Source: an uncultured Holophagales bacterium (GTDB taxonomy: Bacteria > Acidobacteriota > Thermoanaerobaculia > Multivoradales > UBA5704). Taken from it: a stretch of DNA of 64,000 nt. Under the pieces are notes generated by a model, which searched no databases, was not told the DNA's origin, and saw only the letters and a program-made list of their open reading frames with translations. The stretch is taken from the NCBI GenBank assembly GCA_963842525.1, contig CAWJGT010000019.1:288001-352000 (forward strand), in the 5' to 3' direction. Shown here piece after piece: positions 1 to 64,000 of the stretch; position 1 is the stretch's first letter; every line of letters begins with the position of its first letter. Both the position numbers and the translations under genes were made by a program.

Positions 1-7401
<7,401 letters not shown>

Positions 7402-7405
<4 letters not shown>

Positions 7406-10400
7406 CCCCTGCCAACGACGCCGCGCGCCGCATCGCCGCCCTTTCGCCGGAGCAGCGCGAGCAGCTCCTGCGCGAGCTGGCCAAGGCCAAGCGGGAAGCG
7501 CCGCCCGACCAGCCTCCCACGCCCGTGGCGGCGCCCGTTACCGCCACGGAGCTGCCTCAACTGGTGCCGCGGCCGGAGGAACGCTACCAGCCCTTCCGGC
7601 TGACCGACGTGCAGGAGATGTACTGGTCCGGGCGCAGCCGCCTCTTCGACCTTTGGGCGCCGGGTGGCAACGTCTACATCGAATACGAGCTGCCGGGTGA
7701 CGAGTGGTTCGTCGACCAGCTCGAGCAGGCCATGCGGCGGCTCTGCGACCGCCACGACATCCTCCGCTTCGTGATGCGGCCGGACGGCCGGGGGCAGCTC
7801 CTCCAGCGCCTGCCCCCCTTCCGCTTCGAGCTGGCCAACCTCCGCGACCTCGAGCCGGCAAAGGTGGAGGAGCGGATCGCCGCGGCGCGCGAGCGCTTCC
7901 GCTACCACGAGGGGCCGGCCGGGCAGTGGCCGCTCTTCGGTTTCCTGATCCATTTTTTAGATGGCGGGCGCATCCGCATCCACGTCTGGCTCGACTGCCT
8001 GCTGGTCGACGGCCTGTCGCGCGACAACCTCTGGCGCGACCTGCTCCAGATCCTCGACGACCCGGACAAGGAGCTGCCCCCGCTCGACATCACCTACCGC
8101 GACTACGCCGTGACCTGGGAGGAGATCCGGCAGAGCGAGGCGTACCGCCGCGCCCGCGACTACTGGCAGCGGCGCGTCCCCCAGCTCCCGCCGCCGCTGG
8201 AGCTGCCGCTCGTCGAGAGCCTCGGCCCGCACACGGCCACCCGCTGGGCCGATCAGTTCGCCCCCGTCCTGGAGCCCGAGGCCTGGCAACGCGTCAAGGA
8301 CCGGGCCGCGCGGCTGGGCGTCACGCCGTCGAGCGTGCTGATCTCCGCCTTCGTCGAGACCATCCGCGCCTGGAGCCGCCGGCCGAAGTTCTTTTTCAGC
8401 CTGGAGGGGACCTACTGGCCGCAGGTCCACCCACAGCTCCGCGAGATGGTGGGTAATTTCAATACGATCTACATCCTGGCCGCGGACGATCTGACCGGGA
8501 CGTTCGCCGAGCGCACGCGGCGCCTGCAGGACCAGCTCTCCGAGGTGATCGAGCACCGCGTCTTCACCGGCTTCCAGGTGCTGCGCGAAATCCGCCGCCA
8601 TCTCGGCGGCGGCACGCGAGCCCTCTCGCTGGTGATGTTCAACAGCCTCATCGAGTTCAGGCACGGCAGCTATCAGGACAAGCCCCTGCCCACCGGGGCC
8701 GGTGCCGCACCGGCACCCGCCGTGGTACCCCCCGCCGCGGTTCCGGGCGTGGGCGACGGCCCCGCGCCGCCGCCGGACGCCGGTCCGATGGTGCAGTTCG
8801 AGGAGACCGCGTACATGCCGCAGCTCCTCATGCTGCCGGCCGTGTTCGAGGGCGGAGCGGGGCATCTCGTGGTCAAGTTCCAGACCGTCGAGCACCTCTT
8901 CCCGCCGCGCCTGATCGCCGACCTCCGGGACGCCTTCGTCGGCGTCGTCCGCAAGCTCGCCGACAGCGAGTCGGCCTGGAAGGCGCCTTTTTTTGCCGTG
9001 GCCCCGGCAGCCCACCTGGAACGGCGCGCCGCTCCAAGGGCTCCGATCGCTGCTCCGGCCCAGGCTCCGGCGACGCTCTGGTCCCTCTTCGCCGCGCAGG
9101 CCGCATCGGACCCCGGCCGGCCCGCGGTCGCGGCGCCCGACCGGACGCTCACCTACGGCGAGCTGACCGAACGGGCCGAAACCCTGGCGCGCCGCCTGCT
9201 GGCGCTCGGCGCCGGCCCCAACCAGCTCGTGGCCGCCGTGCTCGACCGCGGCTGGCAGCAGGCCGTCGCCGTCCTCGGCATCCTGCGCTCCGGGGCCGCC
9301 TGCCTGCCGCTGGAGCCTCATGCTCCGGAGAGTCTCCTAGTGGATCTCCTCGCCAAGGGAGTCCGCCTGGCCGTCGGAACGCGGCGCGCCGGGCCGGACG
9401 GGCTCCTCTGGCTGGACCTGGAAGGGGAAGAGGCCGCGGACGACCGCTCCCTGCCCGAAGCGGGGACCCGCGACCTGGCCTGCGCCGTCCTGACCCGCCT
9501 CCCGGCAGGGACCACTGCCTGGGCACTTCTGGAGCACCGCGCCGTGGCGCCGGTCGTCGCCGACCTCGCCCAGCGCCTCGGCCTCGGCACCGGCGACCGG
9601 CTGCTGTCGTTGGCGCCCCCAGGCTCCGACCTTGCCCTCTGCGATCTCCTCGCCCCGCTCGCGGCAGGTGCCGCCGTGGTGCTTCCTGCCGCGGCCGACA
9701 ACGACCCGGCGAGCTGGGCGCGGCTGGCGGCGGAGAGCGGCGCCACCGTCTGGAGCGGCCCTCCGGCCCTGATCGAGCGGATGCTCTCGCGGTTTTCTGG
9801 TCCCATCGCTGGTCCCATCGCCGGTCCAATCGCCGGCCCGCCGCGGCTCGTGCTGCTCGAACGTGACACCGTCCCCGTCACCCTGCCCGGCCGCCTGCGC
9901 GACCTCGCGCCGGACACCCGGGTGTTGGCGCTCGCCGGTTTCCCGGAGACCGCCTGTGCCGCCGCGCTCCACGAGGTCGAAGACGTTCCGGATGCGGCGG
10001 TCCGCATCCCGGCCGGCCGGCCCATCGCCCGCCAGGTCCTCCACGTCCTCGACCACGCCCTGGAGCCGCGTCCCGACTGGGTGGCTGGAGACCTGTACAT
10101 CGGCGGCCCCTGCCTGGCCCGCGGCTATCTGCGCGACGAGGCCGCGGCCCGCAGCCGTTTCCTGGTCCATCCGCGCACCGGCGAGCGCCTCTTCCGCACC
10201 GGCCTCCAGGCCCGCTTCCTCGCGGGAGGCGAGCTCGAGATCCTCGGCCGGGAGCAGGAGATGACCGCCGACATCCTCGGCTATCTCGCCGACCTCCGCC
10301 AGACCGAGGCCGCCCTCGAACGGCAGCCAGGAGTCAGAGCCGCCGTCGTGCGAGCCGAGGAGGACCCCGCAGCCAGAAGGCCCCGGCTCATCGCCTGGGT

Positions 10401-12411
10401 GGTGCCGGAGAACCCTCACCCCCGACCCCTCTCCCATCCGCACTCCCTTCCACCGGGAGAGGGAAGCCCTCACCCAGAGGCTTCCATGGCAGTGCCAGTT
10501 CCCCCCTCTCCCGGGTGGGAGGGAGTGCGGATGGGAGAGGGGGGCCAGGGGGGTGAGGGCCCACTCCCCTGGTACCTCATCCCCGCCGAGATCCACACCC
10601 TCGACGAGCTCCCCCTGGACGCCCACGGCGCCGTCGACCGCGCGGCCTTGCCTGCTGGCATCCCTGCGACTGTGGCGCCGCCGGTCCCTGATCTGACCGC
10701 CGATCCCCTGGTGCAGGATCTTTCCCGCCTCTGGTGCGAGATCCTGGAGATCGATCACGCGGGCGTCGACGACAACTTTTTCGAGCTGGGCGGGACCTCC
10801 TTCACCGCGGTCCGTGTGCTCGCCCGCATCCAGGAACGGGTGCCCGATGCCGGCGACCTCTCCTCGTTCCTCGTCGAGCCGACCGTCCGGCACCTGGCCG
10901 GGCTCCTACGCTCCCGCCGCGGAGAGCAGCCCGTACCCGCGCTGGCCGGCGCGCCGCCGCAACCGGTCTCGCTCTGGCAGCGCCTCACCGGCTGGCTGCG
11001 GCGCAATCCCCCACCCAGGGAGATAACCAAGGAGAACGACATGGCAGCACCCGACGCACAGCGCAGATGGCGGACCTTCCTGATCCTCTGGTTCGGCCAG
11101 ATGATCTCCAACTTCGGCACCGCCCTCGGCAGCTTCGCCCTGGGCGTGTGGGTGTTCCAGCAGAGCGGCAAGGCCACGAATTTCGCCATGGTCGGATTCG
11201 TCGGCATGGGCACCGGCCTGCTGATCACTCCAATCGCCGGCGTCATCGCGGACCGCTTCGACCGCAAGAAGGTGATGCTCTACTCGGATGCCTGCGCCGC
11301 GCTCGGCACGCTGACCATGGCCTGGCTCTTCTACACGGACCAGATGCAGATCTGGATGGTCTATCCCATCGTCATCTGGATGGGCGGCTGGGGCACCTTC
11401 CAGGGGCCGGCCCTGGCCGCCACCATCAGCATGCTCGTGCCGCGCGAGCAACTGGCCCGCGCGAGCGGCATGGGACAGATGGTGGGATCGGTCACCGGCA
11501 TCGTCGCGCCCCTGCTGGCCGCGGCCCTCATCGCGACCATCGGCTACCACGGCGTCATCATGCTCGACTTCGCGACCTTCCTGTGCGCCGCGGCCACCCT
11601 GTTCCTGATCCGCCTGCCGCGTATCGCGGCCATGGATCCGGGCGCGCACCGGCGCTCGCTCCTGCGCGACTCCGCGTTCGGCTGGAAATACATCCGCGAA
11701 CGCAACGGCCTGTTTTCGCTGCTGGTCCTCTTTGCGCTCACCAACTTCAGCATCGGCATGGTCTCGGTCCTGCTCGGGCCGATGATCCTGAGCTTCGGCT
11801 CGCCGGGCGACCTCGGCACCGTCAACGCCGCCGCCGCGGCCGGAGCCCTGCTCGGCGCCCTGGCCCTGACCATCTGGGGCGGCCCCAAGGTCCGGGTCTG
11901 GGGAATCTTCGCCGCGCTGGTGGTGCAGGGGCTCATCCTGCAGCTCGGCGGCATCGAGCCAAGTATCCCGCTGATCGCCGTGGCAGCCTTCATCTTCATG
12001 TCCACCGGCCCGATCGTGGCCGCCTCCAGCCAGGCCATCTGGCAGAGCAAGGTCGCCCATGAGGTCCAGGGCCGCGTCTTCGCGATCCGGCAACTGGTCG
12101 CCATGAGCACCATCCCCTTCGCCTATCTGGTCGCCGGTCCGCTGGTCGACAAGGTCTTCGGCCCCCTGCTCCTGCCAGGCGGTCCGCTGGCCGACAGCGT
12201 CGGCCGGATCGTCGGCGTCGGGCCGGGCCGCGGCGCCGGCCTGATGATCATGGTCCTCGGCCTCTGCATGATCGTCGCCGTCATCATCTCCTTCCTCAAC
12301 CCCCGCCTGCGCAAGGTCGAGCAGGAGCTGCCGGACGTCCAGCTACCCGGCGCCGCCGGCCCGGGCCAGGCACCCCCCGCCGCCCAGCCGGAAGCAGCCG
12401 CTGCCGGCTGA
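7402..12411 (+). CDS. NRPS-like protein Cy - degenerate A - T, continuing in frame into an MFS transporter
   Basis: GTG at 7402 overlaps the upstream TGA. Heterocyclization-type motifs PFRLTDVQ and DCLLVDGLS. A domain with eroded cores, T domain FFELGGTS, and no stop codon before the MFS part. Confidence 0.85.
9799..9834 (+). repeat. 12-bp tandem repeat x3 (GPIA) inside the degenerate A domain
   Basis: ggtcccatcgct ggtcccatcgcc ggtccaatcgcc. Confidence 0.85.
10413..10559. repeat. 147-bp palindromic element (CCCTCACCCCC...CTCTCCC / GGGAGAGGG...GGGGGTGAGGG) inserted in frame in the CDS
   Basis: Inverted arms of about 50 nt; length is 49 codons; same family as 24607-24820 and 27548-27616. Confidence 0.85.
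11041..12411 (+). CDS. MFS transporter (DHA3/macrolide-efflux-like), possible internal start within the fused ORF
   Basis: AAGGAG ribosome-binding site before ATG 11041. LWFGQMIS, GVIADRFDRKK (MFS motif A) and QGRVFA motifs, with many hydrophobic helices. Confidence 0.9.
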   Translation: MAAPDAQRRWRTFLILWFGQMISNFGTALGSFALGVWVFQQSGKATNFAMVGFVGMGTGLLITPIAGVIADRFDRKKVMLYSDACAALGTLTMAWLFYTDQMQIWMVYPIVIWMGGWGTFQGPALAATISMLVPREQLARASGMGQMVGSVTGIVAPLLAAALIATIGYHGVIMLDFATFLCAAATLFLIRLPRIAAMDPGAHRRSLLRDSAFGWKYIRERNGLFSLLVLFALTNFSIGMVSVLLGPMILSFGSPGDLGTVNAAAAAGALLGALALTIWGGPKVRVWGIFAALVVQGLILQLGGIEPSIPLIAVAAFIFMSTGPIVAASSQAIWQSKVAHEVQGRVFAIRQLVAMSTIPFAYLVAGPLVDKVFGPLLLPGGPLADSVGRIVGVGPGRGAGLMIMVLGLCMIVAVIISFLNPRLRKVEQELPDVQLPGAAGPGQAPPAAQPEAAAAG

Positions 12412-12659
12412 ACCTACCCGAGGATCATCCTGGCCTCCCTGCCAACCTCCTGCTCGGAGGGCGGAGGGAGGCGCCCTGTCCGGGCGCGGGCGCATAGCTC
12501 CCTCCCTTGGTTGTGAATACGATCTCCAAAAGTCCCCAAGTTGTCAAGACGTCTCTTGATAAACGAAAGATTATCAGCCACCGTATGCACATTCACGAAG
12601 CACGCGGCGCCAATTCCGGCGCCGGGATGTCTCCGCAAGGAGAGAGAAAGGAAGACAGT

Positions 12660-13049
12660 ATGGCCAAGATCCCTGAATACCTGAACACCCTCAACGGCTG
12701 GATCAAGCTCCTGGCCGCCCTGGCTGCCCACGCGGCCGAGCTTCCCGTACCTGGCCGAACCCGCCGCCCGGCTCGCGAACCTGCTCCAGCAGGCGAACGG
12801 CCTGAGCACCGAGTACAGCGCCCTGACCGCGAACAAGCAGGACGTCGGGCAGAGGCTGCGGCAGGCTCTTCGGGAAGGAGACGCCCTGGCGGCCTTCCTG
12901 CGGAACGGGGCGCGCGAGCGCTTCGGCACCCGCTCGAAATGCTGGTCCAGTTCGGGATGCAGCCGTTCCGCGGCCGCCTCCGGTCGGTGAAGCCGGCACC
13001 CGAGCCGACGGACCCGGAACCCCCCGCTCCTTCTCCTGAGACGGAGTAA
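12660..13049 (+). CDS. Small helical hypothetical protein (frameshifted in this sequence)
   Basis: Purine-rich RBS then MAKIPEYLNTL...; a coherent helical reading (LANLLQQANGLSTEYSALTANKQ) needs two frame changes; Pro-rich tail; followed by a terminator. Confidence 0.55.
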   Translation: MAKIPEYLNTLNGWIKLLAALAAHAAELPVPGRTRRPAREPAPAGERPEHRVQRPDREQAGRRAEAAAGSSGRRRPGGLPAERGARALRHPLEMLVQFGMQPFRGRLRSVKPAPEPTDPEPPAPSPETE

Positions 13050-13066
13050 TCGTAGCCCTCCACTCC

Positions 13067-13098
13067 AAGGGGCGTGCGGACCGCGCGCCCCTTTTCTT
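13067..13098 (+). terminator. Intrinsic terminator
   Basis: AAGGGGCGTGCGG-A-CCGCGCGCCCCTT hairpin followed by TTCTT. Confidence 0.7.
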
Positions 13099-13159
13099 GA
13101 TCCCCACACAACGATGAGGAAAGACGGCCAGGGCTTCCGGGGCGAGCCGGAGGGCTTCC

Positions 13160-13330
13160 GTGCCGATCCGAAGCCCTGGAAAAACTTTTGGAGGGCTCCA
13201 GAAATTTTCCTAAGCCTTCCAGAAATTTTTTGAACCGTCCAGAAATTTTCTGGAAGCCTTCGGAACCGATCCGAAGCCCTGGAAAAACTTTTGGAGCCCT
13301 TCAGATTTTTTCGGAAGGCCTCCAGAACCG
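13160..13330. repeat. Imperfect ~21-bp periodic tandem array with A/T tracts
   Basis: Units such as aagccctggaaaaacttttgg / agggctccagaaattttccta / agccttccagaaattttttga / accgtccagaaattttctgga. Confidence 0.75.
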
Positions 13331-13625
13331 TCCGGCCGTGAGCCCGGCGTACCGAGACGGCGACCTGGTCGACGAGATCGACGGTGACCTCCTCGGCCTC
13401 GGCGGCCTGCTGAAAAAGGAGCAGGGCAGCCATGGCATCGGGATGGACCCCGCCGGCTTCGAAGATGGGGAGCATCTCGGAGGCCTCGCCGGTATCCAGG
13501 AGCTCCTTGGGTACGCGAGTGTCAAAGACCGCCGCCGACCGCGGTCAACGCCTCCGCCTCGCTCTCCCAGACCGTCTGACCTACGCCCTGTCTACCTCGT
13601 TCAGGAGCCAAGCCCGAATCGAGAG

Positions 13626-13651
13626 CCAGAAAACCAGCTTTCTGGTATGAT
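13626..13651 (+). promoter_or_regulatory. Extended -10 promoter (TG-n-TATGAT) with an overlapping inverted-repeat operator for leaderless vapBC
   Basis: CCAGAAA-N6-TTTCTGG palindrome; TATGAT lies 6 nt before ATG 13658; no Shine-Dalgarno. Confidence 0.6.
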
Positions 13652-13657
13652 GGCTCC

Positions 13658-13933
13658 ATGAAGACGACGCTCGATTTACCTGATGACTTGGTGCGTGCGG
13701 TGAAGATCCGCGCCGTCGAGGAGAACAGAAGGCTCAAAGATACGATCGCCGACCTCCTCAGGCGAGGCTTGGCCCACGAGCGCGGCAAGCCGGCGAACGT
13801 ACGTAGACGCCTCAAACTGCCGCTCGTCGAATGTGCTCACGCGGCCCGGCCCAGTGAGGAAATGACCCCCGAGCGGGTGGCGGAAGTACTGCTCGAAGAG
13901 GAGGCCGGGTTGCGCCATGATGCTCTGCGATAG
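13658..13933 (+). CDS. vapB: VapB-family antitoxin (ribbon-helix-helix)
   Basis: MKTTLDLPDDLVRAVKIRA N-terminus; overlaps the PIN toxin gene. Confidence 0.85.
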   Translation: MKTTLDLPDDLVRAVKIRAVEENRRLKDTIADLLRRGLAHERGKPANVRRRLKLPLVECAHAARPSEEMTPERVAEVLLEEEAGLRHDALR

Positions 13934-14384
13934 CAATGTGTGGCTGGCTCTGGCTCTTTCCAAACACGGCCACCACACCATCGCGCGCGAGTGGCTGGAC
14001 ACCGTCCAGGAGCCGGCGACAGTCCTCCTGTGCCGAGCGACGCAGCAGACCTTTCTCCGGCTGCTCACCAACGCGTCAGTCCTGAGCCCGTACGGAAACC
14101 CACCATTGACAAATCGCGAGGCATGGTCAGCCTACGAAACGCTCCTCACCGACGACCGTATTGTCTTCCGGGCGGACGAGCCGGCAGGAGTGGAGCCCCT
14201 GTGGAAAGAGCTTGCTGCACGCAAGACTGCTTCACCCAAGCTCTGGATCGATGCCTACCTCGCCGCCTTCGCTTTGGCCGGACGGTATCGGATGGTAACG
14301 ACGGATGCGGCGTTTCGCCAGTTCCGAGGACTGGATCTCCTGGTTCTCGGCAACGCCTCGGCATCGCTCTCCCAGACCGTCTGA
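13917..14384 (+). CDS. vapC: VapC PIN-domain ribonuclease toxin
   Basis: LCDSNVWLAL, DAYLAAFA and TTDAAF PIN motifs. Confidence 0.92.
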   Translation: MMLCDSNVWLALALSKHGHHTIAREWLDTVQEPATVLLCRATQQTFLRLLTNASVLSPYGNPPLTNREAWSAYETLLTDDRIVFRADEPAGVEPLWKELAARKTASPKLWIDAYLAAFALAGRYRMVTTDAAFRQFRGLDLLVLGNASASLSQTV

Positions 14385-14429
14385 GCCCGATGTCCTGTCG
14401 CGAAGCATGCGACCCTGCACACCTGAGGC

Positions 14430-14535
14430 ATTATGCCGAGTCCCGGATTATGCCGAGTCGCCGACCCGAGTTCGCCCCAACTGCTTGAAAGCAGGGAGGA
14501 TCCCGGTTTCTATCCCTACCTGGGCTCGGCATAAT
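14430..14535. repeat. ATTATGCCGAG(TC) repeats: two direct copies and one inverted copy
   Basis: 14430-14442, 14447-14459 and the reverse complement at 14525-14535. Confidence 0.7.
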
Positions 14536-14676
14536 CAGAGGCTCTCCAAGAAGGCCAGAAGAGGTCGTCCGGTCAAGCCCTCTGACCCTCCTTCCCGGCA
14601 GCCGCTCTCTTGCTAGAACACTGATTTCGATGTCCTCTTTCCTCTGGCCGTACGGCCAGGAAAGGAAAAGACATGG

Positions 14677-15082
14677 TCAATCGGTTCTATAGCGCCCCCT
14701 GGACCTTGCGGCGCCTGCGAAGTGGCCCCCAGGAAAGCCCTGGCACCCAGAAGAGCTCTTGATGTGAGCGACCAGTGTGGATCGCGCCCAGCCATGCTGG
14801 ATGACCTGGGCCGCATACCATTCCCGCTCGGGGCCTTCAGGAACCTTGGTGAGGAGGGTCATGAGGTAGAACCAGGGTAATTGGTCAGCAGGCCGCTGAC
14901 CAATTAGGCACGCGGGGCACATCTGCGCGAAGAACCAGCGGAGCCTTGCGGGAGCTGGCGAGGGCTTCGACGAGCTCTCCGCGCACCCGGCGGTCGCGGA
15001 CCTCCAGGCCGGCCAGGTCGATGGCGTCCAGGAGCTCGTCCCGCTTCAACTGATCTAGTAGAATCTCACGCTTCGAAGGCAT
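14677..15082 (-). pseudogene. Gene remnants: a truncated hypothetical N-terminus joined to a YhcG/DUF1016 fragment
   Basis: QLPWFYLMTLLTKV..EREWYAAQVIQHGWARSTL resembles the DUF1016 N-terminal region; the PD-(D/E)xK C-terminal half is missing. Confidence 0.6.
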
Positions 15083-15530
15083 AGACCTCCCACCGGGTCC
15101 GGCCGCGGCCGGACCCGTGACCCGACTATTTTACAGTGCGAGCGGGGCCGGCGCTCTCGGCGTCGACGGCCAAGGACGCCGAGGTGTGAGTGGCCAAGCC
15201 CCGCGCTCTTTCCCCCGGAATAGGGTAGCTGGCACCTGAGAGGTCGCCCAACAGGCCGGGTTATCGAGGCTGCGGAACAGGTGCTGCGGAACAGGTGCCA
15301 GAGGATTCTTGGGGAACGTGGGTACGAGAGGCCCATGGGGTCTGCACTCAGCCTGTAAATCAACATCCCGCGGCACCCGAGCGAGCCCTTTGGATGCACT
15401 CAAGGAGGATCGAGAGCGATTTTCCCGCACTCTTTGAGATCTGAACGGCGACCGGCGGTAGGCCGGGCACAGCTCCGCGCGAAGGTGGGTGAAGGCGGGA
15501 AGGTTTGAGAGTTGAGGGCGACCTGCCCGG

Positions 15531-16484
15531 CTATCCGGGCACGGGAATGAGACCGCGAGGTGGCTGATCGCTGACGAACGGCAGATGAGGTGGAAAGCTC
15601 CCTGTCGGGAACCGCGTATTCCGGTCGCCGCTCTTGAGCTTGTCCGCCGCCTCACGAAACGCCGCCACGAACCAGCCATAGGCCTCGTAGAGCTCTTTGC
15701 GGATCTTGCGGCTGAAGGCATGGAAAAGCGGGGCGGGAGACATCTTGGTCTTCACCGGCTGATCGGTCGGCTTCTGGCACAGGATCGCCTTGACTCCCAG
15801 AGGTTGGCAATCGGTCTGCTCTCTCTCGGCCGCCGCTTCGGCTTCGATCTCGGCGATGAGCTCAGCGATCTTCGCTCGATACTGCTTCAGCGTGAGATGA
15901 GCCCAGCAGGGTAAGGGCTCGAAGTGCAGGGTCTCGGTCTGCGCGAAGTCCCGTACACCAAAGGACTCGCCCCGCTGACGCGCAGTGTACTCGGCAGTAC
16001 GGCTGAACCAGGTCCCTTCCAACGACCGGCCTTCGAGCAGGGCCGCTGCACAATGCACTCCCGGCCATTGGAGGACCCTGGCCACCAATCCTTCCTTAAC
16101 CCCGTGTGCAATTATATATTTCAGACGTTCGGCCTGAGCTCCGGCCTCGTCGCTGATCACGATGGCCTGATATCGCCGGGCCCAGATGCCGTGCCTCCAA
16201 CCGGTCAGCCTCTGGACCTCAAGAGCCAGGCCGGAATTGACATCGCGCATGAAGTCGGCGAGTTGTTTGGCATCAGTCACGCGGAGGATGAGGTGGTAGT
16301 GATTCGAAGCGAAGGCCGCGGCTATCAGGACGACTTCATAGATTCGTTGCGCGCGCCCGAGGATACCTACGATGATGTCGTTGAGCTCCGGGCTGGGCCG
16401 GAGGAGGAAGCTGCTCTGGACGGTGCGGCAGGTGACCTCGACAAGGGCGCCTCCTTCGGGGATGAATCGCAGTCTCCGGGCCAT
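15531..16484 (-). mobile_element. Y1 (HUH) tyrosine transposase, IS200/RAYT-like
   Basis: MARRLRF start, SNHYHLI HUH motif, W..RY, LKYIIAHGVKEGLV, C-terminal FP.GSFPP. Confidence 0.85.
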
Positions 16485-16884
16485 GGCCGGGCACAGAAGG
16501 CAAGGCGGCTGCCAACTTGGGCTTCGGAGCCAAGCCGTTGATTTCAGGAGGTTTGCCGGAAAGTGGGTGCGGGGCGGCTTCACGTTCGTGTCCAGTTATC
16601 TGGCGGGGGGTAGGGGCGAAATGGCCCGCAAAGGCCCGTCGTTGTTGCATTTTGGTCCGTGTCAAGTGATTAGGCGGGGGCGCAGAATCTTTTGCGGGCG
16701 ACCCAAATCGCGGTGTTTCGGGGGTTGGAACGTCGCGTACAGGGCGGGATAGCACATCGAGGGCGGGGTAATCGTGGCCTTCTTCCGCGGAAAGCACGGG
16801 CAGGCGTGTCCGCCAAGGATCCCGAGGATCCTGGCACCTCAAGGGGCGGTCCCTCCCCCACCTTCTCCCTGCTCAGCTCCACCT

Positions 16885-16915
16885 AAGACGTTGCGGAAAG
16901 CTTCCGCAACGTCTT
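16885..16915. terminator. Perfect 14-bp hairpin downstream of the Cys-rich peptide gene
   Basis: AAGACGTTGCGGAA-agc-TTCCGCAACGTCTT. Confidence 0.65.
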
Positions 16916-16947
16916 TCCCGAAGCGGTGGATTGGGCGGGGTGCCCCG

Positions 16948-17304
16948 TCAGAACTCGATGCAGTTCGAGGAGGCCGGGCAACTGCGGGTGATGCCGTTGC
17001 AGGTGATCGCGCAGCCGGTGTGCTGGCAGTTGCCCGAGGTGCTCTGGCACTTCCAGTAGGGCTGGCCCGGGCAGAACAGCCAGGCGGTGCAGGTGCCGCC
17101 GCTCCAGGTGATATAGGTCGAACGGTTCTCCGGCGCCGGCGTCAGAAAATCTGGCAGGGCCTCGGGCGCGAGCGGGCTGGCCGGGGCGAGTTGGGCGGTC
17201 GGGGCCGGCGAGTCGGCCTCGGGAACGGCGGGGACCTCCACTTGCGCCGCGTAGAGGAAGGAGGAGAACAAAACCAGACCTGCGCCCAGGATCAGGTGTT
17301 TCAT
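16948..17304 (-). CDS. Small secreted protein with a Pro/Ala linker and an 8-Cys C-terminal domain
   Basis: RBS AGAGGAGG; signal peptide MKHLILGAGLVLFSSFLYAA; 8 Cys in the last ~48 aa. Confidence 0.8.
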   Translation of the reverse strand: MKHLILGAGLVLFSSFLYAAQVEVPAVPEADSPAPTAQLAPASPLAPEALPDFLTPAPENRSTYITWSGGTCTAWLFCPGQPYWKCQSTSGNCQHTGCAITCNGITRSCPASSNCIEF

Positions 17305-17589
17305 GACGGGACCTCCTCTTGAAGGCGGCGAGCGGATTTGCGCGCCGCAAACTCCGACGATCCGCTCGCGCTCGGAGGCGGGCGGCGATGCTGCGAGACA
17401 ACCGGAGCCGCTCTTCCGTGGCAGGAACCTAAGGGGGATCGCTCGTCGCGGCTCGAAACAGGAAGCTTTTAGCACATCGAGTTTCGTCTATCAAGGAGAC
17501 GGGACTGGCGTCGTGTGCTGCGGCCTAAAAGCATACTGCCCCCTGCCCCCCCGGATTGGGGGACAGGGATGGGTTCGATGGAGGGAGGG

Positions 17590-19077
17590 TCAGCGGCGGG
17601 TGGTGGTGGTGGGGACGACGGCTTCGCTGCTCTTGGCGAAGCCGGTGACGATGTAGGTGCCCGAGCGCTGGTCTTTTTTCAGCTTGATGATGTTCTTGCG
17701 CGCGGCGTCTTCGAGCAGCTCGGAAAACGAGCTGTAGCCGTAGTAGCCCTCGTTGAAGGAGGGTTTCTTGCGCTGCATCGTCTGCTTGATCATCGAACCC
17801 CAGAGGACGTCCTTGTTCTCGCGGATCAACGCCTGGATCGATTCGATCATCAGGTTGAAAGCCTCGGCCGTCTTCTTGTTGAGCCCGTCCAGCTTGGGTC
17901 CCTTCTGGTTGTCGCGCCAGACGTCCTCGTAGTAGATGAACTCGTCGCAGTTGTCGATCAGCAGGTTCGACGACGAGTTCTTGACGCCGATGCCGATCAC
18001 GTACTTGTTGTTCTCCTTGAGCTTCGAGACCAGCGGCGAGAAGTCGCTGTCGCCCGACACGATGACGAAGGTGTCGAGGTGCTCCTTCGAGTAGGAAAGA
18101 TCCATGGCATCGACGACCATCTTGATGTCGGCGCTGTTCTTGCCCGAGTAGAACTTCTGCGGGATGTCGATCAGCTCGATGGCGGCCTCGTGGAAGGTGC
18201 GCTTGTACTCGCTGTAGCGCTCCCAGTCGGCGTAGGCCTTCTTGACGATGATCTTGCCCTTTTCGAGGAGGCGCTCCAGGATCAGGTTGATGTCGAGCTT
18301 GCTGATCTCGGAGTCGCGCACGCCGAGCGCGATGTTCTCGAGGTCGCAGAACATGGCGATCTTGCGCTCGTCAGGGCCGGTGCGCTGGCGGTCCGCGATC
18401 GAGATGACGATCTCGCGCGGCAGCGGCTCGTCGGCGGGCAGGCTGACGGTCTCGCTGACCCGGTAGGACCGCGGGATCGCGGCCGGGACGCTCACCATCT
18501 GGACCGGGGCGGCAGGCGGGGCGTGTTGGATGGTGTGCCGGCGCCGTGCCGGGACCGGCTCCTCGAAGACGGGCGGGGGCTCCTCGCCGAACAGGCCCTC
18601 GTCCTCGTCGTCCTCCTCGTCGGCCGTGTCGGTGGCCGCCTCGGAAGCCGGAGCCGCCGCGCGGCCGTTCTTGCTCCGTCGCCGGCTGCGCCGCGGGCGC
18701 TTCCTGCGGCTTTCCGGCTTCTCCTCGTCCTGCGCTTCCCGATCCTCGGCCGCGACCTCCACCTCGCCCACCTCGCCGGCCGCCGCGCTGTCTTCCTCGG
18801 CGGGCTCCACAGGCAGGGCCTCTGCGGCCGGATAGGCCTCAGTCGCCTCGGGGTCGCGCGGCGCCACCTCGTCGAAGAGGCGCGGCGGCTCGGGCTCGGG
18901 ACCGGGGAGGGGCTCGTCGACGTTCTCCCGCCAGTCGGGCTCGGACGCCGGCTCGGTCCCCTGGGAGATGGGAAGCTCTTCCGCAATCGGAGTTGCTGGG
19001 GTGGAGGGCTCTTCCTTCTTCTCGCGGTTCTCTTCGTTCAGGCCTTCAGCCGTGGGGCGTAGCCACCATGGACTCAA
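17590..19077 (-). CDS. NYN/LabA (DUF88) PIN-like protein with a C-terminal OST-HTH/LOTUS domain and an acidic disordered N-terminus
   Basis: IAMFCDLENI, KNSADIKMVVDA, VSGDSDFSPLV and YGYSSFSELL motifs; start codon uncertain. Confidence 0.9.
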   Translation of the reverse strand: MSPWWLRPTAEGLNEENREKKEEPSTPATPIAEELPISQGTEPASEPDWRENVDEPLPGPEPEPPRLFDEVAPRDPEATEAYPAAEALPVEPAEEDSAAAGEVGEVEVAAEDREAQDEEKPESRRKRPRRSRRRSKNGRAAAPASEAATDTADEEDDEDEGLFGEEPPPVFEEPVPARRRHTIQHAPPAAPVQMVSVPAAIPRSYRVSETVSLPADEPLPREIVISIADRQRTGPDERKIAMFCDLENIALGVRDSEISKLDINLILERLLEKGKIIVKKAYADWERYSEYKRTFHEAAIELIDIPQKFYSGKNSADIKMVVDAMDLSYSKEHLDTFVIVSGDSDFSPLVSKLKENNKYVIGIGVKNSSSNLLIDNCDEFIYYEDVWRDNQKGPKLDGLNKKTAEAFNLMIESIQALIRENKDVLWGSMIKQTMQRKKPSFNEGYYGYSSFSELLEDAARKNIIKLKKDQRSGTYIVTGFAKSSEAVVPTTTTRR

Positions 19078-19206
19078 CGTTTAAACTCCCTTCCCGAGCC
19101 CCGGGCGGGGCTCGAACTCGTAAGTGCCTGTCGGGCCGTGGCGGCGGGGACGGCCCGGCAGCCTTGCAGATTCTACCATGGGCGAAAATCGCCCCAGGGC
19201 ATCTCG

Positions 19207-19515
19207 CTAGTCGAAATCGAAGGGCCGGCGGGGCGGACCCTCGTCCGGCTCTTCCTCGGCCCGGCGCATGGCCTCGCGGAACTTCTCCTCGAGGAGCCGG
19301 TCGCGGTCCTTGATGGCGGCGACCTCGCGCTGGAAGATGTCCTCCGCCCTCTCCTTGTCGTCGTCGAGCCCTTTGAGCAGAGCGTCGAAGTCCTTGCCGC
19401 CGGCGGGCAGTTGCTTCGCCTTGCGGTGGGAGAGGATCTGGCCGGTCGCCGCATCGATGACCAGGTCGGAGTTGCAGTCGGGGCAGCGGACGGTCAGCTT
19501 CCGATTCTCGCTCAC
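19207..19515 (-). CDS. Conserved hypothetical protein with an N-terminal CxxC
   Basis: VRCPDC..L.ID..TG.IL followed by a coiled coil and PFDFD end. Confidence 0.75.
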   Translation of the reverse strand: MSENRKLTVRCPDCNSDLVIDAATGQILSHRKAKQLPAGGKDFDALLKGLDDDKERAEDIFQREVAAIKDRDRLLEEKFREAMRRAEEEPDEGPPRRPFDFD

Positions 19516-19551
19516 TCGTCCATTCTACTCAGTTCTGCTAAGTTACGCGCC

Positions 19552-20130
19552 ATGACGGAGACGATGACCGAAAGAGTCCCGAGCCGTGACGAGGCCTGGC
19601 AGCTTCTCTGCCAGTACACGGAGAAGGAGCCCCTGCGCAAGCACGCCCTGGCCGTCGAGGCCTCCATGCGCCACTACGCCCGGCTCTTCGGCGAGGACGA
19701 GGAGCTCTGGGGGCTCACCGGCCTGCTCCACGATTTCGACTACGAGCGCTGGCCCGAGGCCACGGACCACCCCTACCGGGGCAACGAGATCCTGACCGCC
19801 CAGGGCTATCCCGAGGCGCTGCGCACCGCCATCATGGGCCATGCCCCCTACACCGGGGTGCCGCGCGAGACCCGCCTCGCCAAGACCCTCTACGCCTGCG
19901 ACGAGCTCTCCGGCTTCGTCGTGGCCGTCGCCCTGATCAAGCCGAGCAAGGCCGTCCGCGACGTGGACGTGACCTCGGTCAAGAAGCGCTTCAAGGAGAA
20001 GGCCTTCGCCCGCGGCGTCCACCGCGAGGACATCTTCCAGGGCGCCGAGGAGCTGGGCGTGCCGCTCGACGAGCACGTCGAGAACGTGATCAAGGCCCTC
20101 CAGGCAGCGGCACCCAGCCTCGGGCTGTAG
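19552..20130 (+). CDS. HD-superfamily (HDIG) hydrolase
   Basis: LRKHALAVE, LLHDFDYE, ACDELSG; TGCTAAGTT -10-like box 7 nt upstream suggests a leaderless transcript. Confidence 0.9.
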   Translation: MTETMTERVPSRDEAWQLLCQYTEKEPLRKHALAVEASMRHYARLFGEDEELWGLTGLLHDFDYERWPEATDHPYRGNEILTAQGYPEALRTAIMGHAPYTGVPRETRLAKTLYACDELSGFVVAVALIKPSKAVRDVDVTSVKKRFKEKAFARGVHREDIFQGAEELGVPLDEHVENVIKALQAAAPSLGL

Positions 20131-20180
20131 CGGCCCGCGAGCTTGACACCCCCGCCCCCTGGGATAGAGAGGGGGCCTCC

Positions 20181-20996
20181 ATGTTCCGGGTGGCCTACAA
20201 GCTTTTCCGCTTCCGCGGGCTCCTCGCCACCCTGACGGCGCGCGAGCTCAAGGCACGCTACCGCGGGTCGGTCCTCGGCTTCCTCTGGTCGCTGGCCAAC
20301 CCGCTCCTGCTCCTCGCGGTCTACACCTTCGTCTTCGGCGTGCTCTTCAAGCCGGCGCGCAGCGCGGGGATCGGCGGCCCCTATGCGCTCTTCGTGGTCA
20401 GCGGCCTCTTCCCCTGGATCTGGCTCTCGACCTCGACGCTCGAAGGCTCCATGTCGCTGATCTCCAACTCGGGGCTGATCCGCAAGGCGGTCTTCCCGGC
20501 CGAGCTGCTGCCCATGGTCGTGGTCCTCTCGAACCTCGTCCACTTCCTGCTCGCCTTGCCCGTGATCGGCGCGGCTCTGGCCACGAGCTGGCTGCTCAGC
20601 GACCGCGGAGTGGGAGGGCAGGCCGCGGTGCTGCTGCCGCTGGTGATCCTCCTCCACCTGCCCATGGTCGCCGGGCTGGCCCTCGGGGCCTCCGCCCTCA
20701 CCGTCCACTTCAAGGACGTGCGCGACCTGCTGGCCAACCTGATGACTCTGCTGTTCTTCCTCACCCCCATCCTCTACCATCTCGACTTTTTCTCGGGAGG
20801 ATACCGGGTCATGGCCTGGCTGGTGCGGCTCAACCCGTTCACGCCGTTCACCCTGGCCTACCAGCAGGTGCTCTTCTACGGCACGCCGCCCTCGCCGCGG
20901 CTCTGGGCGCAGATGGCTCTGATCAGCCTCGCCTTCTGGGCGGCGGGCGCGTCCCTCTTCGACCGGCTGCGCGAGACCCTGGTGGAGGCGGCATGA
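20181..20996 (+). CDS. wzm: ABC-2 polysaccharide export permease
   Basis: RELKARYRGSVLGFLWSL.NPL, FFLTPILY, LNPF. Confidence 0.92.
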   Translation: MFRVAYKLFRFRGLLATLTARELKARYRGSVLGFLWSLANPLLLLAVYTFVFGVLFKPARSAGIGGPYALFVVSGLFPWIWLSTSTLEGSMSLISNSGLIRKAVFPAELLPMVVVLSNLVHFLLALPVIGAALATSWLLSDRGVGGQAAVLLPLVILLHLPMVAGLALGASALTVHFKDVRDLLANLMTLLFFLTPILYHLDFFSGGYRVMAWLVRLNPFTPFTLAYQQVLFYGTPPSPRLWAQMALISLAFWAAGASLFDRLRETLVEAA

Positions 20997-22315
20997 GCGA
21001 GGCCACCGCGCCATCGCGGCCACCGAGGCGATCCGCGTCGAGCAGCTCGTGAAGCTCTACCGCCGGACCCTCCCGGGCGACCGGCTGCGCACCCTCAAGA
21101 GCGCGCTGCTCGAAGGGAGCCTCACCAGCAACCTGCGGCGCGACGAGGCCATCGTGGCCCTGGAGGGGATCGACTTCTCTGTGGCGCGCGGCGAGGCGTT
21201 CGGCGTGGTCGGCGGCAACGGCTCGGGGAAGTCGACCCTGCTCAAGCTGATCGCCGGCATGCTCAAGCCCACCGCCGGGCGGATCACCGTCACCGGCCGG
21301 GTGGCGGCGATGATCGAGCTCGGCGCAGGCTTCCATCCGGAAATCTCGGGCCGCGAGAACGTCTTCATCAACGGCGCCGTGCTCGGCCTCTCCCGCCGCG
21401 AGATCGAACGGCGCTACGAGGAGATCGTCGAGTTCTCCGGCCTCGGCGACTTCATGGAGGAGCCGGTCAAGAACTACTCGTCCGGCATGTACGTCCGCCT
21501 CGGCTTCGCGGTGGCCATCCACACCGATCCGGACGTGCTGCTGGTCGACGAGGTCCTGGCCGTGGGGGACGAGGCCTTCGCCCATCGCTGCGTGCGGCGG
21601 ATCGAGGAGTTCCTCGCCGCCGGCCGGACCCTCCTCCTGGTCAGCCACTCGCTCGACCTCGTCGCCGGCCTCTGCGACCGGGTCCTCTGGCTGGAGGACG
21701 GGAAGCAGCGCCTGGTGGCCTCGCCGCGGCGGGCGATCGACGCCTACCGCCAGGCCGTGGCCGAGCAGGAGGCGGAAGGGCACCAGGCGGCCAAAGAGGC
21801 CAAGGAGGCCAAGACGCAGCGCGAGGCCGCGGCAGGGGACGAGCAGGCCGAAGAGAACCTGCGCTGGGGCTCGCGTGCGGCCGAGATCACCGCGGCCCGC
21901 CTCCTGGGCTCCTCGGGCGCCGAGCACTACCACCTGCAGTCCGGGGAGGACGCGGTGTTCGAGATCCAGGCCCGGGCCGAGCAGCCGCTCACCGACTTCG
22001 TCTTCGGCGTCGCCGTCAAGACGCCGCGCGAGGTGGAGGTCTGGGGAACCAACACGGACCTGGAAGGCTACGTCCCCGTCTCCTTCCAGGGGGAGGCCAC
22101 CGTGCGCCTGGTCTGCCCGGCGTTGCGCCTCGCCCCGGGCGACTACACTGTCGACGTGGCGGTGCATGCTCGCGACGGCGCCCCCTACGACTACCGGCGC
22201 CGGATCTTCACCTTCACCGTCACTGCCCCCACCGGAGGGATTGGCGTCTACTTCCCCGAGCACCGGTGGGAAGCTCGACGGCGGAGTCCGCTGGGAGGAG
22301 CCGCCGTCGCCGTAG
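20993..22315 (+). CDS. wzt: ABC polysaccharide export ATPase with a Wzt C-terminal domain (frameshifts near both ends)
   Basis: GGNGSGKST, YSSGMYVRLGF, LLVDEVLAVGD; ATG 20993 overlaps the wzm stop but is out of frame with the main ORF. Confidence 0.88.
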
Positions 22316-22349
22316 GGGCAGCAGACCGCGCCCAAGAGGAGCACGCGCC

Positions 22350-23654
22350 ATGGCTCAACCGCCGCCCGACGAGCTCACCGAGCTGGCCCGCCGGCTCGTT
22401 CCGCTGGCGCTCGCGGCGGTCGATTCCGAGCGGCTGGTGCGCGACGAGCTCCAGCGGCGGGCCGCCGCCGGCTTCGCGGCGGTCCTCGCCGTGGGCAAGG
22501 CCGCGGCGGCCCTGGCGCGCGGTGTTCGAGGCGCCCGCGGCGCTCTCGCCAACTCGCCGCGCTGCCTGCTCATCCGCCCGCACTCCAGCCCGGCGCTCCT
22601 CGATCCGGGCTGGGAGCAGACGAGCGGCGGCCACCCGCTGCCCGACCGGCAGAGCGTCGCCGCCGGGGAACGCCTCCGGCGGTGGCTCGCCGCGATGGGC
22701 CCTTCCGACACGCTGCTCGCCTTGATCTCCGGCGGCGCCTCCGCCTGCATCGAGGTGCCCGCCCCCGGCCTCACCCTCGACGACCTGGTGGCGACCCAGC
22801 GGGCGCTGCTGGCCTCGGGGCTGCCGATCGCCAGGATCAACGCCGTGCGCAAGCACCTCTCGATGCTCAAGGGAGGCGGCGCCCTGCGCTGCACCCGTGG
22901 CCGGGTGGTGGCGCTGCTCCTCTCGGACGTGCCGGGAGACGACCCGTCAACCATCGCCTCCGGGCTCTTCGCCGCGGACCCGACCCAGTACGCCGATGCA
23001 TTGGCGGCCGTCCTGCCTCTCGACGTGCCGCCGCGGGTGCGCGACCACCTCGCGGCCGGTGTGCATGGCGCCGTGCCCGAGACGTTGAAACCGGGCGATC
23101 CTGACCTCGCCCGGGTGGAGAGCGCGCTCCTCGGCAGCGCCGGCACGGCCGTGGCCGCGGTGGCGGCCGAGCTGCGGCGCCAGGGTTTCGCGGTGGAGGA
23201 GGGGAGCCTCGGCGGCGAGGCTTCCCGCGCGGCCCGGGACCTGGTGGCCCGCGGCCGGAGCCTCGCCGGCGCACGGACCGCCGTGGTCCTGGGCGGCGAG
23301 ACCACGGTCACCCTGACCGGCCCGGGCAGCGGACAGGGAGGCCGCAACGGCGAGCTGGCGCTCGCCGCGGCCCGGGACCTGCGAGAGGGGTTTCCCGGCC
23401 AGGACGAGGCCGTCCTGGCCCTGGCCACCGACGGCGAGGACGGGACGACGCGGACCGCCGGAGCCGTGGTGAGCAGCCGGACCTGGGAGGCGGTCCGCCG
23501 CGCCGGGATCGATCCGGCGGCGGCCCTGGCGCGGCACGATTCGCTGCCGGCGCTCGCGGCGGTCTGGGGGACTCTCCTCCGCACCGGCGTCACCGGAACC
23601 AATGTCGGCGACCTGGTGATCTACCTGCGGGCGCCGTCTCCGGGAATGGGATAG
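22350..23654 (+). CDS. Glycerate kinase type 2 / hydroxypyruvate reductase-like (DUF4147 + MOFRL)
   Basis: GKAA, GHPLPD, LISGGASA, RKHLS.LKGG, GGETTV, GGRN.E, TGTNV.D. Confidence 0.9.
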   Translation: MAQPPPDELTELARRLVPLALAAVDSERLVRDELQRRAAAGFAAVLAVGKAAAALARGVRGARGALANSPRCLLIRPHSSPALLDPGWEQTSGGHPLPDRQSVAAGERLRRWLAAMGPSDTLLALISGGASACIEVPAPGLTLDDLVATQRALLASGLPIARINAVRKHLSMLKGGGALRCTRGRVVALLLSDVPGDDPSTIASGLFAADPTQYADALAAVLPLDVPPRVRDHLAAGVHGAVPETLKPGDPDLARVESALLGSAGTAVAAVAAELRRQGFAVEEGSLGGEASRAARDLVARGRSLAGARTAVVLGGETTVTLTGPGSGQGGRNGELALAAARDLREGFPGQDEAVLALATDGEDGTTRTAGAVVSSRTWEAVRRAGIDPAAALARHDSLPALAAVWGTLLRTGVTGTNVGDLVIYLRAPSPGMG

Positions 23655-23687
23655 CATGGTCCAAACGAGACGACAAGGAGGTCCCCT

Positions 23688-23966
23688 GTGGAGGAGCCGA
23701 AGGGACTCGGCATCAAGATCGGCGACGAAGAGCTGAGGGGCCGCTACTCGAACCTGCTCCGCATCACCCATACGCGCGAGGAGTTCATCCTCGACTTCAT
23801 CAACCTGGCGCCGCCGCAGGGGATCGTCACGGCCCGTGTCGTGACCAGCCCCGGCCACCTGAAGCGGATCATCGGCGCCCTGGTGGCGAACCTGGACAGG
23901 TACGAACAGACGTTCGGCATCATCCAGGAGGCGCCGGAGCCGACCGAGGACGGTGGCGTGCATTGA
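23688..23966 (+). CDS. DUF3467 family protein
   Basis: GRYSNL..ITHTREEFILDF...ARVVTSPGHLK; AAGGAGG RBS. Confidence 0.88.
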   Translation: MEEPKGLGIKIGDEELRGRYSNLLRITHTREEFILDFINLAPPQGIVTARVVTSPGHLKRIIGALVANLDRYEQTFGIIQEAPEPTEDGGVH

Positions 23967-23967
23967 C

Positions 23968-24621
23968 ATGACCGGACCTCGCCGCGGAGGGCCTTGGCTG
24001 GTGCTCATCCTGCCGCTGCTCTCGTGGCTCGCCCCGGGCTGCCAGTCCGGAGGGGGTCGTCCGCCGTCCACCGGCGCGGGCGGGCTGCTGGACGGCCCCA
24101 CCCGCTGGCTGATGCTCCCCGACGAGATGCGGCAGGCCCAGCATCTGGAGACCACCCGCGAGGCGGTCGACTTCGTCGAGGCGTTCTGGCGCCGGCGCGA
24201 TCCCGATCCGCTCCAGCCCGGCAACGAGTTCGCGAAGGCCTTCAACGAACGGGTGGAGGCCGCCGACCACCTCTACGGCGAGGGCGGCGAACGCGGCAGC
24301 CTGACCGACCGCGGCCGGGCCCTGGTCCTGCTCGGCCCGCCGCCGGTCCTGCGCTACAACCGCAAGCGCCTCCCCGCCTGGGAGCCCGGCAAGCTCGGAA
24401 CCCGGCCCGCGATCCAGACACGCACCGCCATGGTGGAGGTCTGGGTCTACCCGCTGACCGACCTGCCGCCCGAGCTGGCCAAGGCGCTCCTGGACGAGGA
24501 GCCCGAGGCGGAGCAGATCGAGCTCTCCTTCCTGGAAGAGGGCGACCGCACCCGCCTGATCGAGGGAGAGAAATTCCTGGAGATCACCGCCCGCGCGGCG
24601 GTGCGCGACCTCACCCCCTAG
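23968..24621 (+). CDS. GWxTD-domain lipoprotein-like protein
   Basis: FWRRRDPDP...NEF, RV..AD..Y, GSLTDRGR..VLLGPP, EVWVY. Confidence 0.85.
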   Translation: MTGPRRGGPWLVLILPLLSWLAPGCQSGGGRPPSTGAGGLLDGPTRWLMLPDEMRQAQHLETTREAVDFVEAFWRRRDPDPLQPGNEFAKAFNERVEAADHLYGEGGERGSLTDRGRALVLLGPPPVLRYNRKRLPAWEPGKLGTRPAIQTRTAMVEVWVYPLTDLPPELAKALLDEEPEAEQIELSFLEEGDRTRLIEGEKFLEITARAAVRDLTP

Positions 24622-24820
24622 CCCCCTCTCCCATCGCTCTCCCTTCCCTCGGGAGAGGGGGAACGCAGGCGAGGCAATGGGGTGTATCCAAGGCTACAGA
24701 TCCGTGCGGAACCGGGTGTGGACGCAGGTGCCCGGACTCGCCTAGACGGCCTGAGCCACGTCCCCCCTCTCCCGGGGATGGATGGGTGGGAGATGGGAGA
24801 GGGGGACAGGGGGTGAGGTC
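24607..24820. repeat. Palindromic element of the CCTCACCCCC...CTCTCCC family; supplies the GWxTD stop codon
   Basis: GACCTCACCCCC...GGGGGTGAGGTC inverted termini with internal CCCTCTCCC/GGGAGAGGG hairpins. Confidence 0.8.
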
Positions 24821-24912
24821 ATAGCCCCAAAAGCCGCTGGCGCTGTTCTCCGTCACCTGCCTTTGCCGCTGCGCCGCCTGATCCGGGATCGCGCGAGCCG
24901 TCATTTCCACGG

Positions 24913-26601
<1,689 letters not shown>

Positions 26602-26649
26602 GCTCACACCTCCTCCTCGCCCGCGGGTGAGGCAAGATCGGTGCCGAAG

Positions 26650-26676
26650 TGTAACCTCTCGGGCCTTTCGCGCGTA
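26650..26676 (+). promoter_or_regulatory. Possible ECF-sigma promoter (TGTAAC-N17-CGTA) for the DUF4097 gene
   Basis: Resembles the sigmaW/sigmaE-type TGAAAC-N16-CGTA consensus; only one instance. Confidence 0.3.
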
Positions 26677-26701
26677 AGGTGGGTGGAAGGAGGAGATTCC
26701 T

Positions 26702-27547
26702 ATGCGAAATCCTGTTCTGCGCACGCTCGGACTGACCCTGCTGGTCCTGGCCTCCGCCACGGCGGCCGAGGCGGTCACTCTCAAGGACAAGCTCACCAAG
26801 ACGTCGCCGCTCAAGCCGGGCGGCATCGTAGTCATCGAGAACGTCAACGGCGGCATCACCCTGGAGGCCTGGGACCGTCAGGAGGTCCAGGTCGAGGCCG
26901 AGAAGCGCGTCAAGGCCGACGACGAGGACGTCGCCAAGAAGGTCATGGCCGAGATCAAGTTCGACATCAAGGCGGACGCCAACAGCTTCCGCATCAAGAC
27001 GATCATGCCCAAGCGGAACGACGGCTTCTTCGACTGGCTGAGCGGCAACAATGCGAACGTCAGCGTCGAATACCGCGTCCGCGTTCCCCGCGAGGTCGCG
27101 CTGGAGGTCGACAACACCAACGGCGGCATCAAGGTGACCGGCACGCGCGGCAAGGCCAACCTGAGCACGACCAACGGCGGCTTCAAGCTCGACCGGACGG
27201 CCGGTGACATGCGCCTGAGCACGACCAACGGCGGCATCGCGGTCACCAATGCCGCGGGCACCGTCAGGGCGGAGACCACCAACGGCGGCATCGATGTGCA
27301 GCTCAACAAGGTCGCAGAGGGGGCGGACCTGTCGTTCGTCTCGACGAATGGCGGCATCACCGTGAAGCTCCCCCGGGACATCCGTGTATCGCTCGACGCC
27401 TCAACCAGCAACGGACGGGTCCACAGCGATTTCGACGTCGAGGGGGGGACTCCGGGCAAGCGCAGCCTGGAGGGCGATATCAACGGCGGCGGCGGCAAGC
27501 TCAAGGTCCGCACCACGAACGGCGGCGTTCACCTCGTCGCCGGGTGA
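26702..27547 (+). CDS. Secreted DUF4097 beta-strand repeat protein
   Basis: Signal peptide and repeated T(T/S)NGGI motifs. Confidence 0.88.
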
Positions 27548-27616
27548 GCCCTCTCCCCCTGGCCCCCTCTCCCGTGCGGCCCCCGGCCGTCCACCCCGAA
27601 CGGGAGAGGGGGAGAG
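27548..27616. repeat. Single arm of the CTCTCCC/GGGAGAGGG palindromic family
   Basis: ccctggccccctctcccg...cgggagaggggga. Confidence 0.65.
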
Positions 27617-28084
27617 TCATTGCAGCGACACCGAGTGGCTGGTGTCCGTGAGCCAGATCAGCCCGTCGTATTGGCTGGCGACCGCGGCGGGATAGAAGGC
27701 GCAGCGGACCGCCAGGGCGCCGATCGAGCGGAAGGGCCTCTCCGCGGCGAGCCAGGGAGCGGCCGGCGAGCCGCCGACACTGCGGAGGTCGACGATGAGC
27801 CGGGGGAGGCCCGCGCTGCGCAGGGTCGCCCTTGCCACCTTCGGTCCAGGGAGCCTTGTCGGAATACCGCATGCGCAGGCTGCTGCGGCCCGACTGGAAC
27901 ACCTGGGTGTCCGGCCGGATCTCGTAGCCCATGCTCCCCGAGTACCAGCCCCCGAGGCAGTCGGGAGCTTCGAGGTCGAGGTCGAGGTACGGATTCGCCG
28001 GCGCGCCCTGGACCGGCGCGTTCGCGAGGAGAGGAGGAGACCGAGGGCGAGCCAGGACCAGCGGGACGTCTTCACAGCGGACAT
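27617..28084 (-). pseudogene. Internally deleted remnant, possibly of an erythromycin-esterase-family secreted protein
   Basis: Signal-peptide-like start, GGAG RBS and a C-terminal QYDGLIW..T motif, but only ~155 codons. Confidence 0.4.
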
Positions 28085-28208
28085 CTCCTTTCTAGAGATC
28101 GATCTCGTCGAGCGACAGGAGCCCTTGTTTCAGAGCATAGATCACGGCCTGGGCCCCGGCGGTCCCTCGGGTACGCGTGGGCGCCCAGGCGCGCCGGGCC
28201 GGGCATTA

Positions 28209-28523
28209 GTGGCACGGCGGCTTCCCACCCACCGTCCGCCGACGCATCCTGGAGAGATGCTCCTGGAGGAATTCCTGAAGCCGCTCGCCATCAGCCAGTC
28301 GACCTTTGCCATCCGCCTTGGAGTCTCCTTCCCGAGACTCAATGAAGTCATTCGGGGCAAGAGGTCGGTCACTCCCGATACGGCCCTCCGCCTGGCCCGC
28401 GTCCTTGGCACCTCGGCTGACTTCTGGCTGGGCCTGCAGCAGGACTGGGACCTGTGGCAAGCCCTGCACGGCAAAGAAGCGGCCGCAATCGAGCAGCTCG
28501 AGCCGCTCCGCCTTCCCGCATGA
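28209..28523 (+). CDS. higA: HigA-family antitoxin (HTH-XRE), with no adjacent toxin
   Basis: PTHPGEMLLEEFL, RLNEVIRGKRSVTPDTALRL, FWLGLQ. Confidence 0.9.
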   Translation: MARRLPTHRPPTHPGEMLLEEFLKPLAISQSTFAIRLGVSFPRLNEVIRGKRSVTPDTALRLARVLGTSADFWLGLQQDWDLWQALHGKEAAAIEQLEPLRLPA

Positions 28524-28533
28524 GCGGGAGGTT

Positions 28534-30141
28534 GTGAAACAATCCGGTTCCCGGAAGGAGGGTCGTGCTCTGCGCAGGGTCGGAGTGTTCGGATGGGGTG
28601 TCGTCGCGCCCCGGTCCCCCAACATCGAAGCGTTCGCCAGGAACCTCGCCGATTCGGCGAGCTGGCTGAGCCCGTTCCAGGGGTTCGGACCGAACAACTT
28701 CCTCGTCGGCATGCCCGAGTTCTCGTTCCAGGACTACCACGACTGGCTCGACGCGCGCTTCCCGCCCAGCCGCTTCCGGCAGCTCCAGGAGAAGATGGAC
28801 CTGACGACTCTCTACGCGGTCGGCTCGTTCATCCAGTCCCTGGGCCAGAACCCGGGGATCGAAGAAGAGCTGGCCCGGCTGGGCACCGAGGCCCACGTCT
28901 ACGTCGGCACCGGCATCGGCAACATCATCACGATTTCCGAGCAGACCCGCGTGCTCGACCGGGCGCAGCGGCGCTGGGACCGCTTCTGGGCCGAGCGCAA
29001 CCCGGATCTCCAGGCCTGGCGCGGCACGCCGCCCGGGCAGCGGATCGCCGCGCCGGGCATGCCGCCGGACCCGGACTGCCTGCCGCCGGAGGAGCGGCCG
29101 GACGCCGAGATCGCCTTGTGGCACTGGTGGGCCGGCCGGTCGTCCGACCTCCAGGTCTATCTGCAGGAGCTGGCCGCAATCGAGTCGCTCACCGTGGAGG
29201 GCGACGTCGAGAGCGGCAAGATGAGCGTGCTCAAGGAGAAGCAGCGGCGGCAGAAGCAGCTCCAGGAGCGCTGGGGCGCGCCCCAGCCGCCCTGGCAGGC
29301 GATCTCGGCCAACCTGGTCTGGAACCTCCACAACACGCCGGCCTCGCAGATCTCGATGCTGGGCAAGATCACCGGCCTCGCCTTCTCCCCGGTGGCCGCC
29401 TGCTCGACCTTCGGCGTGGCCTTGAAGCTCGCCGTGGACGCGATCCAGCGCGGCGAGGCCAAGGCGGTGGTGATGGGCGCGACCGATCCGCCGCCGCACC
29501 CGCTCTCCGTGGGAGCCTTCTACGGGGCGCGGGTGATCTCGTCCGACACGAGCGTCTCCAAGCCCCTGACCGGCATGCGCGGGACCCACGTCGGCGGCGG
29601 CTCCGTCATCTGGATTGTCGGTGACTACGAGCACATGACGGCGCGCGGGTTCCGCCCGCTGGGCATGGAGCCGGTGGGGGTGGGGGTCAGCTCCGACGCC
29701 GACCACATCATCACCCCGTCGGTCGAGGGGCCGACCGAGGCCATCCGCCAGGCCTTCGAAATCTCCGGCGTGAGCCCGGAGGAGATCGGCACCTGGGACC
29801 TCCACGCCACCGCCACCCCCGGCGACTACCAGGAGATCCACAACCTGCGGTCGGTCCTGCCGTCCTCCGTCCTGGTGACCGCCCGCAAGGGCACCTTCGG
29901 CCACGGCATGTCGGCGGCCGGCGGCTGGGAGCTGACCGCCCAGTACCTCGGCTACGAGCGCGGCGCGCTCTTCCCGACGCCGCTCCACCCGGAGGAGCTG
30001 AACCCGCAGATCGAGGCGGTCCACACCCGGTTCGTCTGCGACCAGGCCGTCCCCCTGCCTCCCGGTCTGGCCGGCAAGCTGTCGATGGGCGTGGGCGGGA
30101 TCAACGCCTGCATCATCTCGCGGCCCTGGGACAGGGGGTGA
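28534..30141 (+). CDS. Stand-alone beta-ketoacyl synthase (FabF-like) with a large insertion
   Basis: Catalytic Cys-His-His motifs VAACSTFG, DLHATAT and KGTFGHGM; C-terminal SMGVGGINA. Confidence 0.85.
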   Translation: MKQSGSRKEGRALRRVGVFGWGVVAPRSPNIEAFARNLADSASWLSPFQGFGPNNFLVGMPEFSFQDYHDWLDARFPPSRFRQLQEKMDLTTLYAVGSFIQSLGQNPGIEEELARLGTEAHVYVGTGIGNIITISEQTRVLDRAQRRWDRFWAERNPDLQAWRGTPPGQRIAAPGMPPDPDCLPPEERPDAEIALWHWWAGRSSDLQVYLQELAAIESLTVEGDVESGKMSVLKEKQRRQKQLQERWGAPQPPWQAISANLVWNLHNTPASQISMLGKITGLAFSPVAACSTFGVALKLAVDAIQRGEAKAVVMGATDPPPHPLSVGAFYGARVISSDTSVSKPLTGMRGTHVGGGSVIWIVGDYEHMTARGFRPLGMEPVGVGVSSDADHIITPSVEGPTEAIRQAFEISGVSPEEIGTWDLHATATPGDYQEIHNLRSVLPSSVLVTARKGTFGHGMSAAGGWELTAQYLGYERGALFPTPLHPEELNPQIEAVHTRFVCDQAVPLPPGLAGKLSMGVGGINACIISRPWDRG

Positions 30142-30155
30142 GAGGCTACGCCTCG

Positions 30156-30278
30156 CCCAGGGTTCACACCCTGGGCTACCGAATGGCGCCCTCCGGGCTC
30201 GTAAGAACGGCTGTCGAAGAGCCCGGGATTTGAGAGCCCAGAGGGCGAAACTGGGTAGCCCCGGGTGTCAACCCGGGG
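30156..30278. repeat. Inverted pair of GTAG-type REP palindromes (REPIN/BIME-like)
   Basis: GTAGCCCAGGGTGTGAACCCTGGG (minus strand) and GTAGCCCCGGGTGTCAACCCGGGG (plus strand) between convergent genes. Confidence 0.75.
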
Positions 30279-30282
30279 CGAT

Positions 30283-30927
30283 CTACGCCCGGTTCCGCTC
30301 CTTCGGCGGTGCGCTGCGGTCCGCCTCCGCCTTCCGTTCCTTCGCCGGAGCTTCGGCCTCCAGCGCACCCAGCTCCTCCTCGAGCTTGGCCTCCGAGACG
30401 TAGTGGATGCGGCTGTCCTTCTGGTACTTCTCCGCCTGCGCGATCAGCCGGTTGAGAAGGCGCGAGTGGCGGGTGTCGAAGGTGAGCTGCCTCAGCTCGG
30501 GGTAGAGGAGGCCCGCCACCGCCAGCACGAAGGCGAAGACGTCTTCCCAGATCGGGATGAAAGGGGCCGCGATGATCAGCCCGCCCAGGACCAGGCCCAG
30601 GAGAGCGAAGGCGGCCCGCGCCACCGGATCGGCCTGGCGCCAGACGTCGTAGCCGGTCTTTTCGAGCCGCGTCTGCTCGATCGCCTTCGGGATGTACTGC
30701 GGCATCGAGGTCTCCAGCACCTCCCGTTCGAGCTCCTGCCAGTAGGGGAGCGTGCCGCCGCACTCCTCATAGCTCTGCCGGACCTCGGCGAGCTTGCGGC
30801 GGGCGGCTTCCATCAGGCGGGCCTGCGCCTCGTTCGGCAGCAGGCTCCGCCGCACGTGCTCGCACTCCTGGAGCACGGCATAAAGGACGGTGCCGAAATC
30901 GTACGAAGGGCCGGCGAGGTTCAACAT
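30283..30927 (-). CDS. Hypothetical membrane protein (2 TM helices)
   Basis: GGAGG RBS, host-like codon usage, two hydrophobic segments. Confidence 0.75.
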   Translation of the reverse strand: MLNLAGPSYDFGTVLYAVLQECEHVRRSLLPNEAQARLMEAARRKLAEVRQSYEECGGTLPYWQELEREVLETSMPQYIPKAIEQTRLEKTGYDVWRQADPVARAAFALLGLVLGGLIIAAPFIPIWEDVFAFVLAVAGLLYPELRQLTFDTRHSRLLNRLIAQAEKYQKDSRIHYVSEAKLEEELGALEAEAPAKERKAEADRSAPPKERNRA

Positions 30928-30931
30928 GGCT

Positions 30932-31153
30932 TCACGGCCTCCCGTCGTTCGCCGGCTGCTGCTGGTTCTGGTAGTACTGGATCACGCCGAGCTGCTGGAG
31001 CAGCTTGTTGCCGTCGATGATCACATTACCGGCCGGCAGCTTCGGGATCTGACGGATCTCTTTTTTCTGCAGCGCCTCGATGAGCTTGCCGCGGACCTGC
31101 TGGGCAAACGGAGACTGCACCCGAAACCGGGGGTTCTTGATGGATTGGAACAT
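30932..31153 (-). CDS. Small hypothetical protein
   Basis: 73-aa ORF directly upstream of and co-oriented with 30283-30927. Confidence 0.55.
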   Translation of the reverse strand: MFQSIKNPRFRVQSPFAQQVRGKLIEALQKKEIRQIPKLPAGNVIIDGNKLLQQLGVIQYYQNQQQPANDGRP

Positions 31154-31234
31154 GGTTTTTTTATGCTTTCGGTTGGAATGCTACGTAGCTAGATACGAAG
31201 CGGGCCGGCAAGAGTTGCGAAAAGCTGGGGGACC

Positions 31235-31750
31235 TCAGAACCGCCCCCGCGCCTGGGCACGAAACCGGAGGCCGTCGCCGAAGCGCGCCCGCATCAGGTC
31301 GAGATAGCAGTCGAGGACCTTGACCTCCTCGGCGAGCGGCACCTCGTCGGTCTGGGTGGTGCGCAGCGAGGCCCGCAGCAGCTCGGCGAGGCGGTCGAGC
31401 ATCTCGTCGGCCGCCGCAGGGTCGCTGTACATGGTCGAAGAGATGGCGTTCAAGGCGTTGAACAGGAAATGGGGCTGGAGCTGGAGCCGGAGCGACCGCA
31501 GCTCGGCCCGCGCCAGGCTCCCGGCGAGCTGCGCCTCCCGCACCTCGCGCTCCCGGGCGCGGCGCAGGGCGGCGACGCCATGGAGCACCGCCACCATCAC
31601 GGCGAGCCCGATGGCCTGCATGGGCAGCTCCATGGCATAGCGCAGGGGCATCTTCCCGTAGTCGTAATTTCCCAGGCCGGCCAGTGGGAAGAGGACCTCG
31701 CGCTGCCCCCACATCAGGCTGGTGTGGCAGACCGCGAAGAGGAACTCCAC
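31235..31750 (-). pseudogene. LytS/YehU-type histidine kinase fragment
   Basis: LRLQLQPHFLFNALNAIS, EVPLAEE..YL.L..ARFGD; HATPase domain absent. Confidence 0.75.
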
Positions 31751-31922
31751 GCTCTCGACGTCGCCGACGCCAGGGGATCGGTTCCCGACACTCGAAGCTG
31801 CGGCCGCAGCTCTCAGCGTTTCTCTCTGCCTTCATCCTCCGGGCCGTGAGCGCTCAAGCGCGGCGAAGTAGACCCGGACACTTGATTGAGGTATCATTGT
31901 TTAGAATCCAAGGAGAATCCCC

Positions 31923-32732
31923 ATGAACAGGCGCCTCGTCAAGGTGGTCGTCTGGCTGGTACTTCTGGTGTTCCTCGCGGTCCAGGCGCCGAGCGCCGGA
32001 GAAGAGAGGAGGGTCGGAACACGGGATTTGGGCAGGTTGGCGAAAGCGGCCTCGGCGGCGCAACTCATCAGGGCCCTGCCCAAGATCCTGGAACGGTTCA
32101 AGGCGCGGCGCCAGGAGCTGTTGGCCCGCGGTGGAGGCGACTCCTATCCGCAGGCCGGGGTCGCCGAGCTGCTCGACTCCACCGAGGCCTCTCTCCAGAA
32201 GGAGCTCAAGAAGAAAGACTTCGCTCCCTTGCGCGATTACGCCGCGGAGGTCTTCGACGAAGCGCGCAGCGGTCTCGGGTTCCCAACCAAAACAGCTCTC
32301 CGCTCCCTGCCCGTACCGCGGGCGACGGTCGCTTCGCTCCACCTCAACCTGGCTCCGGAGGCCACGAGCTCCACGATGGAACGCGGCCTGGTCGACCTCT
32401 TTGTCGGCCCGATCGAAAGATTCCTGGATGATCTCGTGAGGCGGGCTCAGGGAGACGATCTCACCGTCGCTCTCTGTGTTGTGAGCGAGCCACCGAAAGC
32501 GACGGTCTCGCTACGCTCGCCGGGCGGCCGGAAGATCGATCCCACGAAAACAAACGGCAGGTTCATGAGCCTCGTGCGTGGCAACTACTTCTATGCAGTG
32601 AGCAAACGGGGCTTTCGGAAGATCGAGGAACGGATCAGCATCTATGACAAGAAAAACCCGGTCCTGAGATGCGATCTGAACGATGGCGAGGTCTGTGGAG
32701 TCGAGGATGGCTGGCCCAAGGACTGCCGTTAG
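31923..32732 (+). CDS. Secreted hypothetical protein with a PEGA-like C-terminal beta domain
   Basis: AAGGAG RBS, signal peptide, VVSEP..ATV...G.Y...V.K.GF pattern. Confidence 0.65.
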   Translation: MNRRLVKVVVWLVLLVFLAVQAPSAGEERRVGTRDLGRLAKAASAAQLIRALPKILERFKARRQELLARGGGDSYPQAGVAELLDSTEASLQKELKKKDFAPLRDYAAEVFDEARSGLGFPTKTALRSLPVPRATVASLHLNLAPEATSSTMERGLVDLFVGPIERFLDDLVRRAQGDDLTVALCVVSEPPKATVSLRSPGGRKIDPTKTNGRFMSLVRGNYFYAVSKRGFRKIEERISIYDKKNPVLRCDLNDGEVCGVEDGWPKDCR

Positions 32733-33718
32733 CGGCTCCGGCCGCACGGCCTCCCCTCTCCGCCGCCTCGCGCTGACCTTCGTGGTCGGATTCCTCCTGG
32801 GGCTCGCTCCCTTCTTCGTCTGGATCCTGGACCCTCTGACGGATCTTATTCCTCAGAGCCTGCGCAGAGGCCTGATGACAACGACCGCTTTGCTCGGCGG
32901 GTTGATTGCACTGACCGCCCGCAGCGGTGAGCCGTTCGGCCGCTCTGGCCGCAAGGTGCTGAAGGTATGGGCGGTCGCGGCCTTGGCCGGCCTGATCCTG
33001 CTGACCTACTTTCAAACTCTGTTCATCGTCCCGGTCCGGCTGTGGAGCGGCCAGGCTTCGGAGGTGGTCGTCGCAGGGAAGAGGCTGACGGGCTGCCCGT
33101 GCGGCAAGGATGTTTCAAATCAAAAGTGTCTGTCCGAGCTCAACCTGGATCCACTCGACATGGATCAATGCTGGGAGAAGCTCCCGGCGCCAGTGGAACC
33201 GGTTTGCCTGGACCTTCGGCTACCTGCTGTTGGTCGGAGGAGGCCAGTCCTTCCTGGGGCTGCTCTGGGGCGGCAGCTTCAGGCGATCGCGGACTGTATC
33301 TCAGCCTACTGCCGGCGCGGCGCGCACTCTTTTCCTCAGCTACTCACGGGTCGACCGGGATTTCGCCGAGCGCCTCGCGGGCGACCTGGAGAAGAGCGGC
33401 ATCACGGTCTGGTGGGACTCCTGGGAGATGGAGGTCGGAGACTCGCTTCCCCGGAAGATCGAGGAGGCGGTTTCCCGCAGCGCCTGGTTCGGGATCATCC
33501 TTTCGCCCGACGCGGTCGCCTCTCCCTGGGTGCGGGCCGAGCTCGATCTCGCGCTCACGATGGAGATCGAAGGCGGGCTCACCATCCTGCCGATCCTGCA
33601 CAGGCCCTGCGAGCTTCCGCTCTCGCTCCGCGGCAAGGTCTGGGCGGACTTCACCGCCTCCTATCAGGAGAGTCTGAAGTCTCTCCTGCGCCGCCTCGCT
33701 TCAGAGCTGCGACCGTAG
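32707..33718 (+). CDS. Membrane protein with a C-terminal TIR (TIR_2) domain; frameshift near 33180
   Basis: N-terminal TM helices, then LFLSYSRVD..FAERLA.DL, VWWD, LSPD...SPWVRAEL, ILPIL. Confidence 0.8.
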
Positions 33719-33755
33719 CAGCGCGGCGGCGATCCCGTCGTGTATTGTGGAACCG

Positions 33756-33997
33756 TCAGGCCGCCAGGGCTTCGCCGGAGACCTCACCGGGAGTTGGGGG
33801 GACCGCCGCCATCTGGCGCAGGCGGCGGGGCGTCTCGTCCTTGATGTGGACCGCGGACGGGCGGTCCTCTATCTGCCCCTCACCCCGGCTGTCCAGCGCC
33901 ACGGCGATTCCGGCGACCACCAACGCGAGGAGCGCCAATCCGACGATCCACGGCAGCATGCCGCGGCGCTTGCGTTCGATCCTGATCTCTGTCACGT
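33756..33997 (-). CDS. Small membrane-anchored hypothetical protein
   Basis: AAAGGAG RBS; TEIRIERKRR followed by a hydrophobic helix. Confidence 0.55.
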
Positions 33998-34235
33998 GCG
34001 TCTCCTTTCTCCCGGTGCGATCCCTGGCAGCGTCGAGCTCGCTCTCACACGCGAGGGGGCTTTGCAAGGTCCGGGCCTGACCGGGAGAGGGGGGATCACC
34101 CGATTAGATATGCCAGCGGTGTTCAGGCGGTCTCATTGGTTCCACCACAGAGGGGAAAGGGTTTCAGGGATCGCCAGTTGTGACCACCTTCGGCCAGTAA
34201 GCGTGGAGTTGTGTGACCCGGGCGTGACCCAGTTA

Positions 34236-34244
34236 TGCTATACT
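34236..34244 (+). promoter_or_regulatory. Extended -10 (TG-C-TATACT) of a leaderless integrase transcript
   Basis: TATACT ends 7 nt before ATG 34252; no Shine-Dalgarno. Confidence 0.6.
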
Positions 34245-34251
34245 TACGCCC

Positions 34252-35565
34252 ATGAGCTACAACATCAAATTTGAGGATCGCACCCTGCGCGGTCTCCGCG
34301 TTCCCGATGGCAAGGACAGGCAGGAATGGAGTGATACTGTGGTCCCGGGACTTCGCTTCCGCAAGAGCGATAAGGGTCATGGCGCCTTCTCCGTCGTCTA
34401 CAGGGTCAAAGGGCAGGAGAGGCAGGACCGCCGGACGATCGGGCCCGTCTCCCGGGTCTCGGTCGCTCAGGCTCGGGAGGAGGCCCGGCAGGACCTCATC
34501 GCCGCCAGCTCAGGGCAGGGTCCGAAGAAACTCCGGACGGCGCCGCCTGTGGGACCCGAGGTGCCCGAGGCACCCGAGATGACGTTCGCCGAGCTCTTCG
34601 AGCTCTATATGGAACGCCACGCCCGTGAGAATCTCGTGACCTGGCCCGAGATCCAGCGCAAGATCCGCAAGGATGCGCTTCCCATCATCGGCCACATGCC
34701 GGCCGGGGAGGTGCGCAAGAGCCATCTCCAGCTGGTCATCGACCGGCTGATGACCGGAGGGCACGCCGTGACCGCTCGCGACCTGCTGATCGCGATTTCG
34801 GGAATCTATACCTGGGCCGAGGGGCGAGAGCTCGTCGAGTACAACCCTGTCCTGCGCTTCCCCTATCCGAAGCCGGCGCAGCCTCCGCAGCGCAGGAGCT
34901 TGGCCGACGACCAGCTCCGGACGTTGTGGTTCGCGCTCCTGGAGATCACCGACCATCCGGCGGCCGGCCAACGGGCGTCCCGGCGCAACGGGCGGTTCAC
35001 CTCAAGCAGGGATTTGTTGACCTTGGTGGTGCTGACGCGGCTCTCGTTGGGCCAACGCACCACCGAAACGGTCGGTATGCGCCGCCAGGACCTGGAGGCT
35101 CAGTGGTGGAATCTGCCGGGCTACATCGGGCGGCGGCGGTACACAAAGACGGGACGGGATCACCGGGTGCCGCTGGTTCCGCTGTGGAGCGAGTATGTGC
35201 TGCCGCGCGTCGAAAGGCTGACTGCCGGGCGGCCGTATGTCTTCGCCAGCGATCGGCGGGAGGACCGGCCGCTCAGTGCGTTGTCCATCGGGACCTTCTG
35301 TGCGCGGGTCGCCTCCAAGATGGGGTTTCCCTTCGTGGCGCGCAATCTGCGGACGACGTTCCTCACCTCTATGGCTCGGCTTGGGGTGCCACAGGAGGTC
35401 CGGCGGCGTCTGGTCAACCACAGCGATGGGACCATCGAGACGATCCACTGCAACCTTTATGACTACGACGCCGAGAAGTGGGCGGCCGGACTGCGTTGGG
35501 ACGCCCATCTGCGCAGCATCTTCTACGGCGAGACGGCTCGGGTGGAGCCTGCTCAAACCGCCTAG
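34252..35565 (+). mobile_element. Tyrosine integrase with an Arm-DNA-binding N-terminal domain; catalytic motifs degenerate
   Basis: WSD..VPGL.F, TIG....S.A.AR, GQRTTE, KTG, RNLR, VNH, HCNLYDY. Confidence 0.88.
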
Positions 35566-35906
35566 GCAGCCCAATCACGCCGGCCCTCTTAAGGGCTGCT
35601 GCGGTCTGCTGACGTTTTTCATTGGTTTTCTCTAGATCCAGAGGGTTATGACGCCTTCGTAAGGCGAGGCGCCCTGAGAAAGCTCAGCGGAGCCCCGAGG
35701 GATTCCGGTGCTTCGGGCGGTGCTTGCGCCTCTGCGGGTCGCATGGCCGCCTGGACAACGTGCAGGGGCGGCACTAGCTGCTCCGGACGCAAGGGGTGTA
35801 CGGCGGGAGCCGTCCCCTTCTCCCCTCTTACCCCGCCGGGCTGGGTGGGGGAAGGTTGAACGGGCCGCCGGAGAGCAGGTTGCTCTCCGGGGCGCAGTTG
35901 AGCCTT

Positions 35907-36360
35907 TCATTTCCGCCTCGTCCTTTCTCTGTAGGTCTGGTCGAAGGGCACCGGGATGGTGCCGCGGGTCAGGGTCGAGCCAATGTCCCAGTGCCGTTTG
36001 CAGAAAGCGAGGAGGGGTTCGTCGAGGGTGATGATGGTGGCGCGGTCGTCTTCCTGGCGAGCGATGATGACGTTGTAGAGGCAGGCGATCCCCCGGTCTC
36101 CTAGGACGTGGGTGAGGTCGTCGATCACGAGGAGATCGGCGATGCAGTCCTGGTGGGCCCGGGTCTTGGTCTCTTCTCCGAGGAAGCCGAAGAGGGCATC
36201 GACGAGTTGGGAGGCTCGCCACTCGGCGGCCGTCTGGACGTGCGGGAGCCTCTGCCAGAGGAGCTCGGCGGCGAGCATGCTCTTTCCTGCGTTTCCTACA
36301 CCGTGCAGGACGGCGTCCCAGGCGCCCGGCCTCCGGTCCAGGGAGGCTAGGTCGTGACCG
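35907..36360 (-). pseudogene. DnaC/IstB-like ATPase fragment
   Basis: GVGK-like Walker A (frameshifted), DLLVIDDL, LYNVIIAR...ATIIT. Confidence 0.6.
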
Positions 36361-36544
36361 AGGACGTGAGGCAGGCGTTGGAGGTCGGTGCCTCCGGCGA
36401 GCCCCCGGGGGTGGGCGGGCTGGAGGGCTTCGGCCAGAGGGGCGAGGAGATCCTCTCCCGCGATCGGTACGGCGGCCCAGGGGGCTGCAGGAGGTGGCGG
36501 CTGAGATGGTAGGGCGGGTGGCGGGGGGTAGCATCCCGAGATCG

Positions 36545-37089
36545 CTACGCGGGCCGAAGGCAGCGCCCTGCGGTGCCGGAATGTTTTCGAGGAAGGCCTT
36601 GAGCAGGGCTTCGGGGTCTTGCTTTTTGTCTCTCTGGCCGGCCCGGATCTCTCGTTTCCGCCTCTCGGCGTCTGCCTTGCAGTGAGCGAGGTATCTCTCC
36701 CAGATGACGATCTTGAGGGGAGAATCGGGCAGGGAGCGCCAATGCCTGGACCAGCCGGCGATCTGGCTCGGGTTGTTGGGATGGTTGTAGCGGATGCCGT
36801 TGGTCAGGAAGATCAGGCCAGCTTTCCAATCGACTTGGACCAAGCCTTCGGGGAGCAGCTCAGCAGAGCGGTCGAGGAGTGCTTCCGGAGGCCATTCCAA
36901 GGACTCGGCCAGCGCCGCGGCGCCGATACGGATGACCCCGGCAGCGGACCAAGCTCCGGGCAGATGAGGAGGTGCTTGAAAAGTCCCCGGCCGGAGGGAG
37001 GCTCTGGAGAGAGGGCAAGGACTTTCGCGTCTCCGTGGATTTGGCTGCAGGAGGGGTTCGGAGAACGGTTTCCGGACGGTGGCGGACAC
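36545..37089 (-). pseudogene. Phage replication initiator-like fragment (frameshifted)
   Basis: Helical N-terminus with LIFL.N..RYN.P.NP motif; lies upstream of the DnaC-like fragment, as in phage replication modules. Confidence 0.4.
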
Positions 37090-37285
37090 CGTCCGCGCGC
37101 GCGTGCGCGCATCTATCTACTCATTCTCAACCTGGATACTGAACAGGCAGTCTCAGAAAGATAAGCCTTTTCGCGCGCGAGGCGCCAGCCCGCGAGGGGA
37201 GGGAGAAGGGACGGACGAGCACGGACCTCAAGGAGGGCAAGACCACCCCAAAGACCAGCAGGAGCGGACGGCCGGAGTCTTGTAT

Positions 37286-38668
37286 TCAGGCAGAGAGGAA
37301 CCGGCCCTCCTTGTACATCTCCCGCTGCACACCCTGGAACAGGTCGGCGGCGCGAATCTCCTGCGGATCGCGGACCACGGCCTTCAGGCAGGCATAGCGC
37401 AGCACGTTGACGATGCTGCCGCCCGCCAGCTCGTGGTCGCGGGCCAGCTTGCCCAGGTCCACGCCGGCAGCGAGACGGTAGGGCTTGTCCTTGAAGTTGT
37501 CCTCCCACAGGCGCAGCCGTTGCTCGGCGTCAGGTATTGGAAAATGGACCATGGCCTGGAAGCGCCGGGCGAAGGCCTCGTCGAGGTGCGAGCGGAGGTT
37601 GGTCGCCAGGATGACCAGGCCCGGGAAATCCTCGATGCGTTGCAAGAGATACGACACCTGCTGATTGGCGGCGCGGTCGTTCGCATCCCGCGACTCCGTG
37701 CGCCGGCCGAAGAGCGAGTCGGCCTCGTCGAAAAAGAGGATCCAGTCCTGGTGCCGGGCGTGATCGAACAGGCTCGCCAGGTTCTTCTCCGTCTCGCCGA
37801 TCCATTTCGAGACGACTTTCGACAGGTCGACACGGTAGACGGGGCGGCCCGTGGCCTTGCCCAACAGGGAGGCGGTGAGCGTCTTGCCGGTGCCGGGCGG
37901 GCCATAAAAAAGGGCACGGAAGCCCGGCTTCAACCGTTTGGCGAGCTGCCACCCGTTCATCAGCGTCTCTTCGTGCCGCACCCAGGCAAGGATGTCCTCG
38001 ACCTCGTCGCGCGACGGCGGATTGAGCACCAGGTCGTCCCATTCGTACGGTGTGGTGATGCGCTGCGCCGGGAACTCCGGGCTCAAGGGCGGCTGGTAGG
38101 AGCGCCCGGTGGTGAGCCGCTCGACATATTCGGCGGTGAGCTGCAGCCCCGCGGAATGCCACGGCTCGTCCTGGTGCCGGTGATCGAGCCGCAGGACGTT
38201 GTGTACATAGAGAGCGTGCTCGTGGCTGAACAGCTCGTAATAGCGCAGCCGTGCCGCGACGTCCTCGCCGGCGAGCAGGAACAGGGCGGTCTCCGCCGAG
38301 GGGAGGAAGCCGCCATGCGAGACTCCGGTCAGACCGCCGAACTCCGTGAAGCGGCGGTCGAGCGCCCGGTTCTGGATGAAGAACACGTCGAGCACGTCCG
38401 GCCGGATGTGCGGGATGAAGCTCAGGACGAGCACCAGCCGCCCGGCCGCTCCCAGGCCGAACCGGTGCACCACGTCCGCATAGGGGGAACCGGCCGCCGG
38501 CAGCGGCGGCGGCGCGAAGGCTTCCAGAGGATCGCCGGTCACCTCCTCCTGCCCGGCGTGCAGCTTCATCCGCAGCTCCAGGACCGCCCGGAACCAGGCA
38601 ATCTCGCGCTCGATGACATCGGCATTCGTGGCGTTCGCGGTCAGACCGGCAAGGTCGTCTGTGCTCAT
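37286..38668 (-). CDS. afp15: eCIS AAA+ ATPase (Afp15/Pvc15)
   Basis: GPPGTGKT, VVSKWIGETEKNL, FFDEAD, QRIE, RRF; last gene of the eCIS operon. Confidence 0.93.
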   Translation of the reverse strand: MSTDDLAGLTANATNADVIEREIAWFRAVLELRMKLHAGQEEVTGDPLEAFAPPPLPAAGSPYADVVHRFGLGAAGRLVLVLSFIPHIRPDVLDVFFIQNRALDRRFTEFGGLTGVSHGGFLPSAETALFLLAGEDVAARLRYYELFSHEHALYVHNVLRLDHRHQDEPWHSAGLQLTAEYVERLTTGRSYQPPLSPEFPAQRITTPYEWDDLVLNPPSRDEVEDILAWVRHEETLMNGWQLAKRLKPGFRALFYGPPGTGKTLTASLLGKATGRPVYRVDLSKVVSKWIGETEKNLASLFDHARHQDWILFFDEADSLFGRRTESRDANDRAANQQVSYLLQRIEDFPGLVILATNLRSHLDEAFARRFQAMVHFPIPDAEQRLRLWEDNFKDKPYRLAAGVDLGKLARDHELAGGSIVNVLRYACLKAVVRDPQEIRAADLFQGVQREMYKEGRFLSA

Positions 38669-38672
38669 GGGC

Positions 38673-41025
38673 TCACCATGCTACCTGAAGAGGTTGCGGC
38701 ATCCAGCGGTGGAAGATCATGGACAGACTCCAGGGGACTTCGTCGACCAGCACGTCGACCGTCTTGCGCTGCACCCGCAGCTTCCAGCCCTCGGACGTCC
38801 TCTCCAGCCGTCCCTCGCGCTGCAGGAAGGTCTCCTGCAGGCCGGCGACCGAGGTGTTCTGCACGATCGTCCAGTTGGCAAGCAGGGAGCGCAGCAACGT
38901 ATCGCAGACCTCCCGTTCCCACTCGGTCGGCGCGATCTCGAGCGCGACGGGCGACTCCAATGGCAGGCCGCAGAGGATCTTGTTCAGGGCGAGGGCCGGC
39001 TCCGGGCTTGCTGTACAGCCATGGATCAGATATTGCAACAGATGGACGGCGCGCGAGGCCGTCTCAACATCGCGCAGTCGGACCTTGCCTGCCGCGTCCT
39101 CGCCCAGCAGGTCCAGCATCTTGAAGAGGTGCGGCAGGAAGGCCCCGGCCAGCACGAGGCCGGCGTTGTCGACATAGAGCGGCTCCGCCTCGTCCCCGGC
39201 CTTCGCCTGCCGTACCGGAGGCCGGTTCTCTCGCCGCTTGCGGGCCGGCGGCTTCCAGAGCGCCAGGAGGCGCGGCCGGCCGTGCCGCAGAGCGGCTGCG
39301 GGCGCGCATGACCGCCCGCGGCCGCCCGCCGGCCGGCGCTCTCGAACAGCCTCGCGCCGGCTGTGGCACGCGCGGACGCATCCCCCCGGTAGCGCCGGGC
39401 CACGTGCTCGAAGAACTCCACGGTGAGCCGCTCCACCGAGACCTGCCCTCCCTGGACGGCGGGCCAGGACCTCCAGCAGGAAGCTCCAGAACGCCCGCCG
39501 GCCGGTGAGCGCCGGATGGCCGGGCGGAGCTGTCTCTCCCCAGGCCGCGGACAGCACCTCGGCGGCTTCGAGCAGCGCGCGGTGCCGCCGCGGCGCCAGC
39601 TTTTCGACCACCCGCTCCAGGGCGGGCTCGGGCAGGAGCTTCATCCACCGCTGCCGCAGCCGCCGGTCCGCCGCATGGCGGGCGAGGAAGTCCGCGGCGC
39701 CCACCGTCTCGTCCGGCCTCCCCGGGCACCCGCGGTCCGCACCGCCGCGAGGAACGTCTCGTCGCCGGCCGGCCCGCCCACGGCTTCGCGCAGCAGGAAG
39801 CGCTCGACCACCGCGGGCAGAGGGGACGGGAACAGCTCCTTGAGCAGCCGGTGATAGGAATCCTCCATCAGCCTGGCTCCCTCGTGAACGAGCAGGGCCT
39901 CGCCGAGGAGCGCACGGCGGACGCGCTCCTCGGGCCGCGGCCGGTAGGGCGCCGGAATCCGGGCGAAGAGGTGCAGCAGCGCCTTGAGCGTCCTGGCTTC
40001 CGTCGGGCACAGGCGGTCGAGCGCGCTTTCGAAAAGCGCCTGCGGGATCGACCCCACCAGCTCCGAGCGCCGTTCCGGCTCGCTGTGGAAGGCGGAGATG
40101 AGCTGCTCCGCGTCCGCCGGGGCCTTACACCCGCCCCAGGCCCAGCTCGCGCACCAGGTCGCCCACCACGGCCGGCAGAGAAGAGCGAACGGAGCGTCGG
40201 GCTGCCGTCCGATCCAGGCCCTGGCGCAGCGCCGCGAGCACGTCCGCATAGTCCAGACCCTCGCGAGCGGCGATGCCCCGCAGCACCGAGCGCACGAAGC
40301 TCCGGCGGTTGAATTGCGAGCCCGGATCGCGCACCAGATAGGCCTGCGCCAGCAGCCAGAGGACGCGCGACAACGCTCGCTCGGAGAGCGGCACCACCGG
40401 CTCGCCGCGGTGGGCCTCGCGGATGTGGCCGATGTAGGCGATGATGAGCGCCGCGTGCTCCGGCGCGAGGAGGCGGACCAGCTCACGGAGCCCCCGCTCC
40501 CGGAGCTGGAGCACGATACGCTCCAGCACCCGCGTCTCGCGGCCCAGCCGGAGCATCACCTCGACGATCCCTTCCGGATCGCTCGCCGCCATCTCCAGCA
40601 CCAGCTCCTCCAGCGAGAAAGCCGAGCGCTCCGGCACCCAGAAGGGGAGTGTGCCGCGAAGCAGAAAGTGCTCCAGCAGCTCGCGCTGCACCGCCTCCTC
40701 GGACCGCGAATGGCCCGCCTCCGTGGCCTCCTCGCCGATCTCCCCCAGCGCCGCCTTGAGAGACCGGCGCAGCTCCACCTCCAGCCGCTCGACGACCGCC
40801 TCTTCGAACCCGGTAAACGGCACGGTGCCGAGGTCGATTTTCAGCTTCGCGATCCGCGCCTGTCGTCCCGGCACGTCGATCTCGTCAAAAACCCTTTCGA
40901 TCACGGGCAGCGGCCCGTCGGCGGTTGAAGTCCGAGAGGCGCGGCTGGAGGGCCAGTGCTACGGCCTGCGAGGGGGTCTCAAGGTCGAGGGTCTGGTGGC
41001 GGAGAGTGTGGTGGAAGGGGTTCAT
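38673..41025 (-). CDS. afp14: eCIS tape measure protein (Afp14), multiply frameshifted
   Basis: I.KL.IDLG, HFLLRGTLP.W, YVDNAGLVL...FLP, LNKILCG, LQETFLQREG.L, PWS.SMI..WM across different frames. Confidence 0.85.
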
Positions 41026-41031
41026 GAGCGC

Positions 41032-41535
41032 TCAATTCTTTCCTCGCAGTGCCCTCGTCCCCGTCACTTCCGCCTCCCGTTCCAGGCCCGCATCGTCGTT
41101 GATCGCTGTCTCTCGGACCTGCATCGTTGGCCGCACCCGGCCCTGCATCTGCTGCACGACGTGCCGGCCCTCATGCGGCAGGTGTCGCTGCTGTCCCGGC
41201 GCGACGTGGATGTCCTGCCCTGGGTGTAGGCATGGGCCTGAATTTGCGCGGGCTTGGGCGAGTTGTAATGAACCCGCACGTCGGAGAGGTCCATGCCGAG
41301 GGGTGCCCAGGCCGGTCTTGAGACCGTCGCTCAGGCCAGTCGAACTTTCGGCTCCGGTCGTGCTGTTCACCGCCTCCCGGAGCTGAAGGGCGTTCTGGAC
41401 GCCACGGCTTTGATTCGCCGCCTCTTCCCAAGCCGCGAGCTGGCTCACTTTGGGACTCTGCACCTCCGCGGCTTGCGGGGGGGTGCCTTTGAGTGCTTCG
41501 CTTGGCCAGCTGGCGCGCTTCTTCTTTTTCCGCAT
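41032..41535 (-). CDS. Stand-alone DUF4157 (eCIS core) domain protein; compensating frameshifts
   Basis: TGL.D.LK.GL, MDLSDVRVHYNS.KPAQ.QAHAYTQG, HLPHEGRHVVQQ, LEREA. Confidence 0.88.
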   Translation of the reverse strand: MRKKKKRASWPSEALKGTPPQAAEVQSPKVSQLAAWEEAANQSRGVQNALQLREAVNSTTGAESSTGLSDGLKTGLGTPRHGPLRRAGSLQLAQARANSGPCLHPGQDIHVAPGQQRHLPHEGRHVVQQMQGRVRPTMQVRETAINDDAGLEREAEVTGTRALRGKN

Positions 41536-41553
41536 GCTCACATGCGTAGCACA

Positions 41554-43626
41554 TCAGGGTTCTCTCCTTTCTTGCAGAAAATGGCGCAGGGCTGCGGACG
41601 TGTCGATGATCCGTCGCCGGTCCTGCTCGCGCAAGGCGCAACGCCAGGCCCGGTCGAGGCTCTCGAAGTCGCACATCTGCTCAGGGCTCAGGAAACAAAC
41701 GTCCACCACGACATGCGGGGGCGGATACTCGCGGATCACCTCGCGGGCGAAGCGCCGGTAGTCCTCGTTGCTGTCCGGCGGCGCCGAGAGCACGACGGTG
41801 ATGGTGAAGCTGTAGACGAAGGCGGGGTCCGCATTGCGGAAGCGGCCGAAGCGCAGCAGGTTGTGCTCAACGGCATGGAAGTGCTGCTGCGCATCGAAGG
41901 CGCTCATGCCGAGTTGGATCCGGCTCTTGATCTCCAGGCCGGCGACGTTGCCGCGCGAGGGACGCTCCAGATAATCGAACCCCCGGCCCCGATTGTGGGT
42001 GCTGGCGGTCAGGTGCCGCAGCAGGGCCCGCTTCGCCCGCATTGAGAAGGCTCCGCCCGTGTCGGCGTCCTCCTCGCCGCACGGGGTGAGGTCCCAAGAC
42101 GGAAGAGCGATCGAGGTCCTCGCCATAGAGCGCCAGCAGAAAATCCAGGAACCGGCTGCGCCGCGCGACGAAGGAGCCCTGGCCTTGGACGATCTCCGGC
42201 AGGCCGCGCCGGTATCCCTTCTTCGCCCCCCACGAGCAGCGGCTCGATGTTCGGCACCGCGCGGTCCAGGTATTGGATAGGAATAAGTGCTAGGAGCGTC
42301 CTCCGCGGTGGAGAAGAGGTCCCGGACGTGCGCCAGTTGGGCGAAGAAGTTTGCCATCAACTGATCGTAGACGAGCAGATAACCCTTCAGTTGCTTGGCT
42401 TGTGCCTTGCGCGCGGCCGTGGCATCACCAGCCACTCCATAGGCGTTGATGCCGTAGACGTTGGTGTATTGATTCTGGATGGAGTAGTACCGCGTGACGT
42501 CGTGGTATTTTCCTTTGGGAAAGCCGGCATACTCGACATATTCCGCGGCCAGGGGGTAGATGCGCCGCTGGTCCGCCCACAGCCTGGCGAACTCCCGCTC
42601 GACCCGCGCCGGATTCGGCTGGATCTCGATGCCGTTCCTGTACAGCTTGATGCTGAAGCTACTGCATTTTCCATTCGGCCGGGCGTCGAGCTGAAGGATG
42701 CTCCGACGCGGCACCTAAGATTATATCGTTTCCGCTGTAGGCCCGTGAGTCGTTGGCCACGGTGATCTTCACGCCACGGAGGCTGGCGACTCCCGCGCTG
42801 CGCGCGATGACCCGGACGTTGTCCTGCACCGGGATCGTCTCCGCCTTGGGTCTGAAGCTGTTGGTTCGCAATGAAACCGTTGTGAAGCAGCGGACCGTCG
42901 ACCCCCTCGGACGGGGGTACGCCTGCGTCGACGAGGCTTTTCAACGACTGGCGGCGCAACTCCGGGAGCGAGGAAATTGGCGACGTTGAAGAGGATGCCC
43001 GCGGCAGATTCGTCTTGCGGGCGGGCGTCTCCAGGATGTTCACTTCGGCCTTGACCGTGATGCGTACGGCTGCAGGACACGGATGGAACGGACATCCTCG
43101 CCCAGGTTGCGGTGGCGGCAATAGAGGCGCCGCACCTCATCGCGCTACTTCCGCTTCGGCGCTCTCCCGGCGGCGGGCACTCCGGTTCCAGCCTCTGCAT
43201 GTAGTAGCCCGAAATCCCAGAGGCCTTGAACGCAACGTTTGGAGGTGCCCGCACTTGTGGGGCGTGGGCCAGACGTTGGCGATCTCCGGAAGGCGATCCA
43301 CGATGAGCTTGCGGTAGTCGTTTTCCGTGACCGGATTGCACGGGAAGATCCGTTTGGCGGGGAACAGCGCCTGCCGCCGCGGGTCGATCTTGCCAGTGAT
43401 TGGATCGATGAGCAGATCTTCCAGCGGCAGCTCGGCGCGATAGGAGTCGGCGAGCGCATAGCAAAGCTGCTCGAGCGTGGTGACGCCCGGACCCGACCGT
43501 TGTAATCGGTCCAGACCTCGCCCGCGAGACGCTGGGACGATCCAGGTGCCTTCAGCCTTGAGAAAGGCGTAGTCGAGGCCCGGGTTCAAGGGCTCTTGCG
43601 GATTGACGGGCGACGGGTTCAGTCAT
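41554..43626 (-). CDS. afp12: eCIS baseplate protein (Afp12), frameshifted
   Basis: LDY..LK.EG, PGVT.LEQLCYAL, YYSIQNQY..VYG, QLKGYLL.YDQL.ANF.AQL, VEH.LLR. Confidence 0.82.
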
Positions 43627-46600
43627 GAGAGTCCCGTTGCCGGCCCGTGAGGCGTCATGATTACATGCCCGGCAGCCGAGGTGAGGAAATACCACTCCGG
43701 CCTCACCGGGGGGTCGTACGAAAACGCGATCGATTCGAGGGCGGCCAGCGTACGGCCGGGTCTGTACGAATTCGGAGATCTCGTCCTCCGTGGCGTAGTG
43801 TCCTTCCTTTGCGGCATGCCGCGTCGTCGTACCAGGGCGAGAGGTACTGCACGAGGTCGGCGTTGAGCTTTGCGATGTCTGCGCCCGGATCGTCGTCGTT
43901 GGAAGGTCACGGTGGCGGTCACCTGGATGCGGACGTATTGGGGATTGACCACGTGGAGGCGGACGAAGGGGCTGGTCCTGGCTTCCAGATATGCCTGGAG
44001 GCGGTGGAGCAGGTCGGCCGGGGCGAGCGGTGTCGTGGGGTCCTGCACCTGCGGCTTTCCGCGCCGGGAACGACCACCACCAGCACGTCGCCGGGGGCGT
44101 TGCCGTGGACGGTGTTGCGGGCCAGGGCCTGCACCTTCCACACCTCGGGAAAGCGCTCCAGGACCAGGCGTTCGTAGTCCCAGGCGAGGATGGCGCGGTC
44201 TTTGTGGCGCAGGCGCTCGCCCAGGCGGATGTCAAGGCTGCGCCGGTCTTCCGGTGGCCGGCCGCCGAAGGACTCCATGGGTTGATCGATGGCGGCGATG
44301 CCCGCGAGGTCCTGGACCGAGGAGGTGATGGTGTGGGCCGGCAGCGGCTCGCCCGAGCTGCCGCCGCCCTGCCGGGTCGCGGTCAGCACGTGAGGATAAT
44401 GCCGGCCGTGCGAGGGAAACCCGGGTCTTGTGCCACGGCGGCGCGCAGCCACCGGAGGCCGCCGGGAAGGATGGCGTCGTTTGCAGGGTTGAAGGCCGGC
44501 AGGCTCGAGGGTAAGGATGCCGGAAGTCTCCAGCCCGTTCGTGGTGTCGGAAAGGATTTCCGCCAGCGTTAAAGGCTGCCAGGGATTGGCGGCGTCGGCA
44601 GAGAGGCAGCTCCAGGCCACGGGCGGCAGGCCCGATGCATTGCCTCCTGCCGTCATCTGGAAGAGCAGGCTAAGCTTTTGCGCCGGCGCGAGGCCCGAGA
44701 AGCCGAGGTACAGGTTTCCCGGCTCGGGCAATTGCGGCAACAGGGAGACGCCGGTCGGTGCCGGCCGAAAGCCCCCGAAGGGGAGGAGGTGGAAAAAGCG
44801 GCCGTTGGACGGCTCGCCGGCTCCGAGTGTGCAACAGGTCGAATACGTGAGGGTTACGCTTTGCGCCTGCGGCAGCCACGGCTCGTTGGGATATTTGAGC
44901 TTTTTTCGGGTTCGGCTTCGGGCAGACGTCGGGAAGGTCTTCGATCACCGCGTGGAGCACGTTGAGGGTGTAGAGGTCGTTACCGAAGGCGTAGCTCGGC
45001 TGGGTCAGCTCCAGCCGGATGGCGCTCGCGGCGGGGTCGTAATACGGCGGCACGGTATGGGTGCGGACCTCGAGGTGGTCGAAGACAGTGGCGTCGCAGA
45101 GCTTGCCGTCCGGTTCGGGAGGAGATGCGTTGCAGTCGTTCGTGCGGAAAAGATACGGTGGCTCCGAGCAGGGGGCAGCCTGGAGGGTCCAGGCACCGGG
45201 TTTCCGGATGCTCCAAACGCCGCAAAACCGGGCGTTGTTGAAGAGATCGGAGTCGTGTTTGCGGTTCAGGTCCAGGACATAGTCGCGGTACCAACCTTTG
45301 AAGCCGTCGTTGTTCGGCGGCAGGCCGAACCAGCGGACGGTGATTTTCAGGTTTTTGGGGACCTTGGCGAGAGTTCGCGTGGCGGATCTCCAGGTACGAT
45401 TCCCGGACCGGCACGGCGCCGAAGAAGGGGAAAGGCGAGCTGGGATCGATCTCGCCGTCGGTGTTGGCGAGGGCCAGCTCCGGCAGGCCGGTGACGTCGG
45501 TCCGGATCTCGAAGGACGCGGCCTTGATGCCGTCGAGGAGCGAGAGCGGATAGACCTCGGCTTTGGTACCGTTCGAGCGGGTGAGCGTGACCGGCTGCTG
45601 GCGCAGCCAAGCCGCGAAGGTCGGCAGGGCCGGATCAGGGTTCGTTCCTGCGAGCGCGGGGTCTTCCGGCGCGAAGGGCACGATGGACGGCACGGCGGCC
45701 GGCAGATCGAAGGCGAGCGTGAATCCGTCCCAGGACTCGGGCGTGAGGACCTCGTAGTCGTCGAGCCGGAACCAGCCGGCGGCGGTGGAGAGATCGATCG
45801 CGAAGGCTCCCTTCAGGACGTCCCGGAAAGCCTGGGCCGTAGCGGAGTCGTCGGTGTCCAGCAGGAGCCGGAGCGTCTCTTTCGCGGCCTCGGTGTCGCC
45901 CACGACGGTGATCTTGACGTGGCGCTCGCCGCCGGTCAGCAGCAGGTACTCGGAGGCGAGGGCGAAGCCCAGCGCGGCAGGCTCGGCCCCGGCCGCCGTG
46001 CCTCCGAAGGTGGGCCAGGGCTCGCCGCCCGGCACGATCTCGGCAGTGAGGATCTGGCGGTTCACAATGGCGCCGTCCGGCGAGCCGGGGAGGAGAGGGT
46101 CCGAGAGCACGCGCAGGGCGCGAATCCGGTCGAGGCGAGCGGCGGTGACGGTGAGGCCGCGGTCCGCGGCGTAGAGGACGTCGTTGCCGCCGGCGTCCTG
46201 GCCGGCCGGAAAGAGAGTGCCCTGGGGGACGTTGGCCCGTGTTTCGTCTTCGGCCACGTAAAGGTCAGGTAGACGTTGTCGGGGATGCCGGCAGGCGGCG
46301 CGCTCGGAGGACGTCGTCATAGTAGAAGCGGAGAAAGCGGGAGGAGAGGGTGTTGATCCACCTGTGCCGTGCGGAAGATCGGCGAAGGCGATGTAGAGCG
46401 CGATCTGCGGCTTGTGCCAGCCTTCGGCGAGCGTGGCGGGGACGGCCGTCCGGGCGAAGGATTGGAAGTCCGCGCTGCCGTCGAGCAGGGTGTGGAAGAG
46501 CGCCGTGACTGCGGTAGGGCGTGATCGATCCTGCGGTTGCCGGTGGCGCCGGATAGATCGAGCTGTCCGGGCCGACGAAATCGAGGTCCCAGAGGGGCAG

Positions 46601-47166
46601 GAAGCCGCAGTAGTCGAGACCGATCGGCTGTCCCAGGGCCGCCGGCCGGGCGGCCCCCAGGTCAAAGCCTTGAGCCGGCGCAGGGCCTGGCCGAGGCCGC
46701 CAACGCCGCCAGTTATTGTTGCTTCCATCTCCTGGAGAGCGTTCTGCGCCGCCTCGCTGTGCGGCGAGCAGGCGAGCGCGCGCAGCCAGCCGTCGCTCTG
46801 CCGGGCGAGCGCGAGCACGGCGGCGAAGACCTCCCGCAGCAGCGAGAATTTGCGCTCGAACGAGCGCTCGGCCGCCGTCTCCCGCACGAGCGCGGCGAAA
46901 GCGGCTTCGCGGCCCGCAAAGTCCGCGGCGCCGATCGAGGCGAGGACCATGGTGGGATCGGCAAGAAAGAATTCGACCCAATCGCCGTCCGGCTGGTCGC
47001 GCAAGTCGTAGAACTGGACCAGGCGGCCGAACCGGACAGCGAAGTCGAGCAGCTCGGCAAGAGATCGGCCGTCCACCTGCGCCCAGGCGGCGTCGAGCGC
47101 GCGGCGCCAGCGGTCATGCTGGCTCGGGGCGCTGTTGAGGACGATCTTGCCGGCGTGCGGGTCCAT
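43623..47166 (-). CDS. afp11: eCIS baseplate J-like protein (Afp11), frameshifted
   Basis: VDGRSLAELL.FA, P.IAL.IAF, VPQGTLF.AG.D, GNLYLGF, SFGGRP.E, ERLRHKDRA..WDYERLVLERFP. Confidence 0.87.
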
Positions 47167-47171
47167 GAGCG

Positions 47172-47596
47172 TCAGCCTTCCTGCGCGACCAGGGTTCCTT
47201 CCTGGAGATAAAAGGGATACACGAGGTTGCTCCGCGCATTAGTCCGGCGGACGGTGTACGAGATGGAGATGAGGACAAGCCCGGCGGTGGTGGCGTCGAG
47301 GTCACGTCGACCTCGCCGAGGTCGACGCGCGGCTCCCAGTCGACGATCGCCTGGCGGACGGCCTCGGCCACCTGGGTTTTGAAGCCGGTGGTGACGTTGC
47401 GAAAAACGAGCTGCCAGATCGCGCAGCCGTACTGCGGCAGCATGATGCGCTCGCCCAGCGCCGTCGACAGCAGGATCCAGAGGCTCTGCCGGACGTCCAC
47501 GTCGTCGCTCGCCATCTCGACGCTCGCCGCGGGGCGCGAGAAGGTGGGCGGGAAGGCCCAGCCGGTGCCGAGGATCGATCGATCGAGAAGTTTCAT
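47172..47596 (-). CDS. afp9: eCIS GPW/gp25 baseplate wedge (Afp9); frameshift near 47300
   Basis: LGTGWAFPPTF, LSTALGERIM.P.YGC, WEPRV, NLVYPFY. Confidence 0.88.
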
Positions 47597-47601
47597 CGCG
47601 T

Positions 47602-47901
47602 TCAACCGCCGATCATCACGAGAGGAAAACCGAGCAGGATGGTGCTGCCGTGCGCGGTCTTGTCGCCCATGCGCGCGGCCGGCAGGCCCATGATCTTCAC
47701 CGTGGACGAGCCCTTGATGACGGCGTCCGGCGGACCGATACAGATGGCGAGGTCGCCCACCTTGGCGGCCGGCAGGCCACCGATCAGGACGGTCGGCGCA
47801 CCGGGGCCGACGATGGGCCCGCCCACGTGCGGGATGGGCGGCACGGCCGGGGTCGACAGCGGGCACTGGTGAAAATCGGTGATGCGGGCGGCGGGTGGCA
47901 T
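47602..47901 (-). CDS. PAAR spike-tip protein
   Basis: PAARITD.H.CP, PAAKVGD, PAARMGDKTAHG. Confidence 0.95.
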   Translation of the reverse strand: MPPAARITDFHQCPLSTPAVPPIPHVGGPIVGPGAPTVLIGGLPAAKVGDLAICIGPPDAVIKGSSTVKIMGLPAARMGDKTAHGSTILLGFPLVMIGG

Positions 47902-47921
47902 GGGAACCTCCATTGTCTCCA

Positions 47922-49721
47922 TCAGTTGATCTTGACCAGAGCGCCCTTGACGGTGAGCAGCCCCGAGGCGCTGAGCTCCGCCATGCCGCTCGCCTTGGCC
48001 ACAAACTGTCCCTTGGCCTTGTGCTCGATCTGCAACCCTTCCATCGAGGCCTTGGCCTTGGCAATGGCGGCGAGGTTGGCGCCGGCCTCGATCTTGACGT
48101 TGCCTTTGGCCTTGAGCGTCAGGTTCGAGCCGCTCTCCAGGACGATCCCGCTCTTCGACAGCACGACGCTGTTCTTGTTCTTGTCGCGGATCGCGACCTC
48201 GCCTGTCTTGTCGTTGAGGGTGATCGTCTGCTTGCCGGGCGTCCTGATCTCCAGGACCTTGTCCTTGTCATCGAAGGTGATCTCGAGCTTCCCCTTGGTG
48301 ACGATGGCTTTCTTGCCGTTTTTCTCGTCGGGCGGATAGGGTGGCGCGAGCTTCTTGCTGTAGACACTGCCCAGAATCACGGCGTAGCGCGGGTCCTGGT
48401 TCATGAAGCCGACGATCACCTCATCGCCGGTTTCGGGGAAGAAGACCGCGCCGCTCTGGTTCGAGGCGTAGAACGTGCCGAGGCGCGCCCAGACACCCTT
48501 TGCGTCATCCTGGAGCAGCGGCAGGGAGACCAGCACGCGGAATTCGCCTTCCGGGTCTTTGGCAATCTTTTTGACGATCCCCGTCTGCAGGCCCTTGACC
48601 GGCGGGAGCTGGCCCGAGGCGTCGGGCGCCGCGATGCCCGGCGTCTCGCTCGCGAACCACTGCGCCGACAGGCCGAAGTCCGCGGTGGTGAGCCATTCGC
48701 CGTTCCGGATGTTGTGCTGCACACAGCTGATCCAGGCTTTGCCTTGGAAATGCGGGCCGAGGCCTGCGAGCTCGAGGGTCTTGCCCGGCTGCGCGAGCGC
48801 GCTGCCCTGGAAGCGTACGAAGCCGCGGATCTTCGACAGCTTCGCCTTGAGGAGCTCCGCCGCGGACCAGTCCTGGAGCGCGGTCTTCGCAATCGAGCCG
48901 CCGGTCTGCTGATTGAGCTTCTTGACCTTGAACACCTTGGCCAGCTCGTCCGACGTCACGTCGCCCGTCTCGTCGATGCTCACTGTGCCGGGACCGGCTT
49001 CGATCAGCTTTTGCGCGGCGACGTCCCAGGTGTAGCTCTTGATGGCCGAGGGCGCGAGCTGGGTCGAGGCGTCCATCTCGGCCTCCAGGTCGTAGATCGA
49101 ATCGCCGTACGTGACCAGCAACGCGGCCTTCTGGCGGGTGTCCGGCTCCTTGACCGTCACCTTGCCGTTGCTCACGATCACCACCAGGCCGTTCATCTCT
49201 GCGCGCGTCAGCATCAGGTCCCAGTCGCTGGCGTAGTACTGGACGACGGTCTCCTGCACGGTCTTGGTGGCCGCCACGTCTTTGGCGAGGCCGTTGGCGG
49301 CGATCAGCTTGCCAATCAGATCGCCGTCCTTGATCTTTTCGAACAGGGCGTTCTTGCGTTCCAGGGTCATTCTGATCGCCTCGTCGGTGACTTCGACGAT
49401 CAGCTTCGAGCCCTCGGTGCGGTCGATCTCGACCCCCTGCTTGACGATCACGCCTTGGAAGATCACGCTCTCCTTCTGGTTGTAGCCGGCGGCGATCGAA
49501 ACCTTGGCGCCTGGCAGGAACGTCTTGAGCCCGCTGATCGGGAAATTGCTCTCGGCGGCGTCGCCGTCGAACAGGACGAAGCGCGCTTTCGGAACCTTGT
49601 TGACGTGGCTCCACGTATCGATGGAGATCACCTGGTAGCTGCTCTGGATCGGCTTGCCGTCTACCGTGACGGTGAAGCTGGTGAGCGGCGTGTCACCGGC
49701 GAGGGGGGAGGGAGGGGTCAT
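47922..49721 (-). CDS. vgrG: eCIS VgrG-like spike (Afp8)
   Basis: VQY..SDWD, G.V.FQG, WARL, FFPETGDEVIVGF..DPR..VILG, beta-helix C-terminus. Confidence 0.95.
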   Translation of the reverse strand: MTPPSPLAGDTPLTSFTVTVDGKPIQSSYQVISIDTWSHVNKVPKARFVLFDGDAAESNFPISGLKTFLPGAKVSIAAGYNQKESVIFQGVIVKQGVEIDRTEGSKLIVEVTDEAIRMTLERKNALFEKIKDGDLIGKLIAANGLAKDVAATKTVQETVVQYYASDWDLMLTRAEMNGLVVIVSNGKVTVKEPDTRQKAALLVTYGDSIYDLEAEMDASTQLAPSAIKSYTWDVAAQKLIEAGPGTVSIDETGDVTSDELAKVFKVKKLNQQTGGSIAKTALQDWSAAELLKAKLSKIRGFVRFQGSALAQPGKTLELAGLGPHFQGKAWISCVQHNIRNGEWLTTADFGLSAQWFASETPGIAAPDASGQLPPVKGLQTGIVKKIAKDPEGEFRVLVSLPLLQDDAKGVWARLGTFYASNQSGAVFFPETGDEVIVGFMNQDPRYAVILGSVYSKKLAPPYPPDEKNGKKAIVTKGKLEITFDDKDKVLEIRTPGKQTITLNDKTGEVAIRDKNKNSVVLSKSGIVLESGSNLTLKAKGNVKIEAGANLAAIAKAKASMEGLQIEHKAKGQFVAKASGMAELSASGLLTVKGALVKIN

Positions 49722-50419
49722 GCCGGCTCCTCACCGAGCGGCGGGAAAAGGAGCTCGGAGCCCACGGTGAGCTGCCGGAAATCGTTGAGGCCGTTGATGC
49801 GCGCAACCTGGGGGTAGAAGGCGCTGCTGCCATAGATGCCGTAGCACAGGAGCGGCAGCGTGTCTCCGGCCTTGACGGTCACTACATGGGAGAGGTCGGG
49901 CGAGGTCTTGTTGGCCTTTTTGGCCAGCTCGGTCTCGTCGGTGTATTCGAGGAAGGCGGCGTCAGCCCGCGCACGCAGGGGCGTGCCGTCGGGCTTGAAC
50001 AGGGTGTAGGTGACGGCGAGCTTGGTAAGCCGGCAGCGGAAAGTGAACGTACCCCACAGCAGGCGCAGGAATTTCGGGCTGTGGATCTTGCCGGAGTAAT
50101 CGAACACCACGGCTTCGAACGCCGCGATCTGCCGGGTAATCCCGTGTTCGCCATAGGGGACGACTCCAGGCAGCGGGCTCGGCACCACGCCGGTGCCGTC
50201 GAACACCAGCTCGAGGTGGACCACCCGGGACTTCATCTTGTTGAACTTGGGCGAGCCGCCAGGGCTGCCCTGCGCCTGCACGTCGTTGTAACAGATCCTG
50301 TAGGTCCGGGTGTACTTCTCCGGATTGATCATCACCGCATACTCGCCCAGGGCCTTCTTGAAATCGCCCTTTTCGTAGGCGGTGATGACCATCTTCTCGA
50401 GGCTGCCGGAAAAACCCAT
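49718..50419 (-). CDS. afp7: eCIS tube initiator with a LysM domain (Afp7)
   Basis: MINPE.Y, LVFDGTG, L.WG, LF.PDGTPLRA, VKAGDTL..L...IYG LysM. Confidence 0.92.
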   Translation of the reverse strand: MGFSGSLEKMVITAYEKGDFKKALGEYAVMINPEKYTRTYRICYNDVQAQGSPGGSPKFNKMKSRVVHLELVFDGTGVVPSPLPGVVPYGEHGITRQIAAFEAVVFDYSGKIHSPKFLRLLWGTFTFRCRLTKLAVTYTLFKPDGTPLRARADAAFLEYTDETELAKKANKTSPDLSHVVTVKAGDTLPLLCYGIYGSSAFYPQVARINGLNDFRQLTVGSELLFPPLGEEPA

Positions 50420-50421
50420 TG

Positions 50422-50610
50422 TCATCTCCCTCGCTGGTTCCGCAGAGCCTTGAGGACACGCTTGACGCACTCGTCCACGATCTCCTCGCGGTCGAGCTCG
50501 CCGTCGCCGCACCTCTCGGTGGACTCTTCCTCGCGTTTCTCCTTTTTCTCCTCCGCCTCCGCGTCGCTCACCCGCATGTGGATGCCGATCTCGCTGACTT
50601 CCAGTGCCAT
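50422..50610 (-). CDS. afp6: eCIS Afp6/DUF5908 small protein
   Basis: MALEV.E..I...V ... IVDECVKRVL..L, in the canonical position. Confidence 0.8.
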   Translation of the reverse strand: MALEVSEIGIHMRVSDAEAEEKKEKREEESTERCGDGELDREEIVDECVKRVLKALRNQRGR

Positions 50611-50627
50611 CGCCGCGCTCCTTTCCT

Positions 50628-51158
50628 TCAGACCAGCCGCGCCGCGGCCTGGGCCAGCCTGGTGGCGGCCGCAAGGCCGCTGCCGAGGTTGAACCGCTCA
50701 AAATAGTTGTAGGCGAGCTCCAGCGTCTCGACCAGGATCTCATTGCGCTGCGAGTCGAGCGCTCCCACCTCCCAGCGCACCGGCCAGGCGTTGACGAACA
50801 TCCAGGCCATGGCCGGCAGGCCGTCCGGCTTGAGCAGGGTCACCAGCAGGTTCTGGGTGATGATCGGTAAAGACATGCTAGAGCCGACCGTCTGCCCGAA
50901 CCATTCGGCGAGAACCGAATCCTTGGTGACCACGCCTCGCTTGAGCACCAGGTTTGAATATCTGGCCGGCAGAGGGAGGCGATGCACGAAACGGTTCTCG
51001 CCTCCCTCTGCCACCTCCTCCACGCCGAATTCGGCCTTGATGCCGGTGACCTCCTGGAAGCTGGCGTCGATGCCGGTGAGCATGGACAGAGCCGTCCCCG
51101 AACCGAGGATATTCACGGTGAAGTTAAACGCTGCGGGGGGGTAGTACTCGGCCGCCAT
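50628..51158 (-). CDS. afp5: eCIS minor tube protein (Afp5, gp19 family)
   Basis: YPP.AF.F.V, FQEV.G, EGGENRF...LP, LVLKRG, W.F.NAWP, ETLELAY. Confidence 0.92.
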   Translation of the reverse strand: MAAEYYPPAAFNFTVNILGSGTALSMLTGIDASFQEVTGIKAEFGVEEVAEGGENRFVHRLPLPARYSNLVLKRGVVTKDSVLAEWFGQTVGSSMSLPIITQNLLVTLLKPDGLPAMAWMFVNAWPVRWEVGALDSQRNEILVETLELAYNYFERFNLGSGLAAATRLAQAAARLV

Positions 51159-51170
51159 CGTCGTGCTCCG

Positions 51171-51626
51171 CTAGGGTGCGGCCACCGTCAGGGTTTCGTA
51201 GGCGACCTCCACCGACTCGACGGCGACCTCGTTGCCTTCGCTCTTCAGATCGGTGCCGGTGATCTTGGTCGGCCAGGCGTTGTTGAGCGTCCACGTCCGT
51301 TTCGGCTCGCCGTTCTCGTCCAGCAGGTTGATCACCACCGTGCGGCGCGCGATGGTGTTCATCTTGATCTCGTTGTACCAGGCCCAGAACGCGTTGTCGT
51401 TGACGAAGATACCCCGCCGCATGGTCACGTTGCCGACCTTGCCCAGCCCCGGCATCTTGATCGGATAGTAAATGGGACTGTTGCCGTGCCGGTACTCGAT
51501 GACCTGGGTCTCGCTGTCCAGGCCGTCGACCTCCTGGAAGTTGACGGTCGCCTGGTCGTCTCCGAGCTGCACCGCGAAATGGAACTTGGGTAACGGCCAG
51601 ATTGCGTCCTGCTTTTCACCTGCCAT
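51171..51626 (-). CDS. afp1: eCIS major tube protein (Afp1), copy 2
   Basis: WPLPKFHF.V, FQEV.GL, IEYRHG, KMPG, W.L.NAWP.K, NEVAVE. Confidence 0.95.
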   Translation of the reverse strand: MAGEKQDAIWPLPKFHFAVQLGDDQATVNFQEVDGLDSETQVIEYRHGNSPIYYPIKMPGLGKVGNVTMRRGIFVNDNAFWAWYNEIKMNTIARRTVVINLLDENGEPKRTWTLNNAWPTKITGTDLKSEGNEVAVESVEVAYETLTVAAP

Positions 51627-51667
51627 AATGCCTCCGTTCGGGTGAGAAATTGGGGTTCTCAGGGTTC

Positions 51668-53347
51668 TCAGGCGACGCCTTCCATTTTCTGGATGAACGA
51701 CAGCTCGATGAACTCGGCGGGACGGATCATCTGCAGCGTGACCTGGACGATCATGTAGCCGTCGAGGACGTGCTGCCCGGTCATGGTGCTGCCGAGGCCG
51801 CACTCCACGCCGAACGCCTCGGACGCGGTGGCTCCCATGAGGCCGCCTTGCGACCAGAGGCCTTTCAAGAAGCCGGAGACCATGGACACCACGTTGGTCC
51901 AGGTGTTGCCGTCGTTGGGAGCGAACACGAACTGGTTGATCGCCGCCTTGATCGACTGCTCGATGTAGATGAGCGTGCGCCGGACCTGGATGTAGCGGTA
52001 ATCGTTGCTGTTGCCGTCCAGGGTGCGGGCACCCAGACCACGGTGCCGCGGCCGGGGAACTCGCGCAGGGCGTTGACGGCCTTGCCGTCCACCGGCATGT
52101 TGAGATCTTCCTGCAGTTTGTAGTTCAGCTTGAAGGTCGGCGACTCGACGGCGCGCAGGTTGACGTTGGCCGGCGCATTCCAGACGCCCCGGCTCTCGTC
52201 GGTGGCGGTGTACACCCCCGCCATGGCGGCGCTGGCCGGCAGCACGTTGTTCTTGCGGGCCACGAGGGACTCGATCTCGGTCAGGAGCGGCAGGGCGGCG
52301 GTGAGGTCCTGGTTGAGCTTTGCGTCGTCAATCCCGGATTTGCCGATGTTGTCGATGTCTTGCTGGACCTTGCCCGCCCGCCCGCCCCGCCTCATACAGC
52401 ATCTTCCGCTGCCATGTCAGAACCTCCTTCAGGTTTTGGAAGGGATCGAGGGACGGAGGGTCGACAGTGATTTCGCCGGGACGAGTCGGGACGGGTGGGG
52501 TGACGGCAGCGAGGGCGGCGGCGACAGCAGCGGCGCAGGGGTCGGAAGAGGCGGCGGCGAATTCTACGCCGCCACCGTTGGCGGACGACAACACGCCGGA
52601 GGTCCGCACGTTGGTGTAGGAGACGTCCCTGACTGGAAACACCGTAGCCTGGACGAAGGGAAAGTAGACCATCCCATAGCTGAGGTGGCCGTTGCCGACA
52701 TTCTTCCTCAGATCCTCGATCACTGGCAGCGGCTCGGCACTGGTCTTGACGTTTTGAGCACCGTAGACGTCGAGGAGGGCGACCCGGTCCTGCAGCTCGG
52801 CGCATTGATCGAGCGCCTTTTTGGCCACGTCGTAGTAGTCTGTGTCCGGAGCCAGGTTGACGGCGTCGGGGATGACGATCATCGTGGGGCCGGACTGCTC
52901 CCGGAGGACGTCCAGACCGGTCTCCAGTTCTCTCTTGGCGACCGCGGCCGCCGAACCCTCGCCCGGCCCGTAGCAGCCCACCGAGACGACGTAGCAGCTG
53001 CCGCCGCCGTTGTCGTAGAACAGCCGCATGCTGTCGTAGAGGTTGAAGGGAAGGCTGCTCCTCTCGAGCTTGTAGTACGTGTCGGCTTTGAAGTCGTAAT
53101 CCGCCTCGGTGGCCGCCTTGATGGCATACAGCGGCTTGATGCCCTTGCCGAAGATCTGGTCATATTCCGCCAGCGAGCTTATGGGGATGGCCTTGTTGAA
53201 GACCGGCTTGCCGTTGATCGTCGCTTTCTCCGTATAGCCGATGAAGCCGGGGACCGCGGTCGCCACGCCGATCACTGTCGGCGGAAAGGCCGAAAGCTCC
53301 TTGACGTAGACGCCGGGGGTCTTGTAAGGGGGGTTACTCACAGGCAC
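51668..53347 (-). CDS. eCIS contractile sheath protein 2; frameshifts near 52370 and 52035
   Basis: YKTPGVYV.E, TAVP.FIGYT, RGVWNAPAN, RY.QVRR, RPAEFI. Confidence 0.88.
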
Positions 53348-53390
53348 CTCACTTTCATGTTTGAAGGTTTGACAGGTCCGGCGTCCACCG

Positions 53391-53846
53391 CTACGGTGCG
53401 GCCACCGTCAGGGTTTCGTAGGCGACTTCCACCGACTCGACGGCGACCTCGTTGCCTTCGCTCTTCAGATCGGTGCCGGTGATCTTGGTCGGCCAGGCGT
53501 TGTTGAGCGTCCACGTCCGTTTCGGCTCGCCGTTCTCGTCCAGCAGGTTGATCACCACCGTGCGGCGCGCGATGGTGTTCATCTTGATCTCGTTGTACCA
53601 GGCCCAGAACGCGTTGTCGTTGACGAAGATACCCCGCCGCATGGTCACGTTGCCGACCTTGCCCAGCCCCGGCATCTTGATCGGATAGTAAATGGGACTG
53701 TTGCCGTGCCGGTACTCGATGACCTGGGTCTCGCTGTCCAGGCCGTCGACCTCCTGGAAGTTGACGGTCGCCTGGTCGTCTCCGAGCTGCACCGCGAAAT
53801 GGAACTTGGGTAACGGCCAGATTGCGTCCTGCTTTTCACCTGCCAT
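53391..53846 (-). CDS. afp1: eCIS major tube protein (Afp1), copy 1
   Basis: Protein identical to 51171-51626. Confidence 0.95.
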   Translation of the reverse strand: MAGEKQDAIWPLPKFHFAVQLGDDQATVNFQEVDGLDSETQVIEYRHGNSPIYYPIKMPGLGKVGNVTMRRGIFVNDNAFWAWYNEIKMNTIARRTVVINLLDENGEPKRTWTLNNAWPTKITGTDLKSEGNEVAVESVEVAYETLTVAAP

Positions 53847-53887
53847 AATGCCTCCGTTCGGGTGAGAAATTGGGGTTCTCAGGGTTC

Positions 53888-55480
53888 TCAGGCGACGCCT
53901 TCCATTTTCTGGATGAACGACAGCTCGATGAACTCGGCGGGACGGATCATCTGCAGCGTGACCTGGACGATCATGTAGCCGTCGAGGACGTGCTGCCCGG
54001 TCATGGTGCTGCCGAGGCCGCACTCCACGCCGAACGCCTCGGACGCGGTGGCTCCCATGAGGCCGCCTTGCGACCAGAGGCCCTTCAGGAAGCCGGAGAC
54101 CACGGACACCACGTTGGTCCAGGTGTTGCCGTCGTTGGGAGCGAACACGAACTGGTTGATCGCCGTCTTGATCGACTGCTCGATGTAGATGAGCGTGCGC
54201 CGGACCTGGATGTAGCGGTAGTCGTTGCTGTTGCCGTCGAGGGTGCGCGCGCCCCAGACCACCGGGCCGCGGCCAGCGAAGTCGCGGATGACATCCACAG
54301 CCTTGCCGCTTACCGGCACGTTGAGGTCCTCCTGCTGCGTGGAATCGATCCGGAACGTCGGCTGCATCACCGAGTTCAGGACGATGTTCGCCGGCGCGTT
54401 CCAGACACCCCTGGTGGCGTCGACGACGGTGTAGACGCCCGCCATGCCGCCGCTCGGGGGGAGCGTGTTGTTCTTGATGGCGAGGGTGCGCTCGATGTCG
54501 AGCAGCAGCGGCAGGGCGGCGGTCAGGTTCTGGTTGAGCTTCTGGACGTCAGGCGCCGTGCCCATGTTTTCGATGTCCGCGTGCACCGCCACGGCCCGCG
54601 TGTTCTTTGGGTCCTTGTAGTCTCCGTAGAGGTTCTGGCACTCCCATCCGAGGATCGTCTTCAGTTGGCCGAGCGGCACCACGTTCTTGTAGGTGAACTC
54701 TCTGGCGGACACCACCGAGGTCTCGAGGAAGGGGAAGTAGGCCATGCCGTAGTCGAGCGCGGTGTCGCCCACGTCCTCGCGGAACTGTGCGATGATCGCC
54801 TCCCAGTTGGCTTTCGTGGCATGCTGCGTGCCGTAGACGTCGAGGATGGCGACGCGGTCCTGCAGCGCTTGGCACTGGAGCAGCATGGCCCTGACCACGG
54901 CTTGAAAGTCCGCAGAGATCCAGGGCGTTGCTGCGGCGGAATCTGTCGCTGTCGGAGGGAGCAGCACCGCGTCAGGGACGACCAGCATCGTGGGTCCGAC
55001 CTGCTCCTCGGTGACAGCCAGGCCCTTGAGCAGGGCGTCCTTGCTGATCGTGGCTCCATTCGTGTAGTTCCCCACGGAGACCACGAAGGCATCGCCGCCG
55101 CCGTTGGCGTAGAAGAGACGTACGCTGTTGTAGAGGTGGAACTCCGACTCCGTGGTCCGGTTGAGGACGTAATATTCGGTCTTGGGCAAGGCGGCCGTGA
55201 GGTCGATGACCTTGAAATCGAAGGCCCCCGCGGCGATCTGCTGCGTGGTGGCCGGGGCGATGGTGTACTCCGAGGGGGCGTCCTCGCCAAAAACCGCAAT
55301 GTAGTCGGCGAGCGAGCCGATCGGGATCGCCTTGTTCTTGACCGGCTTGCCGTTGAGCATCGCCTGCGCGGTATAGCCGATGAAGGCGGGGACGGCGGTC
55401 TGCACGCCGACAATGGAGGGCGCGAAGGCCGGCAGCTCCTTCACGTAGACGCCCGGGGTCTTGTAAATATTGGTTGCCAT
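53888..55480 (-). CDS. eCIS contractile sheath protein 1 (Afp2/3/4 family)
   Basis: YKTPGVYV, TAVPAFIGYT, GVWNAPAN, VWGARTL, RPAEFI; ORF intact. Confidence 0.95.
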   Translation of the reverse strand: MATNIYKTPGVYVKELPAFAPSIVGVQTAVPAFIGYTAQAMLNGKPVKNKAIPIGSLADYIAVFGEDAPSEYTIAPATTQQIAAGAFDFKVIDLTAALPKTEYYVLNRTTESEFHLYNSVRLFYANGGGDAFVVSVGNYTNGATISKDALLKGLAVTEEQVGPTMLVVPDAVLLPPTATDSAAATPWISADFQAVVRAMLLQCQALQDRVAILDVYGTQHATKANWEAIIAQFREDVGDTALDYGMAYFPFLETSVVSAREFTYKNVVPLGQLKTILGWECQNLYGDYKDPKNTRAVAVHADIENMGTAPDVQKLNQNLTAALPLLLDIERTLAIKNNTLPPSGGMAGVYTVVDATRGVWNAPANIVLNSVMQPTFRIDSTQQEDLNVPVSGKAVDVIRDFAGRGPVVWGARTLDGNSNDYRYIQVRRTLIYIEQSIKTAINQFVFAPNDGNTWTNVVSVVSGFLKGLWSQGGLMGATASEAFGVECGLGSTMTGQHVLDGYMIVQVTLQMIRPAEFIELSFIQKMEGVA

Positions 55481-55515
55481 TCGTCACCTCATTCGTGTTG
55501 ATGGTTGATCGATCG

Positions 55516-56716
55516 TCACATGTAAACGAAGATGTCGGCATGGGCGGGCGCGTGGCGACAGCGCGACGGCACGACCCGTTGGTTGGACGCGACCGGCAGG
55601 CGGTCCACGAGCACCTGCTCGTGCGCCGACAGTTCGTGGCGGCCCCAGAGACGGAAGTTGTAGAACGACCGCTCCATGAGCGGGAGCGCTTCCTTGGAAG
55701 TAAAGCGGTAGGCCGGCTGTCCGTTGGCCAGCATCACTGGACTCGGCCCCAGGAACTCGGTCTGGGGTTGGCTTTCGATGCGCAGGTCCTCGAAGCCGGA
55801 GTGCGTGGGCGCCACGATGTAGTAGCGCCATTGGATCGACCGTCTTTCGAAGCGGAGAAGGTAGTGGACAGTGACGATCTGCGCCTGCGAGGACAGGTCG
55901 ACCACCGGATAGATCCCGTCGGACTCCTGCGTCGGGGCGGCGACCAGAAGGTCGATCAGGACGAAGGGAACGGGATAGGCCTGGATAGATCACCTCCTGG
56001 GTCGAAACAAGCGTCTGGCCATCGAGTTGCTGAAGTGTGGACTTGTCCTCGGGCAGACCGGCGAAGTCGAGGAAGACCTCGTTGCACCCGGCGCAGCGGT
56101 CCTTGCAAAGGACCTCCTCACCCGCGATGTCGAGGACCCGGACCTTCTTCACTGTCTCGGTCACCGGCACCGGCAACTGGACAGGGATTACCCGCAGGCA
56201 CTTCTCGAGCTTTTCGGGATCGAGGACCGCAGCGGCCGGCGTGCCCACAGCCTGCTCATTGCTGTAATAGAGGTTCTTCGTCGATGGATTGGTGCCGATC
56301 GGCATGTCGGTGAAGCTCACGAAATAGGGGTTGGTGAGAGCGAGGGTGAATGTCAACCGCGTCCAGCTCTGCCACCGTTGATCGGACTTGTTTCTCTGTC
56401 TCTGCCGCCGCAGGTAGTCGAGGAGGCCCTCCGCGCGCTCCTTGGTTGCGTCGTAGAGGACCGAAAAACCGGCCGCCTCGGCTCGGAAGAGGAGGCCCAG
56501 GTCTTTCATCAGCGCCGCCGACGCGGGCGTGGGCCGGCACGTGAAATCGGGGCAAACGTCCTGCGAGCCGTTGTAATAGTTGTGGCGTATGGCGACTTGC
56601 ATCAGCAGCTCGTAGAAGTATTTCCGGGCCTGGTCTTGGGGTCTCTGCCCATCGCGACCTTTCACCGAGCCCAGGATGTGCTCGAAGGCACGGCGGTTGG
56701 GAGGATTGGACGGCAT
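55516..56716 (-). CDS. eCIS-associated protein following DUF4255 (cap-adaptor-like position), frameshifted
   Basis: L..V.IRH.YY...C.DF...PT..S..L...GLLFR, NPYF..FT, F.RR...WRYYI; lies between Afp16 and the sheath. Confidence 0.65.
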
Positions 56717-56730
56717 CGGCTTCGCACGCC

Positions 56731-57351
56731 CTAAGGCTGCGTCTCCCTGTCCGCGTCGGGATCCTGGTCGGCGACGCCTCCCGGCGTCTGAAGGCCCTGC
56801 ACGGCAGGCACCTCGGCCTGCATGGCCTCGCTGACGAAGGGAATCATCCGCATCTTGTAGTAGACCGAGGGCAGGTACTTCACGCCGGCCAGGCCCATCA
56901 GATGGCTGCGATCGACCGGCTCGAGATTGGTCAGCTCAAAGCTGAGCTTGTCGATCCGCGGATCGAGGCCCGGCAGGGTGTCGCGAGTGAACGAGGCGTT
57001 CTGCTGGAAAAAGACGATCGTGCGCGAGATCGTCGACAACCCCTCGGCGTAGCTCTTGCCGGAGAAGTTGGCGTAGAAGAGCAGCAGCAGGTCGATGTAA
57101 AGAGGCGGCGCGACGAGTGCAAAGCGATTGCCGGCGATCGGCACATTCGGGTTGTAGGTGCTGATGGCGGTTTCGCGCTGGATGCCGGCCAGGAATATGA
57201 CAAGCTTGTTCTGCGCCTCGGCCACGGGGTTACCCTCCAGATCGACGAGGTCGGACAGAACCACCCAGTCGCCTTCGCGCGGCGTGGCGTTCCAGAGGAA
57301 TTCGTTCAACCGTTTCCGGATCGTTTCCAGCGTGCCTCGAATCTCGCTCAT
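56731..57351 (-). CDS. afp16: eCIS cap/tail terminator (Afp16/Pvc16, DUF4255)
   Basis: PPLYIDL.LLF.ANF, Y.EGL..IS..I.FFQ, KYLPSVYY; AGGAG RBS; first gene of the operon. Confidence 0.9.
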   Translation of the reverse strand: MSEIRGTLETIRKRLNEFLWNATPREGDWVVLSDLVDLEGNPVAEAQNKLVIFLAGIQRETAISTYNPNVPIAGNRFALVAPPLYIDLLLLFYANFSGKSYAEGLSTISRTIVFFQQNASFTRDTLPGLDPRIDKLSFELTNLEPVDRSHLMGLAGVKYLPSVYYKMRMIPFVSEAMQAEVPAVQGLQTPGGVADQDPDADRETQP

Positions 57352-57388
57352 CGCGGTTCTCCTGTGCTGTGTCGCTTCATCCTTACCA

Positions 57389-57425
57389 ATCGCAAACCGC
57401 CGGCGGGGGAAGACATCGGAGGCGA
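57389..57425 (-). promoter_or_regulatory. Conserved promoter motif, copy A (before afp16)
   Basis: tcgcctccgATGTCT-tcccccgc-CGGCGGTTTGCGAT. Confidence 0.8.
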
Positions 57426-57440
57426 AAGTCTCCGCTGGCT

Positions 57441-59477
57441 TCAGCCGACACCTGTCTGCTTCTTCTGCCTCAGGATGACCCAGGTACGGATGAAGGAACG
57501 AGGTTGCTCGCGCTGTTGCTGCAAATTCTTTAATTCATCGAGATTCCGGTTCAAATAGATGCTCATAGCCCGTTGCCTACGTCCCCCGGGTGCGAGTTGC
57601 TTCGGGTCGGCATGCGTGCTGTGACCAACACGCAGAGGTTCGTTCTGCTGGAATAATTCTTTTACCTGCGATCCCTTGATATTCACATGTTTAAACAAGG
57701 CCCGCGCCACTGCCTTCTGTGTTTCACTGAGATCAGAGCGCTCGAGGTCGTTCACGAGTTGCTCGTAAGTGTACTGCTGATTGTGATCAACTCTATTTGA
57801 GATGACAGAGTTCTGTAATAGTGAGTTTACCTGCCGCCCCTCGATTTTTAGAGCTTTAAGCAAGTCGAGCGTCGATGCTTTTTGCATTTCACTGAGACTA
57901 GAGCCTTTGAGTTCGTTCACGATTTGCTCGTAAGTGCCCTGCGCATTGTCATCAATTCTCAGCTCTGAGAGGGTAGAGTTCTGTAATAGTGCTTTTACCT
58001 GCCGTCCCTCGAATTTCAAAGTTTTAATCAAGGCCAGCACCGCTGCTTTTTGCATTTCACTGAGACTAGAGCCTTTGAGTTCGTTCACGATTTGCTCGTA
58101 AGTGCCCTGCGCATTGTCATCAAATCGCAGCTCTGAGATGGTAGAGTTCTGCAAGAGTGTGTTCACCTCCCGGCCATTGATTTTCACATTGTTAATAAAA
58201 GCCCGCGCCACTGTCTTTTGCGTTTCACTGAGATTAGAGCTCTCGAGGCCGTTCACGAGTTGCTCGTAAGTGACGTGCTGCTCATCGCCCATTTGCACCT
58301 CCGGGATGCGGTGGTCATAGAACGGAGTGGCGTGCCAAATGGCAGGGTCAATGAAGCTGGCGCGTCCATATTTTGGTAGGATATCTCCTTTGATGGAGCC
58401 ATCATCGCGATTGGCAGCACGGCTCCTCTCAATTAGGTTTTTGGCCGGCTGAGGCATACGGTCTTCGTAGGCCGCATGTCCCTGATCGTCTGCGACGTAC
58501 TCGGGGGATACACCTTGGTCGGCATTGTTGTAGGTCAGGTTGACGAACAGTGTCTCGCCCACTGAGTCTTTGTGCAAAACCCCACTTCGATCAGGCAGCC
58601 GGTTGGGGTAGTAGTCAACATCAACATAGACGTCGTGCGTCCGACTGATTTCTTCCCAGTTGGCCGCTAGCCACTGAAACTGCCCGGCGCTGAATAGAGT
58701 TTGGTTCACATTGGCTTGGACTTGTTGCCGTATTCCGGCCAGCTCGGGAGGAAGAAATGCCTCTTGTACGGACGAGGCAACCTGTGGCTCGATCTTCTTG
58801 AGAGCCCAATTGGTGATTAATAGCCCGCCACCATTCCGTACGAATTCTAAACTTGCGATACGCAACGGCTTGCCCGGGTTTTTTGCAATGAAAGCAGCGA
58901 CTTGTGGTATATTGTTGAGCTCGGTCATAAGGGCCGTTTGCTGGTCAAAGAAACTTTTGCTCATTGATGCTATCTCGATGTTCGGCAGCGCGGGTTTGAC
59001 ACCCAAGGTTTCCCAATCTTTGGCTTCTATCTCGACTGTAACGGTGTCGCCCACAGATACGCCTTCAGAAATGTTTGATGCCCACCAGTCTCGTGCCTCT
59101 GTCGTCAATAGCCTAATTGGCACATCTTTTTTGTTTTCAGGATTGCCCGTGTATTCGTTCGCAAGGAGCTGTTTCAGAGCCGGGGGCAATTGGTCAGGTG
59201 TACGCTGGGCGTTATAATCGGGAAACAGCACCCGCTGCACCACCCCACTCGCACTGTGGCTGGTGTTGAGCCTGTGGCCGAGTGCCATCTGTTGTACCAC
59301 GCGCGGACTGTTGTCGATCACGTCCTTGCGCGCATTGAGCTCCATCACTTGCGGGCGATTTTGTGCCATATCCACATCAGCCGACGTAGCCTTCGCTTTT
59401 CTGGTGGAGGCCGATCGAGCGGTATGGCCTTGCTGTAACCGTTCAGGTTTAGCTTGCTCTGATGCTTGAGATTTCAT
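57441..59477 (-). CDS. Candidate eCIS cargo: shared leader plus a 2OG-Fe(II) oxygenase-like domain interrupted by four ~56-aa repeats
   Basis: Leader ..DNSPRV..VVQR; LHKDS ... IWHATP ... PRSFIR; AT-richer than the flanks. Confidence 0.7.
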   Translation of the reverse strand: MKSQASEQAKPERLQQGHTARSASTRKAKATSADVDMAQNRPQVMELNARKDVIDNSPRVVQQMALGHRLNTSHSASGVVQRVLFPDYNAQRTPDQLPPALKQLLANEYTGNPENKKDVPIRLLTTEARDWWASNISEGVSVGDTVTVEIEAKDWETLGVKPALPNIEIASMSKSFFDQQTALMTELNNIPQVAAFIAKNPGKPLRIASLEFVRNGGGLLITNWALKKIEPQVASSVQEAFLPPELAGIRQQVQANVNQTLFSAGQFQWLAANWEEISRTHDVYVDVDYYPNRLPDRSGVLHKDSVGETLFVNLTYNNADQGVSPEYVADDQGHAAYEDRMPQPAKNLIERSRAANRDDGSIKGDILPKYGRASFIDPAIWHATPFYDHRIPEVQMGDEQHVTYEQLVNGLESSNLSETQKTVARAFINNVKINGREVNTLLQNSTISELRFDDNAQGTYEQIVNELKGSSLSEMQKAAVLALIKTLKFEGRQVKALLQNSTLSELRIDDNAQGTYEQIVNELKGSSLSEMQKASTLDLLKALKIEGRQVNSLLQNSVISNRVDHNQQYTYEQLVNDLERSDLSETQKAVARALFKHVNIKGSQVKELFQQNEPLRVGHSTHADPKQLAPGGRRQRAMSIYLNRNLDELKNLQQQREQPRSFIRTWVILRQKKQTGVG
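57650..58272 (-). repeat. Four tandem coding repeats of 168/168/165 bp
   Basis: Anchor tgctcgtaagtg at 58261, 58093, 57925 and 57760; protein unit TYEQ.VN.L..S.LSE.QK. Confidence 0.9.
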
Positions 59478-60136
59478 GACAGTTCATCCGAATCGTCTTC
59501 CGGACCGTCTTCCGTTTCAGAGGCCAAAAATCCGACGTGCTTCCAATAGTGCTCGTCGATTGCGTTTTCATTTCTTTCGATTTCATCATCATCAGTATCA
59601 ATATCCAAATAGATCCCGGGGATGTGGTAGCCCACCGTGGCCAGCTTCATCCTTAATTCATCTGATTTTGAGGGTCCACCGCCGGTCAAAGCGTGAGGAT
59701 AGTTATGTGTGATATATTTCACTACCGCTTGGGAGTTTGCATCAGTGGCTTGACTCAGCGCCGCGATCACCTCCCTCATGGCACTCAACCACTCACGATC
59801 GCCAGAGACGAGGTTTTTGTGACTGTGGGTCACGCTCGTGAAGGTACTGCCCCCCTTATGTATGTGCAAATGTGGTACACCCACGTTGGGAATGTAATCA
59901 TCGCGAACTACCCTCTGGACGACAGCATGCGGCCTGCCGTTGATCATGTCGCTGCGTTCTTTGAGCTGCGACACCCGCGGGCTCGAGTCCATCATCTCCT
60001 GCCGCTGGCGTTGTGCCACCGTTTCGGAGCGGTGATCCATATCAGACGGCCTAGCCCTCGTTTTCGAAGAGGAGGCCGGTCGAGAGGTGTGACGTCCCTG
60101 GATCTGTGCAGCTTGTGCTGGTGCTTGAGATTTCAT
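59474..60136 (-). CDS. Candidate eCIS cargo 2: shared leader plus an unknown His-rich domain
   Basis: CAGGAGG RBS; MKSQA...VAQR...DSSPRVSQL...VVQR leader, PHLHIH motif, acidic tail; ATGA overlap with the next gene. Confidence 0.7.
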   Translation of the reverse strand: MKSQAPAQAAQIQGRHTSRPASSSKTRARPSDMDHRSETVAQRQRQEMMDSSPRVSQLKERSDMINGRPHAVVQRVVRDDYIPNVGVPHLHIHKGGSTFTSVTHSHKNLVSGDREWLSAMREVIAALSQATDANSQAVVKYITHNYPHALTGGGPSKSDELRMKLATVGYHIPGIYLDIDTDDDEIERNENAIDEHYWKHVGFLASETEDGPEDDSDELS

Positions 60137-60187
60137 GATAGAACCTCCTGAATGATCCTGCCTGCGCTGCGTCGCATTACCCCCACC

Positions 60188-60224
60188 ATCGCAAACCGCC
60201 GCCGACAGGAGACATCGGCGGCGA
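60188..60224 (-). promoter_or_regulatory. Conserved promoter motif, copy B (before the cargo operon)
   Basis: tcgccgccgATGTCT-cctgtcgg-CGGCGGTTTGCGAT. Confidence 0.8.
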
Positions 60225-60249
60225 AGGTTCGTCCCCCAATGGAGCGCTG

Positions 60250-64000: not shown

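Follow-up and report, generated by a model that had tools for sequence, protein, structure and literature searches.

The window, that is, the whole stretch of 64,000 nucleotides analysed here, contains the core cluster of an extracellular contractile injection system (eCIS) on the minus strand (37286..57351; delineated with Pfam and a GC3 frame plot), whose genes encode a Pvc16_N cap, a sheath, three gp19 tube proteins, a CIS_tube protein, a VgrG-like spike, a baseplate region, a DUF4157 protein, a tape measure and an ATPase. Two further genes, co-directional with the cluster, lie at its 5' end: ORF-B (59474..60136, minus strand) and ORF-A (57441..59477, minus strand), the latter ending 89 bp short of the Pvc16_N cap gene. 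ORF-B encodes 220 aa from the ATG of MKSQA and consists of a leader (aa 1-76; 59909..60136, minus strand) and an acidic payload of 144 aa, while the 678-aa product of ORF-A combines a leader (aa 1-83; 59229..59477, minus strand) with a payload of probable 2OG/Fe(II)-dioxygenase fold into which a repeat array is inserted. Each leader closes with the junction VVQRV, at 59909-59923 in ORF-B and at 59229-59243 in ORF-A. The earlier note on this DNA had given both genes the correct coordinates and strand.

ORF-B and ORF-A are probably the first genes of the eCIS operon and translationally coupled. A ribosome-binding site AGGAGG (60144..60149, minus strand), read from the sequence, stands 7 nt ahead of the ORF-B ATG, and the ATG of ORF-A overlaps the stop codon of ORF-B (ATGA). 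Upon scanning 57200-60400 for promoters and terminators, we obtained sites no more numerous than in shuffled sequence, and the coding strand contained none. A 335-aa version of ORF-B with a TTG start was rejected for its overlap with the upstream gene and because the family profile begins at the methionine of MKSQA.

Both genes are compositionally foreign, with a GC content of 0.50-0.60 and a GC3 of 0.55-0.65 against a GC3 of 0.79-0.90 in the flanking genes, which bears out their earlier description as AT-rich cargo genes. The low GC3 extends to the leaders and is not confined to the payloads. Hence, of the proposal that the payloads were horizontally acquired, the foreign origin is supported by the composition of both genes, but because the leaders share it, whole cassettes were probably acquired and not the payloads only.

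At the far end of the cluster lies a gene for an AAA+ ATPase (37286..38668, minus strand; PF00004, 7.7e-29), which would take the Pvc15/Alg15 role and is the presumed reader of the leader. An integrase gene and mobile-element-like ORFs abut it. The GC3 frame plot displayed frame switches within several cluster genes, and the tape-measure profile was split over two ORFs; because of these apparent frame changes, the cluster may be non-functional.

A common leader on ORF-A and ORF-B

The two proteins share their leader beyond chance. In a BLASTP comparison of ORF-A with ORF-B, the N-termini alone aligned (26/71 identical; E 1e-7, in a single comparison), with no significant similarity in the remainder, and MAFFT gave an alignment of 92 columns at 42% identity, in which MKSQA, D-x-SPRV-x-Q and VVQRV are conserved. 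Both alignments agree with the earlier account of the two proteins, in which MKSQA, a basic/polar disordered stretch, D(N/S)SPRV.Q and VVQR precede unrelated domains. The net charge is +6 for the ORF-A leader and +7 for that of ORF-B, and residues 1-81 of ORF-A are predicted to be disordered (AF2 pLDDT <50). At the nucleotide level, the 12 bases after the two ATGs are identical (15 identical bases in total). A Sec or Tat signal peptide was considered and rejected: by inspection, the leaders have no hydrophobic core, and 28-34% of their residues are hydrophobic.

As a control for chance, we built a leader HMM from 12 leaders of other organisms and zero window sequences, and ran it, with all filters off, over every stop-to-stop ORF of the window with 60 aa or more (532 in total). 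ORF-B scored 5e-17 (57.1 bits), with profile position 1 falling on the M of MKSQA, and ORF-A scored 4e-9; a partial match at 2.4e-4 fell on the DUF4157 ORF (41035-41553), and the best ORF after those three stood at 0.67. The R, S-P, Q and R that are invariant in the leader family are retained. The modular leader of about 75-80 aa that had been proposed can be described as a discrete N-terminal unit of 76 and 83 residues, adjoining an eCIS cluster with its own AAA+ ATPase.

The third protein to which a related leader had been ascribed is encoded by the small DUF4157 (PF13699, eCIS_core) gene of the core cluster (41032..41541, minus strand). Its resemblance to the leader is real, but it covers the second half only: the HMM aligned profile positions 52-88 over SPKVSQL...AANQS (41353-41460). 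The name DUF4157 protein also needs qualification, as Pfam gave no match to ORF 41032-41541 taken as a single ORF. Positions 52-78 of PF13699 were recovered in its own frame (13.1 bits, E 0.11) and positions 12-46 in another reading frame (22.5 bits, E 1.3e-4), and a three-frame translation displayed two apparent frame changes within the domain that compensate each other, with HEGRH (HExxH) in frame. From its reading frames, we regard this as a DUF4157 gene by descent that is disrupted or mis-sequenced as it stands.

The leader family in other organisms

A profile of the two leaders, searched against 1.84 billion representative proteins, yielded 27 matches at E <= 1e-3, all inside the first ~115 residues of the proteins, and 25 of these were not the window's own. 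PF13699 follows the leader directly in 12 of the 25, and others run into ribonuclease or unannotated domains; deaminase and other domains lie behind further leaders. The family core reads D-N-R-P-E-x-V-A-Q-R-K...N-N-S-P-R-V-x-Q and is followed by a hydrophobic-hydrophobic-Q-R junction. In several phyla, such leaders form the N-terminus of DUF4157 (PF13699, eCIS_core) proteins or stand directly before toxin domains, the family spanning Bacteroidota, Alpha-, Beta- and Gammaproteobacteria, Cyanobacteria, Desulfobacterales and SAR324 as well as the window's high-GC organism. The DUF4157 signature, sought with a regular expression, was absent from 43 of the 64 proteins in the locus sample described below, some of those ORFs being cut by contig ends.

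The leader family, as delimited here, is a sequence family with a working definition and no database model. NCBIfam contained no leader model for the 10 proteins scanned (two sub-threshold chance matches only), Pfam reported nothing on the leader in the window ORFs or in the homologues scanned, and a PDB sequence search with the leader profile returned chance-level matches only (E 0.05 or worse). Word-indexed homologue searches with the leaders alone retrieved the window's own proteins only (1/16 and 1/47 candidates).

Payloads and the junction motif

The ORF-A payload has 14 homologues, in which it sits behind a leader alone, behind a leader and DUF4157, or behind DUF4157 alone. PF13699 is present in 8/14 and the leader in 8/14, in differing combinations, from which we take the payload to be a module of the eCIS-toxin type. 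Together with the ribonuclease, deaminase and other domains behind other leaders, this mixing upholds the idea of swappable payloads. Across the 15 sequences, H302, D304, H382, R660 and S661 (ORF-A numbering) are invariant or nearly so. In 2OG/Fe(II)-dependent dioxygenases, H-x-D...H forms the metal triad and a C-terminal R-x-S the 2-oxoglutarate-binding motif. Among the Foldseek PDB matches listed for the ORF-A model (mean pLDDT 70.8), all were 2OG oxygenases or an uncharacterised bsmA homologue, with a best E of 1.1e-3 and a TM (target) of at most 0.49. Sequence-based searches with the ORF-A payload gave no Pfam match above threshold and a weak lead only in the Atlas (0.84; PF13640 on 25% of one cluster's members), and a PDB sequence search with ORF-A gave no match; in the plasmid collection, one weak partial match to ORF-A was found. 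Tandem Repeats Finder located a tandem repeat of 168 nt (56 aa) in 3.7 copies (57661..58272, minus strand) inside the payload, where it separates the metal-binding residues from the C-terminal R-S strand; the homologues carry one copy of the repeat, or two in a few cases.

The 144-aa payload of ORF-B has a net charge of -15. It gave no homologue in Pfam, in the PDB, in the Atlas (best 0.83) or by phmmer among the sequences gathered in the analysis, and a PDB sequence search with ORF-B returned chance-level matches only (E 0.05 or worse). Its single-sequence fold, with a mean pLDDT of 43.7, was too poor for a structure search.

The motif [IVL][IVLA]QR followed the leader core within 110 residues in 17 of 64 proteins, where shuffles gave an expectation of 0.9; two of these 17 are second copies of the core. 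Among the 43 proteins without a DUF4157 signature, it occurred in 16 against 0.8 expected. A V-Q-R-V-x-F junction precedes the ORF-A payload in its homologues, both in those with the leader alone upstream and in those with DUF4157 there. For the suggested cleavage at VQR, this conservation of the junction motif is the sole support, and the junction may be read as a candidate site. In PVC particles, the signal peptides are reported to stay uncleaved (PMC11495950).

Genomic context of related loci

In species genomes, we collected 65 loci encoding the family core. They were found with a narrower leader alignment whose search pattern does not match the window's own leaders, so that the sample represents the central type of the family. 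eCIS core genes occurred within 10 kb in 13 of the 65 loci (7/31 with full flanks and 6/34 cut loci), and 52 had no eCIS core gene within that distance. In eight of the ten loci with an ATPase, it stood 0.55-5.8 kb upstream in the same orientation, and one to six ORFs with a leader came after it; the window ATPase was 44-53% identical to nine ATPases adjoining leader-bearing genes in other phyla. Adjacency of the leader to eCIS ATPases is frequent, not obligatory. Five of the 52 loci without eCIS core genes nearby (L001, L008, L033, L047 and L061; 82 ORFs) contained ordinary genes, an integrase, transposases and at most a small DUF4157 gene, and no T6SS or other secretion genes were present among these 82 annotated neighbours.

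Leader-like genes are encoded by three species (L047, L061 and L011) that have an entry in Supplementary Data 1 of Geller et al.: in that table, the first two, represented by Shewanella waksmanii ATCC BAA-643 and Pseudoalteromonas citrea NCIMB 1889, are eCIS-negative, and the third, represented by Algoriphagus aquimarinus DSM 23399, is positive. A. aquimarinus has two eCIS operons, with its leader gene away from the core genes. As to the co-occurrence of leader and eCIS that the earlier note proposed to check, 13 loci adjoin eCIS genes; the 52 that do not, and the two leader-bearing genomes scored eCIS-negative, make a strict eCIS link doubtful.

A proposed loading sequence on probable eCIS cargo

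We suggest, with a probability of roughly 0.65, that ORF-B and ORF-A are cargo (effector) genes of the adjacent eCIS, with the leader as loading sequence and the C-terminal domain as delivered payload. The leader would be recognised by the ATPase of the cluster, and the variable C-terminal domain, which for ORF-A would be the probable 2OG/Fe(II) dioxygenase, would be delivered on contraction. The small DUF4157 protein, with half the leader, would probably be loaded too or act in trans on the cargo, and any processing would occur at the Q-R junction. We infer the packaging role by analogy with the signal peptides of PVC cargo and with the N-terminal loading sequence of AlgoCIS (PMC11495950; preprint 10.64898/2026.05.27.728243); a loading test of any member of the leader family was not found in the available text of the cited eCIS literature. 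A predicted complex of ATPase and leader, both entered as alignments, scored 0.23 against a mark of 0.32, a value that counts neither for nor against binding.

The closest parallel is AlgoCIS of Algoriphagus machipongonensis. Its two cargo proteins, Cgo1 and Cgo2, fill the tube lumen (PMC8894135) and have in common a disordered N-terminal domain ahead of differing C-terminal domains; according to a recent preprint (10.64898/2026.05.27.728243), loading of these DUF4157 proteins requires the N-terminal domain as well as the AAA+ protein Alg15 and its Walker B residue, and DUF4157 is dispensable. A single-AAA+ ATPase in the cluster and the association with DUF4157 are further likenesses (PMC8894135, preprint 10.64898/2026.05.27.728243), and Algoriphagus congeners (L005, L011, L052) encode the present leader followed by DUF4157. 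Unlike Cgo1 and Cgo2, as they are described, ORF-A and ORF-B pass from leader to payload without an intervening DUF4157 and stand at the 5' end of the cluster, whereas the usual place of cargo genes is the 3' end, after the ATPase. The N-terminal domains of Cgo1 and Cgo2 are likened to the leader by description, not by sequence comparison. Furthermore, the preprint describes loading sequences as not conserved between systems, whereas the present leader family occurs across several phyla.

PVC signal peptides (Pnf, Pdp1 and others) are likewise disordered N-terminal tags; they comprise 50-70 residues, need Pvc15, and are reported to be required for entry into the tube and portable to other proteins (PMC11495950, PMC9054023). 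They are likened to the leader by features and not by sequence relation; Pvc15 has tandem AAA domains where the window ATPase has one, and PVC cargo genes lie downstream of the operon, unlike ORF-A and ORF-B at the 5' end. DUF4157 is itself a published marker of eCIS toxins, with an odds ratio of 2614 in eCIS operons (Geller 2021) and a presence in 36% of eCIS toxins versus 0.06% of other proteins (Danov 2024, PMC11297309). The PVC-metallopeptidase/DUF4157 polymorphic toxins share with the present proteins a constant N-terminal module joined to highly variable C-terminal toxins, with many lacking immunity genes and several copies per genome (Zhang et al. 2012, PMC3482391; Geller 2021; Danov 2024), but their constant module is the metallopeptidase, whereas here it is a leader ahead of it that can stand alone before a payload. 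The 'eCIS signal peptide score' of Danov 2024 (PMC11297309) also takes N-terminal disorder and low hydrophobicity as the mark of cargo, correlating with DUF4157; it is a physicochemical classifier, whereas the leader is a true sequence family with invariant positions. The hydrophobic-hydrophobic-Q-R motif borders a constant part and a swappable toxin, and a recombination border, a cleavage site and a docking site are the candidates for its role. In this it resembles the VENN motif of CdiA and the DPxGL-type motif of Rhs proteins, which are pre-toxin junction motifs of polymorphic toxins.

Alternative readings

A wider version of the loading hypothesis, which we hold only tentatively, is that one conserved leader family serves as the loading tag of the whole DUF4157-type eCIS branch, read by a conserved Alg15-like ATPase. 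The signature MK-x-Q..., DNRPE-VAQRK, NNSPRV-Q and hydrophobic-hydrophobic-Q-R would then mark cargo genome-wide, including 'orphan' toxin genes far from the machine, and the DUF4157 metallopeptidase, in cis or in trans, would free the payload at the Q-R junction. Without a role in loading, the leader could instead be mainly a pro-region or handle for that metallopeptidase, keeping the toxin inactive or unfolded until removed at the junction, with loading specified elsewhere or not by sequence. The enrichment of the junction motif after the leader core, its recurrence behind leader or DUF4157 in the ORF-A homologues, and the occurrence of a DUF4157-only gene both in the cluster of the window and, at L061, immediately upstream of the leader gene would fit this, as would published proposals that DUF4157 is the releasing peptidase (Zhang et al. 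2012, PMC3482391) and acts in cis or in trans (Danov 2024, PMC11297309). We consider a pro-region unlikely, however, as AlgoCIS loading depends on the N-terminal domain with DUF4157 dispensable, Cgo1 toxicity is reported to be independent of the metalloprotease motifs (PMC8894135), PVC signal peptides remain intact in particles, and the window's DUF4157 gene looks disrupted. We give still less credence to the idea that the leader serves trafficking by a different export route or is a generic N-terminus of polymorphic toxins (e.g., T6SS or release by lysis), with eCIS as one context of several. While the 52 loci away from eCIS genes, the two eCIS-negative species and reports of DUF4157 in some T6SS effectors (PMC11297309, PMC8894135) speak for it, 13 of 65 loci beside eCIS is far above random placement (less than 1 in 1000 by a rough, uncomputed estimate, since an eCIS takes up about 20-40 kb, and only in a few percent of genomes), the neighbours are free of secretion genes in the five loci annotated, dispersed toxins are known from eCIS-positive genomes, with up to 18 predicted per Moorena genome (Danov 2024, PMC11297309), and A. 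aquimarinus combines two eCIS operons with a leader gene that does not adjoin core genes.

It is improbable, too, that the cassette is a relic beside a decaying cluster, two acquired leader and payload genes from which nothing is loaded today. The foreign GC3 of both genes, leaders included, the frame switches in several cluster genes, the DUF4157 domain and tape-measure profile each spread over two frames or ORFs, and the integrase and mobile-element-like ORFs abutting the ATPase would all agree with decay; yet ORF-A (2 kb) and ORF-B are intact, as are the genes for sheath, tube, spike and ATPase, the start-stop coupling and ribosome-binding site are preserved, and assembly errors at short G/C runs could account for the frame changes. 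Least credible of all is a similarity without function that arose by local duplication of a 5' gene end or by chance in low-complexity sequence. In its favour are the adjacency of the two genes and the polar, compositionally biased nature of their leaders, but the window-free HMM scores and the same leader at N-termini in several phyla argue strongly against it. The shared leader of ORF-A and ORF-B is a real feature and would belong to a known kind, the N-terminal tags of eCIS cargo; its leader family is widespread but uncatalogued.

Implications

N-terminal loading tags make contractile injection systems programmable; they have been defined experimentally for PVC and, in the 2026 preprint (10.64898/2026.05.27.728243), for AlgoCIS. 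The preprint treats them as system-specific. Should the leader prove to be the tag throughout the DUF4157-type branch, a simple profile could serve to inventory the cargo of hundreds of environmental bacteria, distant cargo included; the modularity of leader, DUF4157 and payload would give a clear experiment on the role of DUF4157, and the junction motif would be a defined candidate processing site. The alignment of AlgoCIS cargo N-terminal domains in the preprint's extended data may already show part of the motif. The window itself yields two effector candidates, ORF-A and ORF-B, and the probable 2OG/Fe(II)-dioxygenase fold of the former belongs to a class outside the toxin activities named in the available text of the cited eCIS literature. 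The database gene calls for the two proteins (166 aa and 634 aa) begin downstream of MKSQA.

A leader shared by two genes at the head of an eCIS cluster

ORF-B (59474-60136, minus strand, 220 aa) and ORF-A (57441-59477, minus strand, 678 aa) lie directly upstream of a gene cluster for an extracellular contractile injection system (eCIS), on the same strand, with 89 bp between ORF-A and the cap gene. The ATG of ORF-B is preceded by AGGAGG at 7 nt, and its stop codon is overlapped by the start codon of ORF-A (ATGA). Both proteins begin with MKSQA, encoded by 15 identical bases, and upon comparison by BLASTP their N-termini alone aligned (26/71 identical, E = 1e-7), while the remainder gave no significant match. 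In a MAFFT alignment, these leaders were 42% identical across 92 columns with D-x-SPRV-x-Q and VVQRV kept, and they measured 83 residues in ORF-A and 76 in ORF-B to the end of VVQRV. The leaders carry net charges of +6 and +7 (ORF-A and ORF-B, respectively), versus -8 and -15 for the payloads that follow them, and residues 1-81 of ORF-A were modeled by AlphaFold2 at a pLDDT below 50.

As a chance control, we built a profile from 12 leaders of foreign organisms, without any window sequence, and ran it unfiltered on every window ORF of 60 aa or longer (532 in total). ORF-B (5e-17, starting exactly at the MKSQA methionine) and ORF-A (4e-9) were followed by the DUF4157 ORF of the cluster (2.4e-4), with the next-best ORF at 0.67. 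The common leader of the two ORFs, proposed in an earlier note on the sequence alone, was thus borne out; the kinship that the note extended to the DUF4157 protein is real but partial, because that match is limited to the second half of the profile (SPKVSQL...AANQS). The gene calls in the protein database (P0002, 634 aa; P0001, 166 aa) begin downstream, at internal codons, and lose most of the leader, so automatic annotation may hide the leaders of such genes. Just upstream of ORF-B lies a gene of native GC (60250-60996, minus strand), whose 248-aa product has a hydrophobic stretch resembling a signal at its N-terminus and matches thaumatin weakly, below the threshold (PF00314, E = 5e-4).

By Pfam, the eCIS cluster (57351 to 37286, read on the minus strand) comprises a Pvc16_N cap protein (56731-57351), a gene without an assigned family, the sheath (53888-55480), three gp19-type tube genes, CIS_tube (49718-50743), a VgrG-like spike (47922-49721), a small DUF4157 gene (41032-41541), the tape measure (PF19268, the profile being split over 40125-40904 and 38673-40010), and an ATPase with a single AAA+ (37286-38668); the baseplate region gave no match in the Pfam scan. 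Directly past the ATPase, the 3' end of the cluster, the usual cargo position, is taken up by a mobile element with a plus-strand tyrosine integrase and mobile-element-like ORFs (34252-37089).

The leader in other genomes

Word-indexed protein searches with the two leaders returned the window's own proteins only. When 1.84 billion representative proteins were scanned in full by HMMER with a two-leader profile (E <= 1e-3), we obtained 27 matches, 25 of them foreign, all within the first ~115 residues. In Pfam terms, PF13699 (DUF4157, eCIS_core) directly followed the leader in 12 of the 25 foreign matches; among the remainder, one led into a ribonuclease domain and the others were fragments or had unannotated C-terminal domains. 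The aligned family has a polar, variable start (often MK-x-Q or MNTHADK...), a core D-N-R-P-E-A-V-A-Q-R-K-L-Q-E-M, at least one copy of N-N-S-P-R/Q-V-x-Q, and a closing hydrophobic-hydrophobic-Q-R, with an R, S-P, a Q, and the junction R invariant. Pfam and NCBIfam contain no model of the leader, a full-text literature search with four of its motifs gave no relevant match, and the parts of the eCIS literature available to us do not describe the family. The leader belongs to a sequence family that is conserved, has a defined motif at its junction, and is apparently undescribed. By eye, V-A-K-A-Q-R near the start of the 50-residue Pnf signal peptide (PMC11495950, section 3.4, as available to us) resembles the V-A-Q-R core of the leader family.

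We scanned 185,579 species, each represented by a single genome, with the pattern [AIV]DNRPE[ATV]VA, which the window leaders do not match, so that the resulting loci represent the central type of the family. Of 129 matching stretches, 66 were confirmed, giving 65 loci, mostly in Bacteroidota but also in Gamma-, Beta-, and Alphaproteobacteria, one cyanobacterium, Desulfobacterales, and SAR324. Upon searching with tblastn and iterated profiles from the window's eCIS proteins, we found eCIS core genes within 10 kb in 13/65 loci (10 with the ATPase, 3 with sheath, tube, and spike), namely 7/31 loci with full flanks and 6/34 cut loci. Among the 10 loci with an ATPase, 8 had it upstream in the same orientation, at a distance of 0.55-5.8 kb, and between one and six ORFs with a leader came after it; nine of these ATPases were 44-53% identical to that of the window. 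Of the 64 loci in which the profile found a match, 16 contained at least two leader ORFs.

At the other 52/65 loci, the same searches found no eCIS core gene within 10 kb. Five of these were annotated by Pfam (82 of the 96 ORFs listed for six loci, the 14 ORFs of L015 being left out), and their neighbors were ordinary genes, an integrase, transposases, a RebB gene, and a DUF4157-only gene. Hence, the eCIS adjacency of leader loci is, by a rough estimate, far above chance, yet not the rule. In the genome table of Geller et al., A. aquimarinus DSM 23399 is scored eCIS-positive and has two operons; S. waksmanii ATCC BAA-643 and P. citrea NCIMB 1889 are scored eCIS-negative, as are congeners of other matched species, though these are different species. 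At the Pseudoalteromonas citrea locus (L061:9322-10846), a 144-aa DUF4157-only gene lies directly upstream of the leader gene, with a RebB gene and transposases near; in Pedobacter gandavensis (L008:10001-11641), an APOBEC-like deaminase domain follows the leader in an otherwise ordinary neighborhood.

Modular architecture and the junction motif

With residues 90-420 of ORF-A as query, we found 14 homologues of its payload (E <= 4e-67), of which 8 contain PF13699 and 8 match the leader profile (2 from the profile's training set, 6 independent). The payload follows the leader alone in P0003, P0011, P0013, and P0016, leader plus DUF4157 in P0006, P0007, P0009, and P0012, and DUF4157 with another N-terminus in P0004, P0010, P0014, and P0015, while two homologues begin at the payload itself, maybe through cut gene calls. 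V/I-Q-R-V-x-F opens the payload in all of them, and VVQRV also precedes an unrelated domain in ORF-B and, likewise, in the unrelated proteins P0021 and P0028 and at loci L018, L030, and L054. Payloads thus do appear in varying combination with leader and DUF4157, in keeping with the earlier proposal that they are swappable.

Taking the best leader protein at each of 64 loci and the 110 residues past the core, we found [IVL][IVLA]QR in 17/64 proteins (2 of the 17 being second core copies) versus 0.9 expected from shuffles, and in 16/43 proteins without a DUF4157 signature versus 0.8 expected. Proteins with the signature had a looser junction form (e.g., P-I-Q-K-K before the domain) in 14/21 cases versus 2.1 expected. 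As all three counts exceed the shuffle expectation, the junction motif is real. The clearest cases of one leader on many payloads are two arrays of up to six and four consecutive leader-bearing ORFs immediately past an Alg15-like ATPase (L002:4692-16133 and L049:7758-14829, respectively).

A putative role in cargo loading

The precedents below are taken from the parts of the sources available to us. Loading by way of Pvc15 requires PVC signal peptides of 50-70 residues, which stay uncleaved (PMC11495950). The AlgoCIS proteins Cgo1 and Cgo2, which fill the tube lumen, have a common disordered N-terminal domain, DUF4157, and differing C-terminal domains (PMC8894135); their loading requires the N-terminal domain as well as the AAA+ protein Alg15 and its Walker B glutamate, while DUF4157 is dispensable (preprint 10.64898/2026.05.27.728243). 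Like AlgoCIS, the window combines an ATPase that has one AAA+ domain, a DUF4157 gene, and a pair of proteins that have a disordered leader in common, and in Algoriphagus genomes other than that of AlgoCIS (L005, L011, and L052) a leader of this family precedes DUF4157. Because of these two likenesses, we consider loading via the ATPase the most likely function of the leader, with a probability of roughly 0.65: the leader of ORF-A and ORF-B would be recognized by the ATPase, and the proteins would then be threaded and delivered. Cleavage at VQR, which the earlier note had entertained, is possible; it would fit the old proposal that DUF4157 is a peptidase serving release (PMC3482391, section 13), and the uncleaved PVC peptides argue against it. 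Overall, the analogy supports reading this real feature as eCIS cargo with an N-terminal loading leader, an already known kind, and what is apparently new is the membership of the leader in a conserved sequence family with a junction motif.

Payloads, foreign composition, and state of the cluster

The ORF-A payload is probably a 2OG/Fe(II) dioxygenase fold, as suggested by its structure model (AlphaFold2, mean pLDDT 70.8, pTM 0.61). All matches listed by Foldseek against the PDB were such enzymes (e.g., GA2ox3, AlkB, HrmJ, KanJ, and ethylene-forming enzyme) or an uncharacterized bsmA homologue, and among these listed matches similarity was weak (best E 1.1e-3, none <= 0.001, TM (target) <= 0.49); a Pfam search of ORF-A gave no match, and an Atlas search gave a lead only. 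H302-K-D304, H382, and R660-S661 are invariant or nearly so in a 15-sequence alignment. The stretch from the metal ligands to the C-terminal R-S strand contains a tandem repeat (57661-58272, 168 nt, 3.7 copies, 81% matches) that encodes a 56-residue helical unit; as this unit occurs once in the homologues, apart from a few in which it occurs twice, the array is a recent expansion. The acidic, 144-residue payload of ORF-B gave neither detectable relatives nor a usable structure model.

The GC content of the window, ~63-73%, drops to 52-54% at 57-60 kb. GC3 is 0.61 and 0.65 in the two leaders and 0.575 and 0.55 in the two payloads, whereas the genes for cap, sheath, and ATPase and the upstream genes have 0.79-0.90. 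ORF-A and ORF-B are compositionally foreign, as expected for the horizontally acquired payloads of the earlier note, but their leaders are foreign too: with a GC slightly above that of the payloads, they are still far from native composition, so that leader-plus-payload cassettes seem to have been acquired whole, and not payloads alone that were joined to a leader already present.

Several eCIS genes (37286-57351, minus strand) show apparent reading-frame switches in a GC3 frame plot, at 55484-56716, at 52328-53347, in the baseplate region (42-47 kb), and in the tape measure. Frameshifting of the DUF4157 gene is firm: the ORF at 41032-41541 as it stands has no Pfam match, while PF13699 positions 12-46 read in one frame (E = 1.3e-4) and 52-78 in another, with mid-domain readable only in another frame and two compensating frame changes at short G/C runs, separated by ~75 nt. 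The switches point to a cluster in decay or, alternatively, to local errors of sequencing; such errors do not pervade the whole assembly, given that the long NRPS/PKS-like ORFs at 2-12411 are undisrupted. The wider context includes these very large NRPS/PKS-like ORFs and a ketosynthase gene (2-12411 and 28306-30141), as well as a Ser/Thr kinase with TPR repeats (62032-63999).
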